Assembly (NCBI GenBank): GCA_044450385.1
Contig: JBIOIZ010000003.1
Span: 10,049 to 74,048, forward strand
Length of the DNA: 64,000 nucleotides
Source of the DNA: Candidatus Dormibacteria bacterium
GTDB lineage: Bacteria; Chloroflexota; Dormibacteria; Aeolococcales; Aeolococcaceae
Direction: 5' to 3'
Part shown: piece by piece, positions 1 to 64,000 of the stretch
Layout: each line of letters begins with the position of its first letter
How positions within the stretch are numbered: the stretch's first letter is position 1
Notes under the pieces: generated by a model
What the model was told of the DNA's origin: nothing
What the model saw: only the letters and a program-made list of their open reading frames with translations
The model's database searches: none
Made by a program: the position numbers and the translations under genes

Positions 1-126
1 CCCGAGCCGATCGGTGAGCTCAGCGATGAGCTGTCGCGACAGCGCGTTGCGGTTGTGTGGCGAATCGAGCGTGACGGTGGCGATGCTCCCGTCCACGCTG
101 AGGTGGACAAGCTCGGTGTCGTTCAT
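1..126 (-). CDS. enoyl-CoA hydratase/isomerase (crotonase) family protein, N-terminal fragment; gene runs off the window start
   Basis: My own translation of the reverse strand from ATG at 126-124 gives MNDTELVHLSVDGSIATVTLDSPHNRNALSRQLIAELTDRLG, a typical crotonase N-terminus. Its start overlaps the stop of the upstream ATPase gene (ATGA at 123-126). Not in the ORF track because there is no stop in the window. Confidence 0.7.
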   Translation of the reverse strand, partial: MNDTELVHLSVDGSIATVTLDSPHNRNALSRQLIAELTDRLG

Positions 127-1292
127 AAGCGTTGCGTCTCCAGGCGTTTGAGGAACTCGTCGAACAGCGGGACGGTGAATGCGGTGTCCCCGTGCGCGGG
201 ACTGTAGATGATCCCCTTTGCGATCAGCGCCGAACGCCGCGGCGCGACCGACTCGACGCGCACCCCGAGCGCTGCCGCGATGTCACCGGATCGCTGCGGA
301 CCCGCTCCCAGGGACGCCATTGCGACCAGGTACTCCCGCTCCCGGGGCGTAAGGCGGTCGAGGCGAACCATGAAGAAGTTCTGGTCAAGTTGGTCCTGAA
401 CGCCGGGGGCGGCGCGATCGACGTCATCGATGTTGATGGGGCTCTGCGGGGCGATGTTCCAGACGTGGTATCCCCACTCCTGAAGGAAGTACGGATACCC
501 GTGGGAGCGTTCGACCATGATGTCCAGCGCCTCGCGGTCAATCGCGGCCCCACTCTCCGCCGCAGGTGCGGCGAGTGCGGTGCGAGCGTCGTCCTCACCG
601 AGCGAGCCGATTTCGGGAAAGTCGAACAGCCGCTCGGCATACGACTTCGCCTCGCCTGCCAGGGCTCGCAGCTGCGGAAGGCCGGCGCCCGTGAGGATCA
701 CCGGCAGGTTGAGCTGATTGGTCCGATGAATGGCGACGATCAGCGCGGAGAGCTCCTCGGGCCCCACGTACTGCAGCTCATCGACGGCGAGCACGATGCC
801 GGTGCCCCGGTCGCGCGCCGCCTCGCCGCATGCGACCAGCAGGTCGGTGACGTCGTCGGCGAGGTTCCCGGAGTCCGCCACCCCCTTGAGCGCCTCGACG
901 TCGATGGAGACACGGGTGCCGTCGGGAAGCTGCAGGGTGAAGGTCTTGAGGACACGAAGCGCACGGGTCACGGCGGTCGAGACGACGTTGCTGCTCAGCG
1001 GGATGAGAATCCGGCGCAGGCGAGCCGCCAGGAGCGATGGAAAATGACCGTGTTCGGGCGCCTCGATCAGCCCGACCCGGAACCCCTCCTGCTCGGCGAT
1101 CTCGGCGAACCGGTTCAGCAGGACGGTCTTGCCGGCTCCGCGCAACCCGATCATCAGGAGGCTCTTGCCCGGCCGCCCCGCGGCTGCACGGCGGAAGGCG
1201 ATCCCGAATCGGTTGATGAGCTCGTCTCGGCCGGTCAGGGCGGGAGGGGGAGTACCGGCACCTGGACGGAACGGATTTGCAAGCTCATCCAT
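123..1292 (-). CDS. AAA ATPase with C-terminal winged-helix region (Orc1/Cdc6- or archaeal-ATPase-like ATP-binding protein)
   Basis: 389-aa ORF. Walker A is GLRGAGKTVLL and Walker B is GIVLAVDELQYV. The C-terminal region LTPREREYLVAMASLG...SGDIAAALGV looks like a wHTH. AT-rich promoter-like spacer upstream (1293-1440). Confidence 0.75.
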   Translation of the reverse strand: MDELANPFRPGAGTPPPALTGRDELINRFGIAFRRAAAGRPGKSLLMIGLRGAGKTVLLNRFAEIAEQEGFRVGLIEAPEHGHFPSLLAARLRRILIPLSSNVVSTAVTRALRVLKTFTLQLPDGTRVSIDVEALKGVADSGNLADDVTDLLVACGEAARDRGTGIVLAVDELQYVGPEELSALIVAIHRTNQLNLPVILTGAGLPQLRALAGEAKSYAERLFDFPEIGSLGEDDARTALAAPAAESGAAIDREALDIMVERSHGYPYFLQEWGYHVWNIAPQSPINIDDVDRAAPGVQDQLDQNFFMVRLDRLTPREREYLVAMASLGAGPQRSGDIAAALGVRVESVAPRRSALIAKGIIYSPAHGDTAFTVPLFDEFLKRLETQRL

Positions 1293-1440
1293 CGATTCAA
1301 CGAATCTTATGCGATTAAACTGAGCTTATAAGACTTACTGAAATTTGCGGTGGGCAGCCAAAGATTGCGAAAACTCGGCTGAAGATGACCCATGTGTCCG
1401 CTTGGAGGCTGAGCAGGGGCACTACGTGTGCCGCCGAGAC

Positions 1441-2361
1441 CTACGCGACGACAACGACCGGCGCCCGACCGCGGTGCCGAACGCCGTCGAGGCCAAGGAT
1501 TGCCAGGGCGATCCACACGAGGCCGAACCCGAGGAGCAGCGCCAATGAGGTGGTCTCACGGAGGATGAGGACGCCGATGCCGAACTGGATCACGGGCGTC
1601 GCGTACTGGAGCAAGCCCATGGTGGACAGCGGCAGCCGCGTGGCGGCCGCGGCGAAGAAGAGCAGCGGGCCCGCCGTCACCGGGCCCGCCAGGACCAGCA
1701 GGCTGAGATGCCCGGGCGTCGCCGTATGCCCCACGAACGTTGCCTTACCGGCGAGAGCGAGCACCCCGAGCAGCACGAGCGCTGGACCGCTCGTCACCGC
1801 TCCCTCGATGAAGAGGCCCTCAGGCGGAGATGCCCGTACCTTCTTCTTCAGAAATCCGTACGTCGCGAAGGAGCACGCCAGCGACAGCGCGATCCAAAGA
1901 GGTCGCCCGTAGTCAAAGCTCACGATGGTGACGGCGATGAGGCCGAGGCCCACCGCCGCCCACTGGACGGCACGAAGTCGCTCATGAAGGATCACGACCC
2001 CAAGCCCGATCGTCACCAGTGGGTAGATGAAATACCCAAGGCTCGTCTCGATGACGCGCCCATCGTTGACGGCCCAGATGTAGATCCCCCAGTTGACGGC
2101 GATGGCGATCCCGGCTGCACAGAGACGCCACACCGTGCCGCTTTCGAGGTGACGGATACCGCCCAGCTCGTGCCGCAGCGCCAGCAGAACGGCGATGACG
2201 ACGAAACCGAGGACGATTCGGCAGCAGAGAATCTCGACGGCATTCGCCGGCTCGAGCAGTGGCCAGAACAGCGGCGAGAATCCCCACAGGAAGGACGCGC
2301 TGAATCCATAGAGCAGACCGCTGGCTGCGGGGGTTCGTCTCGTCGATGTGCTTGCATGCAT
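1441..2361 (-). CDS. rarD: EamA/RarD-type drug/metabolite transporter (DMT superfamily)
   Basis: 306 aa and about 10 predicted TM helices. Sequence is RarD-like throughout (GLLYGFSASFLWGFSPLFW, GYFIYPLVT, LGLLQYATPVIQF). Confidence 0.8.
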   Translation of the reverse strand: MHASTSTRRTPAASGLLYGFSASFLWGFSPLFWPLLEPANAVEILCCRIVLGFVVIAVLLALRHELGGIRHLESGTVWRLCAAGIAIAVNWGIYIWAVNDGRVIETSLGYFIYPLVTIGLGVVILHERLRAVQWAAVGLGLIAVTIVSFDYGRPLWIALSLACSFATYGFLKKKVRASPPEGLFIEGAVTSGPALVLLGVLALAGKATFVGHTATPGHLSLLVLAGPVTAGPLLFFAAAATRLPLSTMGLLQYATPVIQFGIGVLILRETTSLALLLGFGLVWIALAILGLDGVRHRGRAPVVVVA

Positions 2362-2433
2362 GTGGCCGGCACAGGAAGACTACCCTGGTTGCAGCGAGGC
2401 CACGCCGAGCTCCCGGCGGTGCAGGACGCCGAG

Positions 2434-3582
2434 CTAGTAGATGAAGGCCTCAACGTCGTAGAGCGACCCGATGTGCCGCTGATCGACGACCCCGAGGCCG
2501 AGCATGTTCGCCTCATCGACGGTGAAGCTCGACGACCCCTGCACGGCGACGACGTATGCCACATGTCCGAACTGGCTGTAGCCGTTGCCCGGTCCGAACA
2601 CGACGAGACTGCCCACACGTGGTGTCCTGCCTTCGGGTCGCCCCGCGAGCCGCGCCGTGTACGCCCATTCCCACGCGTTACCACTCCAGTAGACATTGCG
2701 CAATGACGCCACGTACCAGGTGCACTGTCCCCACGGATAGTCATCGAGACGCGGGCCGAAAGCGAACGGCCGTAATGCATTCCCCAGCACGTGCGCCGCG
2801 CCGGCGCCCGCTGCCGCCGCTGCCGCCGCCGCCGCGGCCTCCTGTTCGTGGCGCACCTCGACGATCTTCGACTGCACACCCTGGAGTTCCGCCAGCAGTG
2901 TGGCTGCCTTGCCCTTCAGCGACGACGCCTGCTGTCGATAGGTCAGCTCCTCGTTCGTCTGCTGCTCGGCAAGCGTATGGAGATTGTCGACGAGCGCGTT
3001 CGCGTGCTGCTGGTCCTGTTGTTGTTGGGTCTGCAGCCTGTCGAGCTGGTCTCGCTTTCCCTGGATCTGCGTCACCAGCTGCCTCACGCGCGTGCTCACC
3101 TGGTCGGCGCTCGTGAGCGCATCCATTGCGTCGATGAAGCTCTTGCTGTCCACAAGAATCGCGGTGACCGATCCGTCGTCGGTCAGTTCGTACACATGCT
3201 TGAGGATCTGGGCGAGATCGGCCTGGTCGGCCGTGTATTCACTGTGGACGATCTGCAGTTGTGCGCTCGTGTTCGCGAGATTGTTGTTCGCCTGATCGAG
3301 CTCCAGCTGCGCCTGCGCAAGTTGCGCCTGCGTGCTCGCGATGGCGTGTGCGGATGCGAGCGCATTCCCGAGCGCCGCCGAACTCGCACTGCTGAGCGAT
3401 GCGATTGCATGACTCAGCCCACTTGCCTGTGCTGAGAGTGCCTGGATCTGCTGAGTGAACTGATCAGCAAGGACGTTACCCTGGCTGAACGGCGAGCCGG
3501 TCACCAGCAGTGCGATCGCGCCGGCCGAGGCGACGAGGGACACGCGGCGAGCGAGCAACAACGGCCTCCGTGAGCTGGACAC
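2434..3582 (-). CDS. secreted coiled-coil + CHAP-domain peptidoglycan hydrolase (PcsB-like architecture)
   Basis: C-terminal CHAP motifs (GQCTWYVA...GHVAYVVAV). Long Q/A/L-rich coiled-coil N-terminal part and a poly-Ala linker. Start set at GTG 3582 (VSSSRRPLLLARRVSLVASAGAIALLV, a signal peptide); the ORF track extends to TTG 3627. Confidence 0.8.
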   Translation of the reverse strand: MSSSRRPLLLARRVSLVASAGAIALLVTGSPFSQGNVLADQFTQQIQALSAQASGLSHAIASLSSASSAALGNALASAHAIASTQAQLAQAQLELDQANNNLANTSAQLQIVHSEYTADQADLAQILKHVYELTDDGSVTAILVDSKSFIDAMDALTSADQVSTRVRQLVTQIQGKRDQLDRLQTQQQQDQQHANALVDNLHTLAEQQTNEELTYRQQASSLKGKAATLLAELQGVQSKIVEVRHEQEAAAAAAAAAAGAGAAHVLGNALRPFAFGPRLDDYPWGQCTWYVASLRNVYWSGNAWEWAYTARLAGRPEGRTPRVGSLVVFGPGNGYSQFGHVAYVVAVQGSSSFTVDEANMLGLGVVDQRHIGSLYDVEAFIY

Positions 3583-3731
3583 GAACTGGATCGGAACGGT
3601 CCCCGACCGTAACAGGCATCTTCCCAACGGTCAACCCCATTTCGACGCTTTTGTCGATTGCACATTGCCCAACATCACAACCACCGGACACTTCAGACGT
3701 TCCAGTCGCGTCGCGGCTGCGCGGTACACTG

Positions 3732-4091
3732 ATGATCGGCATGGACATCGCTGGGCACCTCCCCGAGCTGATCATCCTTTTCGTGCTCGTCCTGATCATC
3801 TGGGGGCCGGGGAAGCTTCCCGACGTGGGCGCTGCAGTTGGACGCGGCATCCGCGAGTTCCGGAAAGCTTCGGCCGAAACCCGTGAAGCGGTGCGTCGCG
3901 CGACGGCGACTCCGGATGAGCCGGGCGCGTCTGCACCAACAAGTCCTGAATCCTCGAATGCGCCGACGCCGGCCGCCGAGATGCCGAACAGCGTGACCCC
4001 TGACGCCGAGGAGCCGAGGACGCCGGACGCTGTGCCGGCTGCCGAACCCGTGTCGTCCCCTGGAGGATCACCTAACTCTCAGCCGGGCTGA
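3732..4091 (+). CDS. tatA: twin-arginine translocase TatA/TatE family subunit
   Basis: An internal ATG at 3732 gives MIGMDIAGHLPELIILFVLVLIIWGPGKLPDVGAAVGRGIREFRKA, the canonical TatA TM-plus-amphipathic-helix signature. Followed by a Pro/Ala/Glu-rich tail. Confidence 0.85.
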   Translation: MIGMDIAGHLPELIILFVLVLIIWGPGKLPDVGAAVGRGIREFRKASAETREAVRRATATPDEPGASAPTSPESSNAPTPAAEMPNSVTPDAEEPRTPDAVPAAEPVSSPGGSPNSQPG

Positions 4092-4113
4092 GCGGTCGAC
4101 GGCAGGCCGGGCG

Positions 4114-4506
4114 TCAGTTGGGCGCGGGGGCCTCCACAGCCGCGAAGGCCTCCTGGCGGCTCCGGTAGTCGTCGATGCGCACGATCCGGCCGCCGCGCAC
4201 CTTGAACACCATGAAGATCTCCCCGTCCAGAAACGGTATCTCGCGAAATCGGGCCCCTGCGATGCCGACCACGACGCTCTCGCCGGCTGCATTGAGCTCG
4301 AGATGCTCGACGCCGGTATCGCCGTGGTCGAGCGAGGCACGCATGCGTTCCACGACTGCGCCCCGTCCGTTGCACACGAGGTCGGGAAGAACCCCCTGGT
4401 GGACCACGTCGGGATCGAGGCTGGCGGCGACGGCGTCGAGATCTCTCCGGCGCCTGGCGTGGAAGTGGTCGAAGACCGTCGCCATGGCTGCATCGCTCAT
4501 CGCCAT
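4114..4506 (-). CDS. SnoaL-like / NTF2-fold protein
   Basis: 130-aa product from ATG 4506 (MAMSDAAMATVFDHFHARRRRDLDAVAASLDPDVVH...RIVRIDDY). Size and pattern are typical of SnoaL-like polyketide-cyclase-fold proteins. The longer 259-aa ORF upstream part is Arg-rich noise. Confidence 0.6.
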   Translation of the reverse strand: MAMSDAAMATVFDHFHARRRRDLDAVAASLDPDVVHQGVLPDLVCNGRGAVVERMRASLDHGDTGVEHLELNAAGESVVVGIAGARFREIPFLDGEIFMVFKVRGGRIVRIDDYRSRQEAFAAVEAPAPN

Positions 4507-4607
4507 CTCCTTCAGCACCGGTTGCGGCTTTCCCCGTCGACTAGTATCGAGCCGAGGCGTGCCGATGAAAGCGAATAGAAAGGACCGACCGTTCACCATG
4601 GTGACTG

Positions 4608-5558
4608 ATGAACGATGACCGCTGGGCGTTCCCGCCCCAGCCACCGGCATGGCCGCCCGCGCCGTCGACGGCGCCTCGGAGGCGCAACTCGCGAACGCTT
4701 GCCGTCGTCGCCCTGTTCGTGACGACCGGACTCGTCGCCGCCGCGATCGGCGTGGGCGGTGTGCTCCTGGTCCGCCATGTCCAGGGCACTCCGTCGACCA
4801 CGAACGGACCGACGATCGCGCCCGGGTCCAGTGCCGGACCCGCCCAGGCGAGGGCGCTCTACGCTCAGGCGATTGCCGCAACTCGAGGCACAACGGGGTT
4901 CCACTACGTGGCCGTCTCCCAGGGAGGCTTGCCCCAGACCATCGTGGGGGACGCCGGCCAGTCGAGCGGACGTCAGACCATCACCGTCGTTTCGAGCTAC
5001 GGCAGGGAGCAGTTCACCCTGCTGCTGGTCAATGGCACGGTCTACTTCCAGGGCAACACGCCGGCGGTCGAGGACCAGCTCGGTGTGTCGGCGGCGACAG
5101 CTCCGAGCTTTGCGAACAAGGTGATCTCGGTCGTGCGCGGCGACGGTCCATACACGGTGCTCCAGCCAGGGATCACCACCTCGAGCCAGGCCGTCGAAAT
5201 GGCCCTGACGCCACAGTCAAGCACCAGGGTCACGGCCCAGGGGGGCGTCACCGCCACGCGGATCTCTGGAATCGTTCCGCCGGCCAATGGGCTTCCGGCA
5301 GGAACGGGATCACTTGACATCGCTCCGAGCTCTGACCTGCCGATCACCTACACGTCGACGGTGTCGGTGAGGACGGCGTCCGGGAATGTTGTGCTGACGT
5401 TCACCACCAACTTCAGCGCCTGGGGGACCGCCCCCTCGGTCATGACACCGAGCGGAGCAACCGCGTGGTCGAGCCTGACCACGGCGCAACCTCCGGGCGG
5501 GTACGGCGCCGGCGGGACGCCGGCTGCCGCGCCGACCGCAACGCCAGGCGCGATCTGA
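4608..5558 (+). CDS. membrane-anchored exported protein of unknown function
   Basis: 316 aa. Pro-rich N-terminus, one TM helix (LAVVALFVTTGLVAAAIGVGGVLLV), then a beta-rich T/S/V/G region. No recognisable catalytic motif. Confidence 0.55.
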   Translation: MNDDRWAFPPQPPAWPPAPSTAPRRRNSRTLAVVALFVTTGLVAAAIGVGGVLLVRHVQGTPSTTNGPTIAPGSSAGPAQARALYAQAIAATRGTTGFHYVAVSQGGLPQTIVGDAGQSSGRQTITVVSSYGREQFTLLLVNGTVYFQGNTPAVEDQLGVSAATAPSFANKVISVVRGDGPYTVLQPGITTSSQAVEMALTPQSSTRVTAQGGVTATRISGIVPPANGLPAGTGSLDIAPSSDLPITYTSTVSVRTASGNVVLTFTTNFSAWGTAPSVMTPSGATAWSSLTTAQPPGGYGAGGTPAAAPTATPGAI

Positions 5559-5582
5559 CCGGCGTCGCTCAGAGCGCGGAGA

Positions 5583-5783
5583 CTACTGCACGAAGCGTTC
5601 GGCGATGAGGTCCTCGAGGACTGAGCGACCGATCTCGGCGGCGTCCTGATCCTTGATCGCGTGGGGATCGAGGTCGGGGAAGAAGTGCGCGACCTCCGCC
5701 GGATCCTCATTGATCAGCCAGCGGATGAACGCGTGACCGAACTCGGCCGCTTGCAAATCGGTCAGCTCCTCGATCTTTGCCAT
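5583..5783 (-). CDS. small acidic hypothetical protein (66 aa)
   Basis: ATG-initiated ORF MAKIEELTDLQAAEFGHAFIRWLINEDPAEV... with non-repetitive, protein-like composition. No family recognised. Confidence 0.4.
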   Translation of the reverse strand: MAKIEELTDLQAAEFGHAFIRWLINEDPAEVAHFFPDLDPHAIKDQDAAEIGRSVLEDLIAERFVQ

Positions 5784-6164
5784 CTGCGCTCTCCTCGCTC
5801 GATGCCGGCGGCGACCAATCTGGCCTGTCGGCGGGATTATCCCGCGTCCGTACCGGACTGGATGGGGAAGGTATGGCCGCCAGGAGCAGGAGGGGGAGAG
5901 ACGCTCCAGCGGCGGCCATACCTGTCAGATCGCGGAGCGCGCGGCTCCATCGGACCCGAAGACTCTGCCCGGCAGATCGACGTCGTGCGAGATGGGGGAA
6001 CGCACTCCGCCGTGTCCTCGAGACATCGAGCTTGGAACGCGCTCACCCATTACGTCGGTCCGCGACCGCACACAACCGGGATTCAGCGCAGGAGTGCTCG
6101 GATCGCCGAAGAACGCGCTGCGAGCGACTGCATGAATCTGTCGCACGAGCGCAGAGTGGACGGC

Positions 6165-7070
6165 ATGAGCGCAGGGAAGTGGACCGCAGCGGATCTCCCG
6201 GACATGACCGGCCGAACCGTCATCGTGACCGGGGCTTCGAGCGGGCTTGGTATGGCGACCACTGCGGAGCTGGCTCGCGCCGGCGCGCGTGTGATCCTCG
6301 CCGTGCGCAATGTCGCGAAAGGTGACGAGGTCGCACGTCGTGTGGAAGGTCTCACCGAGGTCCGGGAGCTGGACCTCACCGACCTGGCGTCGATCCGCAC
6401 GTTCGCCACCGCCTGGACTGGCGACCTCGATCTGCTGATCAACAACGCCGGCATCATGATGGTGCCGCAGGGTACGACCGCCGACGGGTTCGAGCTGCAG
6501 ATCGGCACCAACCACCTCGGTCACTTCGCGCTGACCAACCTGCTGCTGCCGCACATCACCGATCGAGTGGTGACGGTTTCCTCGCAGCTCCACAGAAATG
6601 GCAATGTCGATGTGAACGATCTCAACTGGGAGCGGCGGCCGTACAACCGCGATCGCGCATACGCGGACTCGAAACAGGCGAACCTGCTGTTCACGCTGGA
6701 ACTGCAGCGACGCCTCGACGCGTCGGGCAGCGCGGTGCGAGCGGTGTCCGCACATCCCGGGGTCACGAAAACGAACCTTGCTGCTCACCTCAGCGGCTTC
6801 CGTGGCATGGTCGCGCAGATCGGCATCCGCGTTGTTGCCCAGGACGCTGAGCACGGTGTTCTGCCGGCTCTGTATGCCGCCACACAGGACATTCCCGGCG
6901 GCACATACGTCGGACCAGGTGGGATTGGCCAGATCCGCGGAGCACCGGTCGTGACAGCGCCGTCAAAGGCGTCGCAGGATCCCGATCTCGCCGCACGTCT
7001 CTGGGCGCGCTCGGTTCAGCTCACCGGTGTCGACTTCCCGGCGCGGGTTCCAGCCCGCGCGCTCCTATAG
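6165..7070 (+). CDS. short-chain dehydrogenase/reductase (classical SDR)
   Basis: TGASSGLG cofactor motif directly after start MSAGKWTAADLPDMTGRTVIVTGASSGLG. NNAG motif and YADSK active site present. The ORF track's 469-aa version is a 5' over-extension. Confidence 0.85.
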   Translation: MSAGKWTAADLPDMTGRTVIVTGASSGLGMATTAELARAGARVILAVRNVAKGDEVARRVEGLTEVRELDLTDLASIRTFATAWTGDLDLLINNAGIMMVPQGTTADGFELQIGTNHLGHFALTNLLLPHITDRVVTVSSQLHRNGNVDVNDLNWERRPYNRDRAYADSKQANLLFTLELQRRLDASGSAVRAVSAHPGVTKTNLAAHLSGFRGMVAQIGIRVVAQDAEHGVLPALYAATQDIPGGTYVGPGGIGQIRGAPVVTAPSKASQDPDLAARLWARSVQLTGVDFPARVPARALL

Positions 7071-7128
7071 TTGACCCCATCGATCAGTGGCGGCCACAGG
7101 TGACGAACCCGACGATGAGGAGACCGAG

Positions 7129-8157
7129 GTGACAAGAGCAGCGCATCTCGTGGGCAGCATGCCCGGCGACGACGCAGACGACGCGATGCGGCTGGCGGTC
7201 ACCCATCTCGGACCCAAACTTCGTTCCCTGCCCGATGGGGAGACGGGTGACCGGCACAACTGGATCATCCACATCATCGAGGGGATGCGGACCCATCCCG
7301 ACCTCGAGTTGAAGAAGGACGGCGACTGGTCCGACTACGACAAGATCCCCGTGTTTCGCGTGCGTCGAGGCCACACGTTGCGGGCGGAGACTCTCGACTT
7401 CGGACATCTCGCTGCGTTCGAGGAGAACTGGCCGGCATTCGTGAAGGTGCGCGAGGGCCAGAAGAACCCGGCGCTGGCCTTCCAGTCGGGTGTCCCAGGT
7501 GACCTTGACATGGCGCTGTTCACGCTCGGGCCGATCGGCGTGCTGCGTCATCGCGCCGCCTTTCGACGCGCGACCCTCCGCGAGATTCGTGAGATCCACC
7601 GGCGGGGTGGGAAGGATGTCGTCTTTCAGATCGAGATCCCGGCCGAGCTCGCATTTGTCGCTCGGACTCCCGGGCCGTTGCGTCCGTTGATGGCGACACT
7701 CCTCGGCCGCGGCGTTGCCCGTCTGGCACGACAGTCGCCGGCCGGGGCCCGGTTCGGCATCCACCTGTGTCTGGGGGACATGAACCACCGGGCACTGGCT
7801 TCGATGCCTGACACGGCCCCGGTGGTGCTCCTTGCCAACGCAATCGTCAAGGCGTGGCCGGCCGGGCGGCCGCTGGAGTTCGTTCATGCTCCCTTCGCGG
7901 CCGCCGAGAAGGAGCCCCGCACCGACCCCGCGTGGTATGCGCCGCTGAAGCGGCTCAAGCTCCCGGGGACCACTCGATTCGCAGCCGGCTTCGTCCATGA
8001 GGACCAGGACCTCGAGGTGCAGCGACAGCTCCGAAGCCTGATCGAGCGGAACGTCGGGCGTGAGGTCGATGTTTCGACCTCGTGCGGACTCGGGCGGCGT
8101 TCACGTCCGGCAGCGATGGCCGCTCTCGAACGCACGGCGGCGCTGACCGGCGACTGA
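7129..8157 (+). CDS. MetE-like (cobalamin-independent methionine synthase C-terminal / UROD-fold) family protein
   Basis: N-terminal AAHLVGSMPG resembles the THVGSLPR start of the MetE-like family. Putative Zn ligands in GIHLCLGD and STSCGLG. GAGGAG RBS lies 6 nt before GTG 7129 (alternative GTG at 7087). Confidence 0.55.
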   Translation: MTRAAHLVGSMPGDDADDAMRLAVTHLGPKLRSLPDGETGDRHNWIIHIIEGMRTHPDLELKKDGDWSDYDKIPVFRVRRGHTLRAETLDFGHLAAFEENWPAFVKVREGQKNPALAFQSGVPGDLDMALFTLGPIGVLRHRAAFRRATLREIREIHRRGGKDVVFQIEIPAELAFVARTPGPLRPLMATLLGRGVARLARQSPAGARFGIHLCLGDMNHRALASMPDTAPVVLLANAIVKAWPAGRPLEFVHAPFAAAEKEPRTDPAWYAPLKRLKLPGTTRFAAGFVHEDQDLEVQRQLRSLIERNVGREVDVSTSCGLGRRSRPAAMAALERTAALTGD

Positions 8158-8261
8158 TTCGTCGCCGGCGCCCTCGCGACCTGGCATGGCGGCCAGGATC
8201 GTCACCATCCGGTGCTCGCGCCGTCACGAGGGACGAGGTCGTCGCCTTCTCTGTCGTCGGC

Positions 8262-9077
8262 CTAAGGCTGCTTGCGTTGGAATCCTCTTCGACGCGCGCT
8301 GGGAAAGATTCGTGATCGAAGGGGCACGCTGGGTCTCGATCGTCTCGAGACATCCTCAAACGACTCTCCTTCAGGGAGATGGATGGCGAACATCTCGTCG
8401 GGAACATCGACGTCGAAGGCGACCTCGACCATCTCCATGACGAAGAAGGGCAGTCCGCGAAGTCGTGCCTCGGTTCGGAGCAAGATGCCTCGCTCCGCAT
8501 CGACGCTCATCAGGTAGTCGTCAGCGTCAGGTCCGAGCTCACTAAGCGGATCGGGCTCGTGCTCGTTTCGAGCCCGGGGCAGGCCGCGGACCTGAAATAC
8601 CCCTCGCCCATTGAGGGTGTCGCTCCCCATGAGTTCCAGGCGGAGCGCGGTCAGCAGCGGGGCCGTGTCGACAAGCGCCACCGCCGGCCCAAGGCCGAGC
8701 CGGTGGTTGGCGGCACCGCGGTTCGTCATTCCGCCTGTATACGGTGACCAGCTCCACCACGATGCTCCGTCCTGGACTGTCGTCACCGTCCCCGAGCCAG
8801 TCGAGCGTTCCAGGCGCGTGCGGCGCCGACCTTGCATCCACAGCCGCCACCCTTCCTCGGTCTCGTCGGGCTCGGGTGGTTGGTCCGCCAGTGCAACGTA
8901 GCCGGTCCACGCGACGCCGGAGGGATCGCCCGCGCGCATTGCGGCGAAACGACGCTCTCCGATTTCATTGCGACGCGGGTTGTGGGACCACGCGCGCCCA
9001 GTTGCCCGCAAGGTGTTCCAGCGCTCGTCGGAGCCGTGCAGGAGCTCCAGGACCTGACCCAAGTCGCCCATGGTCAT
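8262..9077 (-). CDS. hypothetical protein, possibly LolA/LppX-like beta-fold
   Basis: 271 aa from ATG 9077 (MTMGDLGQVLELLHGSDERWNTLRATG...). The fold assignment is only an impression from sequence pattern. No signal peptide. Confidence 0.4.
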   Translation of the reverse strand: MTMGDLGQVLELLHGSDERWNTLRATGRAWSHNPRRNEIGERRFAAMRAGDPSGVAWTGYVALADQPPEPDETEEGWRLWMQGRRRTRLERSTGSGTVTTVQDGASWWSWSPYTGGMTNRGAANHRLGLGPAVALVDTAPLLTALRLELMGSDTLNGRGVFQVRGLPRARNEHEPDPLSELGPDADDYLMSVDAERGILLRTEARLRGLPFFVMEMVEVAFDVDVPDEMFAIHLPEGESFEDVSRRSRPSVPLRSRIFPSARRRGFQRKQP

Positions 9078-9213
9078 GGAGCCTACGCCCTCGCAGCGAG
9101 AATTGCCGAGGCGCGGCCCACGAGGCTGAGGCGACGACAGGCAGTCGGAGCCACGGCCAATACGGGACGCACCTTGTCGCGATCCCATCTGAAGCTCGCG
9201 TACGCTTGCGCGC

Positions 9214-12200
9214 ATGAATTGCGCGGCCTGTGGAGCGGAGAACCGGGCGGGGCGGCGATTCTGCGGCCAGTGCGGCGCCGCCATGGCCCGACAGTGCCCG
9301 TCCTGCGGAGCCGCCAACGACGAGACCGAGCGTTTCTGCGGGGAATGCGGATCGCCCCTGGCCACCGCACCCCTTGCTGGTCCGGCTCAGGCAGCGCCCA
9401 GGCAGGAGATCCCACCTCCGACCGCGCAGGCGACGTCCGAGCGGCGTCATGTGAGCGTCCTGTTCGCCGACCTCGTCGGCTTCACGCCGCTCTCCGAACA
9501 TCGTGACGCCGAGGACGTTCGCGAGCTCCTGACCCAGTACTTCACCACCGCCCGAACCATCATCGGTCGCTACGGCGGAACGGTGGAGAAGTTCATCGGC
9601 GACGCGGTGATGGCCGTCTGGGGAACGGAGTCGATCCAGGAGAACGACGCCGAGCGTGCGGTGCGCGCCGCGCTCGACCTGGTCGATGCGGTGGCGGTAT
9701 TCGGTGACCACGTGGGTGCGCCGGGCCTGCGGGCACGAGCGGGCGTGCTCACCGGGGAGGCCGCCGTCACGCTGGGCGTCAGCGGCGAGGGGAGCGTCGC
9801 CGGCGACCTCGTCAACACCGCCTCGCGCGTGCAGTCGGTCGCGGAACCAGGAACCGTGTATGTCGGCGATGCGACCAGGCAGGCAAGCGAGGCAGCCATC
9901 ATCTATGAGTCCGTGGGAGCGCACCAGCTGAAGGGCAAGCCCGAGCCGGTGCACCTCTGGCGCGCCGACCGGGTGGTGGCGGCAACGGGCGGGGCGCTGC
10001 GGCCCACCGGGCTCGAACCGCCGTTCGTCGGCCGCGACCGAGAGCTGCGCCTGCTCAAGGAGTTGCTCCATGGCACGGGGGAAGAGCGCACCGCGCGATT
10101 GATGTCGATCGTCGGTGTGGCCGGCGTCGGCAAATCACGGCTGGCATGGGAGTTCTTCAAGTACCTTGACGGGGTTTCCGAGCCGATCTGGTGGCATCGC
10201 GGCCGCTGTCTCGCCTACGGAGAGGGCGTTGCGTACTGGGCGCTCAATGAGATGGTTCGCATGCGCGCGGGCATCATCGAGAACGAGCCACCTGAGAGCG
10301 CTCGCGCCAAGCTTCGCAAGACAGTCGAGGAGTTCGTGCCTGAGGCGGAAGAGCGGCGTTGGGTCGAGCCGCGGCTGGCGCACCTGGTCGGCCTCGAAGA
10401 AGGCCTGGCAACGGACCCGCGGGACCTGTATGCGGCCTGGCGTTTCTTCTTCGAACGTCTGGCGACGCAGTACCTGACTGTTCTGGTTTTTGAGGACCTG
10501 CAGTGGGCCGACACGGGATTGCTCGACTTCATCGAGTACTTGTTGGAGTGGTCGCGGTCGTCGCCGATCCTCGTGATCACGCTCGCGCGACCGGACCTCA
10601 GCGAACGCCGCCCGGGATGGGGAACCGGTAAACGGGGCCTCTCCTCCCTGTACCTCGATCCGCTGAACCCGGATGCGATGAGCCAGCTCCTCGAAGGTCT
10701 CGTCCCGGGGCTCCCGGCGGAGTTGAGCGCCCGGATCCGGGAGCGCGCCGCCGGGATTCCGCTGTATGCGGTTGAGACCGTGCGAATGCTGCTCGACCGC
10801 GGGCTTGTCGTGGAGGAGGGTGGCCGATTCCGAGCCATCGGTTCGCTCGACGCGCTCGAAGTCCCCGAGAGCCTGCACGCGTTGATTGCAGCGCGGCTGG
10901 ACAGCCTCGATCCGACGGAGCGTCAGCTGCTGCAGGATGCAGCCGTGCTCGGAAAGTCGTTCACAGCACACGCGATCACCGCCATCTCCGGCGTCGAGCC
11001 GGCTGAGGTCGCGCGCGTGCTCAGCAGTCTTGCCAACAAGGATATTCTCGCGATCCAGTCGGATCCGAGATCGCCGGAGCGAGGTCAATACGTCTTCGTG
11101 CAGGACCTCGTGCGGAGCGTTGCATACGGAACGCTCGCGCGGCGCGATCGCAAGCTGCGCCATGTTGCCGCCGCGACATATCTCGAGAGTTCCTGGTCCG
11201 AAGAGGAGGAGGTCGCGGAGGTCGTGGCATCGCATCTGGTCGAGGCGCACGCGGCCGACCCCGATGCCGACGACGCGGGAGAGATTCGAGATCGAGCGCG
11301 CGGTGCGCTCGTCCGAGCGGGAGACCATGCGGTGGCGCTTGCCGCGGCCGATTCGGCGCAGTCGTATTTCGAGCGAGCGCTGACGCTGGGCGGGGATAAG
11401 CAGTCACAGGCGGACCTCCACGCACGGGCGGGACTGGCTGCCCAACGACGAGCCCGTCCGACCGCAGCGAGGCAGCACTTCGAAAGCGCCTGCGCTCTCT
11501 ATGAAGGATTGGGTCAGACGGTTCCGACCGCGCGTTACCTTGCGCGCCTGGCTCGCGTCGACCACATGGAGGGGAAGGGCGCAACCGGAATCGAACGGCT
11601 TCGACGGGCCGTGGCGATGCTCGAACGACCCGTCGACGGTGATCAGGATCGGGAGGCCGCGCTCGCCTTGATCAGCGCGCAACTCGGATCGATGCTCTAC
11701 TTCAACGGCGACCTGGATGAAGCGCTTGCGATTGCTGAACGCGCGCTGCAGATCGCGGAGATGGTCGACGTTCCCAACGCATTCGTCACGGCGCTCAACA
11801 CGCGCGCCAATATCCTCGCTTCCCGTGGTAGGCGCGACGAAGCAGAACTGCTCCTCGACGGAGCACTGCGGTTCGCGAACAGCCGGAGCGTCGACACAGA
11901 TATCTTGCAAACCATTCAGGTGAACCTGGCATCAGTTCTGGAAGAGGGTGACCGGCTCGAGGCGTGCCTCGAGCACTACCAGCAGAGTGAGACGCTCGCC
12001 CAGAGGCTGGGTGATCGCGTCGGTGCGGTGTTCGCGCGACTGACACGCGCCAACGCCCTCCTCGAGCTCGGGCGGTGGGACGAATACGCTGCGATGTATC
12101 GCGATTATCTCGAGAATGACGCGCCTGAGATGACGGCGGACCTCACTCTCGCGAGCTTGCTCACCAGCGTCGTCTGGCTACAGCTTCGCCGCGGGGATGT

Positions 12201-12810
12201 GGACGCCGCGCGTTCCGTCGTCGCCGAGTCGGCCAATTACGTCCTGAGCGGGGTTGAGCAAAGCGGGTCCCTCGACGCCGCGCGGGCGGCACTGGCATCC
12301 GCCGAGGGGCGCTCGGTTGACGCGCTGACGTCGGCGGAAGGCGGTCTCCACTCCTGTCTCGACCAGTCGTTTCCTGTCGTAGTCTGCCTCAACCTCGTCG
12401 AGGCTGTCCATGCGGCATTTGCGCTCGGACGGGATGAAAAAGTCGAGGAACTGATTGACACCGTGCGTGCTCACTACCGGCCAGGACGCCAGCGGGCCAT
12501 CGACGCGCACATCCACCGCTGGCGCGCTGCGCTCGCCGCGCATCGCGGCGATGAGGCCGACGCTGCTGATCATTACACGCAGGCGGTGGAGGCGTTTGCA
12601 TCGCTGACCCGGCCTTTCTGGCTCGCGGTCACGCAACTCGAGTACGCCGAATTGCTGATCAACAACGACCACGACAGCGAAGCCGCCGAGTCGCTCATCA
12701 GTGCGCGATCCGGCTTCACCCGCCTCGGTGCAGCACCGTGGATCGAGCGCGTCGACGCTTCAGCGCGGAGGACCCGGGGCGGGATAGTCGAAGTGAGATC
12801 GGCCGTATGA
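9214..12810 (+). CDS. double zinc-ribbon / class III adenylate-guanylate cyclase / AAA (STAND-type) ATPase / TPR-like repeat protein
   Basis: 1198 aa. Two CxxC...CxxCG ribbons at the N-terminus. Cyclase motifs are FADLVGFT, EKFIGDAVMAVWG, GDLVNTASR. P-loop is GVAGVGKSRLAWEF and Walker B is LTVLVFEDLQWAD. Long helical-repeat C-terminus. Confidence 0.9.
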   Translation: MNCAACGAENRAGRRFCGQCGAAMARQCPSCGAANDETERFCGECGSPLATAPLAGPAQAAPRQEIPPPTAQATSERRHVSVLFADLVGFTPLSEHRDAEDVRELLTQYFTTARTIIGRYGGTVEKFIGDAVMAVWGTESIQENDAERAVRAALDLVDAVAVFGDHVGAPGLRARAGVLTGEAAVTLGVSGEGSVAGDLVNTASRVQSVAEPGTVYVGDATRQASEAAIIYESVGAHQLKGKPEPVHLWRADRVVAATGGALRPTGLEPPFVGRDRELRLLKELLHGTGEERTARLMSIVGVAGVGKSRLAWEFFKYLDGVSEPIWWHRGRCLAYGEGVAYWALNEMVRMRAGIIENEPPESARAKLRKTVEEFVPEAEERRWVEPRLAHLVGLEEGLATDPRDLYAAWRFFFERLATQYLTVLVFEDLQWADTGLLDFIEYLLEWSRSSPILVITLARPDLSERRPGWGTGKRGLSSLYLDPLNPDAMSQLLEGLVPGLPAELSARIRERAAGIPLYAVETVRMLLDRGLVVEEGGRFRAIGSLDALEVPESLHALIAARLDSLDPTERQLLQDAAVLGKSFTAHAITAISGVEPAEVARVLSSLANKDILAIQSDPRSPERGQYVFVQDLVRSVAYGTLARRDRKLRHVAAATYLESSWSEEEEVAEVVASHLVEAHAADPDADDAGEIRDRARGALVRAGDHAVALAAADSAQSYFERALTLGGDKQSQADLHARAGLAAQRRARPTAARQHFESACALYEGLGQTVPTARYLARLARVDHMEGKGATGIERLRRAVAMLERPVDGDQDREAALALISAQLGSMLYFNGDLDEALAIAERALQIAEMVDVPNAFVTALNTRANILASRGRRDEAELLLDGALRFANSRSVDTDILQTIQVNLASVLEEGDRLEACLEHYQQSETLAQRLGDRVGAVFARLTRANALLELGRWDEYAAMYRDYLENDAPEMTADLTLASLLTSVVWLQLRRGDVDAARSVVAESANYVLSGVEQSGSLDAARAALASAEGRSVDALTSAEGGLHSCLDQSFPVVVCLNLVEAVHAAFALGRDEKVEELIDTVRAHYRPGRQRAIDAHIHRWRAALAAHRGDEADAADHYTQAVEAFASLTRPFWLAVTQLEYAELLINNDHDSEAAESLISARSGFTRLGAAPWIERVDASARRTRGGIVEVRSAV

Positions 12811-15800
12811 CGTGCGCCGCCTGCGGCACCGAGAATCGCACCGGGGCTCGCTTCTGCGTCCAGTGCGGAGCGATGCTGTCGCGCGCCTGCGCCGCATGCG
12901 GAGCCGCGTACAACGAGGGCGAGCGGTTCTGCGCGTCGTGCGGCGCCCCGCTGTCCGCTGAGTCCGCAGCGCCGAAGCCCTTCGTTGCATCAACTCGACC
13001 CGAGCCATCGTCGCGCCTCTCGGAACGCCGGCATGTCACGGTGCTCTTTGCGGATCTGGTCGGCTTCACACCGCTCTCGCAGCAGCGCGACGCGGAGGAT
13101 GTCCGCGACCTTCTCAGCCGCTATTTCGACACTGCGCGCACCATCATCGCGCGGTATGGCGGGACAGTCGAGAAGTTCATCGGCGACGCGGTGATGGCGG
13201 TGTGGGGGGTTCCCGCGGTCCTGGAAAACGACGCCGAGCGCGCGGTCCGCGCGGCGCTCGAGTTGGTCGACGCCGTCGCCGCCTTCAGTGAAGAGGTCGG
13301 AGCGCCAGGGTTGCGAGCTCGCGCCGGACTGCTGACGGGTGAGGTCGCCGTGAATCTCGGGATCACTGGCGATGGCATGGTCGCGGGGGATCTCGTCAAT
13401 ACGGCTTCACGCGTCCAGACCGTGGCCGAGCCGGGAACTGTCTACGTCGGCGACGCGACCCGCCGCGCAACCGAGGCAGCGATCGTCTACGACGACGCGG
13501 GGATGCACGAGCTCAAGGGCAAGCCCGAGCCGGAGCGCCTGTGGCGCGCGCGCCACGTTGTCGCCGCGGCGGGCGGTGCACTGCGCCCGACCGGTCTGGA
13601 GCCACCGTTCGTCGGCCGAGATCGCGAGCTGCGACTGCTGAAGGAATCGCTGCATGCGACGGGGGAGGAGAAGACGGCACGCCTGCTGTCCATCGTCGGC
13701 CTCGCGGGCATCGGCAAGTCCCGTCTCGCCTGGGAATTCTTCAAGTACATCGACGGCGTCACGGAGACGATCTGGTGGCATCGTGGCCGCTGCCTCGCAT
13801 ACGGCGAAGGCGTTGCGTACTGGGCGTTGAATGAGATGGTGCGCATGCGCGCCGGCATCGTCGAGAACGAATCACCGGAGACGGCGCGAGAGAAATTGCG
13901 GCGGACGGTGGAGGAATTCGTCGAGTCGGGCGAGGAGCGTCGATGGGTGGAGCCGCGCCTTGCCCACCTGGTCGGTCTCGAGGAGCGCGCCGCCGCCGAT
14001 CCGCGCGATCTCTACGCCGCCTGGCGGTTCTTCTTCGAGCGACTCGCGGCGCAGCAGCTCACGGTGCTCGTGTTCGAGGATCTGCAGTGGGCCGACGCGG
14101 GACTGCTCGATTTCATCGAGTATCTCCTCGAGTGGTCGCGCAATTCGCCGATCATGGTGCTGACCCTTGCGCGTCCCGAGCTCGCGGAGCGTCGCGCCGG
14201 GTGGGGCACGGGTAAGCGCGGGCTCACGGCGCTCTACCTCGACCCGCTCTCGCCCGAGGCGATGTCGCAGCTTCTTGCGGGGATGGTGCCGGGGCTGCCA
14301 AACGAACTCAGCGCCCGCATTCTCGAGCGCGCAGCGGGAGTGCCCCTCTATGCAGTCGAAACGGTGCGGATGCTGCTCGATCGCGGCCTGCTCGTGGAGA
14401 AGGACGGTGCATACCACGTGGAGGGCTCGTTGGCGTCACTCGAGGTCCCCGAGACGCTCCACGCGCTCATCGCCGCGCGCCTCGACAGCATTGGTAGCGC
14501 TGAGCGACAGCTCCTGCAGGACGCAGCTGTCGTCGGCAAGTCCTTCACCGCCGCAGGGCTTCGGGCAATCACGACTCTGCCGGCCGACACCGTCGAGCAA
14601 TGTCTTGCGAGCCTGGTCAACAAGGACCTGCTGTCGATCCAGTCGGATCCGCGGTCGCCCGAACGTGGCCAGTACGTGTTCGTGCAGGATCTGGTCAGAA
14701 GCGTGGCGTATGGCACCCTCGCGCGACGCGATCGCAAGGCGCGCCACCTGGCTGTCGCCGCATACCTCGAGAGCTCATGGAGTGACGAGGAGGAAGTGGC
14801 CGAAGTCGTTGCGTCACACCTTGTCGAGGCGTATGAAGCAGACACTGACGCTGCCGACGCCGAGGGGCTCCGTGATCGAGCCCGCGACGCCCTGGTTCGC
14901 GCGGGCGATCACGCGGCGTCACTCGGAGCGGGCGAGTCGGCGCAGCATTATTTCGAGAGCGCGCTGCACCTCGCGGTCCCAGCGGACCGCGCCGGCTTGC
15001 TCGTGCGAGCAGGCGAGATGGCGTGGCTCCAGGTGAACGCCGACGCTGCGCGGAAGCACCTCGAGGAGGCGGTCGCGCTGCACATGGCAGCGGGCCAGAT
15101 CGGAGCGGCGGCTCGTGTATCTGTGACGCTGGCGGCGATCGACGCGCATGAGATGAAAGTGGGGAACGCCGCTGACCGCATGGAGCGTGCCTTCGCCACA
15201 CTCCGGGAAGCGGAAGCGACCGCACCGGACTACGAAACCGATCTCAGCGTCGTTGCAGCAGAGGTTGGTCGGAGGCTGTTCCTCGCGGGTCGAAACCAGG
15301 GCGTTGCGATCGAGCGCCTCGAACTCGCACTTGGGATCGCCGAGCGTAACGGCGATTCACGGGTCTTCTGCGAGGCGATCAACACCAAGGGGCTCATCCT
15401 TGGCGAGCGAGGTCGCCGTCAGGAAGGCCGCGCCCTGCTCACCGCGGCGCTCGACCACGCGGTCGCCGCCGACCTTCACGATGCGGCGCTGCGCGCGTAC
15501 AACAACCTCGCCGCCGACACGCAGGGATCCGATCCAGTGCGAGCTTCGGCATACGTGCAGGCCGGGACCGCCCTCGCGAGGTTGATGGGCAGGCGCCGCG
15601 AGGAGGTGATGTTCGTCGCCGGCGAAATGTGCGTGCTCATCGATCTCGGCCGGTGGGACGCAGCGATCCAGGGGCTGACTGACCTCCTTGGAACCGACGA
15701 GCAGTGGATCTCGGAGTCGGACCTTGCCAACGAGCTCGTCGTGGTCGGGTGGGTGTATCTCTGGCGTGGTCAGATCAGCGAGGCACGGAGCATTATCGAG

Positions 15801-16391
15801 CGACTCGATGAGGTCTACAGGCGCTCCGCACCTGACACGCAACTCATCTATGACGCAGTCCGGGCAGGGATCCTGCGTGCGCAGGGTCGCAACGGTGAGG
15901 CGGTCACGCTTCTCGCAGACGCGAACACGAGGGGGAGCGACTCGCTGGACTACCTCGGCCTCAGCCGGTGGGTACTCATCGAGAGCGTGGAGGCAGCGTT
16001 CGCTGCGGGCGACCTGCACTCTGTCCGACGGCAGCTCGATCTCGCCGCCACGCGCCTCTCGCCGGTCGTCGCTCCGATCGTCCACGCACAGATCCAGCGA
16101 TTCCACGCGCGCGTCGCGGCGGTCGAGTACCGGAACGACGATGTTGTCCCCAATTATCAAGCCGCGATCGAAACGTTCCAGCAGCGACAGATGCCATTCT
16201 GGCTCGCGGTGACTCGCCTGGAGCTCGCCGAGTGGTTGATGCAGCACGGGAAAGCTGCCGATGCCGACGGGATGCTGGCCGAGGCGCGAGCGACGTTCGC
16301 CGAACTGCGCGCGGCGCCCTGGATCGAGCGCGCTGACGCTGCCGCCGGAGGCGCGGCCGCCTCAAAAGAACAGACAGCGCTCCCCGCCTGA
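12807..16391 (+). CDS. double zinc-ribbon / class III cyclase / AAA (STAND-type) ATPase / TPR-like repeat protein (paralogue of the upstream gene)
   Basis: ATG 12807 overlaps the upstream stop (ATGA). Product MTCAACGTENRTGARFCVQCG... has the same motif set (FADLVGFT, EKFIGDAVMAVWG, GDLVNTASR, GLAGIGKSRLAWEF). Near-identical to the paralogue through about 700 aa, then divergent. Confidence 0.9.
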   Translation: MTCAACGTENRTGARFCVQCGAMLSRACAACGAAYNEGERFCASCGAPLSAESAAPKPFVASTRPEPSSRLSERRHVTVLFADLVGFTPLSQQRDAEDVRDLLSRYFDTARTIIARYGGTVEKFIGDAVMAVWGVPAVLENDAERAVRAALELVDAVAAFSEEVGAPGLRARAGLLTGEVAVNLGITGDGMVAGDLVNTASRVQTVAEPGTVYVGDATRRATEAAIVYDDAGMHELKGKPEPERLWRARHVVAAAGGALRPTGLEPPFVGRDRELRLLKESLHATGEEKTARLLSIVGLAGIGKSRLAWEFFKYIDGVTETIWWHRGRCLAYGEGVAYWALNEMVRMRAGIVENESPETAREKLRRTVEEFVESGEERRWVEPRLAHLVGLEERAAADPRDLYAAWRFFFERLAAQQLTVLVFEDLQWADAGLLDFIEYLLEWSRNSPIMVLTLARPELAERRAGWGTGKRGLTALYLDPLSPEAMSQLLAGMVPGLPNELSARILERAAGVPLYAVETVRMLLDRGLLVEKDGAYHVEGSLASLEVPETLHALIAARLDSIGSAERQLLQDAAVVGKSFTAAGLRAITTLPADTVEQCLASLVNKDLLSIQSDPRSPERGQYVFVQDLVRSVAYGTLARRDRKARHLAVAAYLESSWSDEEEVAEVVASHLVEAYEADTDAADAEGLRDRARDALVRAGDHAASLGAGESAQHYFESALHLAVPADRAGLLVRAGEMAWLQVNADAARKHLEEAVALHMAAGQIGAAARVSVTLAAIDAHEMKVGNAADRMERAFATLREAEATAPDYETDLSVVAAEVGRRLFLAGRNQGVAIERLELALGIAERNGDSRVFCEAINTKGLILGERGRRQEGRALLTAALDHAVAADLHDAALRAYNNLAADTQGSDPVRASAYVQAGTALARLMGRRREEVMFVAGEMCVLIDLGRWDAAIQGLTDLLGTDEQWISESDLANELVVVGWVYLWRGQISEARSIIERLDEVYRRSAPDTQLIYDAVRAGILRAQGRNGEAVTLLADANTRGSDSLDYLGLSRWVLIESVEAAFAAGDLHSVRRQLDLAATRLSPVVAPIVHAQIQRFHARVAAVEYRNDDVVPNYQAAIETFQQRQMPFWLAVTRLELAEWLMQHGKAADADGMLAEARATFAELRAAPWIERADAAAGGAAASKEQTALPA

Positions 16392-16396
16392 CGGCT

Positions 16397-18184
16397 GTGA
16401 CCGATTCGGTAGTCGTCACGGACCAGGCTGAGGCGCCGAAGGCGAAGGTCGGCTATCGCGCCCTCTTCCGCAATCGAGACTATCGCTTCCTGTACTCCGG
16501 GCTCGCGATCTCGATGAGCGGTTCGTGGGCATACAACGTCGCCCTGGTGGTGTTCGTCTTCAACGCGACGCATTCGCCCGCCTGGGTGGCCGCGGCGTCG
16601 ATGACGCGGTTTCTCTGCGCGCTGGTTGCCAGTCCGTTCGGCGGATTGATCGCCGACCGGATCGAGCGCATGCGGTTGATGGTCACGCTCGACTCCATCT
16701 CGACAATGCTCCAGGCCGCGCTCGCCGTCGTCGCAGCGCTGAACGGGCCGGTCATCATCGCGATCGTTCTCGCGGCCCTGACGTCGGTCACCGGCTCTTC
16801 CTACGACCCTGCAGCCCGGGCTGCAACGCCGGTCATCGTTGGCGAGGAGTACCTGGCGGCTGCCAACAGCGCGCAGTCGGCCGTGGAAAACCTCTCGGTG
16901 ATCGTCGGTCCCGCGCTTGCAGGCGTGTTGCTCCTGTTCACCCCGCCGGCCGCCGTCTTCGGGATCAACGCCGCCTCCTTCGCCTTGTCGGCCCTTTTGG
17001 TTTCTCGCATACGTGTCAAGAGCCGCCCCGCCGACATCACCGAGGGCGGCACCGTCAGTCCGCTCAAGCAGATGGCGGGTGGTATCGCCGCATTCTTCGA
17101 TTCCCCGACCGTGATGCTGCTCGCCGGATTCAGCATCCTCGCGAGTTTCGTCTACGGCACCGACACCGTCCTGTTCGTCGTGATCAGCCGGGACCAGCTC
17201 GGCACCGGGAGCGTCGGGTACGGCTACCTGCTGGCGGCTCTCGGCGTTGGCGGCATCCTGATCGCCGGCTTCATGAACCGCATCGCGGCCGCGCGGCGAC
17301 TCGGAGCGATCATCGTCGCCGGCATGGCAGTGTACTGCCTGCCCACCGCATTGCTGACGATCGTGCATGCACCGTGGATCGCCTTTCTCCTTGAGGTCGC
17401 CCGCGGCGCGGGGACCATCGTCGTCGACGTCCTTGCAATCACCGCGTTGCAGCGCCTCGTCAAGCCCGATGTGGTCGCGCGCGTCTTCGGCGTGTTCTTC
17501 GCACTCGTCCTCGCGGCGATCGCGCTCGGCGCCCTGCTCATGCCGATCCTGCTCGGAACGGTGGGGTTGACCACGACGCTGCTGATCATGGGATTCGCGA
17601 TACCGGCACTCACCGCAGCGTCGTACCCCTGGCTCCGAACTCTCGACACCCGGGCGCTCGGAGAGCTGTCCGCGATCGAGCCGATCGTCGCCAGGCTCCA
17701 GGCCCTCGACATCTTTGCCGGCGCCACCCGCGCCGCGTTGGAGAACATCGCCCGGTCAGCGGTGGAGGAGTCCATTCCACCCGGGAGCGTCCTCATTCGC
17801 GAGGGCGCCGACGCGGATGACTTCTTCGTGCTGACGTCGGGCGAGGTGGGGGTGACCGCGGCCGGTGAATCCGGTGTGGAACGATCCCTGGGCAAGCTCG
17901 AGCCGCCGAATTACTTCGGCGAGATCGGTCTTCTGGAGCACCGGCCGAGGACAGCCACTGTGACGACGATCACGCCGTGCACGATCCTGCGTATCAACGG
18001 CACCACGTTCGTGGATGCCCTGACGCTCGCTCCGCTGTCGCCCAGCGCCCTCGGCGGCGTGCAGATGCGACTCGCCCGCACGCATCCGTCAGTGAAGATG
18101 ACCTTTGGACAGAACGGCGAGCCGCAAGGATCTGATGTGCCGTCCGGGGAACGTGAGGGCGCTGACTCGCCGTCCGGTCGCTGA
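16397..18184 (+). CDS. MFS transporter fused to a C-terminal cyclic-nucleotide-binding domain
   Basis: 595 aa with a GTG start 5 nt after the cyclase stop. About 12 TM helices with an MFS-like pattern. The C-terminal roughly 130 aa have a cNMP-binding beta-roll with phosphate-binding cassette FGEIGLLEHRPRTATV. Confidence 0.85.
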   Translation: MTDSVVVTDQAEAPKAKVGYRALFRNRDYRFLYSGLAISMSGSWAYNVALVVFVFNATHSPAWVAAASMTRFLCALVASPFGGLIADRIERMRLMVTLDSISTMLQAALAVVAALNGPVIIAIVLAALTSVTGSSYDPAARAATPVIVGEEYLAAANSAQSAVENLSVIVGPALAGVLLLFTPPAAVFGINAASFALSALLVSRIRVKSRPADITEGGTVSPLKQMAGGIAAFFDSPTVMLLAGFSILASFVYGTDTVLFVVISRDQLGTGSVGYGYLLAALGVGGILIAGFMNRIAAARRLGAIIVAGMAVYCLPTALLTIVHAPWIAFLLEVARGAGTIVVDVLAITALQRLVKPDVVARVFGVFFALVLAAIALGALLMPILLGTVGLTTTLLIMGFAIPALTAASYPWLRTLDTRALGELSAIEPIVARLQALDIFAGATRAALENIARSAVEESIPPGSVLIREGADADDFFVLTSGEVGVTAAGESGVERSLGKLEPPNYFGEIGLLEHRPRTATVTTITPCTILRINGTTFVDALTLAPLSPSALGGVQMRLARTHPSVKMTFGQNGEPQGSDVPSGEREGADSPSGR

Positions 18185-18219
18185 GCTCGAGGGCACGTCG
18201 CGCTGCCTCGGCGTGAGCG

Positions 18220-19026
18220 TTACTCAGCGTTGCTCGCGACCGCCATGAGCACCGTCTTCATCTGGAACGGCGTCAAGCCGGGGTGTTTCCCAAGGATGCG
18301 CGCGGTCAGTCCCGAGACGTGCGGGGCCGCAAAGCTGTTCCCGGTCGCCCGGATCGTCTTCCCGCCCAGCCATGCCACCTCGAGGTCGATGCCCGGGGCT
18401 CCGAACTCGACGGGTGGCGCCGGATTGTAGTCGAGGCGGAAGGGATCTCGACCGCTGTGCGCAGCGACGGAGAACACCGACGCGTACTGCGACGGATAGC
18501 TTGGCGCGCGCACGTTGTTCACCGCGCACACCACCATTGCGCTCTTGAAGTACGCGGCGTCGGTAATCTCGTGGAAGAGGCCGTAGTAATCGATGCGCGA
18601 GGTGCTGAGACTCATGTTGAGCACATGCATGCCATTGGCGAGCGCCCAGCGCATGCCCTCCGCGAAGACGGCACCGCGTCCAGTCAGCTTCTCGCCGAGC
18701 ACGCGCACGCTGTACAGCTCAGCCTCTGGAGCGACCGCGCGAATGATCGCGGCGCACGCGGTGCCGTGTCCAAACAGATCCTTGTGCGGGCCTTCGATGA
18801 CTCGTGCTCCGCGAGGAGCGGTCGGGTCCGCGAGGATGACCGCGCCGCCCGCCACCGATCGCACGCCCGGATGCGACGCGTCGATGCCACTGTCAATCAC
18901 CGCCACCCTGACGCCGGCACCGGTACTGTCGCCCCACGCCCAGTCACGCGTGATCGCTCCGGGGAGCGAGGTGTCGACGTGCTGCAGCGTGCCCGGCTCG
19001 AACTGCCACGCCCAAGCCGGCTTCAT
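18220..19026 (-). CDS. S8 (subtilisin) family serine peptidase, minimal form without signal peptide or propeptide
   Basis: Catalytic triad motifs VAVIDSGID (Asp), HGTACAAII (His), GNSFAAPHVSG (Ser). Only 268 aa. Confidence 0.85.
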   Translation of the reverse strand: MKPAWAWQFEPGTLQHVDTSLPGAITRDWAWGDSTGAGVRVAVIDSGIDASHPGVRSVAGGAVILADPTAPRGARVIEGPHKDLFGHGTACAAIIRAVAPEAELYSVRVLGEKLTGRGAVFAEGMRWALANGMHVLNMSLSTSRIDYYGLFHEITDAAYFKSAMVVCAVNNVRAPSYPSQYASVFSVAAHSGRDPFRLDYNPAPPVEFGAPGIDLEVAWLGGKTIRATGNSFAAPHVSGLTARILGKHPGLTPFQMKTVLMAVASNAE

Positions 19027-19757
19027 CGTTGCTGTTGACGCGCGTAGGCGGTGAAGCCGGCGGCGATGCGCACGGCGGCCCGGCGCTCCTCGGCGCCCAG
19101 CACGCCGAGATCGTGAAAGAGGACGGCGAGCTCGGCGAGTTCCGAGCGCGCACCCGGGGCGGCAGCTGCTCGCGCCTCGAGTGCGGCACGCATGTCCTGA
19201 TCGGGTGCGACCAGTGCGGCGGCCTCGAAGAGCGCCTTCCCGAAGTTGGTGAAGATTCGCGAGCTTTCCACGGCGAGGGTCGCTTGACGCGCGAACAGCG
19301 CGAGCAACTCCATGTCGTCGGTTCCCTCGCCACCGCGCTGGCGCCGGTCGAGCACTTCGATGACGCCGAATGTGCGCCGCTCGCTCTCGAGGGGCATTGC
19401 CATGATGGAACTCGGGACGTACCCGGTGGTCGCCGCGACGTCGGCGGCGAATCGAGGATCCTGACGGACGTCATCGATGGCGATCGGTTGACCCGCGACA
19501 ACCGCCCACCCAGCAATGCCACGATCGGCTGCGATGCGGAGCCCGACGGTCGCCTCGGCGCCCCTGCCCGCGGCGACGCGGAACTCCAGTTCGTCCTGAT
19601 CGTCGTCGAGCAATGCGATGGAGCATGCTGCGGCGTCGAACGCGAGCAGCGCGGTTTCGACGACCGCCTGAAGAAACTCCTCGCCCCCGCGCGGACGGAG
19701 GACCGGACCCAGGTCCGCCGCGAGCTGAGCGAGGTCGGCGAGCGGGTCGTCTTCCAT
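19023..19757 (-). CDS. GAF domain-containing protein
   Basis: 244 aa from ATG 19757. GAF-like core (CSIALLDDDQDELEFRVAAG...GIAGWAVVAGQPIAIDDVRQDPRF...SIMAMPLESERRTFGVIEVLD) plus a helical tail. Its stop overlaps the S8 start (ATGA at 19023-19026). Confidence 0.75.
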   Translation of the reverse strand: MEDDPLADLAQLAADLGPVLRPRGGEEFLQAVVETALLAFDAAACSIALLDDDQDELEFRVAAGRGAEATVGLRIAADRGIAGWAVVAGQPIAIDDVRQDPRFAADVAATTGYVPSSIMAMPLESERRTFGVIEVLDRRQRGGEGTDDMELLALFARQATLAVESSRIFTNFGKALFEAAALVAPDQDMRAALEARAAAAPGARSELAELAVLFHDLGVLGAEERRAAVRIAAGFTAYARQQQR

Positions 19758-19835
19758 GCTGATCGGGACTGTACACACGGCACGCGCCGCAGCGGATAGG
19801 CTTGGGCATCGGGTCGACGGCAGGGGACGGCAGCT

Positions 19836-20522
19836 ATGAGCAGAGACGACGCGGCGCTGCTGCAGAACACGGCGCTCTTTGGAGCGATGGCTCCCGACGC
19901 GCTCGAGCGGCTCGCCGACAAGACACACCGCCGCTCGTACCCACGCGGCGCCGTGATCTTCCGCGAGGACGACGCCGGTGACTCACTCAGTGTCGTCGTC
20001 GCGGGGCTGGTTAAGGTATATCGGACCTCCCCTGATGGTGACGAGATGGTCCTCGTGACCATGGGACCCGGAGCCGTATTCGGCGAGCTGCCCGCGATCG
20101 ATGGCGGTTTGCGGTCCGCATCCGCAGCGGCCGTCGAGGCGACCACGGTGCTCACGCTCACCCGCACCGCGCTCCTCGACGCGCTGCGTGAATCGCCCGA
20201 GCTCGTCGAGCGTCTGCTCCGCTCGATGGGCTCGATGGTTCGCCGGCTCACGGACCAGGCCGCCGACCTCGTGTTCCTCGATCTCCATGGACGCGTCGCG
20301 AAGCTGCTGCTCGCGCTCGCCGAAGAACGCGGCATCGCCCATCCGAACGGCCAGACCCTCGAACTGGGGATGACCCAGACGGACCTCGCCAACATGGTTG
20401 GCGGGTCACGCCAGAGCGTGAACCAGGTGCTGCGCTCCTTCGAGCGCCTCGGATACCTCGAACTGGACGGGCGGCGCATCCTGATCCGTGAACCCGATTT
20501 GCTCGAGCGGCGCGCAGGATAA
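19836..20522 (+). CDS. Crp/Fnr family transcriptional regulator
   Basis: 228 aa. N-terminal cNMP-binding domain (FGELPAIDGGLRSASAAAV). C-terminal HTH (MTQTDLANMVGGSRQSVNQVLRSFERLGY). Divergent from the GAF-S8 operon. Confidence 0.9.
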   Translation: MSRDDAALLQNTALFGAMAPDALERLADKTHRRSYPRGAVIFREDDAGDSLSVVVAGLVKVYRTSPDGDEMVLVTMGPGAVFGELPAIDGGLRSASAAAVEATTVLTLTRTALLDALRESPELVERLLRSMGSMVRRLTDQAADLVFLDLHGRVAKLLLALAEERGIAHPNGQTLELGMTQTDLANMVGGSRQSVNQVLRSFERLGYLELDGRRILIREPDLLERRAG

Positions 20523-20645
20523 GCATCGACTGTCAGGTCGCCGACACAATTCCTGTCAGCAAGGCGACTGACCGGGCTCCGTGGGGGTGACAGAATCGTC
20601 TCAGCAGCAAGAACGGCGGTGCAATCCGCCAGAGGAGACAGGGCA

Positions 20646-20819
20646 GTGACCACTGAAGACACAGGCGACGAGACCCGCGAAGTCGACGATGACGTCGAGG
20701 GACATCGCGTGCGCATGAGCTCCGATCCCGACTTCGCGGCCCGGGCACCGTCGAACTCGGTGCCCGCCGGCGATGAGGTCAACAACGACGACGTTGAGGG
20801 TCATATCCGGCGGACGTAG
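20646..20819 (+). CDS. small acidic protein with two (D/N)DDVEGH repeats
   Basis: AGAGGAG RBS (20631-20637) lies 8 nt before GTG 20646. 57-aa product VTTEDTGDETREVDDDVEGHRVRMSSDPDFAARAPSNSVPAGDEVNNDDVEGHIRRT. Confidence 0.45.
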   Translation: MTTEDTGDETREVDDDVEGHRVRMSSDPDFAARAPSNSVPAGDEVNNDDVEGHIRRT

Positions 20820-20973
20820 CTCCGGTCCGGGAGAGGCCGCGTGAGCCCGCTGAAATGCTGCGACGTCGCTGCATGCAGCGGGTTCCTACGTGTCAGGGAT
20901 CGCGGTCGGGGAAGCCCGCCGGCGCGCCGTCGCGATGGCCCTGGACATCCCGAGAAGACCGCGGACGTCTCAC

Positions 20974-22371
20974 TCATTCTCGTATGGGGATGATGACCTC
21001 AAACGTGGCGCCCTCGGCTCCGTTGTCATCGACGGCGATGCGGCCGCCGTGGACCTCGGCGATGACCCTGCAGAGGGCAAGGCCAAGCCCGGCACCTCCG
21101 GTCGATGTCGCTCGGGCTGCGTCACCGCGGGTGAAGCGCCGAAATATCGAGTCCCGCATGTCAGCGGGAATCCCGGGGCCGGTGTCTGAAACGCGGATAT
21201 GCCAGGTCCCATCCTGCATCTCGGCCCTGACTCCCACGCGTCCGCCCGCCGGCGTGTGCCGGACGGCGTTGTCAAGGAGGTTGTGGAGCAGGCTGCGGAG
21301 CAACTCAGGATCGCAATCGACCAATCCCTCATCCACCAGGTCGACATCGATTGCGATGTCCCGCGCGCGAGCGACGGTCCGCCACCGTTCCGCCGCCTCC
21401 TCAAGCAGATCTCCTGCGTCGACGCGTTGCAGCAGCGGTTGCAGCGCGCCCGCATCGGAGCGCGCGAGAATCAGCAGCCGGTTGACCAGCCGTCGGAGGC
21501 GTTCGACTTCTGCAAGCGCGACGCGCTCACTTGCCGTGTACTCCTGTGCGGTCCGCGCCCGGCGCAGGGACACCTCGAGCTCGGCCTGCATGAGAGCCAG
21601 CGGCGCGCGCAACTCGTGAGCCGCGTCTGCTGTGAACTGTTGGAGCGAGTCGAACGCCACCTCGAGGCGCGCCAGCATGTCGTTGAATGTCACGGCCAGC
21701 TCACCGAGCTCGTCGTCGGGCAGGCTGAGTTCGACGCGCCGGTGCAGATCGTGCTCGCTGATGTCGCGTGCTGTCGCGGCCATCAACCGCACCGGGCGCA
21801 GTGCGCGTCCGGCGAGTGCGTATGACAGCGCAACCACAGCAATCGCCAGCACAACAACGACACCCACCAGCAGCGCCGCGACCTCGAAGAGCGTCTGCTG
21901 CAGGTCGCCGACGCCTTGTCCCACGACCACCGCGTCGACTGTCGTCCCATCCAGTCGCACGGGAGTCGCTCTGATGCGTTCGGGCTGTGCGGTGGTTGCA
22001 AGCGTCGCAGCAACCACGCTGGCGCGGCTGATGGCGGTGCGGGCGGCGGCTTGAGCACTCGCTCCCGGAACCACGATCCCGGTACGCGAAAGCACCTTGC
22101 CTTTGGCGTCGAGCACGATGACACCGACGGCGGCACCCTGCTGCGTGTCAACAAGGGGATCGCCCCCTTGAAATGAAATGACTCCGTTGGAGTCCTGAAG
22201 ATTTGCGAGGAGGCTCTGCGTGTAGGCCGCGAGGCTCGCGTCGACGCCGTCGTACTGAATATGTGCAAACGTCAACCAGAACGCTCCTGCGGCAGCTGAC
22301 GCGATGATGAGGAAGACCGCCCCGACGGCCGCCGTCAGGCGGACGCGCGTTCGCGCGAAGAATCCGCGCAC
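20974..22371 (-). CDS. sensor histidine kinase (TM - periplasmic loop - TM - HAMP - HisKA - HATPase_c)
   Basis: H-box FTADAAHELRAPLA, N-box LLHNLLDNAVRHT, G-boxes DTGPGIP and GGAGLGLAL. Start placed at GTG 22371 (VRGFFARTRVRLTAAVGAVFLII), which overlaps the regulator gene's end. Confidence 0.85.
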   Translation of the reverse strand: MRGFFARTRVRLTAAVGAVFLIIASAAAGAFWLTFAHIQYDGVDASLAAYTQSLLANLQDSNGVISFQGGDPLVDTQQGAAVGVIVLDAKGKVLSRTGIVVPGASAQAAARTAISRASVVAATLATTAQPERIRATPVRLDGTTVDAVVVGQGVGDLQQTLFEVAALLVGVVVVLAIAVVALSYALAGRALRPVRLMAATARDISEHDLHRRVELSLPDDELGELAVTFNDMLARLEVAFDSLQQFTADAAHELRAPLALMQAELEVSLRRARTAQEYTASERVALAEVERLRRLVNRLLILARSDAGALQPLLQRVDAGDLLEEAAERWRTVARARDIAIDVDLVDEGLVDCDPELLRSLLHNLLDNAVRHTPAGGRVGVRAEMQDGTWHIRVSDTGPGIPADMRDSIFRRFTRGDAARATSTGGAGLGLALCRVIAEVHGGRIAVDDNGAEGATFEVIIPIRE

Positions 22372-23042
22372 ACCGTCACCTCGAGGCGGTATCCGGACCC
22401 ACGCACGGTCGTGAACGGATCGTGCGCGCCGGCCGCGATGAGCTTCCGCCGGATTCTCGCCACGTACGCCTCGACGAGGTTCGACTCCGCGGCGAAGTCG
22501 TAATTCCACACGTGATCCTCGATCTGCGCTTTCGTGAGCAGCCGGCCGGGCTGATGCATGAAGTACTCGAGGACCGCGAACTCCTTCGCCCGCAATGCCA
22601 CTGGAGAGTCGCCGACGCTCACCGTGCGAGCCGACGTGTCGAGCCGGATGCCGCCGATCTCGATGACCGACGACCGGCCGGCAAGATGTCGTCGACCCAG
22701 TGCTCGGAGCCGTGCCAGGAGCTCTGAGAACGAGAAGGGTTTGACGAGGTAGTCGTCCGCACCGGCCTCCAGACCACGGATGCGGTCGGGCACCGCATCC
22801 CGCGCCGTCAGGATGAGAATCGGGGTTTTCACGTGCATCCCCCGGAGTTCCTGGCAGACGGCGAACCCGTCCTTGCCGGGAAGCATGACGTCGAGCACGA
22901 TGAGGTCGAAGGGCGTCGACGCTGCAAAGGCGACGGCGTCGATTCCCGAGGTGACTGTATCGACGCTGAAGTCAGCCTCCTCCAGACCACGCCGGAGCGT
23001 CCGGCCAAGGCGCACGTCGTCCTCCGCGATGAGTACGCGCAT
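22335..23042 (-). CDS. OmpR/PhoB-family response regulator
   Basis: MRVLIAEDDVRL...DLIVLDVMLPGKDG receiver domain. Winged-helix output (LRAKEFAVLEYFMHQPGRLLTK...VRGSGYRL). Confidence 0.9.
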   Translation of the reverse strand: MRVLIAEDDVRLGRTLRRGLEEADFSVDTVTSGIDAVAFAASTPFDLIVLDVMLPGKDGFAVCQELRGMHVKTPILILTARDAVPDRIRGLEAGADDYLVKPFSFSELLARLRALGRRHLAGRSSVIEIGGIRLDTSARTVSVGDSPVALRAKEFAVLEYFMHQPGRLLTKAQIEDHVWNYDFAAESNLVEAYVARIRRKLIAAGAHDPFTTVRGSGYRLEVTVCADSSRERASA

Positions 23043-23186
23043 GCCGCGAGTCTGGCGCCGGAACCTGACGTCAAGGTGACACACGTTGGGTGCCAGGGGT
23101 CAGGACCGGGTCAGGTGTGCCCACGAGCATGGGTCTCAAGAGATCCGGCCACCGGCTGCCGGTTCGACAGCACGAAGGAGAACCCG

Positions 23187-23591
23187 ATGACAACCACCAC
23201 GACCAGGCCACGTCTCGCCCGGCGGTTTGCGCTGCTCGGCGCGAGCGCGCTGCTTGGGGCAACTGCCCTGGGTACCTACCTCGTGGTCGGCGCGAGCAAC
23301 GCCAAGCCCATCCACACTGCGAGCGCCGCAGCGCATCTCACGGCGGCCGCCCCCGTACGGGCCCTACCCCGAACCGCAGCGGTCCCGGCCGACCCGGATA
23401 CGATCCAGCAGGGCGACCAGACGGGAGCGGACCAGACGGGCCAGAACCAGTCGGGTCCCCAGGACACCTCGGGCGGCCCGGACACCACGACCGCCTCCAG
23501 CGGCGAGTCGACGGGGTCTGAGTCCGACGGCGCCGGCGGCCATGCCGATCCCGCGGGCAGCGCGGGACAGCAAGGCGACTTCAACAACTAG
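23187..23591 (+). CDS. exported low-complexity protein (Tat-like signal peptide)
   Basis: GAAGGAG RBS before ATG 23187. MTTTTTRPRLARRFALLGASALLGATALG signal, then a Q/D/T/G/S-rich tail. Confidence 0.5.
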   Translation: MTTTTTRPRLARRFALLGASALLGATALGTYLVVGASNAKPIHTASAAAHLTAAAPVRALPRTAAVPADPDTIQQGDQTGADQTGQNQSGPQDTSGGPDTTTASSGESTGSESDGAGGHADPAGSAGQQGDFNN

Positions 23592-23604
23592 CCGGTCATT
23601 CGAT

Positions 23605-23633
23605 GAGCGGGGCGCGCACGCGGCGCCCCGCTC
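23605..23633 (+). terminator. GC-rich hairpin downstream of the exported-protein gene (putative intrinsic terminator)
   Basis: Perfect 11-bp arms GAGCGGGGCGC / GCGCCCCGCTC separated by 7 nt, starting 14 nt after the TAG stop. No clear T-tract, which is common in high-GC genomes. Confidence 0.4.
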
Positions 23634-23708
23634 CCGCTCTGGCGGCTGCGAGAGTACTCGCGGAGACACGGTTCGGAGCGGCGTGGAGTGCAAAAATATA
23701 CGACCAGT

Positions 23709-24260
23709 ATGAGTCAGCGGACAGGGGTGGCAACAATTCGGTTCGACGCCAAGCTGTACACGATCGACAAATCGACCATTTTGCGATTGCCTGAGAAGGC
23801 GAGCAGGAATCTGCCGTCGCGCGGACAGGTGGCGGTACAAGGAACGATCAATGGCCATGGGTTCGAGACGGTGCTGGAACCAGACGGGTCTTTTGGCCAC
23901 TGGATGAGGATTGATCGCAAGCTACAAGAGACTGCTGCTTTAGCCGCAGGTGACACCGCGACTCTCGAGGTTGAGTCACATAAAGACTGGCCGGAGCCGA
24001 ACGTGCCACAGGATCTTGAGACAGCGCTGGCAACCGCCCCTCAGAAGATCCGGGACCTATGGACCGGTATTACTCCGATGGCCCGCTGGGAATGGGTTCG
24101 ATGGGTCAATGCAACTCAAAACCCTGATACCCGCAAACGACGGGTCGAGGTCAGCATCTCGAAAATGAAAAGCGGGAAGCGACGGCCCTGCTGTTTCAAC
24201 CTTGCCGCATGCACCGACCCGAACCTGTCAAGAAACAGCAGGCTCATTGAGCCAGCGTGA
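23709..24260 (+). CDS. YdeI/OmpD-associated family protein (DUF1905 + YdeI-like domains)
   Basis: FDAKLYTIDKSTILRLPEKAS...GQVAVQGTINGHGFETVLEPDG (DUF1905-like). C-terminal ITPMARWEWVRWVNATQNPDTRKRRVEVSISKMKSGKRRPCCF (YdeI-like). Visibly lower GC than the flanks. Confidence 0.7.
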   Translation: MSQRTGVATIRFDAKLYTIDKSTILRLPEKASRNLPSRGQVAVQGTINGHGFETVLEPDGSFGHWMRIDRKLQETAALAAGDTATLEVESHKDWPEPNVPQDLETALATAPQKIRDLWTGITPMARWEWVRWVNATQNPDTRKRRVEVSISKMKSGKRRPCCFNLAACTDPNLSRNSRLIEPA

Positions 24261-24433
24261 TTTGTCGAGTAGACACCAAGGTTCAGTAATTCCCCTACCC
24301 GGAGTGTCTCATCGGACTTGACAGGCGCGGTGGCAGGCTCATTTGAGCAACAGGTTGCACGGAGTTGAGCGCCGAGCCGGCACGAGAAACGAGACTACCA
24401 ACTCCTTTCCTTTTCAAATATATCAGCCCACCG

Positions 24434-24452
24434 GGGGCTTGCGGCAAGGCCC
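24434..24452. promoter_or_regulatory. RAE-like (rifamycin-associated element) inverted repeat GGGGCTTGCGGCAAGGCCC
   Basis: Near-perfect palindrome (GGGCTTGC/GCAAG(G)CCC) about 60 bp upstream of the GTG of the glycosyltransferase remnant. Matches my recollection of the RAE core found upstream of actinomycete rifamycin-resistance genes. Confidence 0.55.
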
Positions 24453-24510
24453 GGGGTGTGACGCAGCATCGCCGGCCGAGGCGGAAATCTGCGGAAATGG
24501 GAGGCGCGAA

Positions 24511-24612
24511 GTGCGGATCTTGTTGTCGATGTATGGGTCGCGCGCTGACGTCGAACCGATGGAGGGGCTCGCGGTTCACTTTCGGAACGTCGGCCCGGAG
24601 GTACGAGTATGA
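24511..24612 (+). pseudogene. 33-codon N-terminal remnant of a GT1 (MGT/Rgt-like) glycosyltransferase
   Basis: GGGAGG RBS then GTG 24511. VRILLSMYGSRADVEPMEGLAVHFRNVGPEVRV then stop. This is the conserved N-terminus of macrolide/rifamycin-type glycosyltransferases (MRVLLSTYGSRGDVEP...), cut off after about 33 aa. The stop overlaps the next gene's ATG. Confidence 0.6.
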
Positions 24613-26051
24613 GGGAGCATGCGGTGGTGATCGCCGGAGGCGGTCCGACAGGGATGATGCTGGCGGCAGAGCTGACGCTGGCGGGGACGGACGTTGTCAT
24701 CGTCGAGCGACGCGCGAGCTTCCAGCTTGAAAGCTCGCGCTCGCGAGGTCTGCACTCCCGCACCATCGAAGTGCTCGATCAGCGTGGCATCGTTGACCGC
24801 TTTCTCGCCGAGGGAAAGACGATGCAGGTGCAGGCATTCGCTGGAGTCCCGATGGACATCAGCGATTTCCCCACCCGGCACAACTACGGGATGGCACTGT
24901 TGCAGAGCCATTTCGAGCGCATCATGTCGGGCTGGATCGGTGAGCTCGGTGTTCCCATCCTGCGCGAGCGCGAGGTGACGGGTTTCACGCGGGACGACAG
25001 CGGCGTTGACGTCGCGTTGTCCGACGGCACATCGCTGCGCGCGAAATTTCTGGTTGGTTGCGACGGGGGTCGCAGCGTTGTGCGCAAGGCGGCCGGCATC
25101 GATTTCGCGGGCTGGGATCCAACAACCTGCTGGATCCATGCTGAGGTCGAGATGGAGGAGATGCCGGCGTTCGGCCTGCGTGGCGGCGGGGGCATCGGCC
25201 CCGCCGAGGAGGGACGCGTGGGCGTCACCCTGATCGAACCCGAGGTGAACCGCACCGATGAGCCCACTCTGGAGGATCTCCGTGCAGCGCTCATCCGCGT
25301 CGACGGAACAGACCACGGGGCGCACAGCCCGCGCTTTCTCTCTCGCTTTACCGACATGACACGCCAGGCGGTGGCCTATCGCAGCGGGCGCGTGCTGGTT
25401 GCGGGAGACGCGGCCCACGTGCACGCCCCGATCGGAGGCCAGGGGTTGAACATCGGCGTGCAGGATGCGGTCAACCTGGGCTGGAAGCTGGCCCAGGTGG
25501 TCGGCGGAACATCACCGGTGAGCCTCCTCGACACGTATCAGGCTGAACGCCATCCGGTTGCTGCGCGGGTGCTGCGGAACACCATGGCGCAGAGGGCGCT
25601 CGGCGCAACGGACGACCGGTCCGTTGCACTGCGCGACACGGTGATGGAGCTGCTGCGCATGGACGAGCCGCGCAGGCACATCGCTGCCATGATCGCGGGC
25701 CTCGACGTTTCGTATGACCTCGGTGAGGGACACCCGCTGTTGGGGCGCCGCATGCCCGACCTGGATCTGGCGACTGCGGATGGCACCGTGCGAGTGTTCT
25801 CGTTGTTGCACGACGCCAAGCCGGTGCTGCTCAACCTCGGTGACGCCGGCGGCCTCGACCTCGCACCGTGGGCGGACAGAGTTCAGCTCGTCGATGCCTC
25901 GTATGCCGGCACCTGGGAACTTCCGGTCCTCGGCGAGGTCCGTGCACCGACCGCCGTATTGGTGCGTCCCGATGGACACGTCGCCTGGGTGGGGGACGGC
26001 ACAGATATCGGATTGCGCGACGCGCTGACTACCTGGTTCGGAACACCATGA
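24609..26051 (+). CDS. rox: class A FAD-dependent monooxygenase, Rox (rifamycin monooxygenase)-like
   Basis: 480 aa. GGGPTGMMLAAEL dinucleotide fold, DGGRSVVRK, GDAAHVHAPIGGQGLNIGVQDAVNLGWKL. C-terminal thioredoxin-like extension (AVLVRPDGHVAWVG). The Rox assignment is supported by the RAE-like element upstream, but substrate is inferred. Confidence 0.8.
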   Translation: MREHAVVIAGGGPTGMMLAAELTLAGTDVVIVERRASFQLESSRSRGLHSRTIEVLDQRGIVDRFLAEGKTMQVQAFAGVPMDISDFPTRHNYGMALLQSHFERIMSGWIGELGVPILREREVTGFTRDDSGVDVALSDGTSLRAKFLVGCDGGRSVVRKAAGIDFAGWDPTTCWIHAEVEMEEMPAFGLRGGGGIGPAEEGRVGVTLIEPEVNRTDEPTLEDLRAALIRVDGTDHGAHSPRFLSRFTDMTRQAVAYRSGRVLVAGDAAHVHAPIGGQGLNIGVQDAVNLGWKLAQVVGGTSPVSLLDTYQAERHPVAARVLRNTMAQRALGATDDRSVALRDTVMELLRMDEPRRHIAAMIAGLDVSYDLGEGHPLLGRRMPDLDLATADGTVRVFSLLHDAKPVLLNLGDAGGLDLAPWADRVQLVDASYAGTWELPVLGEVRAPTAVLVRPDGHVAWVGDGTDIGLRDALTTWFGTP

Positions 26052-26249
26052 CGGTCCCGATGCTCGGCCGATGCGCCCTGCATGCGAGCAGCGTTCACTG
26101 AGAAGCACGTTCGCACTCGGACCACGTTCGCGCGGTCCTCGACGCTTGACGAGTTCGGCCACACTCGGGAAAGGACGGTGGCGGAGCGTTAGCCTGCGCA
26201 CGCGCGGACCTCAGCCAGCCGCCCCGCGTGGAGCTTGCGCCGCCGCTAT

Positions 26250-26280
26250 TTAGTGTTACTATGTACTAGTAGTCAGTAGC
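26250..26280. promoter_or_regulatory. AT-rich TACT/AGTA inverted-repeat cluster upstream of padR (putative promoter/operator)
   Basis: TTAGTGTTACTATGTACTAGTAGTCAGTAG contains the perfect palindrome TACTAGTA (26264-26271) flanked by TACT...AGTA half-sites. Lies about 30-50 nt upstream of the padR start. Stands out against the GC-rich background. Confidence 0.4.
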
Positions 26281-26306
26281 GCTGAGTAGGTCGGGGGAGG
26301 TCTTCC

Positions 26307-26636
26307 GTGGGCAGGCAGATGACGGAGATGCTCAAGGGCACGCTGGAGGGCATCGTCCTCGCGATCCTGTGCGTGCGGCCCGCCTACGGCTACGAGATCA
26401 CGGCGCGGCTGCGGGAGCAGGGCTTCTCCGACATCGCTGAAGGCACCGTCTACGCCCTGCTCGTCAGGTTCGAGCAAAAGGGCTTCGTCGACGTGGAGAA
26501 GGTCCAGTCCGAGAAGGGGCCGCCGCGCAAGGTGTACTCGCTCAATGGGCACGGACAGGAATATCTCGAAGAGTTCTGGAGGACGTGGAGCTTCCTCGTG
26601 GGACAACTCGAACAGCTCCATGGAGGAGGCAGATGA
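26307..26636 (+). CDS. PadR family transcriptional regulator
   Basis: 109 aa. LKGTLEGIVLAILCVRPAYGYEITARLREQGF...EGTVYALLVRFEQKGFV...YSLNGHGQEYL is the canonical PadR wHTH. Confidence 0.9.
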   Translation: MGRQMTEMLKGTLEGIVLAILCVRPAYGYEITARLREQGFSDIAEGTVYALLVRFEQKGFVDVEKVQSEKGPPRKVYSLNGHGQEYLEEFWRTWSFLVGQLEQLHGGGR

Positions 26637-27007
26637 ACAAGTTCATCTCAAAGGTGATCGGCGAGAAGCGGCAATGGCGGCAGCACAAGGCGCGCACGCG
26701 AGAGCTTCCCGCGAGCTATCGCACGGCGGTCGAGGCCCTGGAGCGGTACCTGATGCATATCGGGCCGGGGGGCGACGGCGCCGACGCGGCTTCAATGTTC
26801 GAGGATCTCATCGACCTGTTCGAGCAGAGCGCGGCGAATCGGACCCCGATCCGCGAGATCGTCGGGGAGGACCCAGTGGAGTTCCTCGAGGCGTTCGTTC
26901 GGAACTACCCGGACGGGCAGTGGAGAATCCGGGAGCGGGATCGCCTGATCAGCGCCATCGAGCGCGCCGAGAGAGAAGACACCGGAAACGAAGGGATCGC
27001 CCGATGA
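26633..27007 (+). CDS. DUF1048 domain-containing protein
   Basis: ATGA overlap with padR. MNKFISKVIGEKRQWRQHKARTRELPASYRTAVEALERYL... is typical DUF1048, the usual partner of PadR. Confidence 0.7.
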   Translation: MNKFISKVIGEKRQWRQHKARTRELPASYRTAVEALERYLMHIGPGGDGADAASMFEDLIDLFEQSAANRTPIREIVGEDPVEFLEAFVRNYPDGQWRIRERDRLISAIERAEREDTGNEGIAR

Positions 27008-27828
27008 CAACACAGCCCATTCAGGCGATCCACGTGCGGGGCTTGGAGAAGTCGTACAAGACGCTGGAGGTGCTGCGCGGCGTGGACTTCGACGTGGCGC
27101 GGGGCAGCATATTCGCCCTGCTCGGCTCGAACGGGGCGGGCAAGACCACGATCGTCAACATCCTGTCCACGCTGCTCAAGGCGGACGCGGGGACTGCCAG
27201 CGTCAACGGCTTCGATGTCGCCACGCAGGCTGCGGACGTGCGCGAGTCCATCAGCCTCACTGGGCAGTTCGCGGCCGTCGACGAAATCCTCAGCGGGCGC
27301 GAGAACCTCGTGCTCGTCGCCCGGTTGCGGCACCTCAAGGACACGGGCACGATCGCGGATAACCTGCTCGATCGTTTCTCGCTGACCGACGCGGCTGCGC
27401 GGAGGGTGTCGACCTATTCCGGTGGCATGCGCCGCCGCCTCGACATTGCGATGAGCCTCATCGGGAGTCCGCAGGTCATCTTCCTCGACGAGCCGACGGC
27501 CGGGCTCGACCCCCAGGGGCGCATCGAGGTGTGGCAGGCCGTCAAGGAACTCGCAGGGCAGGGCACGACGGTGCTGCTCACGACGCAGTATCTGGACGAG
27601 GCCGAACAACTCGCCGATCGGATCGCGATCCTCCACGGGGGTCGGATCATCGTGGACGGTACCCTCGCCGAGCTGAAGCAGCTGCTCCCGCCCGCCAAGG
27701 TCGAATACGTCGAGAAGCAGCCGACCCTCGAGGACGTCTTCCTCGCCATGGTCGGCGACGACGGCAACGACAGCGACGCGGGCAGTGCCCGTGGCATCCC
27801 GGCCCCTACAGGTAAGGAACAACGATGA
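27004..27828 (+). CDS. ABC transporter ATP-binding protein (DrrA/daunorubicin-resistance type)
   Basis: ATGA overlap with the upstream gene. Walker A GSNGAGKTT, signature YSGGMRRRL, Walker B VIFLDEPTAGLD. Confidence 0.9.
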   Translation: MTTQPIQAIHVRGLEKSYKTLEVLRGVDFDVARGSIFALLGSNGAGKTTIVNILSTLLKADAGTASVNGFDVATQAADVRESISLTGQFAAVDEILSGRENLVLVARLRHLKDTGTIADNLLDRFSLTDAAARRVSTYSGGMRRRLDIAMSLIGSPQVIFLDEPTAGLDPQGRIEVWQAVKELAGQGTTVLLTTQYLDEAEQLADRIAILHGGRIIVDGTLAELKQLLPPAKVEYVEKQPTLEDVFLAMVGDDGNDSDAGSARGIPAPTGKEQR

Positions 27829-28586
27829 CCAAGCATTTCTTCGGCGACACCGCCGTTCTGACAGGACGATCCCTGCGCCACATCACGCGCAGCCTGGACA
27901 CCATCATCACGACCACGATCATGCCGATCGCTTTCATGCTGCTCTTCGTCTACGTGTTCGGCGGCGCGATCAACTCAGGCTCGCATTCGTATGTGAACTA
28001 CCTGCTTCCCGGCATTCTGCTCATCACGATCGCTTCGGGCATCTCCTACGTCGGATTCCGGCTCTTCCTGGATATGCAGAGCGGTATCTTCCAGCGCTTC
28101 CATTCCATGCCGATCGCACGCTCGTCCGTGCTGTGGGCGCACGTGCTGACCTCGCTGGTCGCCAATCTGATCGCACTGGTGATCGTCGTGCTCGTCGCCC
28201 TCCTCATGGGCTTCCGCTCGGGGGCGGGAGTGGTGGCGTGGCTCGCGGTCGCCGGCATCCTGATCCTGTTCACCCTGGCACTGACGTGGATCGCCGTCAT
28301 CGCCGGTCTCTCCGCGAAGTCCGCGGACGGCGCGGGCGCGTTCGCCTACCCGATCGTCTTCCTGCCGTTCATCAGTTCGGCATTCGTTCCCACCCACACC
28401 ATGCCCGGCCCGGTGCGCGCCTTCGCCGAGAACCAGCCCGTGACCTCGATCGTCAACGCGATCCGCGATCTGTTCACACAGCAGCCGGTCGGCAACGACA
28501 TCTGGACCGCCCTTGCCTGGTGTGTCGGCATCCTCATCGTCGCGTACATCTTCGCCATGGGCATGTACCGCCGCAGGATCGCCTAG
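27825..28586 (+). CDS. ABC-2 type transporter permease (DrrB-like)
   Basis: ATGA overlap with the ATPase gene. 253 aa, 6 TM helices, typical ABC-2 pattern. Confidence 0.85.
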   Translation: MTKHFFGDTAVLTGRSLRHITRSLDTIITTTIMPIAFMLLFVYVFGGAINSGSHSYVNYLLPGILLITIASGISYVGFRLFLDMQSGIFQRFHSMPIARSSVLWAHVLTSLVANLIALVIVVLVALLMGFRSGAGVVAWLAVAGILILFTLALTWIAVIAGLSAKSADGAGAFAYPIVFLPFISSAFVPTHTMPGPVRAFAENQPVTSIVNAIRDLFTQQPVGNDIWTALAWCVGILIVAYIFAMGMYRRRIA

Positions 28587-28620
28587 TGAGAGTCCTGGAA
28601 GGGCGCATGCTTACCCGCAA

Positions 28621-29592
28621 ATGAAGGCCGTTGTCTATACGAGATACGGACCACCCGAAGTCCTGCAGCTTCGCGACGTGGCGAAGCCAGTACCTGCGGC
28701 TACTGAGATTCTGATACAGGTCTTTGCTGCAACGGTCAACCGAACCGACTGTGGATATCGAAGCGCGAAGTACTTTGTGTCGCGATTCTTCACGGGTCTG
28801 GTCAAGCCGAAGCGCATTGTTTGGGGAAGCGAATTTGCCGGCAAGGTGGTTGGAATCGGCGCTGACGTCACCGACTTCAAGGTGGGAGATCGCGTCTTTG
28901 GTTTTGATGACCTTCGGGGTGCAGCGCATGCCGAGTACATGACCGAAGCCGCTGATGGTCCGGTCACGGCAATGCCCGGCGGCAGTGGTTATGAGCAGGT
29001 TGCTCCTGCAGCAGAAGGGGCGACATACGCGATCAATGTGATTCGTGCCGTGCACATACGAAGAGGTCAACGCGCTCTTGTGTACGGTGCTTCAGGAGCA
29101 ATCGGTTCAGCGGCGGTACAGATTCTGAAACACCTAGGTGTCACCATCACGGCGGTTTGCGGCACAAACAGCGTTGCGCTGGTGGAGACGCTGGGCGCGG
29201 ATCGCGTCATCAGCTTTGAGACCGAAGACTTCACACAGATTCCGGAAAGATTCGACTTCATCTTTGACGCCGTGGGCAAGAGTTCATATGGCACATGCAA
29301 GAAGCTGCTTGCTCCGCATGGGACCTACTACTCCACCGAGCTTGGTCGGGGTTTCCAAAATCCGCTCTTGGCGATCTGGTTTGCGATAACGAGGTCGCGA
29401 CGAGTCATCTTTCCGATCCCCAAGATCGACAAGGAGAAGATTGAGTACATCAAGCAACTGCTCGAGTCCGGAGAGTACAAACCCCTGATCGATAGGACAT
29501 ACCCGCTTGACGAAATAGTTGAAGCGGTACGGTACGTGGAGACGGGGCAGAAGATCGGGAACGTGGTCCTGAGGGTCGCTCCGGGCGACTGA
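28621..29592 (+). CDS. NAD(P)-dependent medium-chain alcohol dehydrogenase / quinone oxidoreductase family protein
   Basis: MKAVVYTRYGPPEVLQLRDVAKPVP..., cofactor motif VYGASGAIGSAAVQ, C-terminal GQKIGNVVLRV. Clearly lower GC than the surroundings. Confidence 0.85.
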   Translation: MKAVVYTRYGPPEVLQLRDVAKPVPAATEILIQVFAATVNRTDCGYRSAKYFVSRFFTGLVKPKRIVWGSEFAGKVVGIGADVTDFKVGDRVFGFDDLRGAAHAEYMTEAADGPVTAMPGGSGYEQVAPAAEGATYAINVIRAVHIRRGQRALVYGASGAIGSAAVQILKHLGVTITAVCGTNSVALVETLGADRVISFETEDFTQIPERFDFIFDAVGKSSYGTCKKLLAPHGTYYSTELGRGFQNPLLAIWFAITRSRRVIFPIPKIDKEKIEYIKQLLESGEYKPLIDRTYPLDEIVEAVRYVETGQKIGNVVLRVAPGD

Positions 29593-29725
29593 GGCATCCA
29601 CTCGGCAACCGCGCTCCTCAGCGACGCGTGATCCGGGAGGACCTTCTCGGACGCCGACACGGCGGTGGCTTCTTCGGAGCTGCTGAGTTCGTTCTCGAGC
29701 GAAGGCAGAGCGGGCTACCGGCGAG

Positions 29726-29801
29726 TGGAGCGGGAGACCGGATTCGAACCGGCGACATCCAGCTTGGAAGGCTAGCGCTCTACCAACTGAGCTACTCCCG
29801 C
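29726..29801 (-). tRNA. tRNA-Gly (anticodon UCC), CCA encoded
   Basis: Reverse strand reads GCGGGAG-TA-GCTC-AGTTGGTA-GAGC-G-CTAGC-CTTCCAA-GCTGG-ATGTC-GCCGG-TTCGAAT-CCGGT-CTCCCGC-T-CCA. This is a full cloverleaf with a 7-bp acceptor stem and TCC in the anticodon loop. Confidence 0.9.
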
Positions 29802-29885
29802 GTTCCTCCATGGTACCCGCCATTCGCACGGCGGACGTCGCGGGCGTAGGCTCACTGCCGAAGTCAGGTCAACACCAGGAGCCGG

Positions 29886-30554
29886 ATGACCGAGACAGCG
29901 AAGGTGGCGGCGCCGCCCGCCACGGGACTCGCGGCCAACCTCCGCCGAGGGATCCTCGCCGAGCGTGGCTGGGGACTGATCGTGAGTCTGCTGCTGATTC
30001 CGGCGATCCTCGCGACTAATCTCATCTACGCCTCGCTCAACCACGGTCCCAACCGCATCTTCCTGGAGACACCGCTCGATCGAGCGGTGCCCGTGGTGCC
30101 GATCTTCGCCGTCCCATACATCTCACTGATTCCATACATCGGCGTGAGCCTCCTCGCGCTTCTGTTCTTGCGTGTCCGCGTCTATCGCTCAGCTGCCGAA
30201 ACGATGATCATCGTCTGGTTCATCAGCTACGCGTTCTACTTCTTCCTCCAGTCCGATATCGCCCGGCCACACATCACGGGCACGGATCCGTTCTCCTCGC
30301 TGATCCGCGGCATCTACGCGGCCGATCAGCCGTACAACGATTTCCCGAGCCTGCACACGTCCCTGTCGACGATCATCGCGATGCACTGGTGGCGCTTCGA
30401 TCGCCGGATCGGCATCGCCGCAGCCACCTGGACGGCGCTGATCGTTGTGTCGACGGTGCTTGTCAAGCAGCACTACATCGCAGACGTGGCCGGCGGGCTC
30501 GCGCTGGCCGTCGTCACGTCACTGGTCGTCATGCGCGCCACAAGAGCGGCGTGA
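29886..30554 (+). CDS. PAP2-superfamily membrane phosphatase-like protein
   Basis: 222 aa and about 6 TM helices. PAP2-like motifs PSLHTS and KQHYIADVAGG. Confidence 0.65.
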   Translation: MTETAKVAAPPATGLAANLRRGILAERGWGLIVSLLLIPAILATNLIYASLNHGPNRIFLETPLDRAVPVVPIFAVPYISLIPYIGVSLLALLFLRVRVYRSAAETMIIVWFISYAFYFFLQSDIARPHITGTDPFSSLIRGIYAADQPYNDFPSLHTSLSTIIAMHWWRFDRRIGIAAATWTALIVVSTVLVKQHYIADVAGGLALAVVTSLVVMRATRAA

Positions 30555-30767
30555 TCCGCGGATCCAGCGACTGCGATACCATGGGTGGAGCGATCCACAC
30601 GACCACTGGAGGGCAACAGACATGGCACGTGCGAATGCGCCTGCAGCGCCCACCACTGACGTCGTGCCCGGCGGCTCCGCCGCCTGATCGTCCGCTGAAT
30701 CCCGCCACATCCTGGCGCGGGACTGCACTCGGGGCTCCGGGCTCTCACTGCAGCATGGAGTTCCCAC

Positions 30768-31808
30768 TTGTCTCACGACCCTCACCGTCTCACCGCGCTG
30801 GGGTGGAACGGATCACTCGAATCGGCGTTCGCTGACGCCACTCGCAGCGGCCATCGTGGCCTCGTTGTCCGTGTTGACGGGCGCGTGGTCACCGTCTTGA
30901 CGGACGCCGGTCCCCAGCGTGTGCCGCTGGCGGCAACAGTGTCAGGCCTGCCCGACGATGGCGCCGTCACCACCGGCGACTGGCTTGTGGTCGAGGATGG
31001 CGTTGCGATGCACGTCCTGCCGCGCCGGAGTGCGCTGATGCGCCGCGCGGCCGGCGAGGCGACGGCCGGCCAGGCGGTTGCGGCCAACATCGACCTGGTG
31101 TTCATCACTGTGGCGCTCGGACACACAATCCGACTCAGACGGATTGAACGTGCCCTCGCCATGGCCTGGTCGAGCGGCGCGGCACCCGTCGTCCTTCTGA
31201 CGAAGTCAGACCTGAGCGGCGACATCGACTCGGATCTCCGCGCCGCGCGTTCCGTCGCGACGGGCACCGAGGTCATCGCGGTGAATGCATCCGGCGAAGG
31301 TCTCGCCCGTCTCCGGGAGGTGCTCCTCGAAGGGCTCGTCGCCGTGCTGGTCGGACCGAGCGGCACCGGCAAGTCAACGCTCGTCAACCGGTTGTCGGGA
31401 AACGAAGGGCTCGCCACCGCCGAGGTGCGCTCCGACGGCAAGGGGCGGCATACGACGACGCACCGTGAGTTGATCGAGCTCCCGGGGGGCGGACTCATCA
31501 TCGACACCCCGGGCACGCGAGAACTCGGCCTGTGGGACGCCGGTGCCGGCATCGAGGAAGTGTTCGGCGACCTCACCGAGGTCGCCGGTCAATGCCGCTT
31601 CAGGAACTGCAAGCACGAAAACGAACCGGGATGCGCGGTGCGCGCTGCTGCGGCCGACGACCCGACGGTGCTCGCGAGACTGGCGTCCAAACGCAAGCTT
31701 GAACGCGAGCAGGAGCGTCTCGACAACGCACGTGACCTGCGAGCCAAAGCGGAGCAGCGACGCGAGCTTCGTCGCCGGGCGCGGGCCATGCGGCAGCGGT
31801 CACCGTGA
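30768..31808 (+). CDS. rsgA: ribosome small-subunit-dependent GTPase A
   Basis: Circularly permuted GTPase motifs LLTKSDL, GPSGTGKSTLVNRL, DTPG. Zn-knuckle CRFRNCKHENEPGCAV. TTG start as in the ORF track. Confidence 0.9.
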   Translation: MSHDPHRLTALGWNGSLESAFADATRSGHRGLVVRVDGRVVTVLTDAGPQRVPLAATVSGLPDDGAVTTGDWLVVEDGVAMHVLPRRSALMRRAAGEATAGQAVAANIDLVFITVALGHTIRLRRIERALAMAWSSGAAPVVLLTKSDLSGDIDSDLRAARSVATGTEVIAVNASGEGLARLREVLLEGLVAVLVGPSGTGKSTLVNRLSGNEGLATAEVRSDGKGRHTTTHRELIELPGGGLIIDTPGTRELGLWDAGAGIEEVFGDLTEVAGQCRFRNCKHENEPGCAVRAAAADDPTVLARLASKRKLEREQERLDNARDLRAKAEQRRELRRRARAMRQRSP

Positions 31809-31873
31809 GCCGGTCGTGCCCTGTGTGGACGTCGATGCCCGCACGCTCATCGAGCGTTCGGGCTGTCGCCAGC

Positions 31874-32728
31874 CTATGCGGGGATTACCCCGCTCCCTGA
31901 CTCTGCGGGCTCGGGCACGGTGCCGGAATGGCCGGGGAGGCCGTGTGGTGTCAGGCTCAACGCGCCGAGCACCTCGACGCTGTCCGCGTTGAACGTTGTC
32001 AGGCTGACCTGCGTTCCCTGCGCCACGATGTACACGCCGGCCTTGACCGAGCTGCTTGTCGCAGCCGCGCCCCGGACGCCGTGATACGCAGTCGAGCTCG
32101 AGATGGTGATGTATGCGAGCTGCCCATCGCCGGTCACGAGCGTGACGGTGTCGCCGCTCACCGACTGCACGCGCCCCGAGATGCTCGGTACCTCGATGGT
32201 GATGGCTGTCGCCGCGATCGGGGAGGTCGCGGTCGGCGATGTGCCGGTCCGGTCGCCCCGCACCGCAACGACGTCGCCGACCTTCACGGCGCTGAGGTGC
32301 ACCTGCTGGTCTTCACGGCTGTAGGTGGTGGACGACGTGGTGGTGACGGTGACGGTGCCCGCCAGCGTCCGCAAGGTCAGCGTCGATCCACTGATCTTGA
32401 GGACTGTGCCGGTCTCCCCGCCGCAGAAGCCTCCGCCGAAGGACCACCGTCCGCCAAACCCGACGCCGGCAAACGGTGCTGCGCATTCGAAGCGGCCGGA
32501 GCCGTGGCCGCCGAACGAGGGCTTGTGCGCCGACGGTGTGGAGCTCGGTTTGGTCGCCGCCGCGGTATTCGCCAAGTTCGGTGCGGCGTGGGTCACGATG
32601 AACCCTGTGGTGGCGCCCACCACGGCAATGGCCAGTCCGATCCCGAACAGCCGAAGTCGACCGGTTCCGTTATCCGGGGACTCGGCCGGCGGCGGAGGCG
32701 GTGGTGGTACCGGAAAATCGGATGCCAT
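31874..32728 (-). CDS. membrane-anchored protein with two DUF5666-like beta repeats
   Basis: Poly-Pro N-terminus and one TM helix. Two internal repeats (ISGSTLTLRT..VTVTTTSSTTY..VKVGDVVAV and VSGDTVTLVT..YITISSSTAY..VKAGVYIVA). Confidence 0.5.
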   Translation of the reverse strand: MASDFPVPPPPPPPAESPDNGTGRLRLFGIGLAIAVVGATTGFIVTHAAPNLANTAAATKPSSTPSAHKPSFGGHGSGRFECAAPFAGVGFGGRWSFGGGFCGGETGTVLKISGSTLTLRTLAGTVTVTTTSSTTYSREDQQVHLSAVKVGDVVAVRGDRTGTSPTATSPIAATAITIEVPSISGRVQSVSGDTVTLVTGDGQLAYITISSSTAYHGVRGAAATSSSVKAGVYIVAQGTQVSLTTFNADSVEVLGALSLTPHGLPGHSGTVPEPAESGSGVIPA

Positions 32729-32794
32729 CTGTACCCGCCAGAATACCTCGGAGACCTGTCAAAAAGGTTACGAACGCACCAGAAGCGCCAAACG

Positions 32795-34492
32795 TCAGGT
32801 CGGGCCGCCGAAACGCTGTTCCATCTCGGCGACCCATGTCGCGAGCGTGCTTCGATCGCCGATTCTCGGGAACAGGGGCTCGCCCATCCGCAGCGCGCGA
32901 CCGGGCCGGAGTGTCAGCAGTTCCTCGCTCGCGGCGCCCGGCCACGAGCGCTCGCCGCCTTCAAGGCCGAGGGTCGCAGCGAGGCGATCGCATGCGAACG
33001 GCACAAACGGCGCAGAGACGATCGCCTCGATGCGTGCGACGTTGATGGCGGTGCGCAGGATGCAGGCGACCCGAGACGGGTCGGTCTCGTGCCATGGAGC
33101 GCACCGGTCCAGGTACTGGTTTCCCAGGGTCCAGAGGCTGCGCAGTGCAAACGCCGATGGGCGGAAGCGCATCGCGTCCATCTCGGCCGCGTACGTTGCC
33201 AGCGCGGCGTCGATGGATGCCGCCAGATTCCCTTCCTCGGGGCCGGGTTCGCCGCCCTCGGGGACGGTCATCCCGAAGAGCTTCTCGGTCAGCTTGAGCG
33301 TGCGCTGGACGAAGTTGCCGAAGATGCCGGCCAGATCCTTGTTGACGGTCAGCGCGAAACTCTCCCAGGTGAACTCACTGTCATCCGACTCCGGCGCGGA
33401 TGCGAGCAGTGCGTACCGCCAGTAGTCGGCGGGGAGCAATTCGATCGCGGCATCCATGAACACGCCGCGCTGCTGGCTCGTCGAGAACTTACCGCCGTAG
33501 TACGTCAGGTAGTTGAACCCCTTGACGTAGTCGACGAGCTTCCACGGCTCACCCGACCCCATGATCGTGATCGGGAAGTTGATTGTGTGAAACGGGATGT
33601 TGTCCTTGCCCATGAATTGCGTGTAGCGCACGTCGTCGGCGTCGAACCACCACGAACGCCAGTCGCGGCGGTCGGGGTCGAGGTCAGCCCACTCCTTGGT
33701 GGCGCCGATGTACTCGATGGGCGCGTCGAACCAGACGTAGAAAACCTTGTCCTCGAATCCTGGCCAGCCGACCGGGATGCCCCACTTGAGGTCCCGGGTG
33801 ATGCTTCGGTCCTCGAGGCCGACATTGAGCCAGTTGCGTGCAATGGATGTCACGAGGATCGGCCAGTCAGGGTGCGAGTCGATCCACCGGCGCACCCGAT
33901 CGGCCATCAGCGACTGACGGATGAACAGGTGACGGGTGGCGCGCACCTCGAGCCGGGTACTGCCCGAGATTGCCGATCGTGGTTTGATCAGATCGGACGG
34001 CTCGAGCAGGCGGGCACAGTTCTCGCACTGATCACCGTTGGCGCGGTCGTAGCCGCAGTGCGGGCACGTGCCGATGATGTAGCGATCGGGAAGGAACCGC
34101 GCGTCGTCGAGTGAGTACACCTGGTCGGTGACCCGCTCCTCCACCATGCCGTTGTCGCGGAGCCGCGCTGCGAAGTGCCTGGTGAGCTCAGAGTTCTGTT
34201 GCGACGAGCTGCGACCGAAGTGGTCGAACGACAACCCGAAGCGCCGGACCAGGTCTGCCTGAATCGCATGCTGCTGCGCGCAGTACTCCTCGACGCTGAG
34301 CCCTGCCTCAGCGGCAGCGAGCTCGGCGGGCGTGCCGTGCTCGTCGGTCGCGCAGATGAGCAGGACGTCGTGGCCGCGCAGGCGCAGATGGCGCGCATAC
34401 ACATCGGCGGGGAGCATCGACCCGACCAGCGTGCCCAGGTGTTTGACCCCGTTGATGTACGGCAAGGCGCTCGTGATGAGATGGCGACCCAT
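32795..34492 (-). CDS. metG: methionine--tRNA ligase
   Basis: ITSALPYINGVKHLG (HIGH-type region). Zn knuckle CPHCGYDRANGDQCENC. KFSTSQ (KMSKS-type loop). 565 aa. Confidence 0.95.
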   Translation of the reverse strand: MGRHLITSALPYINGVKHLGTLVGSMLPADVYARHLRLRGHDVLLICATDEHGTPAELAAAEAGLSVEEYCAQQHAIQADLVRRFGLSFDHFGRSSSQQNSELTRHFAARLRDNGMVEERVTDQVYSLDDARFLPDRYIIGTCPHCGYDRANGDQCENCARLLEPSDLIKPRSAISGSTRLEVRATRHLFIRQSLMADRVRRWIDSHPDWPILVTSIARNWLNVGLEDRSITRDLKWGIPVGWPGFEDKVFYVWFDAPIEYIGATKEWADLDPDRRDWRSWWFDADDVRYTQFMGKDNIPFHTINFPITIMGSGEPWKLVDYVKGFNYLTYYGGKFSTSQQRGVFMDAAIELLPADYWRYALLASAPESDDSEFTWESFALTVNKDLAGIFGNFVQRTLKLTEKLFGMTVPEGGEPGPEEGNLAASIDAALATYAAEMDAMRFRPSAFALRSLWTLGNQYLDRCAPWHETDPSRVACILRTAINVARIEAIVSAPFVPFACDRLAATLGLEGGERSWPGAASEELLTLRPGRALRMGEPLFPRIGDRSTLATWVAEMEQRFGGPT

Positions 34493-34723
34493 CGGCGCAT
34501 CCTACAAGGGGTAGGAGCGGCGCTCCCCCTCTCGGAGCGTCGCGGGATAGAGCGTAGCCGCATTCGGAGCGTTTGAGACGATTCGTCAGACCGATCTTTG
34601 CGACCCGTTGCACCGTCGCCACCACCGCCATGCGTGCGTCTGACGTCGTTAACGGTCCGTTGCCGTGGACAGTGATCACCTGACCGGCTGGTACCCTGCG
34701 GCTATGCGAGCATCGGGCTCCCG

Positions 34724-35785
34724 GTGAAGGGGCTCATCCTCAGCGGCGGCAAGGGAACGCGGCTGCGTCCGATCACCCACACCGGCGCGAAACAACTCAT
34801 CCCTGTCGCCAACCGGCCGATTCTCTTCTATGCCATCGATGCGCTGACCCAGGCCGGGATACACGACATCGGCATCATCGTGGGCGAGACCGCGGATGAG
34901 GTGTGCGCCGCGGTGGGCGATGGAGCGAAGTTCGATGCGAGCGTCACCTTCATCCACCAGGAGGCCCCGCTCGGGCTTGCGCATGCGGTCGGCATCGCCC
35001 GCGACTTCCTGGCCGGGGACAGTTTCGTGATGTATCTCGGGGACAATCTGATCGCCCAGGGAATCGGGACCCTCGTCGACGAATTCCAGCGATCGGAAGC
35101 CGACGCCATGATCCTGCTGGCCCGGGTTCCCGAACCGCAGCGCTTCGGGGTGGCGGAGCTCGAGGACGGACGTGTGATCTCGCTCGTGGAGAAGCCGTCG
35201 GTGCCCCGCTCCGACCTGGCGCTGGTGGGCGTGTACCTCTTCTCCTCGTTGATCTTCGAGGCGATCGATGCCATCGAGCCGAGTGCCCGAGGCGAGCTCG
35301 AGATCACCGACGCGATTCAGCGAATGATCGACACCGGCAGGCGCGTCCTGCCGCACATCATCGAGGGCTGGTGGAAGGACACCGGTCGGCTCGACGACAT
35401 CCTCGAGGCCAATCGGATGATCCTGGACACACTCGAGGCACGATGCGATGGCATCGTGGGTGAGGACGTTCGCCTCCATGGCAAGGTTGTGGTGGAGGAG
35501 GGGGCCACACTGCGCAACTGCGTGGTCCGCGGGCCGGCGATCATCGGCAGCGGCACGGTGGTGGACAACGCATACATCGGCCCGTTCACGTCCATCTACT
35601 TCGACTGCGTGGTGCGCAACGCTGAAATCGAGAACAGCATCGTTCTCGAGGGAACGAGGATCCACGACGTCGGTGGCAAGATCGACGGATCGCTCATCGG
35701 CAAGGAGTGCGAGGTCTGCAAATCGCCGGCGCGCCCGACCGCCGTGCGACTGATGCTCGGCGACCACTCTCGCGTCGAGCTCTGA
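34724..35785 (+). CDS. rmlA: glucose-1-phosphate thymidylyltransferase (long form with C-terminal left-handed beta-helix)
   Basis: MKGLILSGGKGTRLRPITHTGAKQLIPVANRPIL nucleotidyltransferase signature. Hexapeptide-repeat C-terminus. GTG start. Confidence 0.8.
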   Translation: MKGLILSGGKGTRLRPITHTGAKQLIPVANRPILFYAIDALTQAGIHDIGIIVGETADEVCAAVGDGAKFDASVTFIHQEAPLGLAHAVGIARDFLAGDSFVMYLGDNLIAQGIGTLVDEFQRSEADAMILLARVPEPQRFGVAELEDGRVISLVEKPSVPRSDLALVGVYLFSSLIFEAIDAIEPSARGELEITDAIQRMIDTGRRVLPHIIEGWWKDTGRLDDILEANRMILDTLEARCDGIVGEDVRLHGKVVVEEGATLRNCVVRGPAIIGSGTVVDNAYIGPFTSIYFDCVVRNAEIENSIVLEGTRIHDVGGKIDGSLIGKECEVCKSPARPTAVRLMLGDHSRVEL

Positions 35786-35836
35786 CGGCATCAACGTGAG
35801 GCGCACCTCGCCGGGGGAGCAGCGCTGAGGTACGTC

Positions 35837-36673
35837 GTGTTCGGCGCGTCCGGGCAGCTCGGTGGGGACCTCGTCGACGAGGGAAGGCGGCAGGGCCACG
35901 AGATGATCGGCCTGACCCAGCTGGATTGCGATATCACCGACGCAGCCGCTGTCGAGCGGGCCGTCGTCGAAACTCACCCGGATGCCGTCATCAACGCTGC
36001 GGCGTGGACGCGGGTCGATGCTGCTGAGGAGCACGAAACGACCGCGGAGGCGGTGAACGCCACTGGTGCGGGCTACGTGGCGTCGGCATCCGCGGCGGCG
36101 GGCATTCGCTGCTGTCACGTCAGCACCGACTACGTGTTCGACGGCACAGCGAGTTCGCCGATCCCCGAGACCGCCGTGGCGGCGCCGCGGTCAGCCTACG
36201 GGCGGACCAAGTGGCACGGCGAGATTGCGGTGCGAGAGCGCAACCCTAACCACATCATCGTGCGCACCAGCTGGCTCTACGGCCGCCAAGGCCCCAACTT
36301 CGTGCTCACGATGTTGCGCATAGCCGCCGAACGCACGCAGGTTCGGGTCGTTGCCGACCAGCGCGGAGCGCCGACGTGGACCGGCCATCTCGCGCCCGCG
36401 ATGCTCCGGCTGCTCCAGGTTGGGCCGCCCGGGACGTACCACCTCACCAACACAGGCGTGACCACCTGGCACGGACTGGCGGTCGCCGCAATCCGCTCGC
36501 GCGGGGTTATGGCCGAGGTCGTGCCGATCACTACAGCGGAATACCCGACCCCGGCCGTGCGCCCCGCGTACTCGGTGCTCGACAATCGCGCCTGGCGCGA
36601 GCTTGGTGAGCCGCCCTTGCCGGACTGGCAGGAAGGGCTGGGAGCCTACCTGTCGACTCTCGACGCCGGCTGA
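35837..36673 (+). CDS. rmlD: dTDP-4-dehydrorhamnose reductase
   Basis: FGASGQLG Rossmann motif, STDYVFDG, YGRTKWHGE catalytic Y-x3-K. 278 aa. Confidence 0.85.
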   Translation: MFGASGQLGGDLVDEGRRQGHEMIGLTQLDCDITDAAAVERAVVETHPDAVINAAAWTRVDAAEEHETTAEAVNATGAGYVASASAAAGIRCCHVSTDYVFDGTASSPIPETAVAAPRSAYGRTKWHGEIAVRERNPNHIIVRTSWLYGRQGPNFVLTMLRIAAERTQVRVVADQRGAPTWTGHLAPAMLRLLQVGPPGTYHLTNTGVTTWHGLAVAAIRSRGVMAEVVPITTAEYPTPAVRPAYSVLDNRAWRELGEPPLPDWQEGLGAYLSTLDAG

Positions 36674-36682
36674 GCTCCAGGA

Positions 36683-37078
36683 TCAGTCCTCGGGGTCGCG
36701 CTGAGTTCGCTTGTCCGCACTGATGTACAGCAGACCGCCGAAGAGCCCCGCATTCTTCAAGAAGTGCACGAGGCTGGCGCGTCGCTCGTCGGGCTTTTCG
36801 GACTTCCAGAAGGGATGGCCGATGATCGTGCTGGGGATCAGCGTCAGCGCGAGCACGCGAGCGGACGTCTTTGGCATGAAACCCAGCGCAAGCGTCGTCC
36901 CGGCGACCAGCATCGCGGCGCCCTGCACCTTGGCGATCATCGGCTCGTTGGGCACCATCGGCAGCGCATCCGCTGCGATCTTCGCGTAGCGCTCCGAATT
37001 GTTGAGCATCCCGTAGCCGGAGTAGACAAAGATCCCAGAAAGCAGGAAGCGGCCGGCGGTTCTGATCAGCGTTCGCAT
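36683..37078 (-). CDS. DoxX family membrane protein
   Basis: 131 aa from ATG 37078. RFLLSGIFVYSGYGML..., 4 TM helices, DoxX pattern. Confidence 0.75.
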   Translation of the reverse strand: MRTLIRTAGRFLLSGIFVYSGYGMLNNSERYAKIAADALPMVPNEPMIAKVQGAAMLVAGTTLALGFMPKTSARVLALTLIPSTIIGHPFWKSEKPDERRASLVHFLKNAGLFGGLLYISADKRTQRDPED

Positions 37079-37173
37079 GGTGCATGACTCTAGGTCAGAT
37101 GTACCAGGACGCCGATCCGGCGCCACTGGGATCAGAATAGCCCTCCTTGTGTCCACGTCCAGGGAGTGTGCTC

Positions 37174-37386
37174 ATGGCTGAGAGCGTCTACCGCGTCACC
37201 GAGCTGGTCGGAACCAGCGCCGAGTCATGGGAGAAGGCAGCCCAGCTCGCCATCGAGACTGCGTCCTCGTCGCTCCGCGACCTGCGCATCGCCGAGGTGG
37301 TCAAGCTCGACCTGACCGTCGAGAACGGCAAGGTCGCGCGCTTTCGCACGCGCCTCAACGTCTCGTTCAAGTACGAGAACGAGTAG
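37174..37386 (+). CDS. dodecin family flavin-binding protein
   Basis: 70 aa. SVYRVTELVGTSAESWEKAAQLAIETASSSLRDLRIAEVVKLD...LNVSFKYE is the canonical dodecin sequence. AGGGAG RBS. Confidence 0.8.
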   Translation: MAESVYRVTELVGTSAESWEKAAQLAIETASSSLRDLRIAEVVKLDLTVENGKVARFRTRLNVSFKYENE

Positions 37387-37421
37387 CGGCCTCACGGGGT
37401 TTTTGCGGCATAGTTCGCGCG

Positions 37422-38294
37422 ATGTCCGTCAATCGCCAGCCGCGGATCGTGCCCTCGGCGTTCACGTCCCGGGGTCACCGTCTCGCCTACACCGAATTCG
37501 GCGAAGGCAAGCGCTGGGTGCTGCTCATGCCAGGGCTGCTCATCCCGGCGCTGATGCAGGAGCACCTCGCCAAGGCGCTGGCCGCGAGCGGGGCGCACGT
37601 GCTGACCCTCGACCCGCTCGGCCACGGCCAATCCGATCGCCCCAACGACATGGCGGAGTATTCGATCGAATCCTTCGCGGGCGATGCCGTCGCGCTGCTT
37701 GACCATCTCGACATCGATGAAGCAGTGATCGGGGGAACGTCCCTGGGCGCGAACGTCACGCTCGAGATCGCGCATGCGGCACCCCAGCGAGTGCGGGGCA
37801 TGATCATCGAGATGCCGGTGCTCGAGAACGCGCTGGTTGCATCGGTCATCGCGTTCGGTCCCCTTCTCGTTGCGCTGCATTTCGGCGAGCGGCTGATGCG
37901 ACCGGTCGCGTCAGGCCTACGCCGGATCCCGCGGCGACTGATTCCGTTCTGGGGCAACGTGGCGCTCGACGTGGTTCGCCAGGACCCCGGACCGAGCGCC
38001 GCGCTGCTCCAGGGGCTGTTCTTCAGCCACATCGCTCCGTACAGCGCGCAGCGGCGCGAGCTGACCATGCCGTCGCTGGTCATCGGACATCACATCGATC
38101 CAGTCCATCCGTTCTCCGACGCCGGTGTGCTCACCGGCGAACTTCCCAACGCCCGGCTCGTCGAAGCGTCCCACATTCTCGAGTTGCGGCTCCGCCCGGA
38201 GCGCTTCACCGCGGAAATCGCGGGATTCATCGCCGAGTGCTGGTCGCCGCGCGCGGTCGCGAAGCCTCGCCGCCAGCGCCGCCGCACCGCCTGA
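37422..38294 (+). CDS. alpha/beta hydrolase fold protein
   Basis: HRLAYTEFGEGKRWVLLMPG, nucleophile elbow GGTSLGA, C-terminal His region. 290 aa. Confidence 0.85.
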   Translation: MSVNRQPRIVPSAFTSRGHRLAYTEFGEGKRWVLLMPGLLIPALMQEHLAKALAASGAHVLTLDPLGHGQSDRPNDMAEYSIESFAGDAVALLDHLDIDEAVIGGTSLGANVTLEIAHAAPQRVRGMIIEMPVLENALVASVIAFGPLLVALHFGERLMRPVASGLRRIPRRLIPFWGNVALDVVRQDPGPSAALLQGLFFSHIAPYSAQRRELTMPSLVIGHHIDPVHPFSDAGVLTGELPNARLVEASHILELRLRPERFTAEIAGFIAECWSPRAVAKPRRQRRRTA

Positions 38295-38313
38295 CGATAG
38301 GCTGGTGGCCGTG

Positions 38314-39321
38314 ATGTCCCAGACCGCTGCCCCACGCCCCCGTGTTCTGAGTGGCATCCAGCCGGATTTCGGCCTCCACCTCGGCAACTACCTCGGCGCC
38401 CTGCGCAACTGGGCCCGTGACCAGGACCGCTACGAGAACTATTTCTGCATCGTCGACCTGCACGCGCTCACACGCCACCCTGACCCGGAGCGCCTTCGGT
38501 CGCTGACCTTGGAATTGGCCGCGATGTACATCGCCTGCGGTCTCGACCCCGTGCGTTGCGAGATCTTCGTGCAGTCGCACGTCCCCGCCCACACGCAGCT
38601 GTGCTGGATCCTCGAGACGCTCACCCCGATGGGCTGGCTCGACAGGATGACGCAGTTCAAGGCACGGATCGAGGCTCAGGGTCGTGAGCGGGTCAATGCC
38701 GGGGTCTTCACGTACCCGGTGCTGCAGGCCGCGGACATCCTCCTGTACGACGCGGACTTCGTCCCCGTCGGTGAGGATCAGCGGCAGCACATCGAGTTGT
38801 GCCGCGACCTCGCGAACCGGCTGAACTCACAACGTGGGGGTATCGTGAAGGTACCTGAGGCGCTGATCAGCCAGGTTGGCGCCCGCGTCATGGGCCTCGA
38901 TACGCCTGAAGAGAAGATGAGCAAGAGCATTGCCATGGAGCGCGCCGGACACGCGGTCCTGCTCCTCGATCCCCCGGACGTCGTGCGCCGGAAGATCGCA
39001 CGGGCAACCACCGACACCGAGCCCGCGGTGCGCGGACCGGTCGGCCCGGGGGTTGGCAATCTGCTCGAGATCTACGCGGCGTTGAAGGACATGAGCACTC
39101 ACGCGGCGCTTGTGGAGTTCGAGGGCAAGAGCTACAGCGTGTTGAAGTCCGCAGTCGCCGATGCGATCGTCGACGCCCTGGCGCCGATTCAGGCTCGATA
39201 CGCGGAGCTTCGCGCGGACGAGGACGGGCTTCGCCGCACCCTCGCCGAGTCGGCCGCTCGCGTGCATCTCGTGGCGGACGCCACCCTCCAGCGCGTACAA
39301 CGGGCCGTCGGCCTGCGCTGA
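38314..39321 (+). CDS. trpS: tryptophan--tRNA ligase (bacterial type)
   Basis: VLSGIQPDFGLHLGNYLGA (HIGH-type), VPVGEDQRQHIEL, KMSKS. Confidence 0.95.
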   Translation: MSQTAAPRPRVLSGIQPDFGLHLGNYLGALRNWARDQDRYENYFCIVDLHALTRHPDPERLRSLTLELAAMYIACGLDPVRCEIFVQSHVPAHTQLCWILETLTPMGWLDRMTQFKARIEAQGRERVNAGVFTYPVLQAADILLYDADFVPVGEDQRQHIELCRDLANRLNSQRGGIVKVPEALISQVGARVMGLDTPEEKMSKSIAMERAGHAVLLLDPPDVVRRKIARATTDTEPAVRGPVGPGVGNLLEIYAALKDMSTHAALVEFEGKSYSVLKSAVADAIVDALAPIQARYAELRADEDGLRRTLAESAARVHLVADATLQRVQRAVGLR

Positions 39322-39324
39322 TCC

Positions 39325-40452
39325 CTAGGCGAGGGCCGCGTCGATCTCCTCGAGTGTCGCGTGCACCTCGGGCTTTGCGAAGTGGATGCGGGCGGGTTCG
39401 AGCAGATCGATGAGTCGCGCGGCGAGCCCGGACTTGGCGTCCATCGGGTGAAGCGACCCGTCCACATACGCGGCGATCACCTCGTCTGGAGTGTCGAACG
39501 TGATCCGGCCGCCGTTGGCCTCCGACCGTTCGACCACGAAGGGACCGCCGGCGATGGCGAAGACGAGCTTCTCGATCCAGTCGAGGATCGGGTTGAAGAT
39601 AACCTCGCCGGGCGGGCAGAACGCCTTCCTGACCTTGGCCCTGATCTCGTCAGGACTGTCATGAACAAACACCGCGGAGCCGGGATCGCTCTTGCTCATC
39701 TTCATCGCCGAGAAGACATCGCGCGCCGATTCCGGGGGCACCGGCCATACCGGGGGGCGGCGAAGGCCAAGCAGGAGCGGGTGATGGAGGGCGACCGGCT
39801 TGATCGGCTCGCCATCGACACCTGGAAGTGGGTGGATGCGCAGGTGCGTGGCGACGTCGCGCGCGATCACGTGCGCTTTTCGCTGGTCCATGCCCGCGTG
39901 GGCGATGTGCACACCGAGCGCGAAGATGTCCGCCGCCTGCATCGCCGGGTAGATGAGCTTGGCGAAGTCGACACTGTCGCCTTCCTGACGGCCGAGGATG
40001 CTGATGCTGCGTTGCATCCGTGCAAGCGTCGTGTTCTTGCTCACCTCGATCATCGTGGCCCAGTACTCGTCGTCGTTCCGATAGAGATCCGACGCAAGGA
40101 CGAATTCGACCGAATCCGGGTCGGCGTCGACACAGAGCAATGACGCGCGGAAAGCTTCGGTGAAGTAGCCGGTGGCGATACGGCGGATGAGGTCGCGGTC
40201 GCCGCCCAGCTTGTCGTTGATCCAGGTATGCCAATCGGCAAGGAGTACTGAGCAGTGCACGCCGGCGGCGGTGAGGTCGCGGACCTTCGCCATGCTCATC
40301 AGCCCGGTGCCGAGGTGCGTCTTGCCGGAGATCTCGAAGCCGATGTAGTGACGCAACTCGATGCCGGCGTCCATGAGGGGCGGCAACTCGTTTGCGCCGA
40401 TGACCTCGGCGGTGTTGCGCTCGATGAGCGCCATGCGTTCAGCGGTGGTCAC
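39325..40452 (-). CDS. tyrS: tyrosine--tRNA ligase, archaeal/eukaryal-type
   Basis: Colinear with my recollection of M. jannaschii TyrRS. IERNTAEVI, HYIGFEISGKTHLG (Tyr32 equivalent kept), LLADWHTWINDK, IYPAMQAADI (Gln/Asp tyrosine-binding pair kept), GMDQRKAHVIARD, KMSKS, DSPDEIRAKVRKAFCPPG, LHPMDAK. GTG start. Confidence 0.85.
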   Translation of the reverse strand: MTTAERMALIERNTAEVIGANELPPLMDAGIELRHYIGFEISGKTHLGTGLMSMAKVRDLTAAGVHCSVLLADWHTWINDKLGGDRDLIRRIATGYFTEAFRASLLCVDADPDSVEFVLASDLYRNDDEYWATMIEVSKNTTLARMQRSISILGRQEGDSVDFAKLIYPAMQAADIFALGVHIAHAGMDQRKAHVIARDVATHLRIHPLPGVDGEPIKPVALHHPLLLGLRRPPVWPVPPESARDVFSAMKMSKSDPGSAVFVHDSPDEIRAKVRKAFCPPGEVIFNPILDWIEKLVFAIAGGPFVVERSEANGGRITFDTPDEVIAAYVDGSLHPMDAKSGLAARLIDLLEPARIHFAKPEVHATLEEIDAALA

Positions 40453-40490
40453 GTCCGCTGAGTGTGCCAGACCGGTGTCAGGCGGTGAGG

Positions 40491-40829
40491 TCAGTCGTCG
40501 TGCGTGTCGTCGTATGCGACGCGGTGGGGCGCGACCTCGTCCAGGAGATCGGCCTCCCAGTCGAGCAGCGCGTCATGAAGACGCGCGGTGTTCCGTGCCT
40601 GCCACAGGGCAGGGGGAGCCGGGACCGGCAGGACCACCTCGAGCTCCGCGAGCTGGCGCCACATATCCGGTGGTACCTGGCGGTCGCGCTGCAGGTTGTG
40701 GTGCTCGACGGTGTCGAGGACGCGTTCGAGCCGCTGAATGTGTTCGATGCGCAGCCTGCGTCGGGCCTTGAGGTCTTCGGCGCGGGCCTTGGCCGCGTCC
40801 ATGTCGGTGATTGCGCTCTGGAAGCTCAT
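40491..40829 (-). CDS. hypothetical protein (112 aa, helical, acidic C-terminus)
   Basis: ATG-initiated ORF with protein-like composition. No family recognised. Confidence 0.4.
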   Translation of the reverse strand: MSFQSAITDMDAAKARAEDLKARRRLRIEHIQRLERVLDTVEHHNLQRDRQVPPDMWRQLAELEVVLPVPAPPALWQARNTARLHDALLDWEADLLDEVAPHRVAYDDTHDD

Positions 40830-40931
40830 CTCGATTGTCGTCTCACGTATGTACCTTCGCTGCTCAGGTTATCCAGCCTGTCATACAAGTAAACGGAGCA
40901 GGGTTACGTTCGGATTACGGGCTGAGGAGGG

Positions 40932-41639
40932 TTAAGGTTCCGGATTCGACATTTCGTCGATTGTTTCGCCCTCGATGTGGCGAGAACGCAGCGGCCCTTG
41001 CAGTATCGTCACGGCACCAGGACCGAACACCTCCCAGCTGCCGTCGCGCAGCACCGCGGCGGTTCGCTCGTCGATACCGATGACCTGGATCTCTTCGCCG
41101 AGGCCTTCCTGCGCCCATGGAATCCACGCGTCGCCGAGCATGTCGAAGTGGGGGAGGATCGCGCAGCCCGGGACGAGCCCGAGGGCGTCGACCGAGCGCT
41201 CGTCGACCTCACCGGGCCAGCTGGTCTGCACGAGACACCACTCGCACAGGGCCATGGCACCGGCGGACGACCCGGCGAGGGCCGCGCCAGACCGCCAGAC
41301 CGCGGCGATAGCCTTCCAGACAGGGCTTGCGCGGAGGACCTCGACGACCCATCCAGGATCGCCGCCCGCGATATAGACGAGTCCGGCGCCGGCGGCCGCC
41401 TCCGCAATCTCCGGCGAGCAGGCGTCGTTCTTGGTGCGGATGCGCAGTTCACGCACCTCGAGCCCCAAGCCGGCGAACCATCGCCGGGCGGACTCAACGG
41501 CTCCTGACGCAAAGTCCTGGGCAGCGGTCGCGACCACGTAGGCGGGCCGTCCGCCGCACGCGTCGCGAAGAATCTCGTCCTGACGTTCGTTGCCGGGGTT
41601 GAACTCGTCGCCGCCGACGAGAGCGAGTGGACCGTACAT
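40932..41639 (-). CDS. peptidase S51 / cyanophycinase-like (type 1 glutamine amidotransferase-like) protein
   Basis: LALVGGDEF..., IAGGDPGW, nucleophile context AGSSAGAMAL. 235 aa. Confidence 0.65.
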   Translation of the reverse strand: MYGPLALVGGDEFNPGNERQDEILRDACGGRPAYVVATAAQDFASGAVESARRWFAGLGLEVRELRIRTKNDACSPEIAEAAAGAGLVYIAGGDPGWVVEVLRASPVWKAIAAVWRSGAALAGSSAGAMALCEWCLVQTSWPGEVDERSVDALGLVPGCAILPHFDMLGDAWIPWAQEGLGEEIQVIGIDERTAAVLRDGSWEVFGPGAVTILQGPLRSRHIEGETIDEMSNPEP

Positions 41640-41709
41640 TGCCGACAGTCTCCGCCCTTTCGGGAAACGAGGCGCGTCCCATGCATCCCCCTACACTCTC
41701 AAGGCGCTA

Positions 41710-42462
41710 ATGATGGATCCGGAAAAATACGCCGCCGCGACAGTGGTGTCACGTCGCGACCCGGCACCGGACCTCTGGATCATCCGGATCCGTCCCGAAA
41801 TCGAGCTTCCCTACCGCCCCGGGCAGTACGTGACCCTCGGACTGCAGTCGAACGGCCGGGTGATCGAGCGGCCGTACTCGATCTGCTCGTCGCCACTCGA
41901 GGGTGAGATCGAGCTCTTCATCGAGCGGGTCCCGGAAGGAGAGCTCTCCGATCCGCTCTTTGCTCTCGGTGTCGGCAGCGAGGTCATCGTCCGGCGGCGG
42001 ACCAAGGGACTCTTCCTTCGCGAGGCACCCCTCCTCGACGAGCCTCACCTGTTCGTCGCCACGGTCACCGGGATCGCACCTTTCGTCAGCCTGTTGCGGA
42101 CTCTCGCCACACGCGCCCGTGCCGGTGAATGGACGCCGGTTCCGGTCGTCGCACTCCAGGGCGCGGCTCGCTCTGTCGAACTCGGGTATGCGGAGGAGCT
42201 CGTGGCGCTGGATCGAGAGTTCGCCTGGTTCACCTACGTCCCGACCGTGAGCAGGCCGTGGGAAGACCCCGAATGGACGGGTGAGCTCGGAAGGGTCGAG
42301 GACGTGATGCGCAAGTACGCCGACGCCGCGGGGATCCGGCCGGGAAATGGCGGTGTCTTCCTCTGCGGTCACCCCGGGATGATCGGTGGGGCGCGAGCGA
42401 TCATGCGCCGCGCAGGCTTCGACAACAAGGCCATCCGCGAAGAGCAGTACTGGCCGGATTGA
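41710..42462 (+). CDS. ferredoxin--NADP(+) reductase-like FAD/NAD(P)-binding oxidoreductase
   Basis: PGQYVTLGL, RPYSICS (RxYS FAD motif), ATVTGIAPFVS (NAD(P) motif), LCGHPGM. Confidence 0.8.
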   Translation: MMDPEKYAAATVVSRRDPAPDLWIIRIRPEIELPYRPGQYVTLGLQSNGRVIERPYSICSSPLEGEIELFIERVPEGELSDPLFALGVGSEVIVRRRTKGLFLREAPLLDEPHLFVATVTGIAPFVSLLRTLATRARAGEWTPVPVVALQGAARSVELGYAEELVALDREFAWFTYVPTVSRPWEDPEWTGELGRVEDVMRKYADAAGIRPGNGGVFLCGHPGMIGGARAIMRRAGFDNKAIREEQYWPD

Positions 42463-42833
42463 TGATCGCCGCGATCGACTGGGTGACCCTGCATCAGAAG
42501 TTCGGGTTCATCCTCGTCGTGGCCGCGGTGCTCGGAGCGCTCGTGGCGCTGATCTCACTGGTGACGCCGTTCGTGGGGTTCGTGCTCAAGATCTATCTGC
42601 GAGCGCTGCTGCTCGCCGTCGCGGTCCAGGTGATCCTCGGTGCAGCGCTCTATCTCATGGGCCATCGTCCTGTCCACGAGCTCCACTATCTGTATGGAGC
42701 CGGGATGGCGGTGACCCTTGGGGTCACCTTCGCGGTGAGCCGGCGAGCTCCGTGGCCACTCTCGAAGTTGCCCCTGGTCATCGGTGCCATCGTCTCCGTC
42801 GTCTTCGCGGTGCTTGCGCTCACCTCTGGATGA
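42462..42833 (+). CDS. small integral membrane protein of unknown function
   Basis: About 123 aa and 4 TM helices. Its start overlaps the reductase stop (TGATG). TTG 42459 is the ORF-track alternative. Confidence 0.5.
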   Translation: MIAAIDWVTLHQKFGFILVVAAVLGALVALISLVTPFVGFVLKIYLRALLLAVAVQVILGAALYLMGHRPVHELHYLYGAGMAVTLGVTFAVSRRAPWPLSKLPLVIGAIVSVVFAVLALTSG

Positions 42834-42848
42834 CCGAAACGTGCCTCC

Positions 42849-43619
42849 CTACTGAGGCGGCGCCACCAAAACGGGCCGAGCTCCGTCCAGGACGATCACG
42901 TGGAAACGAGACCGCATGCGGATCAGCCCCGCGAGCACCGGAGCCCCCAGGACGATGACTGCAAGCGCGTTGCCCATCGCGCGGAAGCTGTCATACAGGA
43001 GCGAGCTCGCCACGTAGAACCGACCGAACCGGGCGAGCGCGGCCGAAGGCGAGAGGCCCGGTTGCCATCCGAAGCCCGGGGCTCCCCTGTAATACGTGGT
43101 CCAGTCCCACACGTCAAGGAGCGCCCCATATGCGAACCCGGTCACCGCGCCGACGGCGGCGAGGATGACGATGTCCCGCCAGGTCACCGGGCCGGATCGG
43201 CGCAGGCCGGCCAGGCCCGCCACAACGCCCACCAGGCCGCAACCCATCATCTCGTAGGGAAGCCAGGGTCCGATCCCGCCGGTGGCCACCGCTGAAGCGA
43301 GCAGCGCCACCGATCCCGCGAGGAAGCCGTACGAGGGTCCGTAGACGTACCCCGCGGCCAGGATGAGAAAGAAGATGGGGCTGAAGCCGCCGAGCCCAGT
43401 GACGATCACGAGCCGCAGTGCGGCGTCGATGGCTGCAATCGCTGCCAGCAGGGCGAACCTCCGCGCGTCGAGGCGCCGCGTCGATGCCTCCACGAAGATC
43501 AGCACCGCGACGATACCGAGGCTCAGTGCCACCGATGTCGCCGCCGGTGGTGTGTCCGCTGCCACGAACGGCCACAGGAACAGAGCGAATCCGGCAACCG
43601 AGATCACGGCGACCCTCAT
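42849..43619 (-). CDS. ECF transporter substrate-specific (S) component, candidate cobalamin-specific
   Basis: 256 aa and about 6-7 TM helices. Last gene of the riboswitch-controlled ECF operon. ATGA overlap with the ATPase gene. Confidence 0.65.
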   Translation of the reverse strand: MRVAVISVAGFALFLWPFVAADTPPAATSVALSLGIVAVLIFVEASTRRLDARRFALLAAIAAIDAALRLVIVTGLGGFSPIFFLILAAGYVYGPSYGFLAGSVALLASAVATGGIGPWLPYEMMGCGLVGVVAGLAGLRRSGPVTWRDIVILAAVGAVTGFAYGALLDVWDWTTYYRGAPGFGWQPGLSPSAALARFGRFYVASSLLYDSFRAMGNALAVIVLGAPVLAGLIRMRSRFHVIVLDGARPVLVAPPQ

Positions 43620-44989
43620 GCGACAGCCACCGGACTGAGCTCACGCGCCACACCCGTGCCGACCGCGACGGTGCGATCCGCCACAGCGGCCGCCAGGTTC
43701 CTGTCGTGTGTGGCAATAACAAGCGAGCTGCCGGACGAGCGCAGGCGCTGCACGGCGCGGCAGAGGGTCTCGCGAGCCCTGCCGTCCATGCCGCGCGTGG
43801 GTTCGTCGAGGAGAGCGATGCGTGGTTCGCCGGCCAGGACGGCGGCGATCGCAGCGCGCTGACGTTCTCCGGTGCTCAGATCGCGAGGGTCGCGATCCGC
43901 GAGGCCGGCGAGGCCAAGTTCGCTGAGGAGCCGATCGGTGTCGCCGTTGGGTGGATCCCCGCGCACGGTCCACGCCACCTCAGACGCGATTGTCGCCCGG
44001 TGGAGGAGGGCCATCGGATTCTGGGGAAGGAATGCGACTCGCCCGGGCTCGCGATCCACCCTCCCGGAGAGCGGCGCGAGCAGCCCTGCGATGGTTCGCA
44101 GCAGCGTCGTCTTACCGCCGCCGTTGGGGCCGACAAGCGCCACCACCTCGCCGGCGTGGCCTTCGAGGTCGATCCCTTCGAGGATCGGCGTGCGCGCCGG
44201 CCCCGCCGCAACGTCGGTGAGCCTCCAGACGGGGCTCCACGGCGCGTGGCGCGAGGCGGCCGGCGCCGGTCGCTCGAGGATCTGTCGCGTACCTGCTATC
44301 GCTGCGTTCACCGCGTGGCCGCCCTCCATCGCGAGGAACCGTCTCGCCAGGAGACCCAACTGCTCGAGACGGTGCTCGGCGACCACCACCGCGATGCCGT
44401 CGCGGGCGAGCGTGGCCAGGATGGCGACCACCGACCGCGCGCCGTCATCGTCGAGCTGCGACAGGGGCTCATCGAGCACAAGAACGCGTGGCCGCATCGC
44501 CAGCACACCAGCAAGTGCGAGGCGCTGACGCTCACCGCCGGAGAGCGTGGCAACCGCACGGCCGCGCAGGTGGGCAATGCCGGTTCGCTCCAGAGCCTCG
44601 GCGACTCGCCCCGGCATCTCGGACAGCGATGTCGCGATGTTCTCGAGCCCGAACGCAACGTCTCGCTCGACCGTCGGATACACGGATTGCAACTCGGGAT
44701 CCTGGAAGACGAAGCCGACATCCCTGGCAAGCACACGCGTCGGCGTCGTGATCACGTCGTGACCGCAGACTTCCACCGTCCCGCCGACGGTGCCGCCATG
44801 GAAATGCGGCACCAGGCCGTTGAAGACGCGCATGAGCGACGACTTGCCGGAGCCCGAGTCTCCAGTGATCACCGTCAAACCGTCGGTGACCTGAAGATCG
44901 GCGATGTCGAGTGCGTCGCGCCGTCCATTGGGATATCGATAGGTGAAGCCGCTGAACGAAGCGATCGGCCTCGACGTCATCGTCGCCAT
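43616..44989 (-). CDS. ECF transporter fused tandem ATPase (A-A' components)
   Basis: Two ABC cassettes: GDSGSGKSS / LSGGERQR / LVLDEP and GPNGGGKTT / LSTGERQR / ALLDEP. Start at ATG 44989; the 697-aa track ORF is over-extended. Confidence 0.9.
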   Translation of the reverse strand: MATMTSRPIASFSGFTYRYPNGRRDALDIADLQVTDGLTVITGDSGSGKSSLMRVFNGLVPHFHGGTVGGTVEVCGHDVITTPTRVLARDVGFVFQDPELQSVYPTVERDVAFGLENIATSLSEMPGRVAEALERTGIAHLRGRAVATLSGGERQRLALAGVLAMRPRVLVLDEPLSQLDDDGARSVVAILATLARDGIAVVVAEHRLEQLGLLARRFLAMEGGHAVNAAIAGTRQILERPAPAASRHAPWSPVWRLTDVAAGPARTPILEGIDLEGHAGEVVALVGPNGGGKTTLLRTIAGLLAPLSGRVDREPGRVAFLPQNPMALLHRATIASEVAWTVRGDPPNGDTDRLLSELGLAGLADRDPRDLSTGERQRAAIAAVLAGEPRIALLDEPTRGMDGRARETLCRAVQRLRSSGSSLVIATHDRNLAAAVADRTVAVGTGVARELSPVAVA

Positions 44990-45801
44990 ACCAGCGCGGG
45001 GACGGCGAGGGCAAGACAGCAGGCCACACCGATGACGTTGATCGGCGGCGGTGCGACGTTGGGGAACGGGTACCAGTCGTTGACGACACCGGCGAAACGC
45101 AACGCCACAAACGTGAGCGCAGCCAGAGCAGCGAGCACGCAGACCGCGATATCCCCTCGGGTCCAGGCAGTTTCGCCGTAATGGGTCCGCGCACCCGACC
45201 CGTATCCGCGCGCCTCCATCGCCTCGGCGAGCGTGATGGAACCCTCGAGCGCGGTGAGCACGACCGGCACGGCGAGATCCGGCCATTCGCGCACACGCCG
45301 GGGACGCCACCCGCGCATTCGCTGTGCGTCGCGGATCTCGGTCGCGCTGCGTGCGATTCCGGGGATGAGATTGAGCGCTGTGCCGATTGCGGCGCCGGTG
45401 CGCGCCAGCGCGCTCGGGAGGGCGTCGACCAGCGAATTCGGCATCACCACAAGGGAAAGCGGCGCGGCTGCGAGGACAGCCGCAGCGATCCCAATACCCG
45501 TTGACGCTCCGAAGACCACCGCCTCGATCGTCAGTGGTCCGCCGACCACCGGTATGCCGGCCGGCAGCGCGAGGAATGCATGTGCGCCGGTGTGGCTCGC
45601 GAGAGTCGTGACCACGATGGCGATCACCGCGGCGATCACCAGCGCGATCGCGAGACCACGCAGCGAGACCTCGGGTCGCCTCAGGGCGACGACAACGTTG
45701 AGCGCGCACAGCAGCACCAGCCCCCGATACACAGGGTTGCCTGACGCTAGTGCGATGGTGATGCCCGAGACCGACCAGGCCGCGAGCGCGCGAGGGTTCA
45801 C
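44977..45801 (-). CDS. ECF transporter transmembrane (T) component, CbiQ family
   Basis: GTG 45801 overlaps the upstream stop (GTGA). CbiQ-like features: AEAMEARGYG near the C-terminus and IRDAQRMRG. About 5 TM helices. Confidence 0.8.
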   Translation of the reverse strand: MNPRALAAWSVSGITIALASGNPVYRGLVLLCALNVVVALRRPEVSLRGLAIALVIAAVIAIVVTTLASHTGAHAFLALPAGIPVVGGPLTIEAVVFGASTGIGIAAAVLAAAPLSLVVMPNSLVDALPSALARTGAAIGTALNLIPGIARSATEIRDAQRMRGWRPRRVREWPDLAVPVVLTALEGSITLAEAMEARGYGSGARTHYGETAWTRGDIAVCVLAALAALTFVALRFAGVVNDWYPFPNVAPPPINVIGVACCLALAVPALVWRR

Positions 45802-46595
45802 TCGCGACGCCTTCGCAGCGCGCGCGTGCCGAGCAGGCCGACGAGCCCTCCTGCTCCTATGGCCGCGAGCAGGAGGCCGATATCGACGCCGGGCGGGTTG
45901 GTCGCGGGGCCGAAGGTTGCGAGGGCCTTCGGCGTCGCTTCGGGCGTCGCGATCCCAAGGACACCCGCGGTCGGTGTCGTCGTTGATGCAGGCGTTGCGC
46001 GACGCGATGTCGGCGCTGCGGAGGAGCCTGCTTGCGCGTGCGCTGACGAGGTGGGAGTCACCGCCTGCGTCGGTGTCCGCGTGGGTGGCGGCGTCACCGC
46101 CGGGCAGGTGCCGGCCGGCGACGGCGGAGGTGGATCGGTCCCCGTTTGAGAGTCGTATCTGAAGCCGATGTCGTCGCCGCCATTGACCGTAACGTTCGAA
46201 ACGCCGAGGTCCGACGTGGCCCACGCACCGCCGCCGCGCGATACGAACAGCACCCAGTACGAGCCGGACGTCGAGAAGCAGCCCGGAGGATAGGTCGCAG
46301 GTTCGTTGTCGATCTGGCAGATCGCCGCGCCGAAGCTGCCTCCATACGACGAGATGGCCACCTCGAGGCCACTTGCCTGCAGCACCTCGAGGGCGGTCGC
46401 GGTAGAGGCGTCGAAGCCGACGCAGCGCCGGATGACCTGCCCGTCCCCGTGTTCGACGACAAGGCCCGCCCGGTGCGAGAAGGACGCGTGCGCGCAGAGC
46501 GGTTGGACAGGCCCGGTGCGGGCGACGCTCGACACCGCCCCCAGGCCAAGCGCCAGCACGGGTACCGCGAACGCGACGCGCACGAGCCGCCGCAT
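45798..46595 (-). CDS. exported DUF4430-like protein with Pro/Thr-rich stalk and C-terminal membrane anchor
   Basis: Signal peptide MRRLVRVAFAVPVLALGLGAV. Roughly 110-aa beta domain (GLVVEHGDGQVIRRCVGF...ALEVLQASGLEV...SYWVLFVSRGG...DIGFRY) resembling DUF4430. PT-rich linker, TM helix and RRRRE tail. Confidence 0.6.
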   Translation of the reverse strand: MRRLVRVAFAVPVLALGLGAVSSVARTGPVQPLCAHASFSHRAGLVVEHGDGQVIRRCVGFDASTATALEVLQASGLEVAISSYGGSFGAAICQIDNEPATYPPGCFSTSGSYWVLFVSRGGGAWATSDLGVSNVTVNGGDDIGFRYDSQTGTDPPPPSPAGTCPAVTPPPTRTPTQAVTPTSSAHAQAGSSAAPTSRRATPASTTTPTAGVLGIATPEATPKALATFGPATNPPGVDIGLLLAAIGAGGLVGLLGTRALRRRRE

Positions 46596-46606
46596 CACGC
46601 GCACGG

Positions 46607-47950
46607 TCACGTTCCGCCCCGGCGTCGCGTTCGGTGCGGGACGCCGGCCGCCACGAATGCCGCCGCCAGGGCTGCGATCACATAGACAGCTGCGGTCGGG
46701 AACCCTCTCCCTGCTGAGGGTGCGACGGCGAGCGCGGGTGCAGTTGTCGGAGTAGGTCCCGCTCCCGGCGACGTCGGCGCCGCGCTGCTTGTCGGCCCGA
46801 TCGGCGTCGCGGTCACGCCCAGCACGGCTCCGGTCGGTGCAGGCGTCGCCGTGGCGCTGCCCGTGCCGGAAGGCTCCGGAGCCGACGTGGGCCGCGGCTT
46901 CGGCGACGGCGTGGGCACCGGTGTCGGCGTCGGCGCGGTGCCGTTCAGCGTCGATCCGATCTGAAAGCAGCGGGTGCTCCCGCACGTCAGGGGAAGGGCG
47001 GCGCGTTCGAGAGCCGGAGGCACCTGTGCGGTGGTGAAGGGATCGGGAGCGGGGTTGCCGGGGAAGGTGAAGCCGCCGCTGCTCCCCTGGGTGGCAATGA
47101 GCTCGGCAAGGGGACTATGACCGCCCGGCGACCAGGGAGGTGCCTGTGGGTTCTGACCGGTGGCGACCAGGGCCTGGAGGACGAGCGCAGTGGAGTCGGG
47201 ATCGCCGCCGCTGCCGGCCTGGTAGGGAAAGCCTCCGTCACTGTCCTGCTGGGTGTGCAACCACGCCAGTGCGGAGCGATCCCGGGAGTGCATTCCGGCG
47301 GCGTCCAGAGCCATGAGCACCATGGCGGTGGAGTTGGTGTCACTGGTGTCGAAGTTGGTCGGACCGTTGGGATCGTCCTTGATGAGCAGGTAGTCCCAGC
47401 CCCCGTCGCTGTCCTGGGCGGCGACCAGGTGACGGAGCGCCGCAGCCGGGACCGCATGATGGGCGGCGACCAGTCCCTGGATGGCGAGGGCCTGGGTGAA
47501 CGCCTCGCCGTTGCCGAAGACACCGCTGCCCGCCGAGTAGAAGCCGTTGAGGGTGGTGAGCAGGTCGACGCCCCCGAAGGAGGCTGGGTTGAGCCCGGCG
47601 GCGGCGACCGCCTGGAGGAGTTCCCCGCAGGCGCCGGCGCTGGTGCATGCCCCGGCCGCGTGGGCGGCGAGGTAGGCCATCACCGATGGGCCTGAGCCGT
47701 GGCGCAGCGCATTGGGGTCATAGCCGGCGGCGGCGGCCCCGATCGCGTACTCCTCGCTGACCGTGGCGGTGCTCGCCCCCACCGGGATCGACCCGTCACT
47801 CCCCGACTGCTGCCCCTGCAGGTATTCGATGGCCCGCGATGCCGGGTCCACCTGCGTGGCAGCGCTGCTCGTTCCAATGGCGAAGGCGAGCAGCGCTGCG
47901 CCCGTCGCTCCAGTGGTCGCCAATGCGGCGACCCTCCTGGTCCTGCCCAT
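46607..47950 (-). CDS. exported prenyltransferase/squalene-oxidase-repeat (alpha/alpha-toroid) protein with C-terminal membrane anchor
   Basis: Signal peptide. Repeated QxxDGGW/F motifs (QQSGSDGS, AQDSDGGWDY, QQDSDGGFPY, TQGSSGGFTF). PT-rich linker and TM anchor. First gene after the riboswitch. Confidence 0.65.
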   Translation of the reverse strand: MGRTRRVAALATTGATGAALLAFAIGTSSAATQVDPASRAIEYLQGQQSGSDGSIPVGASTATVSEEYAIGAAAAGYDPNALRHGSGPSVMAYLAAHAAGACTSAGACGELLQAVAAAGLNPASFGGVDLLTTLNGFYSAGSGVFGNGEAFTQALAIQGLVAAHHAVPAAALRHLVAAQDSDGGWDYLLIKDDPNGPTNFDTSDTNSTAMVLMALDAAGMHSRDRSALAWLHTQQDSDGGFPYQAGSGGDPDSTALVLQALVATGQNPQAPPWSPGGHSPLAELIATQGSSGGFTFPGNPAPDPFTTAQVPPALERAALPLTCGSTRCFQIGSTLNGTAPTPTPVPTPSPKPRPTSAPEPSGTGSATATPAPTGAVLGVTATPIGPTSSAAPTSPGAGPTPTTAPALAVAPSAGRGFPTAAVYVIAALAAAFVAAGVPHRTRRRGGT

Positions 47951-48034
47951 GTCGGCACCCCACGCGGCGAAGGGGACTCCACCCTTGCCGGAGTTGTCCT
48001 CGCCGCATGAGGCTTCCTCCCGTCGTGCGCGGGG

Positions 48035-48220
48035 GTGGAGGTCGACGCCTCGGGTCGGTCTCCTGGCTTGCGGATCAACGCCGTGCACGGCCGCCTTCCC
48101 GGGAGCTCGCACTCCCGGTGGCACGATGGCCGCCGGCTCCCCGCTCACAGTTGCGCGACAGCGCCGGATTCGTCACCGGCTTCCCGTCACCCGGAGCGTT
48201 ATTCAGTTGTGGCGGTCGAG
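48035..48220 (-). promoter_or_regulatory. cobalamin (B12) riboswitch
   Basis: Reverse strand reads ...GGTGACGGGAAGCCGGTGACGAATCCGGCGCTGTCGCGCAACTGTGAGCGG...(about 70 nt)...GCAAGCCAGGAGACCGACC. This holds both the conserved GGGAA-CCGGTGA-AATCCGG-CGC-ACTGT core and the B12-box (AGCCAGGAGACC). It sits directly 5' of the ECF operon. Confidence 0.8.
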
Positions 48221-48274
48221 TATGCGCCGGCTCCCGGCGGGTTCGCCAGGGGGCCGGTGGGTACACTTGAGTTC

Positions 48275-49582
48275 ATGCCTCAAGCCGGCCCGCGAGCGGT
48301 CGCCGTCATCTCCGTGCACGCGTCGCCACTATCGGATCTGGGCAGCGGCGAGAACGGCGGCATGAATCTCGCGATCCGCAGACTGTGCGAAGGACTGTCG
48401 CTCCGCGGGGTGCCGACCGACGTGTTCGTGCGTCGAGACGGACCCGGTCCAGACGAGGAATTGATCGCGCCGCTCAGCAGGTTGGTGCGGCTACCGGTTG
48501 GTCCGCCGCGACCGCTCCGCAAGGAGGACGTTAGAGCGCTGCTTGAGGATTTCACGGACGCAACAATCCGCCACGCTGCATCCGAGCGTCGTTCGTACCG
48601 AGCCATCCACGGTCATTACTGGCACGGCGGTCTTGTCGGCCGGCGGCTTCGCGAGGCGTGGAGGATCGCGTGGGTGCAGTCGTTTCACACACTGGCGCTG
48701 ACGAAGGCGCGCGCCGGCCTCCCCCTTGACGCGCTGCGCGCGCAGGCCGAGGGTGAGCTCGCCGCTCAGGCCGATAGGCTTGTCGCCGGGAGTGCGGCCG
48801 AAGCCAAGGACCTGATCCGTCTGTATCGCGCGTCAAGGGACCGCATCTGCGTCGCCCAGCCGGGCGTCGACCCCGGCCTCTTCGCGGAGCACGACGGCTT
48901 CGGGCTCCGGCGCAGCCTGGGGCTCAAAGATGCGCGCGTTGCGCTGTTCGTGGGGAGGCTGGAACCGCTCAAGGGCGCTCAGATCCTGATCGACGCCGCG
49001 GCGCAGCTCAGGACCGAGACGAAGTTTGCCGACCTCGCGGTGGTGATCGCGGGGGACGACAGCGGCGACGGCGCCAACGACAACCGTGGCGGGGAGCGCA
49101 AGCGGCTCGAGCGTCATGTGGCGCGCCTCGGTCTCGGTGACCATGTGCGCTTCGTCGGCGCTGTTCCCCATGAGCAACTTGCCGTCTATTACGCGATGGC
49201 GGACGTCTGCGTCGTCCCCTCCTTGACGGAGAGCTTTGGGCTGGTCGCGCTCGAGGCACATGCGCTCGGAACCCCGGTGGTGGCCGCTGCAGTCGGCGGC
49301 CTGCGCGAGGTGGTGGAGGACGGTGTGACCGGCTACCTGGTGGATGGCCACGACCCCGACGACTACGCCCGCGCGATGAGCGACGTGCTGGATGACCCCG
49401 TCCGCCGAGCGGAGATGGGGGAGCAGGCAAGGCGTCGCGCCGGACGGTTCACATGGCTTCGCGCCGTGGATCGCCTGGCCGCGATCTACGACCGAATCAG
49501 TGTCGAGGGCCAGCCCTCTGGGAGTCCGTGCGGCTACGAGGACGACGAGGCCGTCGCCCTGATGAGCAGCGCCGCCAGCTAG
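48275..49582 (+). CDS. mshA: GT4-family glycosyltransferase, MshA (D-inositol-3-phosphate glycosyltransferase)-like
   Basis: N-terminal VAVISVHASPLSDLGSGENGGMNL resembles the MshA signature ([22 protein letters not shown]). C-terminal GT-B E-x7-E region (ESFGLVALEAHALGTPVVA). The specific MshA assignment is tentative. Confidence 0.7.
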   Translation: MPQAGPRAVAVISVHASPLSDLGSGENGGMNLAIRRLCEGLSLRGVPTDVFVRRDGPGPDEELIAPLSRLVRLPVGPPRPLRKEDVRALLEDFTDATIRHAASERRSYRAIHGHYWHGGLVGRRLREAWRIAWVQSFHTLALTKARAGLPLDALRAQAEGELAAQADRLVAGSAAEAKDLIRLYRASRDRICVAQPGVDPGLFAEHDGFGLRRSLGLKDARVALFVGRLEPLKGAQILIDAAAQLRTETKFADLAVVIAGDDSGDGANDNRGGERKRLERHVARLGLGDHVRFVGAVPHEQLAVYYAMADVCVVPSLTESFGLVALEAHALGTPVVAAAVGGLREVVEDGVTGYLVDGHDPDDYARAMSDVLDDPVRRAEMGEQARRRAGRFTWLRAVDRLAAIYDRISVEGQPSGSPCGYEDDEAVALMSSAAS

Positions 49583-52257
49583 CTGGTCGGCGCTGGCTCC
49601 CCGGCCAGTCGATCGACTTCGCGCGCACGCTGCGCTCGCAGCATGCTGTCGCGACCCTCGCGAAGGATGCGCACCGCGGGACCGGGAAGCTCGCCGCTCT
49701 CGAGCGCAAAATCGATGGCTGCGACAACCTGATCGTCCACCAGGTGGGTCGGATACAGGCACTCGGTGAAAGCCTCGGCTTCGTCGATGGTGCGCTCGGC
49801 CCAAACCTTTGGGAGGGCGTCGAGATAGCGCTTGACGTAGGGCCGGAGCACCTCGGGGTTCGGTCCGTGGGCCATCATGCCGCCGACACCCACCGACCCG
49901 ATGTAGAAGCCACGAAGAATCGACGCCATCGAGGCGACCGACAGCTCTCCGTCCGTCGAGCCCTTCCACGCCTTGGGCATGGGCGCGCTCGGGTCTGCCA
50001 CGCGGAGCCACGCTTCCTCCTTGGCCGCCGGGTTCGGCCGCGCCGCGAGGGAGGCCATGCCACGACGCCGTCCGATATCGCTGGGATCCGAGGCCATGGC
50101 TGCCTGGATCAGCGCGACGTCCGCGTGCCCCTCTTCTGCGAGCTGGCCCACGATCAGCCAGCGGAGGTCGGTGTCCACGTCGATCCCAGCGATCGTCTCG
50201 GTACCCTCGAGCAATGCGGCGACCCTCGCCAGCGACTCCTCGGAGGCAGCCGTTGCCACCAGGATCCGCGACCAGATCAGGCGCAACTCGTTGGCCAGGT
50301 CGGGCCGGCTGACCAGTGTCGCGGCGACCTGGTGGAGCCGCTCGCGCGCGGCGCGCCGGTTGTCCGGGTCTCCGTACAGGTCGATCGCCGAGCGCGCCTG
50401 GCTCGTGACTCGTTCGACCAGCAGCCAATCCTTCTCGGCCGGTGCGTGCCGAGCGACCAGCTCGACAAACTCACGGGTCGGCATCTCGCCGTCTCGGGTG
50501 AGATCCCAAACCGCCGCCCAACACAGGGCCTGCGCGAGCGGATCGTCCAGGTTGGAAAGGTCGGCCTTGAGAGTCGCCAGGGATCGCTTGTCGAATCGCA
50601 GCTTCGCAAAAGTGAGGTCGCCGTCGTTGAGCAGCACCAAATCGCAGACACGTTCGCCGACCAGCTCGGTGATCGGGGTCATGGCGCCGGTCAGGTCGGT
50701 CTCGACACGGCGGCGGAGTTTGAGGATGCCCTTCGCGTCGCGGTCGTACAGCCCGATACCGGCACGGTGCACCCGCAGAGTGGGATGAGCCGGGACGGCA
50801 GTCTGCTCAACCGCGAACGACGTGTATCTGCCGTTCTGCTCGGTGAGGTGAGCGCGGAAGGTGTTCAACCCGGTGGTCTGCAACCAGTCCTGACCCCAGC
50901 GCGTGAGGTCGCGTCCCGAGGCGCGGCGCAGACAGTCCAGAAACTCCTGCAGGTCCGCGTTGCCCCAGCGATATCGCTTGAAGTAGTCCTGCACACCGCG
51001 CATGAAGGCGTCGTCGCCGACCCACGCGACCAGCTGGCGCATCACCGAGGCACCCTTGTGGTACGTGATCCCGTCGAAGTTCTGACGGACGGAAACAGTG
51101 TCCGGCACGTGGTCGGCAATGCGATGGGTGGTGACCAGCTGGTCCTGCCGTGCGGCGATCGACTTGACACTGTTGGCAAAGTCGACCCACGCATTGGTGA
51201 AACGAGTCGACTTCTCCATCGCGAGATTCGCCATGTAGGTGGCGAAGGTCTCGTTGAGCCAGAGGTCGCCCCACCAGCGCATGGTGGTGACGTCGCCGAA
51301 ACCGTGGACGTGCGCCATCTCGTGGAGGATCGTCTCCGCCCTCCGCTGCAACTGGGCCTCGCTCGCCTGACCGCGATGGATGTAGGCCTCGTTGAACGTG
51401 ACGCAACCCGGATTCTCCATTGCGCCCATGTTGAATTCCGGCACGAACAGCTGGTTGTACTCGTCGAACGGGTACGTGAGTCCGAAGTACTTCTCGAAGA
51501 AATCAAGGCCGGCGGCCGTGATGTCGAAGATCTCGTCGGCCTGTGCGTCGACCCAGCTGGCGAGCGACTCCCGGCACCACAGGGCCATCGGGATGTCGCG
51601 ATGCTTGCGCTCCACGGTGTGGTATTTGCCTGCGACGACGGCGATCAGATAGGGCGGCAGGGGTGGCGTCGTGTTGAAATGCCAGGTCTTCATGTCACCG
51701 CGTCGCTCGACGCGCAGGACGCGGCCGTTCCCACAGACGCGCCAGGGGCCCGGAGCAGTGACGCTCATGGTCACCCCCGCCTTCAGGTCCGGCTGGTCGA
51801 AGCACGCGAGGACCTTGTGAGCGTCAAACGGCTCGAAGTGGGTGTACACGTACACCTCGTCATCCACCGGGTCACGCAACCGATGCAAACCGACGCCGGT
51901 GTGCTGGTATTCGCATTGGGCGGTCACGGTCAGGCGGTTGGATCCCGCGCGAAGGCCGCGAAGCCAGAGCACATTGCCGTCGAACCCGTGCTGGGCCTCG
52001 CTGAGGCGCTTGCCGTTCAGGTTGCACTCGTCGATTGAGCGCGCGGCAATGTTGATGAAGGTCTCCGACCCCTCGTGCGCGGCGTCGAAGACCATCGTTG
52101 TCGCGCTCTGGAACGTCTCGGCGTCCGGATCGTCGCTGAGCACCAGTGACACCTCGTACGAGAGGTTGGACAGAAGTGCCGCGCGAGCCTTGGCGTCTGC
52201 TTCGGTGAGATTGTCCTGGAGGGGTGGTCGGTCGAGAGCGGTAGCGGTAAGTGTCAC
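49579..52257 (-). CDS. pepN: aminopeptidase N (M1 family)
   Basis: GAMENPG exopeptidase motif. HEMAH...WLNETFA zinc site. About 892 aa from GTG 52257; the track ORF is over-extended at its 5' end. Confidence 0.9.
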   Translation of the reverse strand: MTLTATALDRPPLQDNLTEADAKARAALLSNLSYEVSLVLSDDPDAETFQSATTMVFDAAHEGSETFINIAARSIDECNLNGKRLSEAQHGFDGNVLWLRGLRAGSNRLTVTAQCEYQHTGVGLHRLRDPVDDEVYVYTHFEPFDAHKVLACFDQPDLKAGVTMSVTAPGPWRVCGNGRVLRVERRGDMKTWHFNTTPPLPPYLIAVVAGKYHTVERKHRDIPMALWCRESLASWVDAQADEIFDITAAGLDFFEKYFGLTYPFDEYNQLFVPEFNMGAMENPGCVTFNEAYIHRGQASEAQLQRRAETILHEMAHVHGFGDVTTMRWWGDLWLNETFATYMANLAMEKSTRFTNAWVDFANSVKSIAARQDQLVTTHRIADHVPDTVSVRQNFDGITYHKGASVMRQLVAWVGDDAFMRGVQDYFKRYRWGNADLQEFLDCLRRASGRDLTRWGQDWLQTTGLNTFRAHLTEQNGRYTSFAVEQTAVPAHPTLRVHRAGIGLYDRDAKGILKLRRRVETDLTGAMTPITELVGERVCDLVLLNDGDLTFAKLRFDKRSLATLKADLSNLDDPLAQALCWAAVWDLTRDGEMPTREFVELVARHAPAEKDWLLVERVTSQARSAIDLYGDPDNRRAARERLHQVAATLVSRPDLANELRLIWSRILVATAASEESLARVAALLEGTETIAGIDVDTDLRWLIVGQLAEEGHADVALIQAAMASDPSDIGRRRGMASLAARPNPAAKEEAWLRVADPSAPMPKAWKGSTDGELSVASMASILRGFYIGSVGVGGMMAHGPNPEVLRPYVKRYLDALPKVWAERTIDEAEAFTECLYPTHLVDDQVVAAIDFALESGELPGPAVRILREGRDSMLRAQRAREVDRLAGEPAPTS

Positions 52258-52526
52258 TGGACCAAGCCTACTAAACTCGCCCCGGGACCAACGTGAATCC
52301 AGGGTCCACCATCGCTCCCGCCCCAGGTGGAACCCCAACGTGACGGCGGTTGCGCCATTCGACCCGTCCTGGAGACACGGTCGCACCCTGGCGCGTGATC
52401 TCGCTTCAATGAAGCCCGGGCCGATTGATGCGCCCCGACCGGTGCGGACGACCCGCCTGCGAGGCGACCCGGCTGGATTCGTGGGGGACTTCGTCAGTCG
52501 CGGATCGTTTGTTACGATCGGCCGCG

Positions 52527-52883
52527 ATGCTGTCGGGCTACGCGCCGATCCTCTTCTTCTTCGGCATCTGCGCGGCGTTTGCTGTATTCGCACAGCTGCT
52601 CAACGCGGTGCTCGGTCCGAAGCGTCCAACGCCAACCAAGGACCTTCCTTATGAGTCGGGGATGGTGCCAAGGGAGAGCGCGCGACGCCGCTTCTCGGTG
52701 AGCTTCTACGTCACCGCGATGCTGTTCATCATCTTCGACGTCGAATCGATCTTTCTGTTTCCGTGGGCCACGGTCGTCCGGGCGCTCAAGGTATTCGGCA
52801 GCGTCGAGATGGCCATCTTCATCGTGACACTGCTGGTCGGTCTCCTCTACGTCTGGCGCAAGGGGGCGCTGCGGTGGGATTGA
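52527..52883 (+). CDS. nuoA: NADH-quinone oxidoreductase subunit A
   Basis: 118 aa and 3 TM helices. LPYESGM and [14 protein letters not shown] motifs. First gene of the nuo operon. Confidence 0.9.
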
Positions 52884-53455
52884 ACAACGAATTGATCGTT
52901 CCCGGCGGCGGAGGTCGGAGCATCCTACTCGCGGACGCCGATGCGGGAACCATCGCCCTTCCGCGCACCGGGGCCGCGGAGCGGACCGCTCTCCAGAGCG
53001 GGTTTGTGACCACGACGCTCGGCAAGGTCATCCAGTGGGGCCGGTACAGCTCGCTGTGGCCGGCACTCTTCGGCCTCGCCTGCTGCGCCATCGAGATGAT
53101 GGCCACCGGCGCCGCGCGATATGACATGTCACGTTTCGGGTGCGAGGTCTTCCGTGCGTCGCCGCGTCAGTCCGACCTGATGATCGTTGCGGGTCGCGTG
53201 TCGCAGAAGATGGCGCCGGTCCTTCGGCACATTTACGACCAGATGCCCGAGCCCAAGTGGGTGATCAGCATGGGGGCGTGCGCCTCCAGCGGCGGGATGT
53301 TCAACAACTACGCGATCGTCCAGGGCGTCGACAAGGTGGTCCCGGTCGATGTGTACATCCCCGGTTGCCCGCCGCGCCCCGAAGGACTCCTGGACGCGGT
53401 CATGAAGCTGCAGAAGAAGATCGCCGGGGAGCTCCCCGGCTCGCTGCTCGGGTAG
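52874..53455 (+). CDS. nuoB: NADH-quinone oxidoreductase subunit B
   Basis: N2 cluster cysteines in [28 protein letters not shown] 52874 start is inferred and overlaps the nuoA end. Confidence 0.9.
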
Positions 53456-53459
53456 CGCG

Positions 53460-54026
53460 GTGACCGCCGTGGGATCCTCCATGAGCGGCGCGCGGGCGGC
53501 AGACCTCCTGGAGCGGGAGCTTCCGGCCGCGGTGCGCCGTCGCGAGTCGGGCTTTGGCGAGGTCACCGTCTGGATCGACCGCGCCGACCTCGTGCAGGTC
53601 TGCACCCTGCTTCGCGATCACCCGGACGCTGCGTACACGACGCCGGTGTTCGTCACGGCGGTCGACTGGCCCGACCGCGAGCCTGTCGAACCACGGTTCG
53701 ACGTGGTCTACGCGCTCAGGTCGCTGCAGTACAACGATGTGTGCAGGCTGATCGTGCAGGTGACCGAGGACGATCCCAACGTCCCGAGTCTCGAGTTGGT
53801 CTTCGCCGGCATGGACTGGCACGAGCGCGAGTGCTTCGACCTTCTCGGCATCATCTTCACCGGGCACCACGCTCTGATGCGGATCCTGCTGCCCACCGAC
53901 TGGGACGGTCATCCGCTCCGCAAGGATTACGCATCCTTCGGCGAGCCGATCGCCTTCACGCACAACCTGGAGTGGGCCCTTCCCGCGCAGGAGCGCCCCC
54001 GGGACATGCCGGGGGGCTCGCGATGA
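53460..54026 (+). CDS. nuoC: NADH-quinone oxidoreductase subunit C
   Basis: 188 aa. WHERECFDLLGIIFTGH and PLRKDY motifs. Confidence 0.9.
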   Translation: MTAVGSSMSGARAADLLERELPAAVRRRESGFGEVTVWIDRADLVQVCTLLRDHPDAAYTTPVFVTAVDWPDREPVEPRFDVVYALRSLQYNDVCRLIVQVTEDDPNVPSLELVFAGMDWHERECFDLLGIIFTGHHALMRILLPTDWDGHPLRKDYASFGEPIAFTHNLEWALPAQERPRDMPGGSR

Positions 54027-55315
54027 CCGCGCTGCCGCCTCCCGGGAGCCCGACGGCGCCGCTCGATCCCCTCAGCGAGCAGTACGAGGCCGGACGCGAG
54101 CTGCTCGGCGTCGAGCCGGGCCTCGATGCCGTCGATCTCGTCCAGATCGGCGAGAACACCATGGAGTTGAACATGGGGCCGATGCACCCCTCGACACACG
54201 GGGTGCTGCGTCTTGTCCTCAACCTCGACGGCGAGGTGGTCCGGGAATGCCGTCCCGACATCGGGTACCTCCACACCGGGTTCGAGAAGGACTTCGAGCG
54301 TCACACGTACCAGCAGTGCATCCCATACACGGACCGGATGGACTACCTCTCGCCGCTTTTCAACAACCTGGGCTTCTCGCTGGCGGTGGAGCGGCTGCTG
54401 GGCATCGAGGTGCCGCTGCGCGGGCAGTACCTGCGCGTGATCATGTGTGAGCTCTGCCGCCTCGCGAGCCACCTCCTCTGGTACGGCACCAGCGCGCTCG
54501 ACCTCGGTGCAACCACAGCGTTCGTGTACGCCTGGCGCGATCGCGAGAAGCTGCTCGACATCAATGAGCTGGTCAGCGGCGTGCGCATGCACACGTCGTT
54601 CATCCGCGTCGGGGGGCTCCTCGCCGACGTTCCCGACCCCTTCTACGAGATGGTGGGAGCGGTCATCAAGACCTTTCCCAAGCTCATCGACGAGCACGAG
54701 CTGCTGATCACCAAGAACCCGATCTGGCGGCAGCGGACCGTGGGGCTGGGGGTGCTGAGCCCCGAGGACGCCATGGCGTACGGCGCCACCGGCCCCGCGC
54801 TCCGCGGGAGCGGCGTGCCCTACGACCTGCGCAAAGCCCACCCGTACAGCTCGTACGACCACTTTGATTTCGATGTCCCGATCGGCAGGACCGGCGACGT
54901 GTACGACCGCTACCTCGTGCGAATGCAGGAGATGCGCGAGTCGCTGAAGATCATCACGCAGGCGTTCGAGAACCTCCCCGACGGGCCGGTGAACACCACC
55001 GACCGCCGCGTGGCGCTGCCACCGCGCAACGAGCTCAACACCAGCATGGAGTCGCTGATCCACCACTTCAAGCTGGTGACCGAGGGGATGCGAGTTCCGG
55101 CCGGTCAGGTGTACGAGGCAATCGAATCGCCACGTGGCGAGCTCGGCTTCTACCTGGTGAGCGACGGGACCAACCGGCCGTATCGCTGCAAGGTCCGCGC
55201 CCCCTCCTTCAGCAACCTCAGCGCACTGCCCCACATGGTCAGAGGCGAGTTGATCGCCGACGTGGTGGCGGTCATCGGCTCGATCGACATCGTGCTCGGA
55301 GACGTCGACCGATGA
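54023..55315 (+). CDS. nuoD: NADH-quinone oxidoreductase subunit D
   Basis: ATGA overlap with nuoC. NMGPMHPSTHGVLRL, ESPRGELGFY, C-terminal IDIVLGDVDR. Confidence 0.95.
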   Translation: MTALPPPGSPTAPLDPLSEQYEAGRELLGVEPGLDAVDLVQIGENTMELNMGPMHPSTHGVLRLVLNLDGEVVRECRPDIGYLHTGFEKDFERHTYQQCIPYTDRMDYLSPLFNNLGFSLAVERLLGIEVPLRGQYLRVIMCELCRLASHLLWYGTSALDLGATTAFVYAWRDREKLLDINELVSGVRMHTSFIRVGGLLADVPDPFYEMVGAVIKTFPKLIDEHELLITKNPIWRQRTVGLGVLSPEDAMAYGATGPALRGSGVPYDLRKAHPYSSYDHFDFDVPIGRTGDVYDRYLVRMQEMRESLKIITQAFENLPDGPVNTTDRRVALPPRNELNTSMESLIHHFKLVTEGMRVPAGQVYEAIESPRGELGFYLVSDGTNRPYRCKVRAPSFSNLSALPHMVRGELIADVVAVIGSIDIVLGDVDR

Positions 55316-55364
55316 CTCCCGCGAGATCGGCAGCCCGCCGCTGCGATCCGGCGGGCACCTCGAA

Positions 55365-55928
55365 ATGACGCTGCAGGCAGAGACGCGGACCGCGATCGAG
55401 CGTGCCCGCGACCGCTACCCACTCGCGCGTAGCGCGATCCTTCCAGCCCTCTGGGCTGTCCAGCACGAATTGGGTCAGATCACTGCCGAGGCCATGCGCG
55501 AGGTATCCGTCATCCTGCAGGTGGCCCCGAGCGAGGTCGAGGCGGTCTCGACCTTCTACTCGATGTACTTCCAGCACCCCCACGGGCGCCACGAGGTGAT
55601 CGTCTGCATCAACGTCTCGTGCGCACTCCGCGGCGCCGAGGGCATCGTCGATCACATCGAGCGGACCCTCGGTTGCGCATCCGGTGAGACCACGGCGGAC
55701 GGGGCCTTCACATGGTCGAGCACCGTCGAGTGCCTCGGAGGCTGCGGCGGCGCCCCCACGATGCAGGTGGACCACCACTTCCAAGAGAACCTGACGCCCG
55801 AAAGAGTGGACGAGATCCTCGGAGCCCTGAGAGAGGCGACGGGCCCCGCGACCGCTGAGCCTGTTTCTGCGGCGCCAGAAGCGGCGAACACAGTTGCGAA
55901 GAAGCGTCGCGGCAAGGCGGCTCAGTAG
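55365..55928 (+). CDS. nuoE: NADH-quinone oxidoreductase subunit E
   Basis: 2Fe-2S thioredoxin-like motifs CINVSCALRG and ECLGGCGGAP. Confidence 0.9.
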   Translation: MTLQAETRTAIERARDRYPLARSAILPALWAVQHELGQITAEAMREVSVILQVAPSEVEAVSTFYSMYFQHPHGRHEVIVCINVSCALRGAEGIVDHIERTLGCASGETTADGAFTWSSTVECLGGCGGAPTMQVDHHFQENLTPERVDEILGALREATGPATAEPVSAAPEAANTVAKKRRGKAAQ

Positions 55929-55975
55929 GATGCAGCGGCCGATGAGCAGAACTGCACGGGACCGGACCGGCGTCG

Positions 55976-57265
55976 ATGGCTGAGTACAAGCTGCTCACCA
56001 AGGATTTCGGCGCGGAGGGCCTCCAGACCCTGAAGGGGTATGAGCGGGTCGGTGGCTACCAGGCGCTCCGTGATGCGTTCAAGAAGTTCACCCCGGACAC
56101 GCTGGTCTCCGAGGTCAAGACGAGCAACATCCGCGGTCGCGGAGGGGCGGGATTCCCGACTGGGATGAAATGGTCGTTCCTGCCCAAGGACGTGTTCCCG
56201 CGCTACCTCTGTTGCAATGCGGATGAATCCGAGCCGGGATGCTTCAAGGATCGGTACCTCATCGACAAGAGCCCGCACCAGCTCATCGAGGGGCTGCTGA
56301 TCGCGTCCTATGCACTCCAGGTGAACATCTCCTTCATCTATATCAGGGGTGAATATCACGACCAACGGCTCCTGCTCGAGCGGGCGGTGGAGGAGGCACG
56401 GACAGCCGGGTACATCGGTCGCAACATCCTCGGCAGCGGCTTCGACTGCGACGTCATCGTGCACGGCGGCGCGGGCGCCTACATCTGCGGAGAGGAGACG
56501 GCCCTGATCGAGTCGCTCGAGGGGCTTCGGGGTCAACCCAGGCTCAAGCCGCCGTTCCCGGCGATCAAGGGCCTCTACGGTCAGCCTACCGTCGTGAACA
56601 ACGTCGAGACGCTGTGCAACCTGCCCCACATCGTGCAGCGCGGCGGCGAGTGGTTCAAGTCGCTCGGCACTGAGAAGAGCACGGGGACGAGGGTGTTCTG
56701 CTGCAGTGGCCACATCAATCGCCCCGGGAACTATGAGATGCAACTCGGCACGCCGATTCGCGAGCTGCTCGAGGAGGAGTGCGGCGGCATATGGAAGGAC
56801 GGCTCCCTCAAGGCCTTCCAGCCCGGGGGCGGCTCCATGCAGGTGCTGCTCCCGCAGCACCTCGACCTGCCCCTCGACATGAATGCCGTGCAGGAAGCGG
56901 GGTCATCGCTCGGGGCGGGCGCGATGGTTTTCATGGATGAGACGACCTGCCTCGTCGACGTGTCGATGCGGCTGGTCGACTTCTATCGTCACGAGTCGTG
57001 CGGCAAGTGCGTTCCGTGCCGCGAGGGCACCTATTTCGAATCGGAGCTGATGCACCGGCTCGAGGCGGGTCTCGCGTCACGAGCAGAGCTCACGAGCCTC
57101 GCGGATATCTGCTCGAACATGGACGGTCGCTGCTTCTGCCCGCTCGGTGACACCGCGACCTGGTTCGTGATGTCCGCGTACAAGTACTTCCGTGACGAGT
57201 TCGAAGCGCACTGCGGTGCCGGCCGCTGCCCGGTGAGGGCGCACGCCACGGCTCTGGTGGCGTGA
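55976..57265 (+). CDS. nuoF: NADH-quinone oxidoreductase subunit F
   Basis: GRGGAGFPTGMKW (FMN site), CNADESEPG, ESCGKCVPCREG (N3 cluster). Confidence 0.95.
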   Translation: MAEYKLLTKDFGAEGLQTLKGYERVGGYQALRDAFKKFTPDTLVSEVKTSNIRGRGGAGFPTGMKWSFLPKDVFPRYLCCNADESEPGCFKDRYLIDKSPHQLIEGLLIASYALQVNISFIYIRGEYHDQRLLLERAVEEARTAGYIGRNILGSGFDCDVIVHGGAGAYICGEETALIESLEGLRGQPRLKPPFPAIKGLYGQPTVVNNVETLCNLPHIVQRGGEWFKSLGTEKSTGTRVFCCSGHINRPGNYEMQLGTPIRELLEEECGGIWKDGSLKAFQPGGGSMQVLLPQHLDLPLDMNAVQEAGSSLGAGAMVFMDETTCLVDVSMRLVDFYRHESCGKCVPCREGTYFESELMHRLEAGLASRAELTSLADICSNMDGRCFCPLGDTATWFVMSAYKYFRDEFEAHCGAGRCPVRAHATALVA

Positions 57266-59205
57266 CCGCCGTGGCGGAAACGGGAACGCCGCCCGAACAG
57301 CCGGATGACGGCCGCGTCGGCATCAGCATCGATGGACGCGATCTCCGTGTCCCCAAGGGCACGCTTGTCCTCGACGCAGCGACGTCGGCCGGCATCCACA
57401 TTCCGATTTATTGCGCCCATCCAAAGATGGACCCGGTCGCCGTGTGCCGGATGTGTCTCGTGAACATCGAGAAGTTCCCGAAGCCACAACCCGCATGCGC
57501 GACGGTGGCGGGTGATGGCATGGTCGTTCGCACCAACCTGCCCGAGGTCACCAAGCTTCGCGAGGGGATGCTGGAATTCCTGCTCCTCAATCACCCGCTC
57601 GACTGCCCGGTCTGCGATCGGGGAGGGGAGTGCGACCTCCAGGACTTCACGTTCCGCTACGGACCGGGAATCTCGCGGTTCCCCATCACCGAGAAAGTCC
57701 ATTTCAAGAAGGCGCTCCCGCTCTCCGAGCACATCGAACTCGATCAGGAGCGATGCATCCTGTGCTGGCGCTGCGTCCGCTACTACGACGAGATCACCGG
57801 TGAGAAGGAGATCGTTCTCCAGCAACGAGGTGTCGACACCCTGGTGGCGACCTTCGATGACCAGCCGCTGCAATCGAAGTTCCAGGGAAACCTTCCCGAG
57901 GTCTGCCCCGTGGGGGCGCTCACCCACAGGAAGTACCGTTTCGTCTCGCGGCCCTGGGATCTGCAGCGGACGGCCAGCATCTGCCCCGAGTGTTCCTACG
58001 GATGCAACATCAATGTCGACAGTCGAGATTTCGAGGTGCGCCGGTTTGCATCGCGCGACAATCCGCTCGTCGATGACATGTGGCTCTGCGATCGCGGTCG
58101 CTACAGCTTCGACCGCTGGAACAGCTCGGACCGGGTCCGCCGTCCGGTGGTGCGCAGCGACGACGAGTCGCGTGACGTGTCGGTCCCCGAGGCGATCACC
58201 CAGGCAGCACGGCGTCTGCGCGAGATCGCCGATGAGTACGGCGCGGGATCGATCGGCGTGCTCGGTTCGAGTGCAAGCACGAATGAGGAGCTGTTCCTGC
58301 TCGAACGCATCGCCCGGCAGGTGATCGGCACGCCGCATGTGGACCATCAGCTCGCGGCGTTCGAGGGACTGTCGGCGGATGAGCACGAGCTCGGCATCGC
58401 TGACATCGAGGATTGCGATGCGCTGATCGTGCTCGGGACCGAGCCGGAGGAGCAGGCACCCGTGCTCACACTGCGCCTGTACAAGGCCGAGCGCAAGAAG
58501 GGCGCGCGCGTGATCCGGCTGAGCAGCGACGTGTCAACGGGAGATGCTGTGGCTGCCGCCGGCACCGCTGCGCGCATCGGCCTCATCGCCGACGAGACCA
58601 ATCGCGAGCATGCGGCTGGGCTCGCAAGCGCACTCGGTGCGGCCGCCGCTGTGCGCCGGCTCACGATCACGCGCGGAACCAACGGTCGCGGAGCCAAAGA
58701 CCTTGGCCTGCTGCCGAATTTCGGCCCGGCGTACGCATCGATCGCGGAGCCGGGCAAGAATGGCCGCCAGATCCTTGAAGGGCTTGCGGCCGGAGAGATG
58801 CGCGGGCTGCTCATGCTCGGCCCCAATCCGGCACTCGAGGCAGCCGGCGACCTGCTCGAGCGCGCCGTGCGCAAGGCGGCGTGCGTCGTGGCATTCGACA
58901 CACGTCCGGGCGTCGTGTCGCGCTACGCGACCGTGCTGTTTCCCGGGCACGCGATCTTCGAGAAAGCGGGTACCGTCACCAACGTCGAGGGGCGTGTTCA
59001 GCGGATCCGCGCCGGCTTGCCACCCGCGTCGGCGACGCCGGTGGAGACGCGTGTGCTCACCAGCATTGCAGGTGAGATGGGAGCAATTGGCTGGGGATCG
59101 GGCGATCCGCTCGCGGTCAACCGCCTGCTGCGCGACGAGTTTCCTGCGTATGGGCGCGCGGGCAACGGCGGGCGCGCCCTGTTCACCACAGAGGCGGTCG
59201 CGTGA
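57262..59205 (+). CDS. nuoG: NADH-quinone oxidoreductase subunit G (short form, 647 aa)
   Basis: GTGA overlap with nuoF. 2Fe-2S and 4Fe-4S motifs CAHPKMDPVAVCRMCLV, HPLDCPVCDRGGECDLQ, CILCWRCVR. Confidence 0.9.
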   Translation: MTAVAETGTPPEQPDDGRVGISIDGRDLRVPKGTLVLDAATSAGIHIPIYCAHPKMDPVAVCRMCLVNIEKFPKPQPACATVAGDGMVVRTNLPEVTKLREGMLEFLLLNHPLDCPVCDRGGECDLQDFTFRYGPGISRFPITEKVHFKKALPLSEHIELDQERCILCWRCVRYYDEITGEKEIVLQQRGVDTLVATFDDQPLQSKFQGNLPEVCPVGALTHRKYRFVSRPWDLQRTASICPECSYGCNINVDSRDFEVRRFASRDNPLVDDMWLCDRGRYSFDRWNSSDRVRRPVVRSDDESRDVSVPEAITQAARRLREIADEYGAGSIGVLGSSASTNEELFLLERIARQVIGTPHVDHQLAAFEGLSADEHELGIADIEDCDALIVLGTEPEEQAPVLTLRLYKAERKKGARVIRLSSDVSTGDAVAAAGTAARIGLIADETNREHAAGLASALGAAAAVRRLTITRGTNGRGAKDLGLLPNFGPAYASIAEPGKNGRQILEGLAAGEMRGLLMLGPNPALEAAGDLLERAVRKAACVVAFDTRPGVVSRYATVLFPGHAIFEKAGTVTNVEGRVQRIRAGLPPASATPVETRVLTSIAGEMGAIGWGSGDPLAVNRLLRDEFPAYGRAGNGGRALFTTEAVA

Positions 59206-60212
59206 TCGGGCCAGACGATCTCTGGTGGGTGCTGCTCATCAAGTGCGGCGTGCTCGTCGTGTTCCTCCTGACCGCATTCGCATATCTGACGCTCGCCGAA
59301 CGCAAGATCTCGGCCCGCATCCAGCTTCGCTACGGGCCCAACCGGGTCGGGCCCTTCGGGATGCTCCAGCCGGCAGCAGACGGGCTGAAGCTGTTCTTCA
59401 AGGAGAACGTCGCACCGGCCCAACGCGACAGGATCCTCTACCTGGTGGGGCCGAGCCTCGCCGGCGGTTCGGCGCTGCTGGCGTACGCGGTGATTCCGTG
59501 GGGCACCAACGACTGGTTCGGACACGTGTTCCACTGGGACATCGCCCACATCAACGTCGGCCTGCTGTTTATTCTCGGGATCACGTCACTGGGCGTGTAC
59601 TCGCTCTTCCTCGGGGGGTTCGCATCGAACAGCAAGTACTCGCTGCTCGGCGGCCTGCGCTCATCGGCGCAGCTCATCTCCTATGAGATGGCGGTGTCCT
59701 TCGCGCTCATCGGCGTGGTGATCCTCTCGGGCTCGCTCGACCTCGAAAAGATGGTGGGATCGCAGCAGGGACTCTGGTTCATCGTCCTGCAGCCGCTCGC
59801 GTTCATCCTCTATTTCACGGCGGCGTTCGCGGAAACCAATCGCCTGCCGTTCGACCTTCCCGAGGCGGAGACCGAGCTCATCGCCGGGTATCACACCGAA
59901 TATTCGGCGATGCGTTTCGGTCTGTACTTCCTCGGTGAGTACATCAACATGGTCACGGTCTGCTCCATCGCCACGGCACTCTTCCTCGGCGGCTGGCTGC
60001 CGCTCCTGCCGTTCCATCCCTTCGACTGGATTCCGGGACCCATCTGGTTCCTCGGCAAGGTCGGGGTGCTGCTCTTCGTGATGATCTGGGTGCGCTGGAC
60101 ACTCCCACGGCTCCGCTATGACCGGCTGATGAATTTCGGATGGAAGGTGCTGCTCCCTCTCGGGTTGATCAACATCATCGTCACCGGCGCGATCGTCGCG
60201 CTCCGGGCATGA
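59202..60212 (+). CDS. nuoH: NADH-quinone oxidoreductase subunit H
   Basis: AERKISARIQLRYGPNRVGPFGMLQPAADGLKL and EAETELIAGYHTEYS motifs. 8 TM helices. Confidence 0.95.
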   Translation: MIGPDDLWWVLLIKCGVLVVFLLTAFAYLTLAERKISARIQLRYGPNRVGPFGMLQPAADGLKLFFKENVAPAQRDRILYLVGPSLAGGSALLAYAVIPWGTNDWFGHVFHWDIAHINVGLLFILGITSLGVYSLFLGGFASNSKYSLLGGLRSSAQLISYEMAVSFALIGVVILSGSLDLEKMVGSQQGLWFIVLQPLAFILYFTAAFAETNRLPFDLPEAETELIAGYHTEYSAMRFGLYFLGEYINMVTVCSIATALFLGGWLPLLPFHPFDWIPGPIWFLGKVGVLLFVMIWVRWTLPRLRYDRLMNFGWKVLLPLGLINIIVTGAIVALRA

Positions 60213-60231
60213 CGGTGCCGAGGATGAGGCG

Positions 60232-60864
60232 TTGATCAAGGAGATCGCGAAGGGTCTCGCGTTCACGCTGAAGAAGATGGGGACGCATCCCATCACGGTG
60301 CAGTACCCGGAGGAGCAGAAACCGGTGTCGCCGCGCCATCGAGGACGGCACATCCTGCACCGCTACGACAACGGGCTGGAGCGCTGCATCGGCTGCGAGC
60401 TCTGTGCTGCCGCATGTCCAGTCGGCTGCATCTACGTGCTCGCCGCCGAGAACGATCCCAAGGCGCCGATCTCTCCCGGTGAGCGCTACGCGGAGCGGTA
60501 CGAGATCAACCTGATGCGCTGCATCTACTGCGGGTACTGCGCCGAGGCCTGCCCGACCGAGGCGATCACCCTCGGACCTCGCTTCGAGCTGGCCGATTAC
60601 CGCCGCGAGCGGACGGTGGTCACCAAGGCCGAGCTGCTCGAGTCGTGGCCCGGCTTCACACCTGGGGGGAGGCCGCCGAGCCCGGTCGGCGCCGGCGCCG
60701 ACCAGACCGGCCGCGAAGATCTCGATCCTGGTGTGCGACCTCGGGCCGCATGGTCCTCGCAGGAGAACACGCTCGACACCGAGACGGCGCCGCTGCCAGG
60801 CCAGCTCGGGGTGCCGGTCGATGTGCCGACAGTCATCGAACCCGGTGCGCGGAGGGCCAAATGA
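60232..60864 (+). CDS. nuoI: NADH-quinone oxidoreductase subunit I (with roughly 60-aa C-terminal extension)
   Basis: Two ferredoxin motifs CIGCELCAAACP and CIYCGYCAEACP. TTG start as in the track. Confidence 0.9.
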   Translation: MIKEIAKGLAFTLKKMGTHPITVQYPEEQKPVSPRHRGRHILHRYDNGLERCIGCELCAAACPVGCIYVLAAENDPKAPISPGERYAERYEINLMRCIYCGYCAEACPTEAITLGPRFELADYRRERTVVTKAELLESWPGFTPGGRPPSPVGAGADQTGREDLDPGVRPRAAWSSQENTLDTETAPLPGQLGVPVDVPTVIEPGARRAK

Positions 60865-61412
60865 CGGTCCTGTTCGCGGTGGTGATCGCCCTCGCCGCCG
60901 TCAGCTCACTCGGGGTCGTGCTCTCCCGGCAGACCATCTATTCGGCACTGAGCCTCGTGCTCACCGTCTCGATGCTCGCGGTGCTGTTCCTGCTCCTCAA
61001 CGCCCAGTTTCTCTTCGCTGTACAGCTGATTATTTACGCGGGCGCCGTGATGGTTCTGTTCGTCTTCATCGTGGCGCTGCTGAGCCCCGATGCGGAGGAT
61101 CGCCCGGTCTTCGACGCGCGCGCCATCATCGGCACCCTCGGCGTGATCGTGGTGACCGCGCTCGTGTTCATTGCCGCCCGCAATGGAATCACCTACAGCA
61201 CCAACGGGTTCCATGCCCTTGCGGTGGGCGCCGCCGGCAACCCCTACCACAGCTTCAGCTTCCCACCGGATGCGGTGAACAACGCCGGCAATGTGCAGAC
61301 TCTCGCCAGCCAGCTCTTCACCAACTACCTGCTGCCCTTCGAGATCACTTCGATGCTCCTGCTGGTCGCGGCCATCGGTGCTGTCTATCTGACCAGGCGC
61401 TCGAGTCAGTGA
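60861..61412 (+). CDS. nuoJ: NADH-quinone oxidoreductase subunit J
   Basis: ATGA overlap with nuo[18 protein letters not shown] motif. 183 aa. Confidence 0.9.
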
Positions 61413-61425
61413 CGGAGAGCGAGAG

Positions 61426-61737
61426 ATGCTGAATCCAAATCTGTTTCCGTTCCTGCTCGGGCTCTCCGCGTTCCTGTTCTCTGTCGGCGCCATGGGCGTG
61501 CTCATCCGGCGCAACCCGATCGTTGTCTTCATGTGCATCGAGCTGATGCTCAACGCCGCCAACGTTGCGCTGGTGGCATACGGCCGTTTTCTCAACAGTG
61601 AGGAGGGCCAGATCTTCGCGCTCATGGTGATCGTGGTCGCGGCAGCCGAGGTCGTTGTGGGCCTGGCGCTGATCACGCAGATCTTCCGGCTCGGCCGCGA
61701 ACTCGATGTCGACGACCTGAGCGAGATGAAGGAGTGA
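61426..61737 (+). CDS. nuoK: NADH-quinone oxidoreductase subunit K
   Basis: 103 aa and 3 TM helices. [13 protein letters not shown] and [11 protein letters not shown] motifs. Confidence 0.9.
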
Positions 61738-63683
61738 ACGTCAGCACCGCTTCGACGCTCGTCATGCTGGTGCTCCTCTTTCCGCTGCTCGGCGCGGCGT
61801 TGAATGGGTTTCTCGGGCCGGTGCTCGGTCGCCGCTTCGTCAACATCGCCGGGACGGTATCGATCTTCGCGTCCTTCGTGATCGCATGCCTGGTGCTTGC
61901 CAACGTCGTCGCGGCACCAACAGGCCACGGCGCGATCACCGTCCGGCTCTGGGACTGGCTCAACCTCGGGGGAGGCACCAACCTCTCGGTGGGGATGGAT
62001 TTCACGCTGGATGCGTTGAGCGCGCTGATGCTCATGGTCATCACCGGTGTGGGCTTTCTGATCCACGTCTACAGCGTCGGCTACATGGAGCACGACCCCG
62101 GGTTCGCGCGCTTCTTCAGCTACATGAACTTCTTCATCTTCTCGATGTTGACGCTCGTGCTCGCGGCGGACCTGGTGATCCTCATCATCGGATGGGCCCT
62201 GGTCGCGTTGAGCAGCTACCTGCTCATCGGCTTCTGGCACGACCGTCCGACAGCCGTTGCGGCGGCGCGCAAAGCCTTCATCACGCAGGTGATCGGCGAC
62301 GTCGCCCTGGTGATCGCGGCGTTTCTCATCGTGTTGAACACCCACACCCTCAGCCTGCCCAACGTCTTCGCACGCACCCAGGCGTTTCCTGCGGGTGGCG
62401 CGTTGATCACAGGGATCTGCGTGCTCCTGGCCATCGGCGCGTTCGCCAAGAGCGCGCAGTTCCCGCTGCACACGTGGTTGCCGGACGCCATGGAGGGCCC
62501 CACCCCGGTGTCCGCGCTGATCCACGCCGCGACCATGGTCACGGCCGGCGTGTATCTGATCGCGCGGTTCCATGTGCTCTTCAACCTCGCCCCGGTGGCC
62601 GAAGGTCTCGTGGCGTGCATCGGCATGGGGACGGCGGTGATGGCGGGGATCATCGCGCTGTCGCAGATCGACATCAAACGCGTGATCGCTTATTCGACGA
62701 TGTCGCAGATCGGTCTGATGATCTACGCCGTCGGCATCGGCGCGTATTCCGCGGGCATGTTCCATTTCGCGATGCACGCGGTGTTCAAGGCGCTCCTCTT
62801 CATGGCCGCCGGCAACGTGATTCATGCCCTCCACGACGAGCAGGACATCCGGCTCATGGGCGGTCTGCACGCGCGAATGCGCTGGACCCACCTGGCGTTC
62901 GGTGCCGGGTCCCTGGCACTCGCCGGCTTCTTCCTTTTCTCGGGATGGTTCAGCAAGGAGGACCTCCTCGGCTTCGGCACCGTGTCCGGCCCGGGGCCGG
63001 CGCCCTGGATCCTGTACGCGGTGGGAGTGGGCGTCAACGTGCTCACCGGGCTCTACGCCTTCCGTCTCTACTTCACGGTGTTCCAGGGCGAGCCTCAAAC
63101 CGCGCGTGGATTCGCGGTCAAAGAGGCCGGGTACTCGATGCTGATTCCGGTGGTGATCCTCGGTGGTCTGTCGGTCATCGTCGCGTGGCCACTGCAATTC
63201 CCGCTTCCGAACACCCTTCACGTCTTCAGCGACTTCCTGAGCCCGGTGTTCGCCGGCGCACAATCGCCCCTGCTCCATGACCCCTCGTTCGGCCTTGCGT
63301 TGATCGCCCTGGTCATCGGGACGGCGGCGAGCCTCATCGGCATCGGCCTCGCGATGCGCCTGTGGTATGAGCACCATCCGGACCCGCAGGTCGTGCTCGC
63401 GAGGCTGCCCCGCGTCGTCCCGCTCCTCTCGTACAACAAGTTCTACTTCGACGAGATCTATGATCGCGCACTCGTGCAACCGGTCAAAGCGGTCGCGCGC
63501 ACGGCGAGGCGCGTCGTCGAGCCCGACATCATGGATGGCTGGGTTCAGGGGATCGGGGAGCTGCTGCGCGGCTTCAGCATCGACCTGCGCACGGTGCAGA
63601 CCGGGTTGATACGCGACTACGCATCGATCTTCACCGTGTTCGCCGTCGTGCTCGTCGTGGTGTGGGTGTTCATCGCGAAATGA
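61734..63683 (+). CDS. nuoL: NADH-quinone oxidoreductase subunit L
   Basis: 649 aa antiporter-like subunit. [37 protein letters not shown]. Confidence 0.95.
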
Positions 63684-64000
63684 ATCACATCCCCTGGCTC
63701 ACCTTGCTGATCGTGATCCCCGCAGGGGCGGCGATCGTTCTGCAACTGATCCCGCGCCGCCTCACCGCCGCGGTGAAGGGATTCACCGTGGCTTCGACCC
63801 TGGTGAGCGCCGTGATCGTCACGTTGCTCCTGCTCTGGCTCCCCGGGAACAGGGCGACGGCCGGTCCACTGCCACTGCATTTCGAAGAGACGCACGCATG
63901 GCTCCCGGCCATCAATGCCACGTACCACGTCGGTATCGACGGCGTCTCGGCATGGTTGCTCGCGCTCAACGCTGGCGTCTTCCTGCTGGGGGCGCTGGCC
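63680..64000 (+). CDS. nuoM: NADH-quinone oxidoreductase subunit M (5' part; continues beyond window end)
   Basis: ATGA overlap with nuoL. My translation is [25 protein letters not shown]...YHVGIDGVSAWLLALNAGVFLLGALA, a typical NuoM N-terminus. Absent from the ORF track because there is no stop in the window. Confidence 0.8.
   Translation, partial: MNHIPWLTLLIVIPAGAAIVLQLIPRRLTAAVKGFTVASTLVSAVIVTLLLLWLPGNRATAGPLPLHFEETHAWLPAINATYHVGIDGVSAWLLALNAGVFLLGALA

Follow-up and report, generated by a model that had tools for sequence, protein, structure and literature searches.

A conserved Dormibacterota gene cluster of sensor cyclases, an MFS-CNB exporter, a Crp regulator and a GAF-S8 pair, with a repeat-peptide gene as the candidate output of a proposed cAMP signalling module

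The window, as the whole 64-kb stretch of DNA analysed here is called, comes from a soil-dwelling member of the candidate phylum Dormibacterota. It contains a cluster in which sensor cyclases, presumably adenylate cyclases, adjoin an exporter-type MFS permease with a cyclic-nucleotide-binding (CNB) domain, a Crp-family regulator, a GAF protein paired with an S8 protease, and a repeat-peptide gene. The surroundings are core chromosome, with MetRS, TyrRS and nuo genes nearby. The domain calls of the first-pass annotation for positions 9214–20522 were all confirmed by a Pfam search of each product, as were its gene junctions by reading of the sequence: the stop of cycA and the start of cycB overlap as ATGA, five nucleotides lie between the cycB stop and the GTG with which the MFS gene begins, another ATGA overlap joins the end of the GAF gene to the start of the S8 gene, and crp is divergent from the GAF gene. 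Its statement that every gene carries a cyclic-nucleotide writer or reader fold was too broad, since the S8 protease has neither fold and the GAF protein is only a candidate reader. The cluster also extends beyond the 20522 end given there, to 20819, adding two palindromes and an open reading frame (ORF) of 57 amino acids; what looks like the output of the circuit, the repeat-peptide gene with its operators, had thus been overlooked.

The first gene, cycA (9214–12810, + strand, 1198 aa), encodes a double zinc ribbon, a class III nucleotidyl cyclase, a STAND NTPase (AAA_16) and a TPR sensor (Pfam Guanylate_cyc 1.1e-20, AAA_16 2.8e-21, TPR_12 7e-16), and cycB (12807–16391, + strand, 1194 aa; Guanylate_cyc 2.2e-21, AAA_16 1.7e-20) is its tandem paralogue with the same architecture. 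The N-terminal zinc ribbon of both (DZR, Zn_Ribbon_1) had not been noticed before. The two proteins are 59% identical overall and only about 33% across the TPR region, and belong to separate orthologue groups; cycA orthologues with 77–78% identity occupy the same position in five of the compared loci (L008, L012–L014, L032), while in 16 Dormibacterota loci it is the C-terminal end of cycB that adjoins the MFS gene. The catalytic residues are intact in both cyclases, as had been proposed: the metal-binding D86 and D130, K126, and the Asn/Arg pair N201 and R205 are invariant in 15 paralogues and align with solved class III cyclases, and the Walker A motif GxGKS (G304-K307-S308) is likewise invariant in these paralogues. 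The Lys is of the purine type, but the second purine-specificity position is Ser in cycA and Met in cycB instead of Asp/Thr, so that the product is probably, though not certainly, cAMP.

In Mycobacterium tuberculosis, Rv0386 combines a class III cyclase with a STAND/ATPase module. The actinobacterial multidomain adenylyl cyclases of the Rv0386, Rv1358 and Rv2488c type share with cycA and cycB the order of N-terminal class III cyclase, AAA_16-type STAND module and helical/TPR repeats, whereas the proteins described here have no LuxR-type HTH, carry the N-terminal double zinc ribbon and differ at the second specificity residue (Ser/Met). The best NCBIfam match is TIGR03903, “TOMM system kinase/cyclase fusion protein”, which aligns over cyclase and STAND module with 211 and 226 bits, far under its 705-bit cut-off, and a kinase domain is absent here. 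The name of this model already implies a tie to ribosomal-peptide clusters.

The permease gene (16397–18184, + strand) encodes a DHA3/EntS-like exporter-type protein (MFS_3/MFS_1) with a C-terminal CNB domain (cNMP_binding 1.2e-19), the phosphate-binding cassette of which reads FGEIGLLEHRPRTATV; the canonical GE...R[ST]A cassette is present in this domain as well as in the CNB domain of the Crp protein. NCBIfam matches to TIGR00900 and to EntS-like models are below cut-off, while more than 100 homologues have the same MFS-CNB fusion at 77–93% identity. A CNB domain attached to a peptide/drug exporter is also seen in the mycobacterial fusions Rv3239c and Rv3728, which are much larger multidomain proteins and are not known to have been characterised. 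The “bacteriocin-type transport-associated” CNB protein TIGR03896 likewise associates such a domain with an exporter, but scores only 34–38 bits here against a 161-bit cut-off.

On the opposite strand, the small cytoplasmic subtilase (18220–19026, − strand, 268 aa; Peptidase_S8 4.4e-28) aligns with mature subtilisin BPN' from residue 22 and has neither signal peptide nor propeptide, in agreement with its earlier description as leaderless. The catalytic triad is formed by D in VAVIDSGID, H in HGTACA and S in GNSFAAPHV; the nearest NCBIfam models, QhpE and mycosin, both stay below cut-off, and family members from MAGs with the labels Dormibacterota, Actinomycetota and Dehalococcoidia share 65–70% identity. 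The coupled GAF gene (19023–19757, − strand, 244 aa) encodes a GAF domain (Pfam 2.4e-17, scored on the ORF at 19023–19928) and a helical tail of ~80 aa. Its start is most likely at 19757 rather than 19928, since the longer form would overlap crp and homologues have 240–259 aa. The motifs GIAGW, PRFA, TGYxP and GVIxxLDR are kept across phyla, while FHDLG in the tail showed no conservation among the homologues aligned. The best solved-structure matches are GAF domains that bind cAMP or cGMP, namely CyaB2 (1ykd; 8.5e-17), followed by PDE5, PDE2 and PDE10, which lends some support to a reader role. However, TGYxP stands where PDE2A and CyaB2 have TG[FY]xT, and the missing Thr is the residue that we take to be the second phosphate contact in those proteins, so that the ligand may be something other than cAMP.

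The regulator gene crp (19836–20522, + strand; cNMP_binding 2e-23, HTH_Crp_2 5.7e-17) encodes the cassette FGEL...RSA and the recognition helix SRQSVNQ, of which RQSVN is kept in L107, L109 and L119 when read from the DNA. Directly downstream lie two 16-bp palindromic putative operators of the form TGTC-N8-GACA, TGTCAGGTCGCCGACA and TGTCAGCAAGGCGACT (20531–20569, 23 bp centre to centre), which are presumed to be binding sites of the adjacent Crp. No other position in the 64-kb window matches the pattern perfectly, so that this Crp looks like a dedicated local regulator and not a global one. Conserved across phyla, the pair precedes the peptide gene with the same 23-bp spacing in Dormibacterota loci and in L107, L109, L119, L121 and L122. 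The protein resembles E. coli CRP and the mycobacterial Crp Rv3676 in its CNB domain with the GE...RSA cassette and its HTH_Crp_2 domain, and the palindromes have the CRP geometry (16 bp, TGTNN-N6-NNACA). By contrast, the half-site is TGTCA instead of TGTGA, the helix has RQS instead of RET, and the score against the NCBIfam CRP model PRK11753 is 97 bits for a 266-bit cut-off. In E. coli CRP, Glu181 reads the base pair at which TGTGA and TGTCA differ. Three further blocks are conserved in a 15-locus alignment of the + strand and would correspond to a −10-like element (CAGAAT, 20591–20596), a 5'-UTR hairpin (CGGCGG...CCGCC, 20614–20631) and a Shine-Dalgarno sequence (AGGAG, 20633–20637); relative to the predicted start of transcription, one putative operator would be centred at about −41.5, as at class II CRP promoters.

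The gene behind these elements, shortly after crp (20646–20819, + strand), encodes an acidic peptide of 57 aa in which the motif D-D-V-E-G-H occurs twice and SDPDF stands in the middle. It matches no family in Pfam or NCBIfam, but is called as a gene in a public collection (P0241), and its GC content by codon position (0.72/0.45/0.78) is like that of the other genes of the locus. Related peptides carry two to five copies of the motif [D/E]-[D/E]-[V/T]-[E/A]-G-H, resembling multi-core precursors, and only 3–6 residues follow the last copy. Repeat-peptide ORFs are restricted to loci with the GAF-S8 pair: among 124 loci, peptide and S8 occur together in 21, S8 occurs alone in six and the peptide alone in none, the remaining 97 having neither (Fisher p about 1e-18, for loci that are mostly MAG contigs and not phylogenetically independent). 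Of the six loci with S8 alone, three are truncated at a contig or locus end and two contain degenerate peptide variants. The 57-aa peptide is a candidate substrate or precursor of the protease.

A related arrangement is found in the cultured Streptomyces sp. NBC_00184, in which genes for a cyclase-STAND protein, an S8 protease (47.5% identity) and a GAF protein lie together within a radical-SAM/SPASM “aroma-sacti” RiPP cluster that also contains an EntS-like MFS. Its multi-core precursor of 87 aa repeats EPEV[IV]AH ahead of each WCG core. Cytoplasmic S8 proteases, and S8 cleavage at repeated recognition motifs, are established in RiPP biosynthesis (ElxP, PatA/PatG; PMC10885120). The cluster of the window resembles these systems (cyanobactin PatA/PatG, ElxP, the StsA-related “aroma-sacti” sactipeptide cluster) in having a small S8 protease beside a short precursor and an exporter, and in precursors with two to five conserved motif copies and variable segments between them. 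It differs in the dedicated GAF partner of the protease, in the cyclic-nucleotide-type sensor domains with which expression, processing and export are all provided, and in the absence of modifying enzymes such as a radical SAM protein or a cyclodehydratase, so that the peptide produced would remain unmodified; the cyanobactin PatA model reaches only 19.7 bits here against a 421-bit cut-off.

Taken together, the locus is best read as a conserved cAMP signalling module, the output of which is a small repeat peptide that is made, cut and exported, and we put the probability of this reading at roughly 0.55. Its biochemical steps we infer from the genes, and likewise which nucleotide is made, where the peptide is cut, in which direction transport runs and the role of the exported peptide. 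The two paralogous receptors would sense ligands via their divergent TPR arrays, upon which the STAND module would oligomerise and bring the cyclase domains together as active dimers to make cAMP. Crp would then bind the TGTC-N8-GACA pair downstream of its own gene, with sites centred near −41.5 and −64.5, and activate the promoter of the 57-aa peptide. The GAF protein may control or guide the coupled cytoplasmic subtilase, which would cut the peptide at its repeated motifs, probably after the His, and the CNB tail of the EntS-like MFS could gate export of the product.

Alternatively, the cAMP module may be real while the acidic repeat protein serves inside the cell as a regulator or ligand (metal-binding, DNA-mimic or scaffold) and GAF-S8 degrades another target. 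The peptide has neither a signal sequence nor modifying enzymes nearby, the many Asp, Glu and His residues of its motif could bind metal, the last repeat lies at the extreme C-terminus with no obvious core behind it, and the MFS gene is not adjacent in L120 and L122. Yet variable repeat number and spacers around an invariant six-residue motif are typical of protease sites in multi-core precursors, and the Streptomyces homologues stand in a recognisable RiPP cluster with an analogous repeated motif in the precursor. Furthermore, in two (L119, L121) of the four loci with an MFS-GAF-S8 operon headed by MFS-CNB (L109, L119, L121, L123), an additional repeat-peptide gene, accompanied by an operator, is placed at the head of that operon. 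We therefore regard an intracellular role as unlikely, if plausible.

It is less probable still that the gene order is a synteny passed on by descent, in which abundant signalling genes stand together without being functionally coupled, paralogue-rich genomes having put cyclases beside cNMP-binding proteins by chance. The cyclase family is very large, with tandem arrays of up to six genes (L044), and most members do not stand beside any module gene, about 70 of 80 cyclase-centred metagenome loci being without the other module genes (many of these contigs are short). The Dormibacterota loci are moreover related, so that part of the shared gene order comes from descent. Nevertheless, of 34 Dormibacterota loci 31 have cyclase sequence no more than 10 kb away from the MFS-CNB gene, and in 24 of them a cyclase-STAND-TPR gene directly abuts that gene in one of two orientations (16 upstream and co-directional, 8 downstream and convergent), so linkage outlasts inversions and reordering inside the phylum. 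Distant contigs and Actinomycetota MAGs again contain the full set of cyclase, MFS-CNB, GAF, S8 and Crp, with the genes reshuffled, and the same families are found at 32–60% identity and in different orders in L101, L107, L109, L113, L120, L121 and L123, also with overlapping stop and start codons. In L109 a single overlapping operon comprises two cyclase genes, MFS-CNB, GAF, S8, Crp, peptide and a CNB-only gene (junctions TAGATG, a GTG/TGA overlap and an 11-nt overlap), and in L123 the cyclase and crp genes overlap at the stop codon of the former and the start codon of the latter. Exceptions are L002, L030, L035 and L119, which have the module without a nearby cyclase, and the closest relative (L004), which has cyclase and MFS genes and no S8, GAF or Crp gene within 10 kb. 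The window contains no cyclase genes other than the two beside MFS-CNB, and peptide-type ORFs are found in none of the 97 loci without S8. The linkage is thus above chance, and its survival of rearrangement and deep divergence supports the earlier proposal that these genes form one circuit.

A parallel to anti-phage systems of the Pycsar or NLR (STAND) type, in which TPR/STAND would sense infection, the cyclase would signal, and the CNB membrane protein and protease would be effectors, had also been raised as speculation, and fits the effector-NTPase-repeat architecture, the class III-like cyclase adjoining a CNB membrane protein, and matches of PADLOC PycC models to the cyclase domain (E 1e-15 to 1e-19) and of PycTIR/effector models to the CNB domains; it is nonetheless very improbable, as these matches are confined to the shared folds, no Avs/NLR or other PADLOC system model matched the cluster proteins, the cyclases are ~1200 aa with STAND-TPR and a purine-type Lys, and the partner is a 12-TM MFS of an efflux family and not of a pore-forming effector family. 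Defence systems are typically patchy and fast-evolving, whereas this cluster, with no integrases or other defence genes inside it, sits in the core chromosome and encodes proteins that are 65–95% identical across the phylum and beyond.

The cyclic-nucleotide genes of the window are best read as a conserved cAMP module with a small repeat peptide as its output, a reading to which we assign a probability of roughly 55%. Gene anatomy and conservation across genomes are observed directly; from the predicted functions of the genes we infer a course of events in which the tandem cyclases CycA and CycB, controlled by their STAND and TPR parts, would make cAMP, Crp-cAMP would activate the peptide promoter via a dual operator, the subtilase (S8) partnered by a GAF protein would cut the peptide at its repeated motif, and the efflux-type permease (MFS-CNB), gated by its C-terminal cyclic-nucleotide-binding (CNB) domain, would export the product. 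Each of the domain families is already known, and the module would couple cAMP-Crp signalling to peptide maturation and export.

The peptide gene (20646-20819, plus strand) begins with GTG, has AGGAG 8 nt before it and encodes 57 aa (MTTEDTGDETREVDDDVEGHRVRMSSDPDFAARAPSNSVPAGDEVNNDDVEGHIRRT); it was left out of the inventory of the first-pass annotation, as was the dual operator at 20531-20569. Gene calls in three lineages gave an ORF of ~63 aa beside GAF-S8/Crp, after which the counterpart was found in the window, where it is called as a gene in a public collection and has a G+C by codon position like that of the other genes here. All relatives of the peptide carry 2-5 copies of [D/E]-[D/E]-[V/T]-[E/A]-G-H with variable spacers, for example five copies of DDDDVEGHGSRPR in L109 and four of DDTEGHGYKRE in L107 (both distant contigs among the loci fetched for comparison, which carry L numbers). 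The family has no Pfam or NCBIfam match at E up to 1, and a word-index homologue search with the peptide returned only three proteins. In a profile search against 1.84 billion representative proteins only 12 hits were real relatives, each a short protein without annotation; a further hit of the same search, P0245, was discarded as a spurious low-complexity match. Literature searched for DVEGH/DTEGH motifs gave nothing relevant. When 124 loci (1.7 Mb) were scanned in six frames for ORFs with at least two motifs, a peptide ORF was present in 21 loci with S8 and absent from six, and was present in none of the 97 loci that lack S8 (Fisher p about 1e-18, for loci that are phylogenetically non-independent). 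Three of the six loci with S8 only end at a contig or locus edge, L122 has a degenerate copy, and L014 has a variant copy and an operator pair at the locus edge, which leaves L101 as the one locus with S8, no peptide ORF and no such excuse. The MFS-CNB/GAF/S8 operons of L119 and L121 are each headed by a second repeat-peptide gene that operator sites precede, which ties peptide, exporter and protease directly to each other.

Peptidase_S8 (Pfam) is encoded at 18220-19026 on the minus strand, with the GAF protein (Pfam) upstream on the same strand; the latter most likely starts at 19757 and has 244 aa, because its homologues have 240-259 aa and the longest ORF would enter crp. S8 has neither signal peptide nor propeptide, its first residues correspond to the N-terminus of mature subtilisin, and it aligns to mature subtilisin BPN' at E 8e-31. 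Its motifs VAVIDSGID, HGTACA, GNSFAAPHV and NMS, as read from the sequence, keep the Asp-His-Ser triad and the oxyanion Asn intact, and by these motifs S8 is predicted to be a subtilase of the active-protease type. The nearest NCBIfam models, both below their cut-off, are QhpE (a small peptide-maturation protease) and mycosin. In the proposed cut, the Val/Thr, Gly and His of the motif, in P4, P2 and P1, would fit subtilisin-type pockets. Among solved structures, the GAF protein is closest to the cAMP/cGMP-binding GAFs of CyaB2, PDE5, PDE2 and PDE10. It keeps AD-x-GIAG and the first Thr of TGY, residues which we take to contact the ligand, and since the second phosphate-contacting Thr is replaced by Pro throughout the family, cNMP binding is rated as plausible only. 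A reading of the GAF tail as a remnant of an HD-type phosphohydrolase (HD-GYP), raised by FHDLG against MHDIGK in an alignment to 4mcw, was rejected, as the His-Asp pair is not conserved in homologues. A literature search for GAF, subtilisin and Crp together returned nothing relevant. The fragment that would be released is ambiguous, which counts against the cAMP-peptide module, and the peptide may instead be an intracellular regulator or a metal binder that is not processed for export; next to the operons in which peptide, exporter and protease stand together, we consider this rather unlikely.

The cAMP-peptide module further predicts that the peptide is under the control of Crp. The regulator (19836-20522, plus strand) combines cNMP_binding with HTH_Crp_2 (Pfam, 2e-23 and 5.7e-17), and its phosphate-binding cassette reads FGELPAIDGGLRSASA, of the Gly-Glu...Arg-Ser/Thr-Ala type; by domains and cassette it would be a member of the CRP/FNR family of the cAMP-responsive type. 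The stretch from crp to the peptide gene contains two candidate operator palindromes of 16 bp each, TGTCAGGTCGCCGACA (20531-20546) and TGTCAGCAAGGCGACT (20554-20569), which are 23 bp apart from centre to centre and whose pattern has no other perfect match in the window. An operator pair with identical spacing precedes the peptide gene in other Dormibacterota, as well as in L107, L109, L119, L121 and L122, and the operators are followed by a conserved CAGAAT, a GGCGG/CCGCC hairpin and a Shine-Dalgarno sequence. If transcription starts about 7 nt past CAGAAT, the site centres would be near -41.5 and -64.5, a geometry like that of CRP-activated promoters. Rfam and consensus scans gave no match inside the cluster, the hairpin at 20614-20631 being detected only as a minus-strand terminator-like site. 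The recognition helix reads SRQSVN in the Crp of all lineages, whereas it reads SRETVG in E. coli CRP, whose Glu181 reads the G:C pair of TGTGA; a co-variation of the Gln in the helix with the TGTCA half-site is plausible.

cycA (9214-12810) and cycB (12807-16391), both on the plus strand, each encode a class III cyclase, an AAA_16 STAND NTPase and TPR by Pfam. Every domain named in the first-pass annotation was recovered in this search, and the N-terminal double zinc ribbon of both cyclases had been overlooked. Membership in class III is given by score (Guanylate_cyc, PF00211, 74.5 and 76.7 bits against a gathering cut-off of 21.9) as well as by catalytic residues. Indeed, the metal Asp residues D86 and D130, the Lys K126, the Asn/Arg pair N201/R205 and Walker A are invariant in an alignment of 15 paralogues, and D86, D130, N201 and R205 match the same positions in the Cya2 and RhGC structures, so that the catalytic residues, as had been proposed, are intact. 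Adenylyl cyclases were defined by an adenine-selecting pair, Lys with either Asp or Thr. In CycA the second residue of the pair is Ser, and in CycB as in the consensus it is Met, neither being Asp or Thr, for which reason cAMP is the likely rather than the proven product. Both proteins belong to the STAND NTPases with a TPR sensor (MalT/AfsR-like, AAA_16), with AAA_16 at 2.8e-21 and 1.7e-20, TPR_12 in CycA at 7e-16 and a CycB C-terminus 33% identical to the TPR region of CycA; a GxGKS Walker A and an hhhhED-type Walker B (VLVFEDLQWAD) are conserved. At least four cyclase orthologue groups participate in the Dormibacterota loci. Conservation is high across their cyclase and STAND parts, and identity drops to only about 30% in the TPR parts, the pattern expected of a diversifying sensor family. 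The family itself is large, as seen from 80 loci obtained by scanning metagenomes with the cyclase alignment, and most members are without other module genes nearby. Tandem arrays are frequent and reach six genes: zinc-ribbon cyclase-STAND-TPR genes stand head-to-tail, six in L044 and four each in L043 and L052, with the other module genes absent from view.

The link between cyclase and permease was followed with the MFS-CNB protein (MFS_3/MFS_1 ending in a cNMP-binding domain by Pfam; 16397-18184, plus strand) as query against genome contigs of species representatives, which gave 35 loci, 33 of them Dormibacterota; these were annotated by tblastn and counted together with the window (34 loci). 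A cyclase gene abuts MFS-CNB (within about 100 nt) in 24 of the 34, upstream and co-directional in 16 and downstream and convergent in eight. An MBL-fold hydrolase gene alone separates the two in 5/34, the cyclase lies beyond the S8-GAF-Crp block in two loci, and no cyclase was found in three. At least one cyclase-domain match falls within 10 kb of MFS-CNB in 29/34, and two more loci have a partial cyclase gene at a contig end. The survey overturned a view taken from L002, a locus with the same flanks and no cyclases, that the cyclases are a window-specific insertion, since a cyclase abuts MFS in most species. With this adjacency in Dormibacterota and reshuffled sets further afield, the neighbourhood on which the first-pass annotation had founded a single cyclic-nucleotide circuit is conserved, and the junctions described there hold as well (cycA/cycB overlap ATGA; cycB to MFS GTG gap of 5 nt; GAF/S8 overlap ATGA). 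That the arrangement reflects mere synteny is improbable, because the linkage persists though reshuffled and because operon genes overlap.

Module content is variable even between near relatives, and this weighs against the cAMP-peptide module: the closest sequenced relative, L004 (OY970355.1; MFS-CNB 95% identical), is without S8, GAF and Crp within 10 kb. These three, together with the peptide, histidine kinase and response regulator, are all missing there between the MFS gene and the FAD monooxygenase, and cycB is truncated to a 286-aa remnant. A second Dormibacterota clade has, between a divergent cyclase and MFS-CNB, a hydrolase of the MBL fold (Lactamase_B_2, HLHWDH motif, weakly RNase Z/ElaC-like), as in L019 (8873-9715, minus strand). 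This hydrolase was further seen in L001, L015, L017-L026, L028, L031, L034, L040, L107, L109, L115 and L124, which include distant module loci and Miltoncostaea, and is absent from the 64-kb window; it could be the cyclic-nucleotide phosphodiesterase of the module. In many lineages the module comes with a stand-alone cNMP-binding protein of 135-145 aa (L002 11741-12166, minus strand; L109 18016-18423; L119 7000-7434; L120 7944-8369; L121 2796-3233; L123 19098-19532); it is missing in the window, where the gap from the MFS gene to the S8 gene measures just 35 nt (18185-18219). Two typical Dormibacterota versions of the cluster, L008 and L027, are labelled Candidatus Saccharimonadales and Candidatus Acidiferrales, which are probably binning or labelling errors.

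Further afield, the distant contigs L107, L109 and L113 hold all five module families in different orders, and L101 all but MFS-CNB, with identities to the window proteins in these four of 41-48% for the cyclase, 49-60% for S8, 35-48% for GAF and 32-40% for Crp. In L109 the genes form a single tight operon of cyc, cyc, MFS-CNB, GAF, S8, Crp, a small ORF and a CNB-only gene, in which stops and starts abut or overlap. S8-centred look-ups led to L119, an Actinomycetota MAG with MFS-CNB, GAF and S8 in one operon, accompanied by Crp and a CNB-only protein and devoid of a cyclase within 10 kb; that some lineages make the cyclase link facultative is a further point against the cAMP-peptide module. 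Such look-ups also gave L120-L123, which are variants that include cyclases, and in L123 the stop codon of a cyclase gene overlaps the start codon of crp. Between MAGs that bear the labels Dormibacterota, Actinomycetota and Dehalococcoidia, S8 identity is 65-70%.

Plasmid records, searched by tblastn with S8 as query, yielded two informative replicons. The 816-kb replicon of Miltoncostaea oceani (Thermoleophilia) carries a sigma factor, S8, GAF, an 88-aa ORF, an MBL-fold hydrolase and an MFS with CNB tail. The 88-aa ORF (L124 10581-10847, between the GAF and MBL-fold genes) is without D-D-V-E-G-H repeats and has a helical region that, by eye only, recalls Nif11/'aroma-sacti' leaders; it may be a different type of precursor for the same S8-GAF pair. 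On the 727-kb linear plasmid of Streptomyces sp. NBC_00184, a zinc-ribbon cyclase-STAND, S8 (47.5% identity) and GAF stand in a row within a cluster that contains two radical SAM enzymes, one of the SPASM RiPP-maturase type, an 'aroma-sacti cluster domain' protein (NF045560, related to the StsA sactipeptide precursor), an EntS-like MFS and an 87-aa ORF with three repeats EPEV[IV]AH-x-E-...-WCG-x-HQE. The [acidic]-V-x-[G/A]-H before each core of this ORF parallels the D-D-V-E-G-H of the window peptide. Unlike this homologous cluster with its radical SAM/SPASM maturases, the window has a precursor-like peptide, a protease and an exporter, and no modifying enzyme in the cluster or its immediate flanks; it is not classed as a RiPP cluster, and this too speaks against the cAMP-peptide module. 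There is established precedent (ElxP, PatA/PatG) for S8 leader peptidases in the cytoplasm and for S8 proteases acting at repeated recognition sequences, in a review that leaves GAF or cyclic-nucleotide control unmentioned (PMC10885120). Among the papers listed in a search on RiPPs, none had a GAF domain in its text and only one spoke of adenylate cyclase.

In RRNPP-type quorum sensing, a secreted precursor is processed outside the cell and imported by Opp, and the mature peptide is bound by a TPR receptor. The window cluster encodes predicted TPR receptors, a small peptide and an S8 protease; its peptide and protease lack a signal sequence, and Opp genes are absent from it. Actinobacterial cyclase-STAND-TPR proteins are already known, and TIGR03903 hints at a tie to ribosomal peptides. 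A tentative extension of the cAMP-peptide module, which we consider rather unlikely, is an undescribed peptide signalling loop in which cAMP would license at once transcription (Crp and dual operator), cleavage by the GAF-subtilase at D-D-V-E-G-H and export by the cNMP-gated MFS, and the acidic fragments set free, reminiscent of the EEVD-type ligands of TPR domains, would be detected by the diversified TPR arrays of neighbouring STAND cyclases, giving a quorum-sensing-like positive feedback; the S8-GAF-cyclase cassette would have been recruited as maturation and control unit in Streptomyces radical-SAM RiPP clusters. Such a loop, with the same doubt attached to the whole, would occur widely among uncultured Dormibacterota and Actinomycetota of soils, and possibly in Chloroflexota.

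A Pycsar- or NLR-like defence system, to which the first-pass annotation drew a loose parallel, is very improbable, since PADLOC gave only fold-level, single-domain matches and no Avs/NLR model for either cyclase, the Lys is of the purine type, the partner is an efflux-family MFS and not the CNB-TM or CNB-TIR effector that joins a compact cyclase and cCMP/cUMP in Pycsar, and the locus is core-chromosomal, conserved phylum-wide and flanked by no defence-island genes, in contrast to the patchy defence-island distribution of Pycsar. The systems described in a 2020 paper on conflict systems differ from the cAMP-peptide module (PMC7159879).

In the searched literature, the multi-phylum module, the repeat-peptide family, the GAF-S8 partnership and the dedicated Crp/operator pair appear to be new, no report was found of post-translational cAMP control of ribosomal-peptide maturation or export via GAF/CNB, and none was found that joins 'Dormibacterota' and 'adenylate cyclase'. 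Through the GAF and CNB domains, cAMP may here gate both the maturation and the export of the peptide. Dormibacterota abound in permafrost, peat and desert soils. To our knowledge almost nothing is known of their signalling, and the cluster offers a concrete, testable circuit for these uncultured bacteria. It suggests a likely role for the STAND-TPR adenylyl cyclases, a large family of mostly orphan members that mycobacteria and Streptomyces have in expanded form too, defines an unannotated repeat-peptide family with a protease-site-like motif, and pairs a Crp variant (helix RQS) with a predicted operator (TGTCA half-site); the cassette of the Streptomyces RiPP cluster provides a culturable entry point for experiments.

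The window has a G+C of 64-71%, its proteins match MAGs named Candidatus Dormibacterota, and its only two cyclase genes are those beside MFS-CNB. The flanking genes are core genes, namely MetRS, two of TyrRS/TrpRS type, M1 aminopeptidase and nuo genes. Upstream, 8161-9145 (~985 nt, between a conserved 356-aa gene at 7087-8157 and cycA) is an insertion relative to L004, in which the flanks of this stretch join directly. The plus-strand ORFs 8379-8747 and 8744-9217 were rejected as cycA-coupled genes, being Arg/Ser/Pro-rich with off-frame-like composition and without homologues; a minus-strand ORF of 271 aa (8262-9077) is more plausible; it matches no Pfam family and has no homologue among the fetched loci. 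A HAMP/HisKA histidine kinase (20974-22509) and an OmpR-type response regulator (22335-23084) are both encoded on the minus strand, convergent to the peptide gene; the plus-strand ORF 21199-21825 passes codon-bias filters, yet is antisense to the kinase gene and probably spurious. At 38125-39321 (plus strand) and 39325-40452 (minus strand), two convergent class I aminoacyl-tRNA synthetases of the Trp/Tyr type (tRNA-synt_1b) lie 3 nt apart. A cobalamin riboswitch (48036-48209, minus strand; RF00174, 92.6 bits) is located upstream of a minus-strand ORF with a weak prenyltransferase/squalene-cyclase-like match. Finally, 123-1292 on the minus strand encodes a stand-alone AAA_16/STAND-like NTPase of 389 aa without cyclase or repeat domain, which occupies the same syntenic position in L002, L007, L029, L035 and L041.
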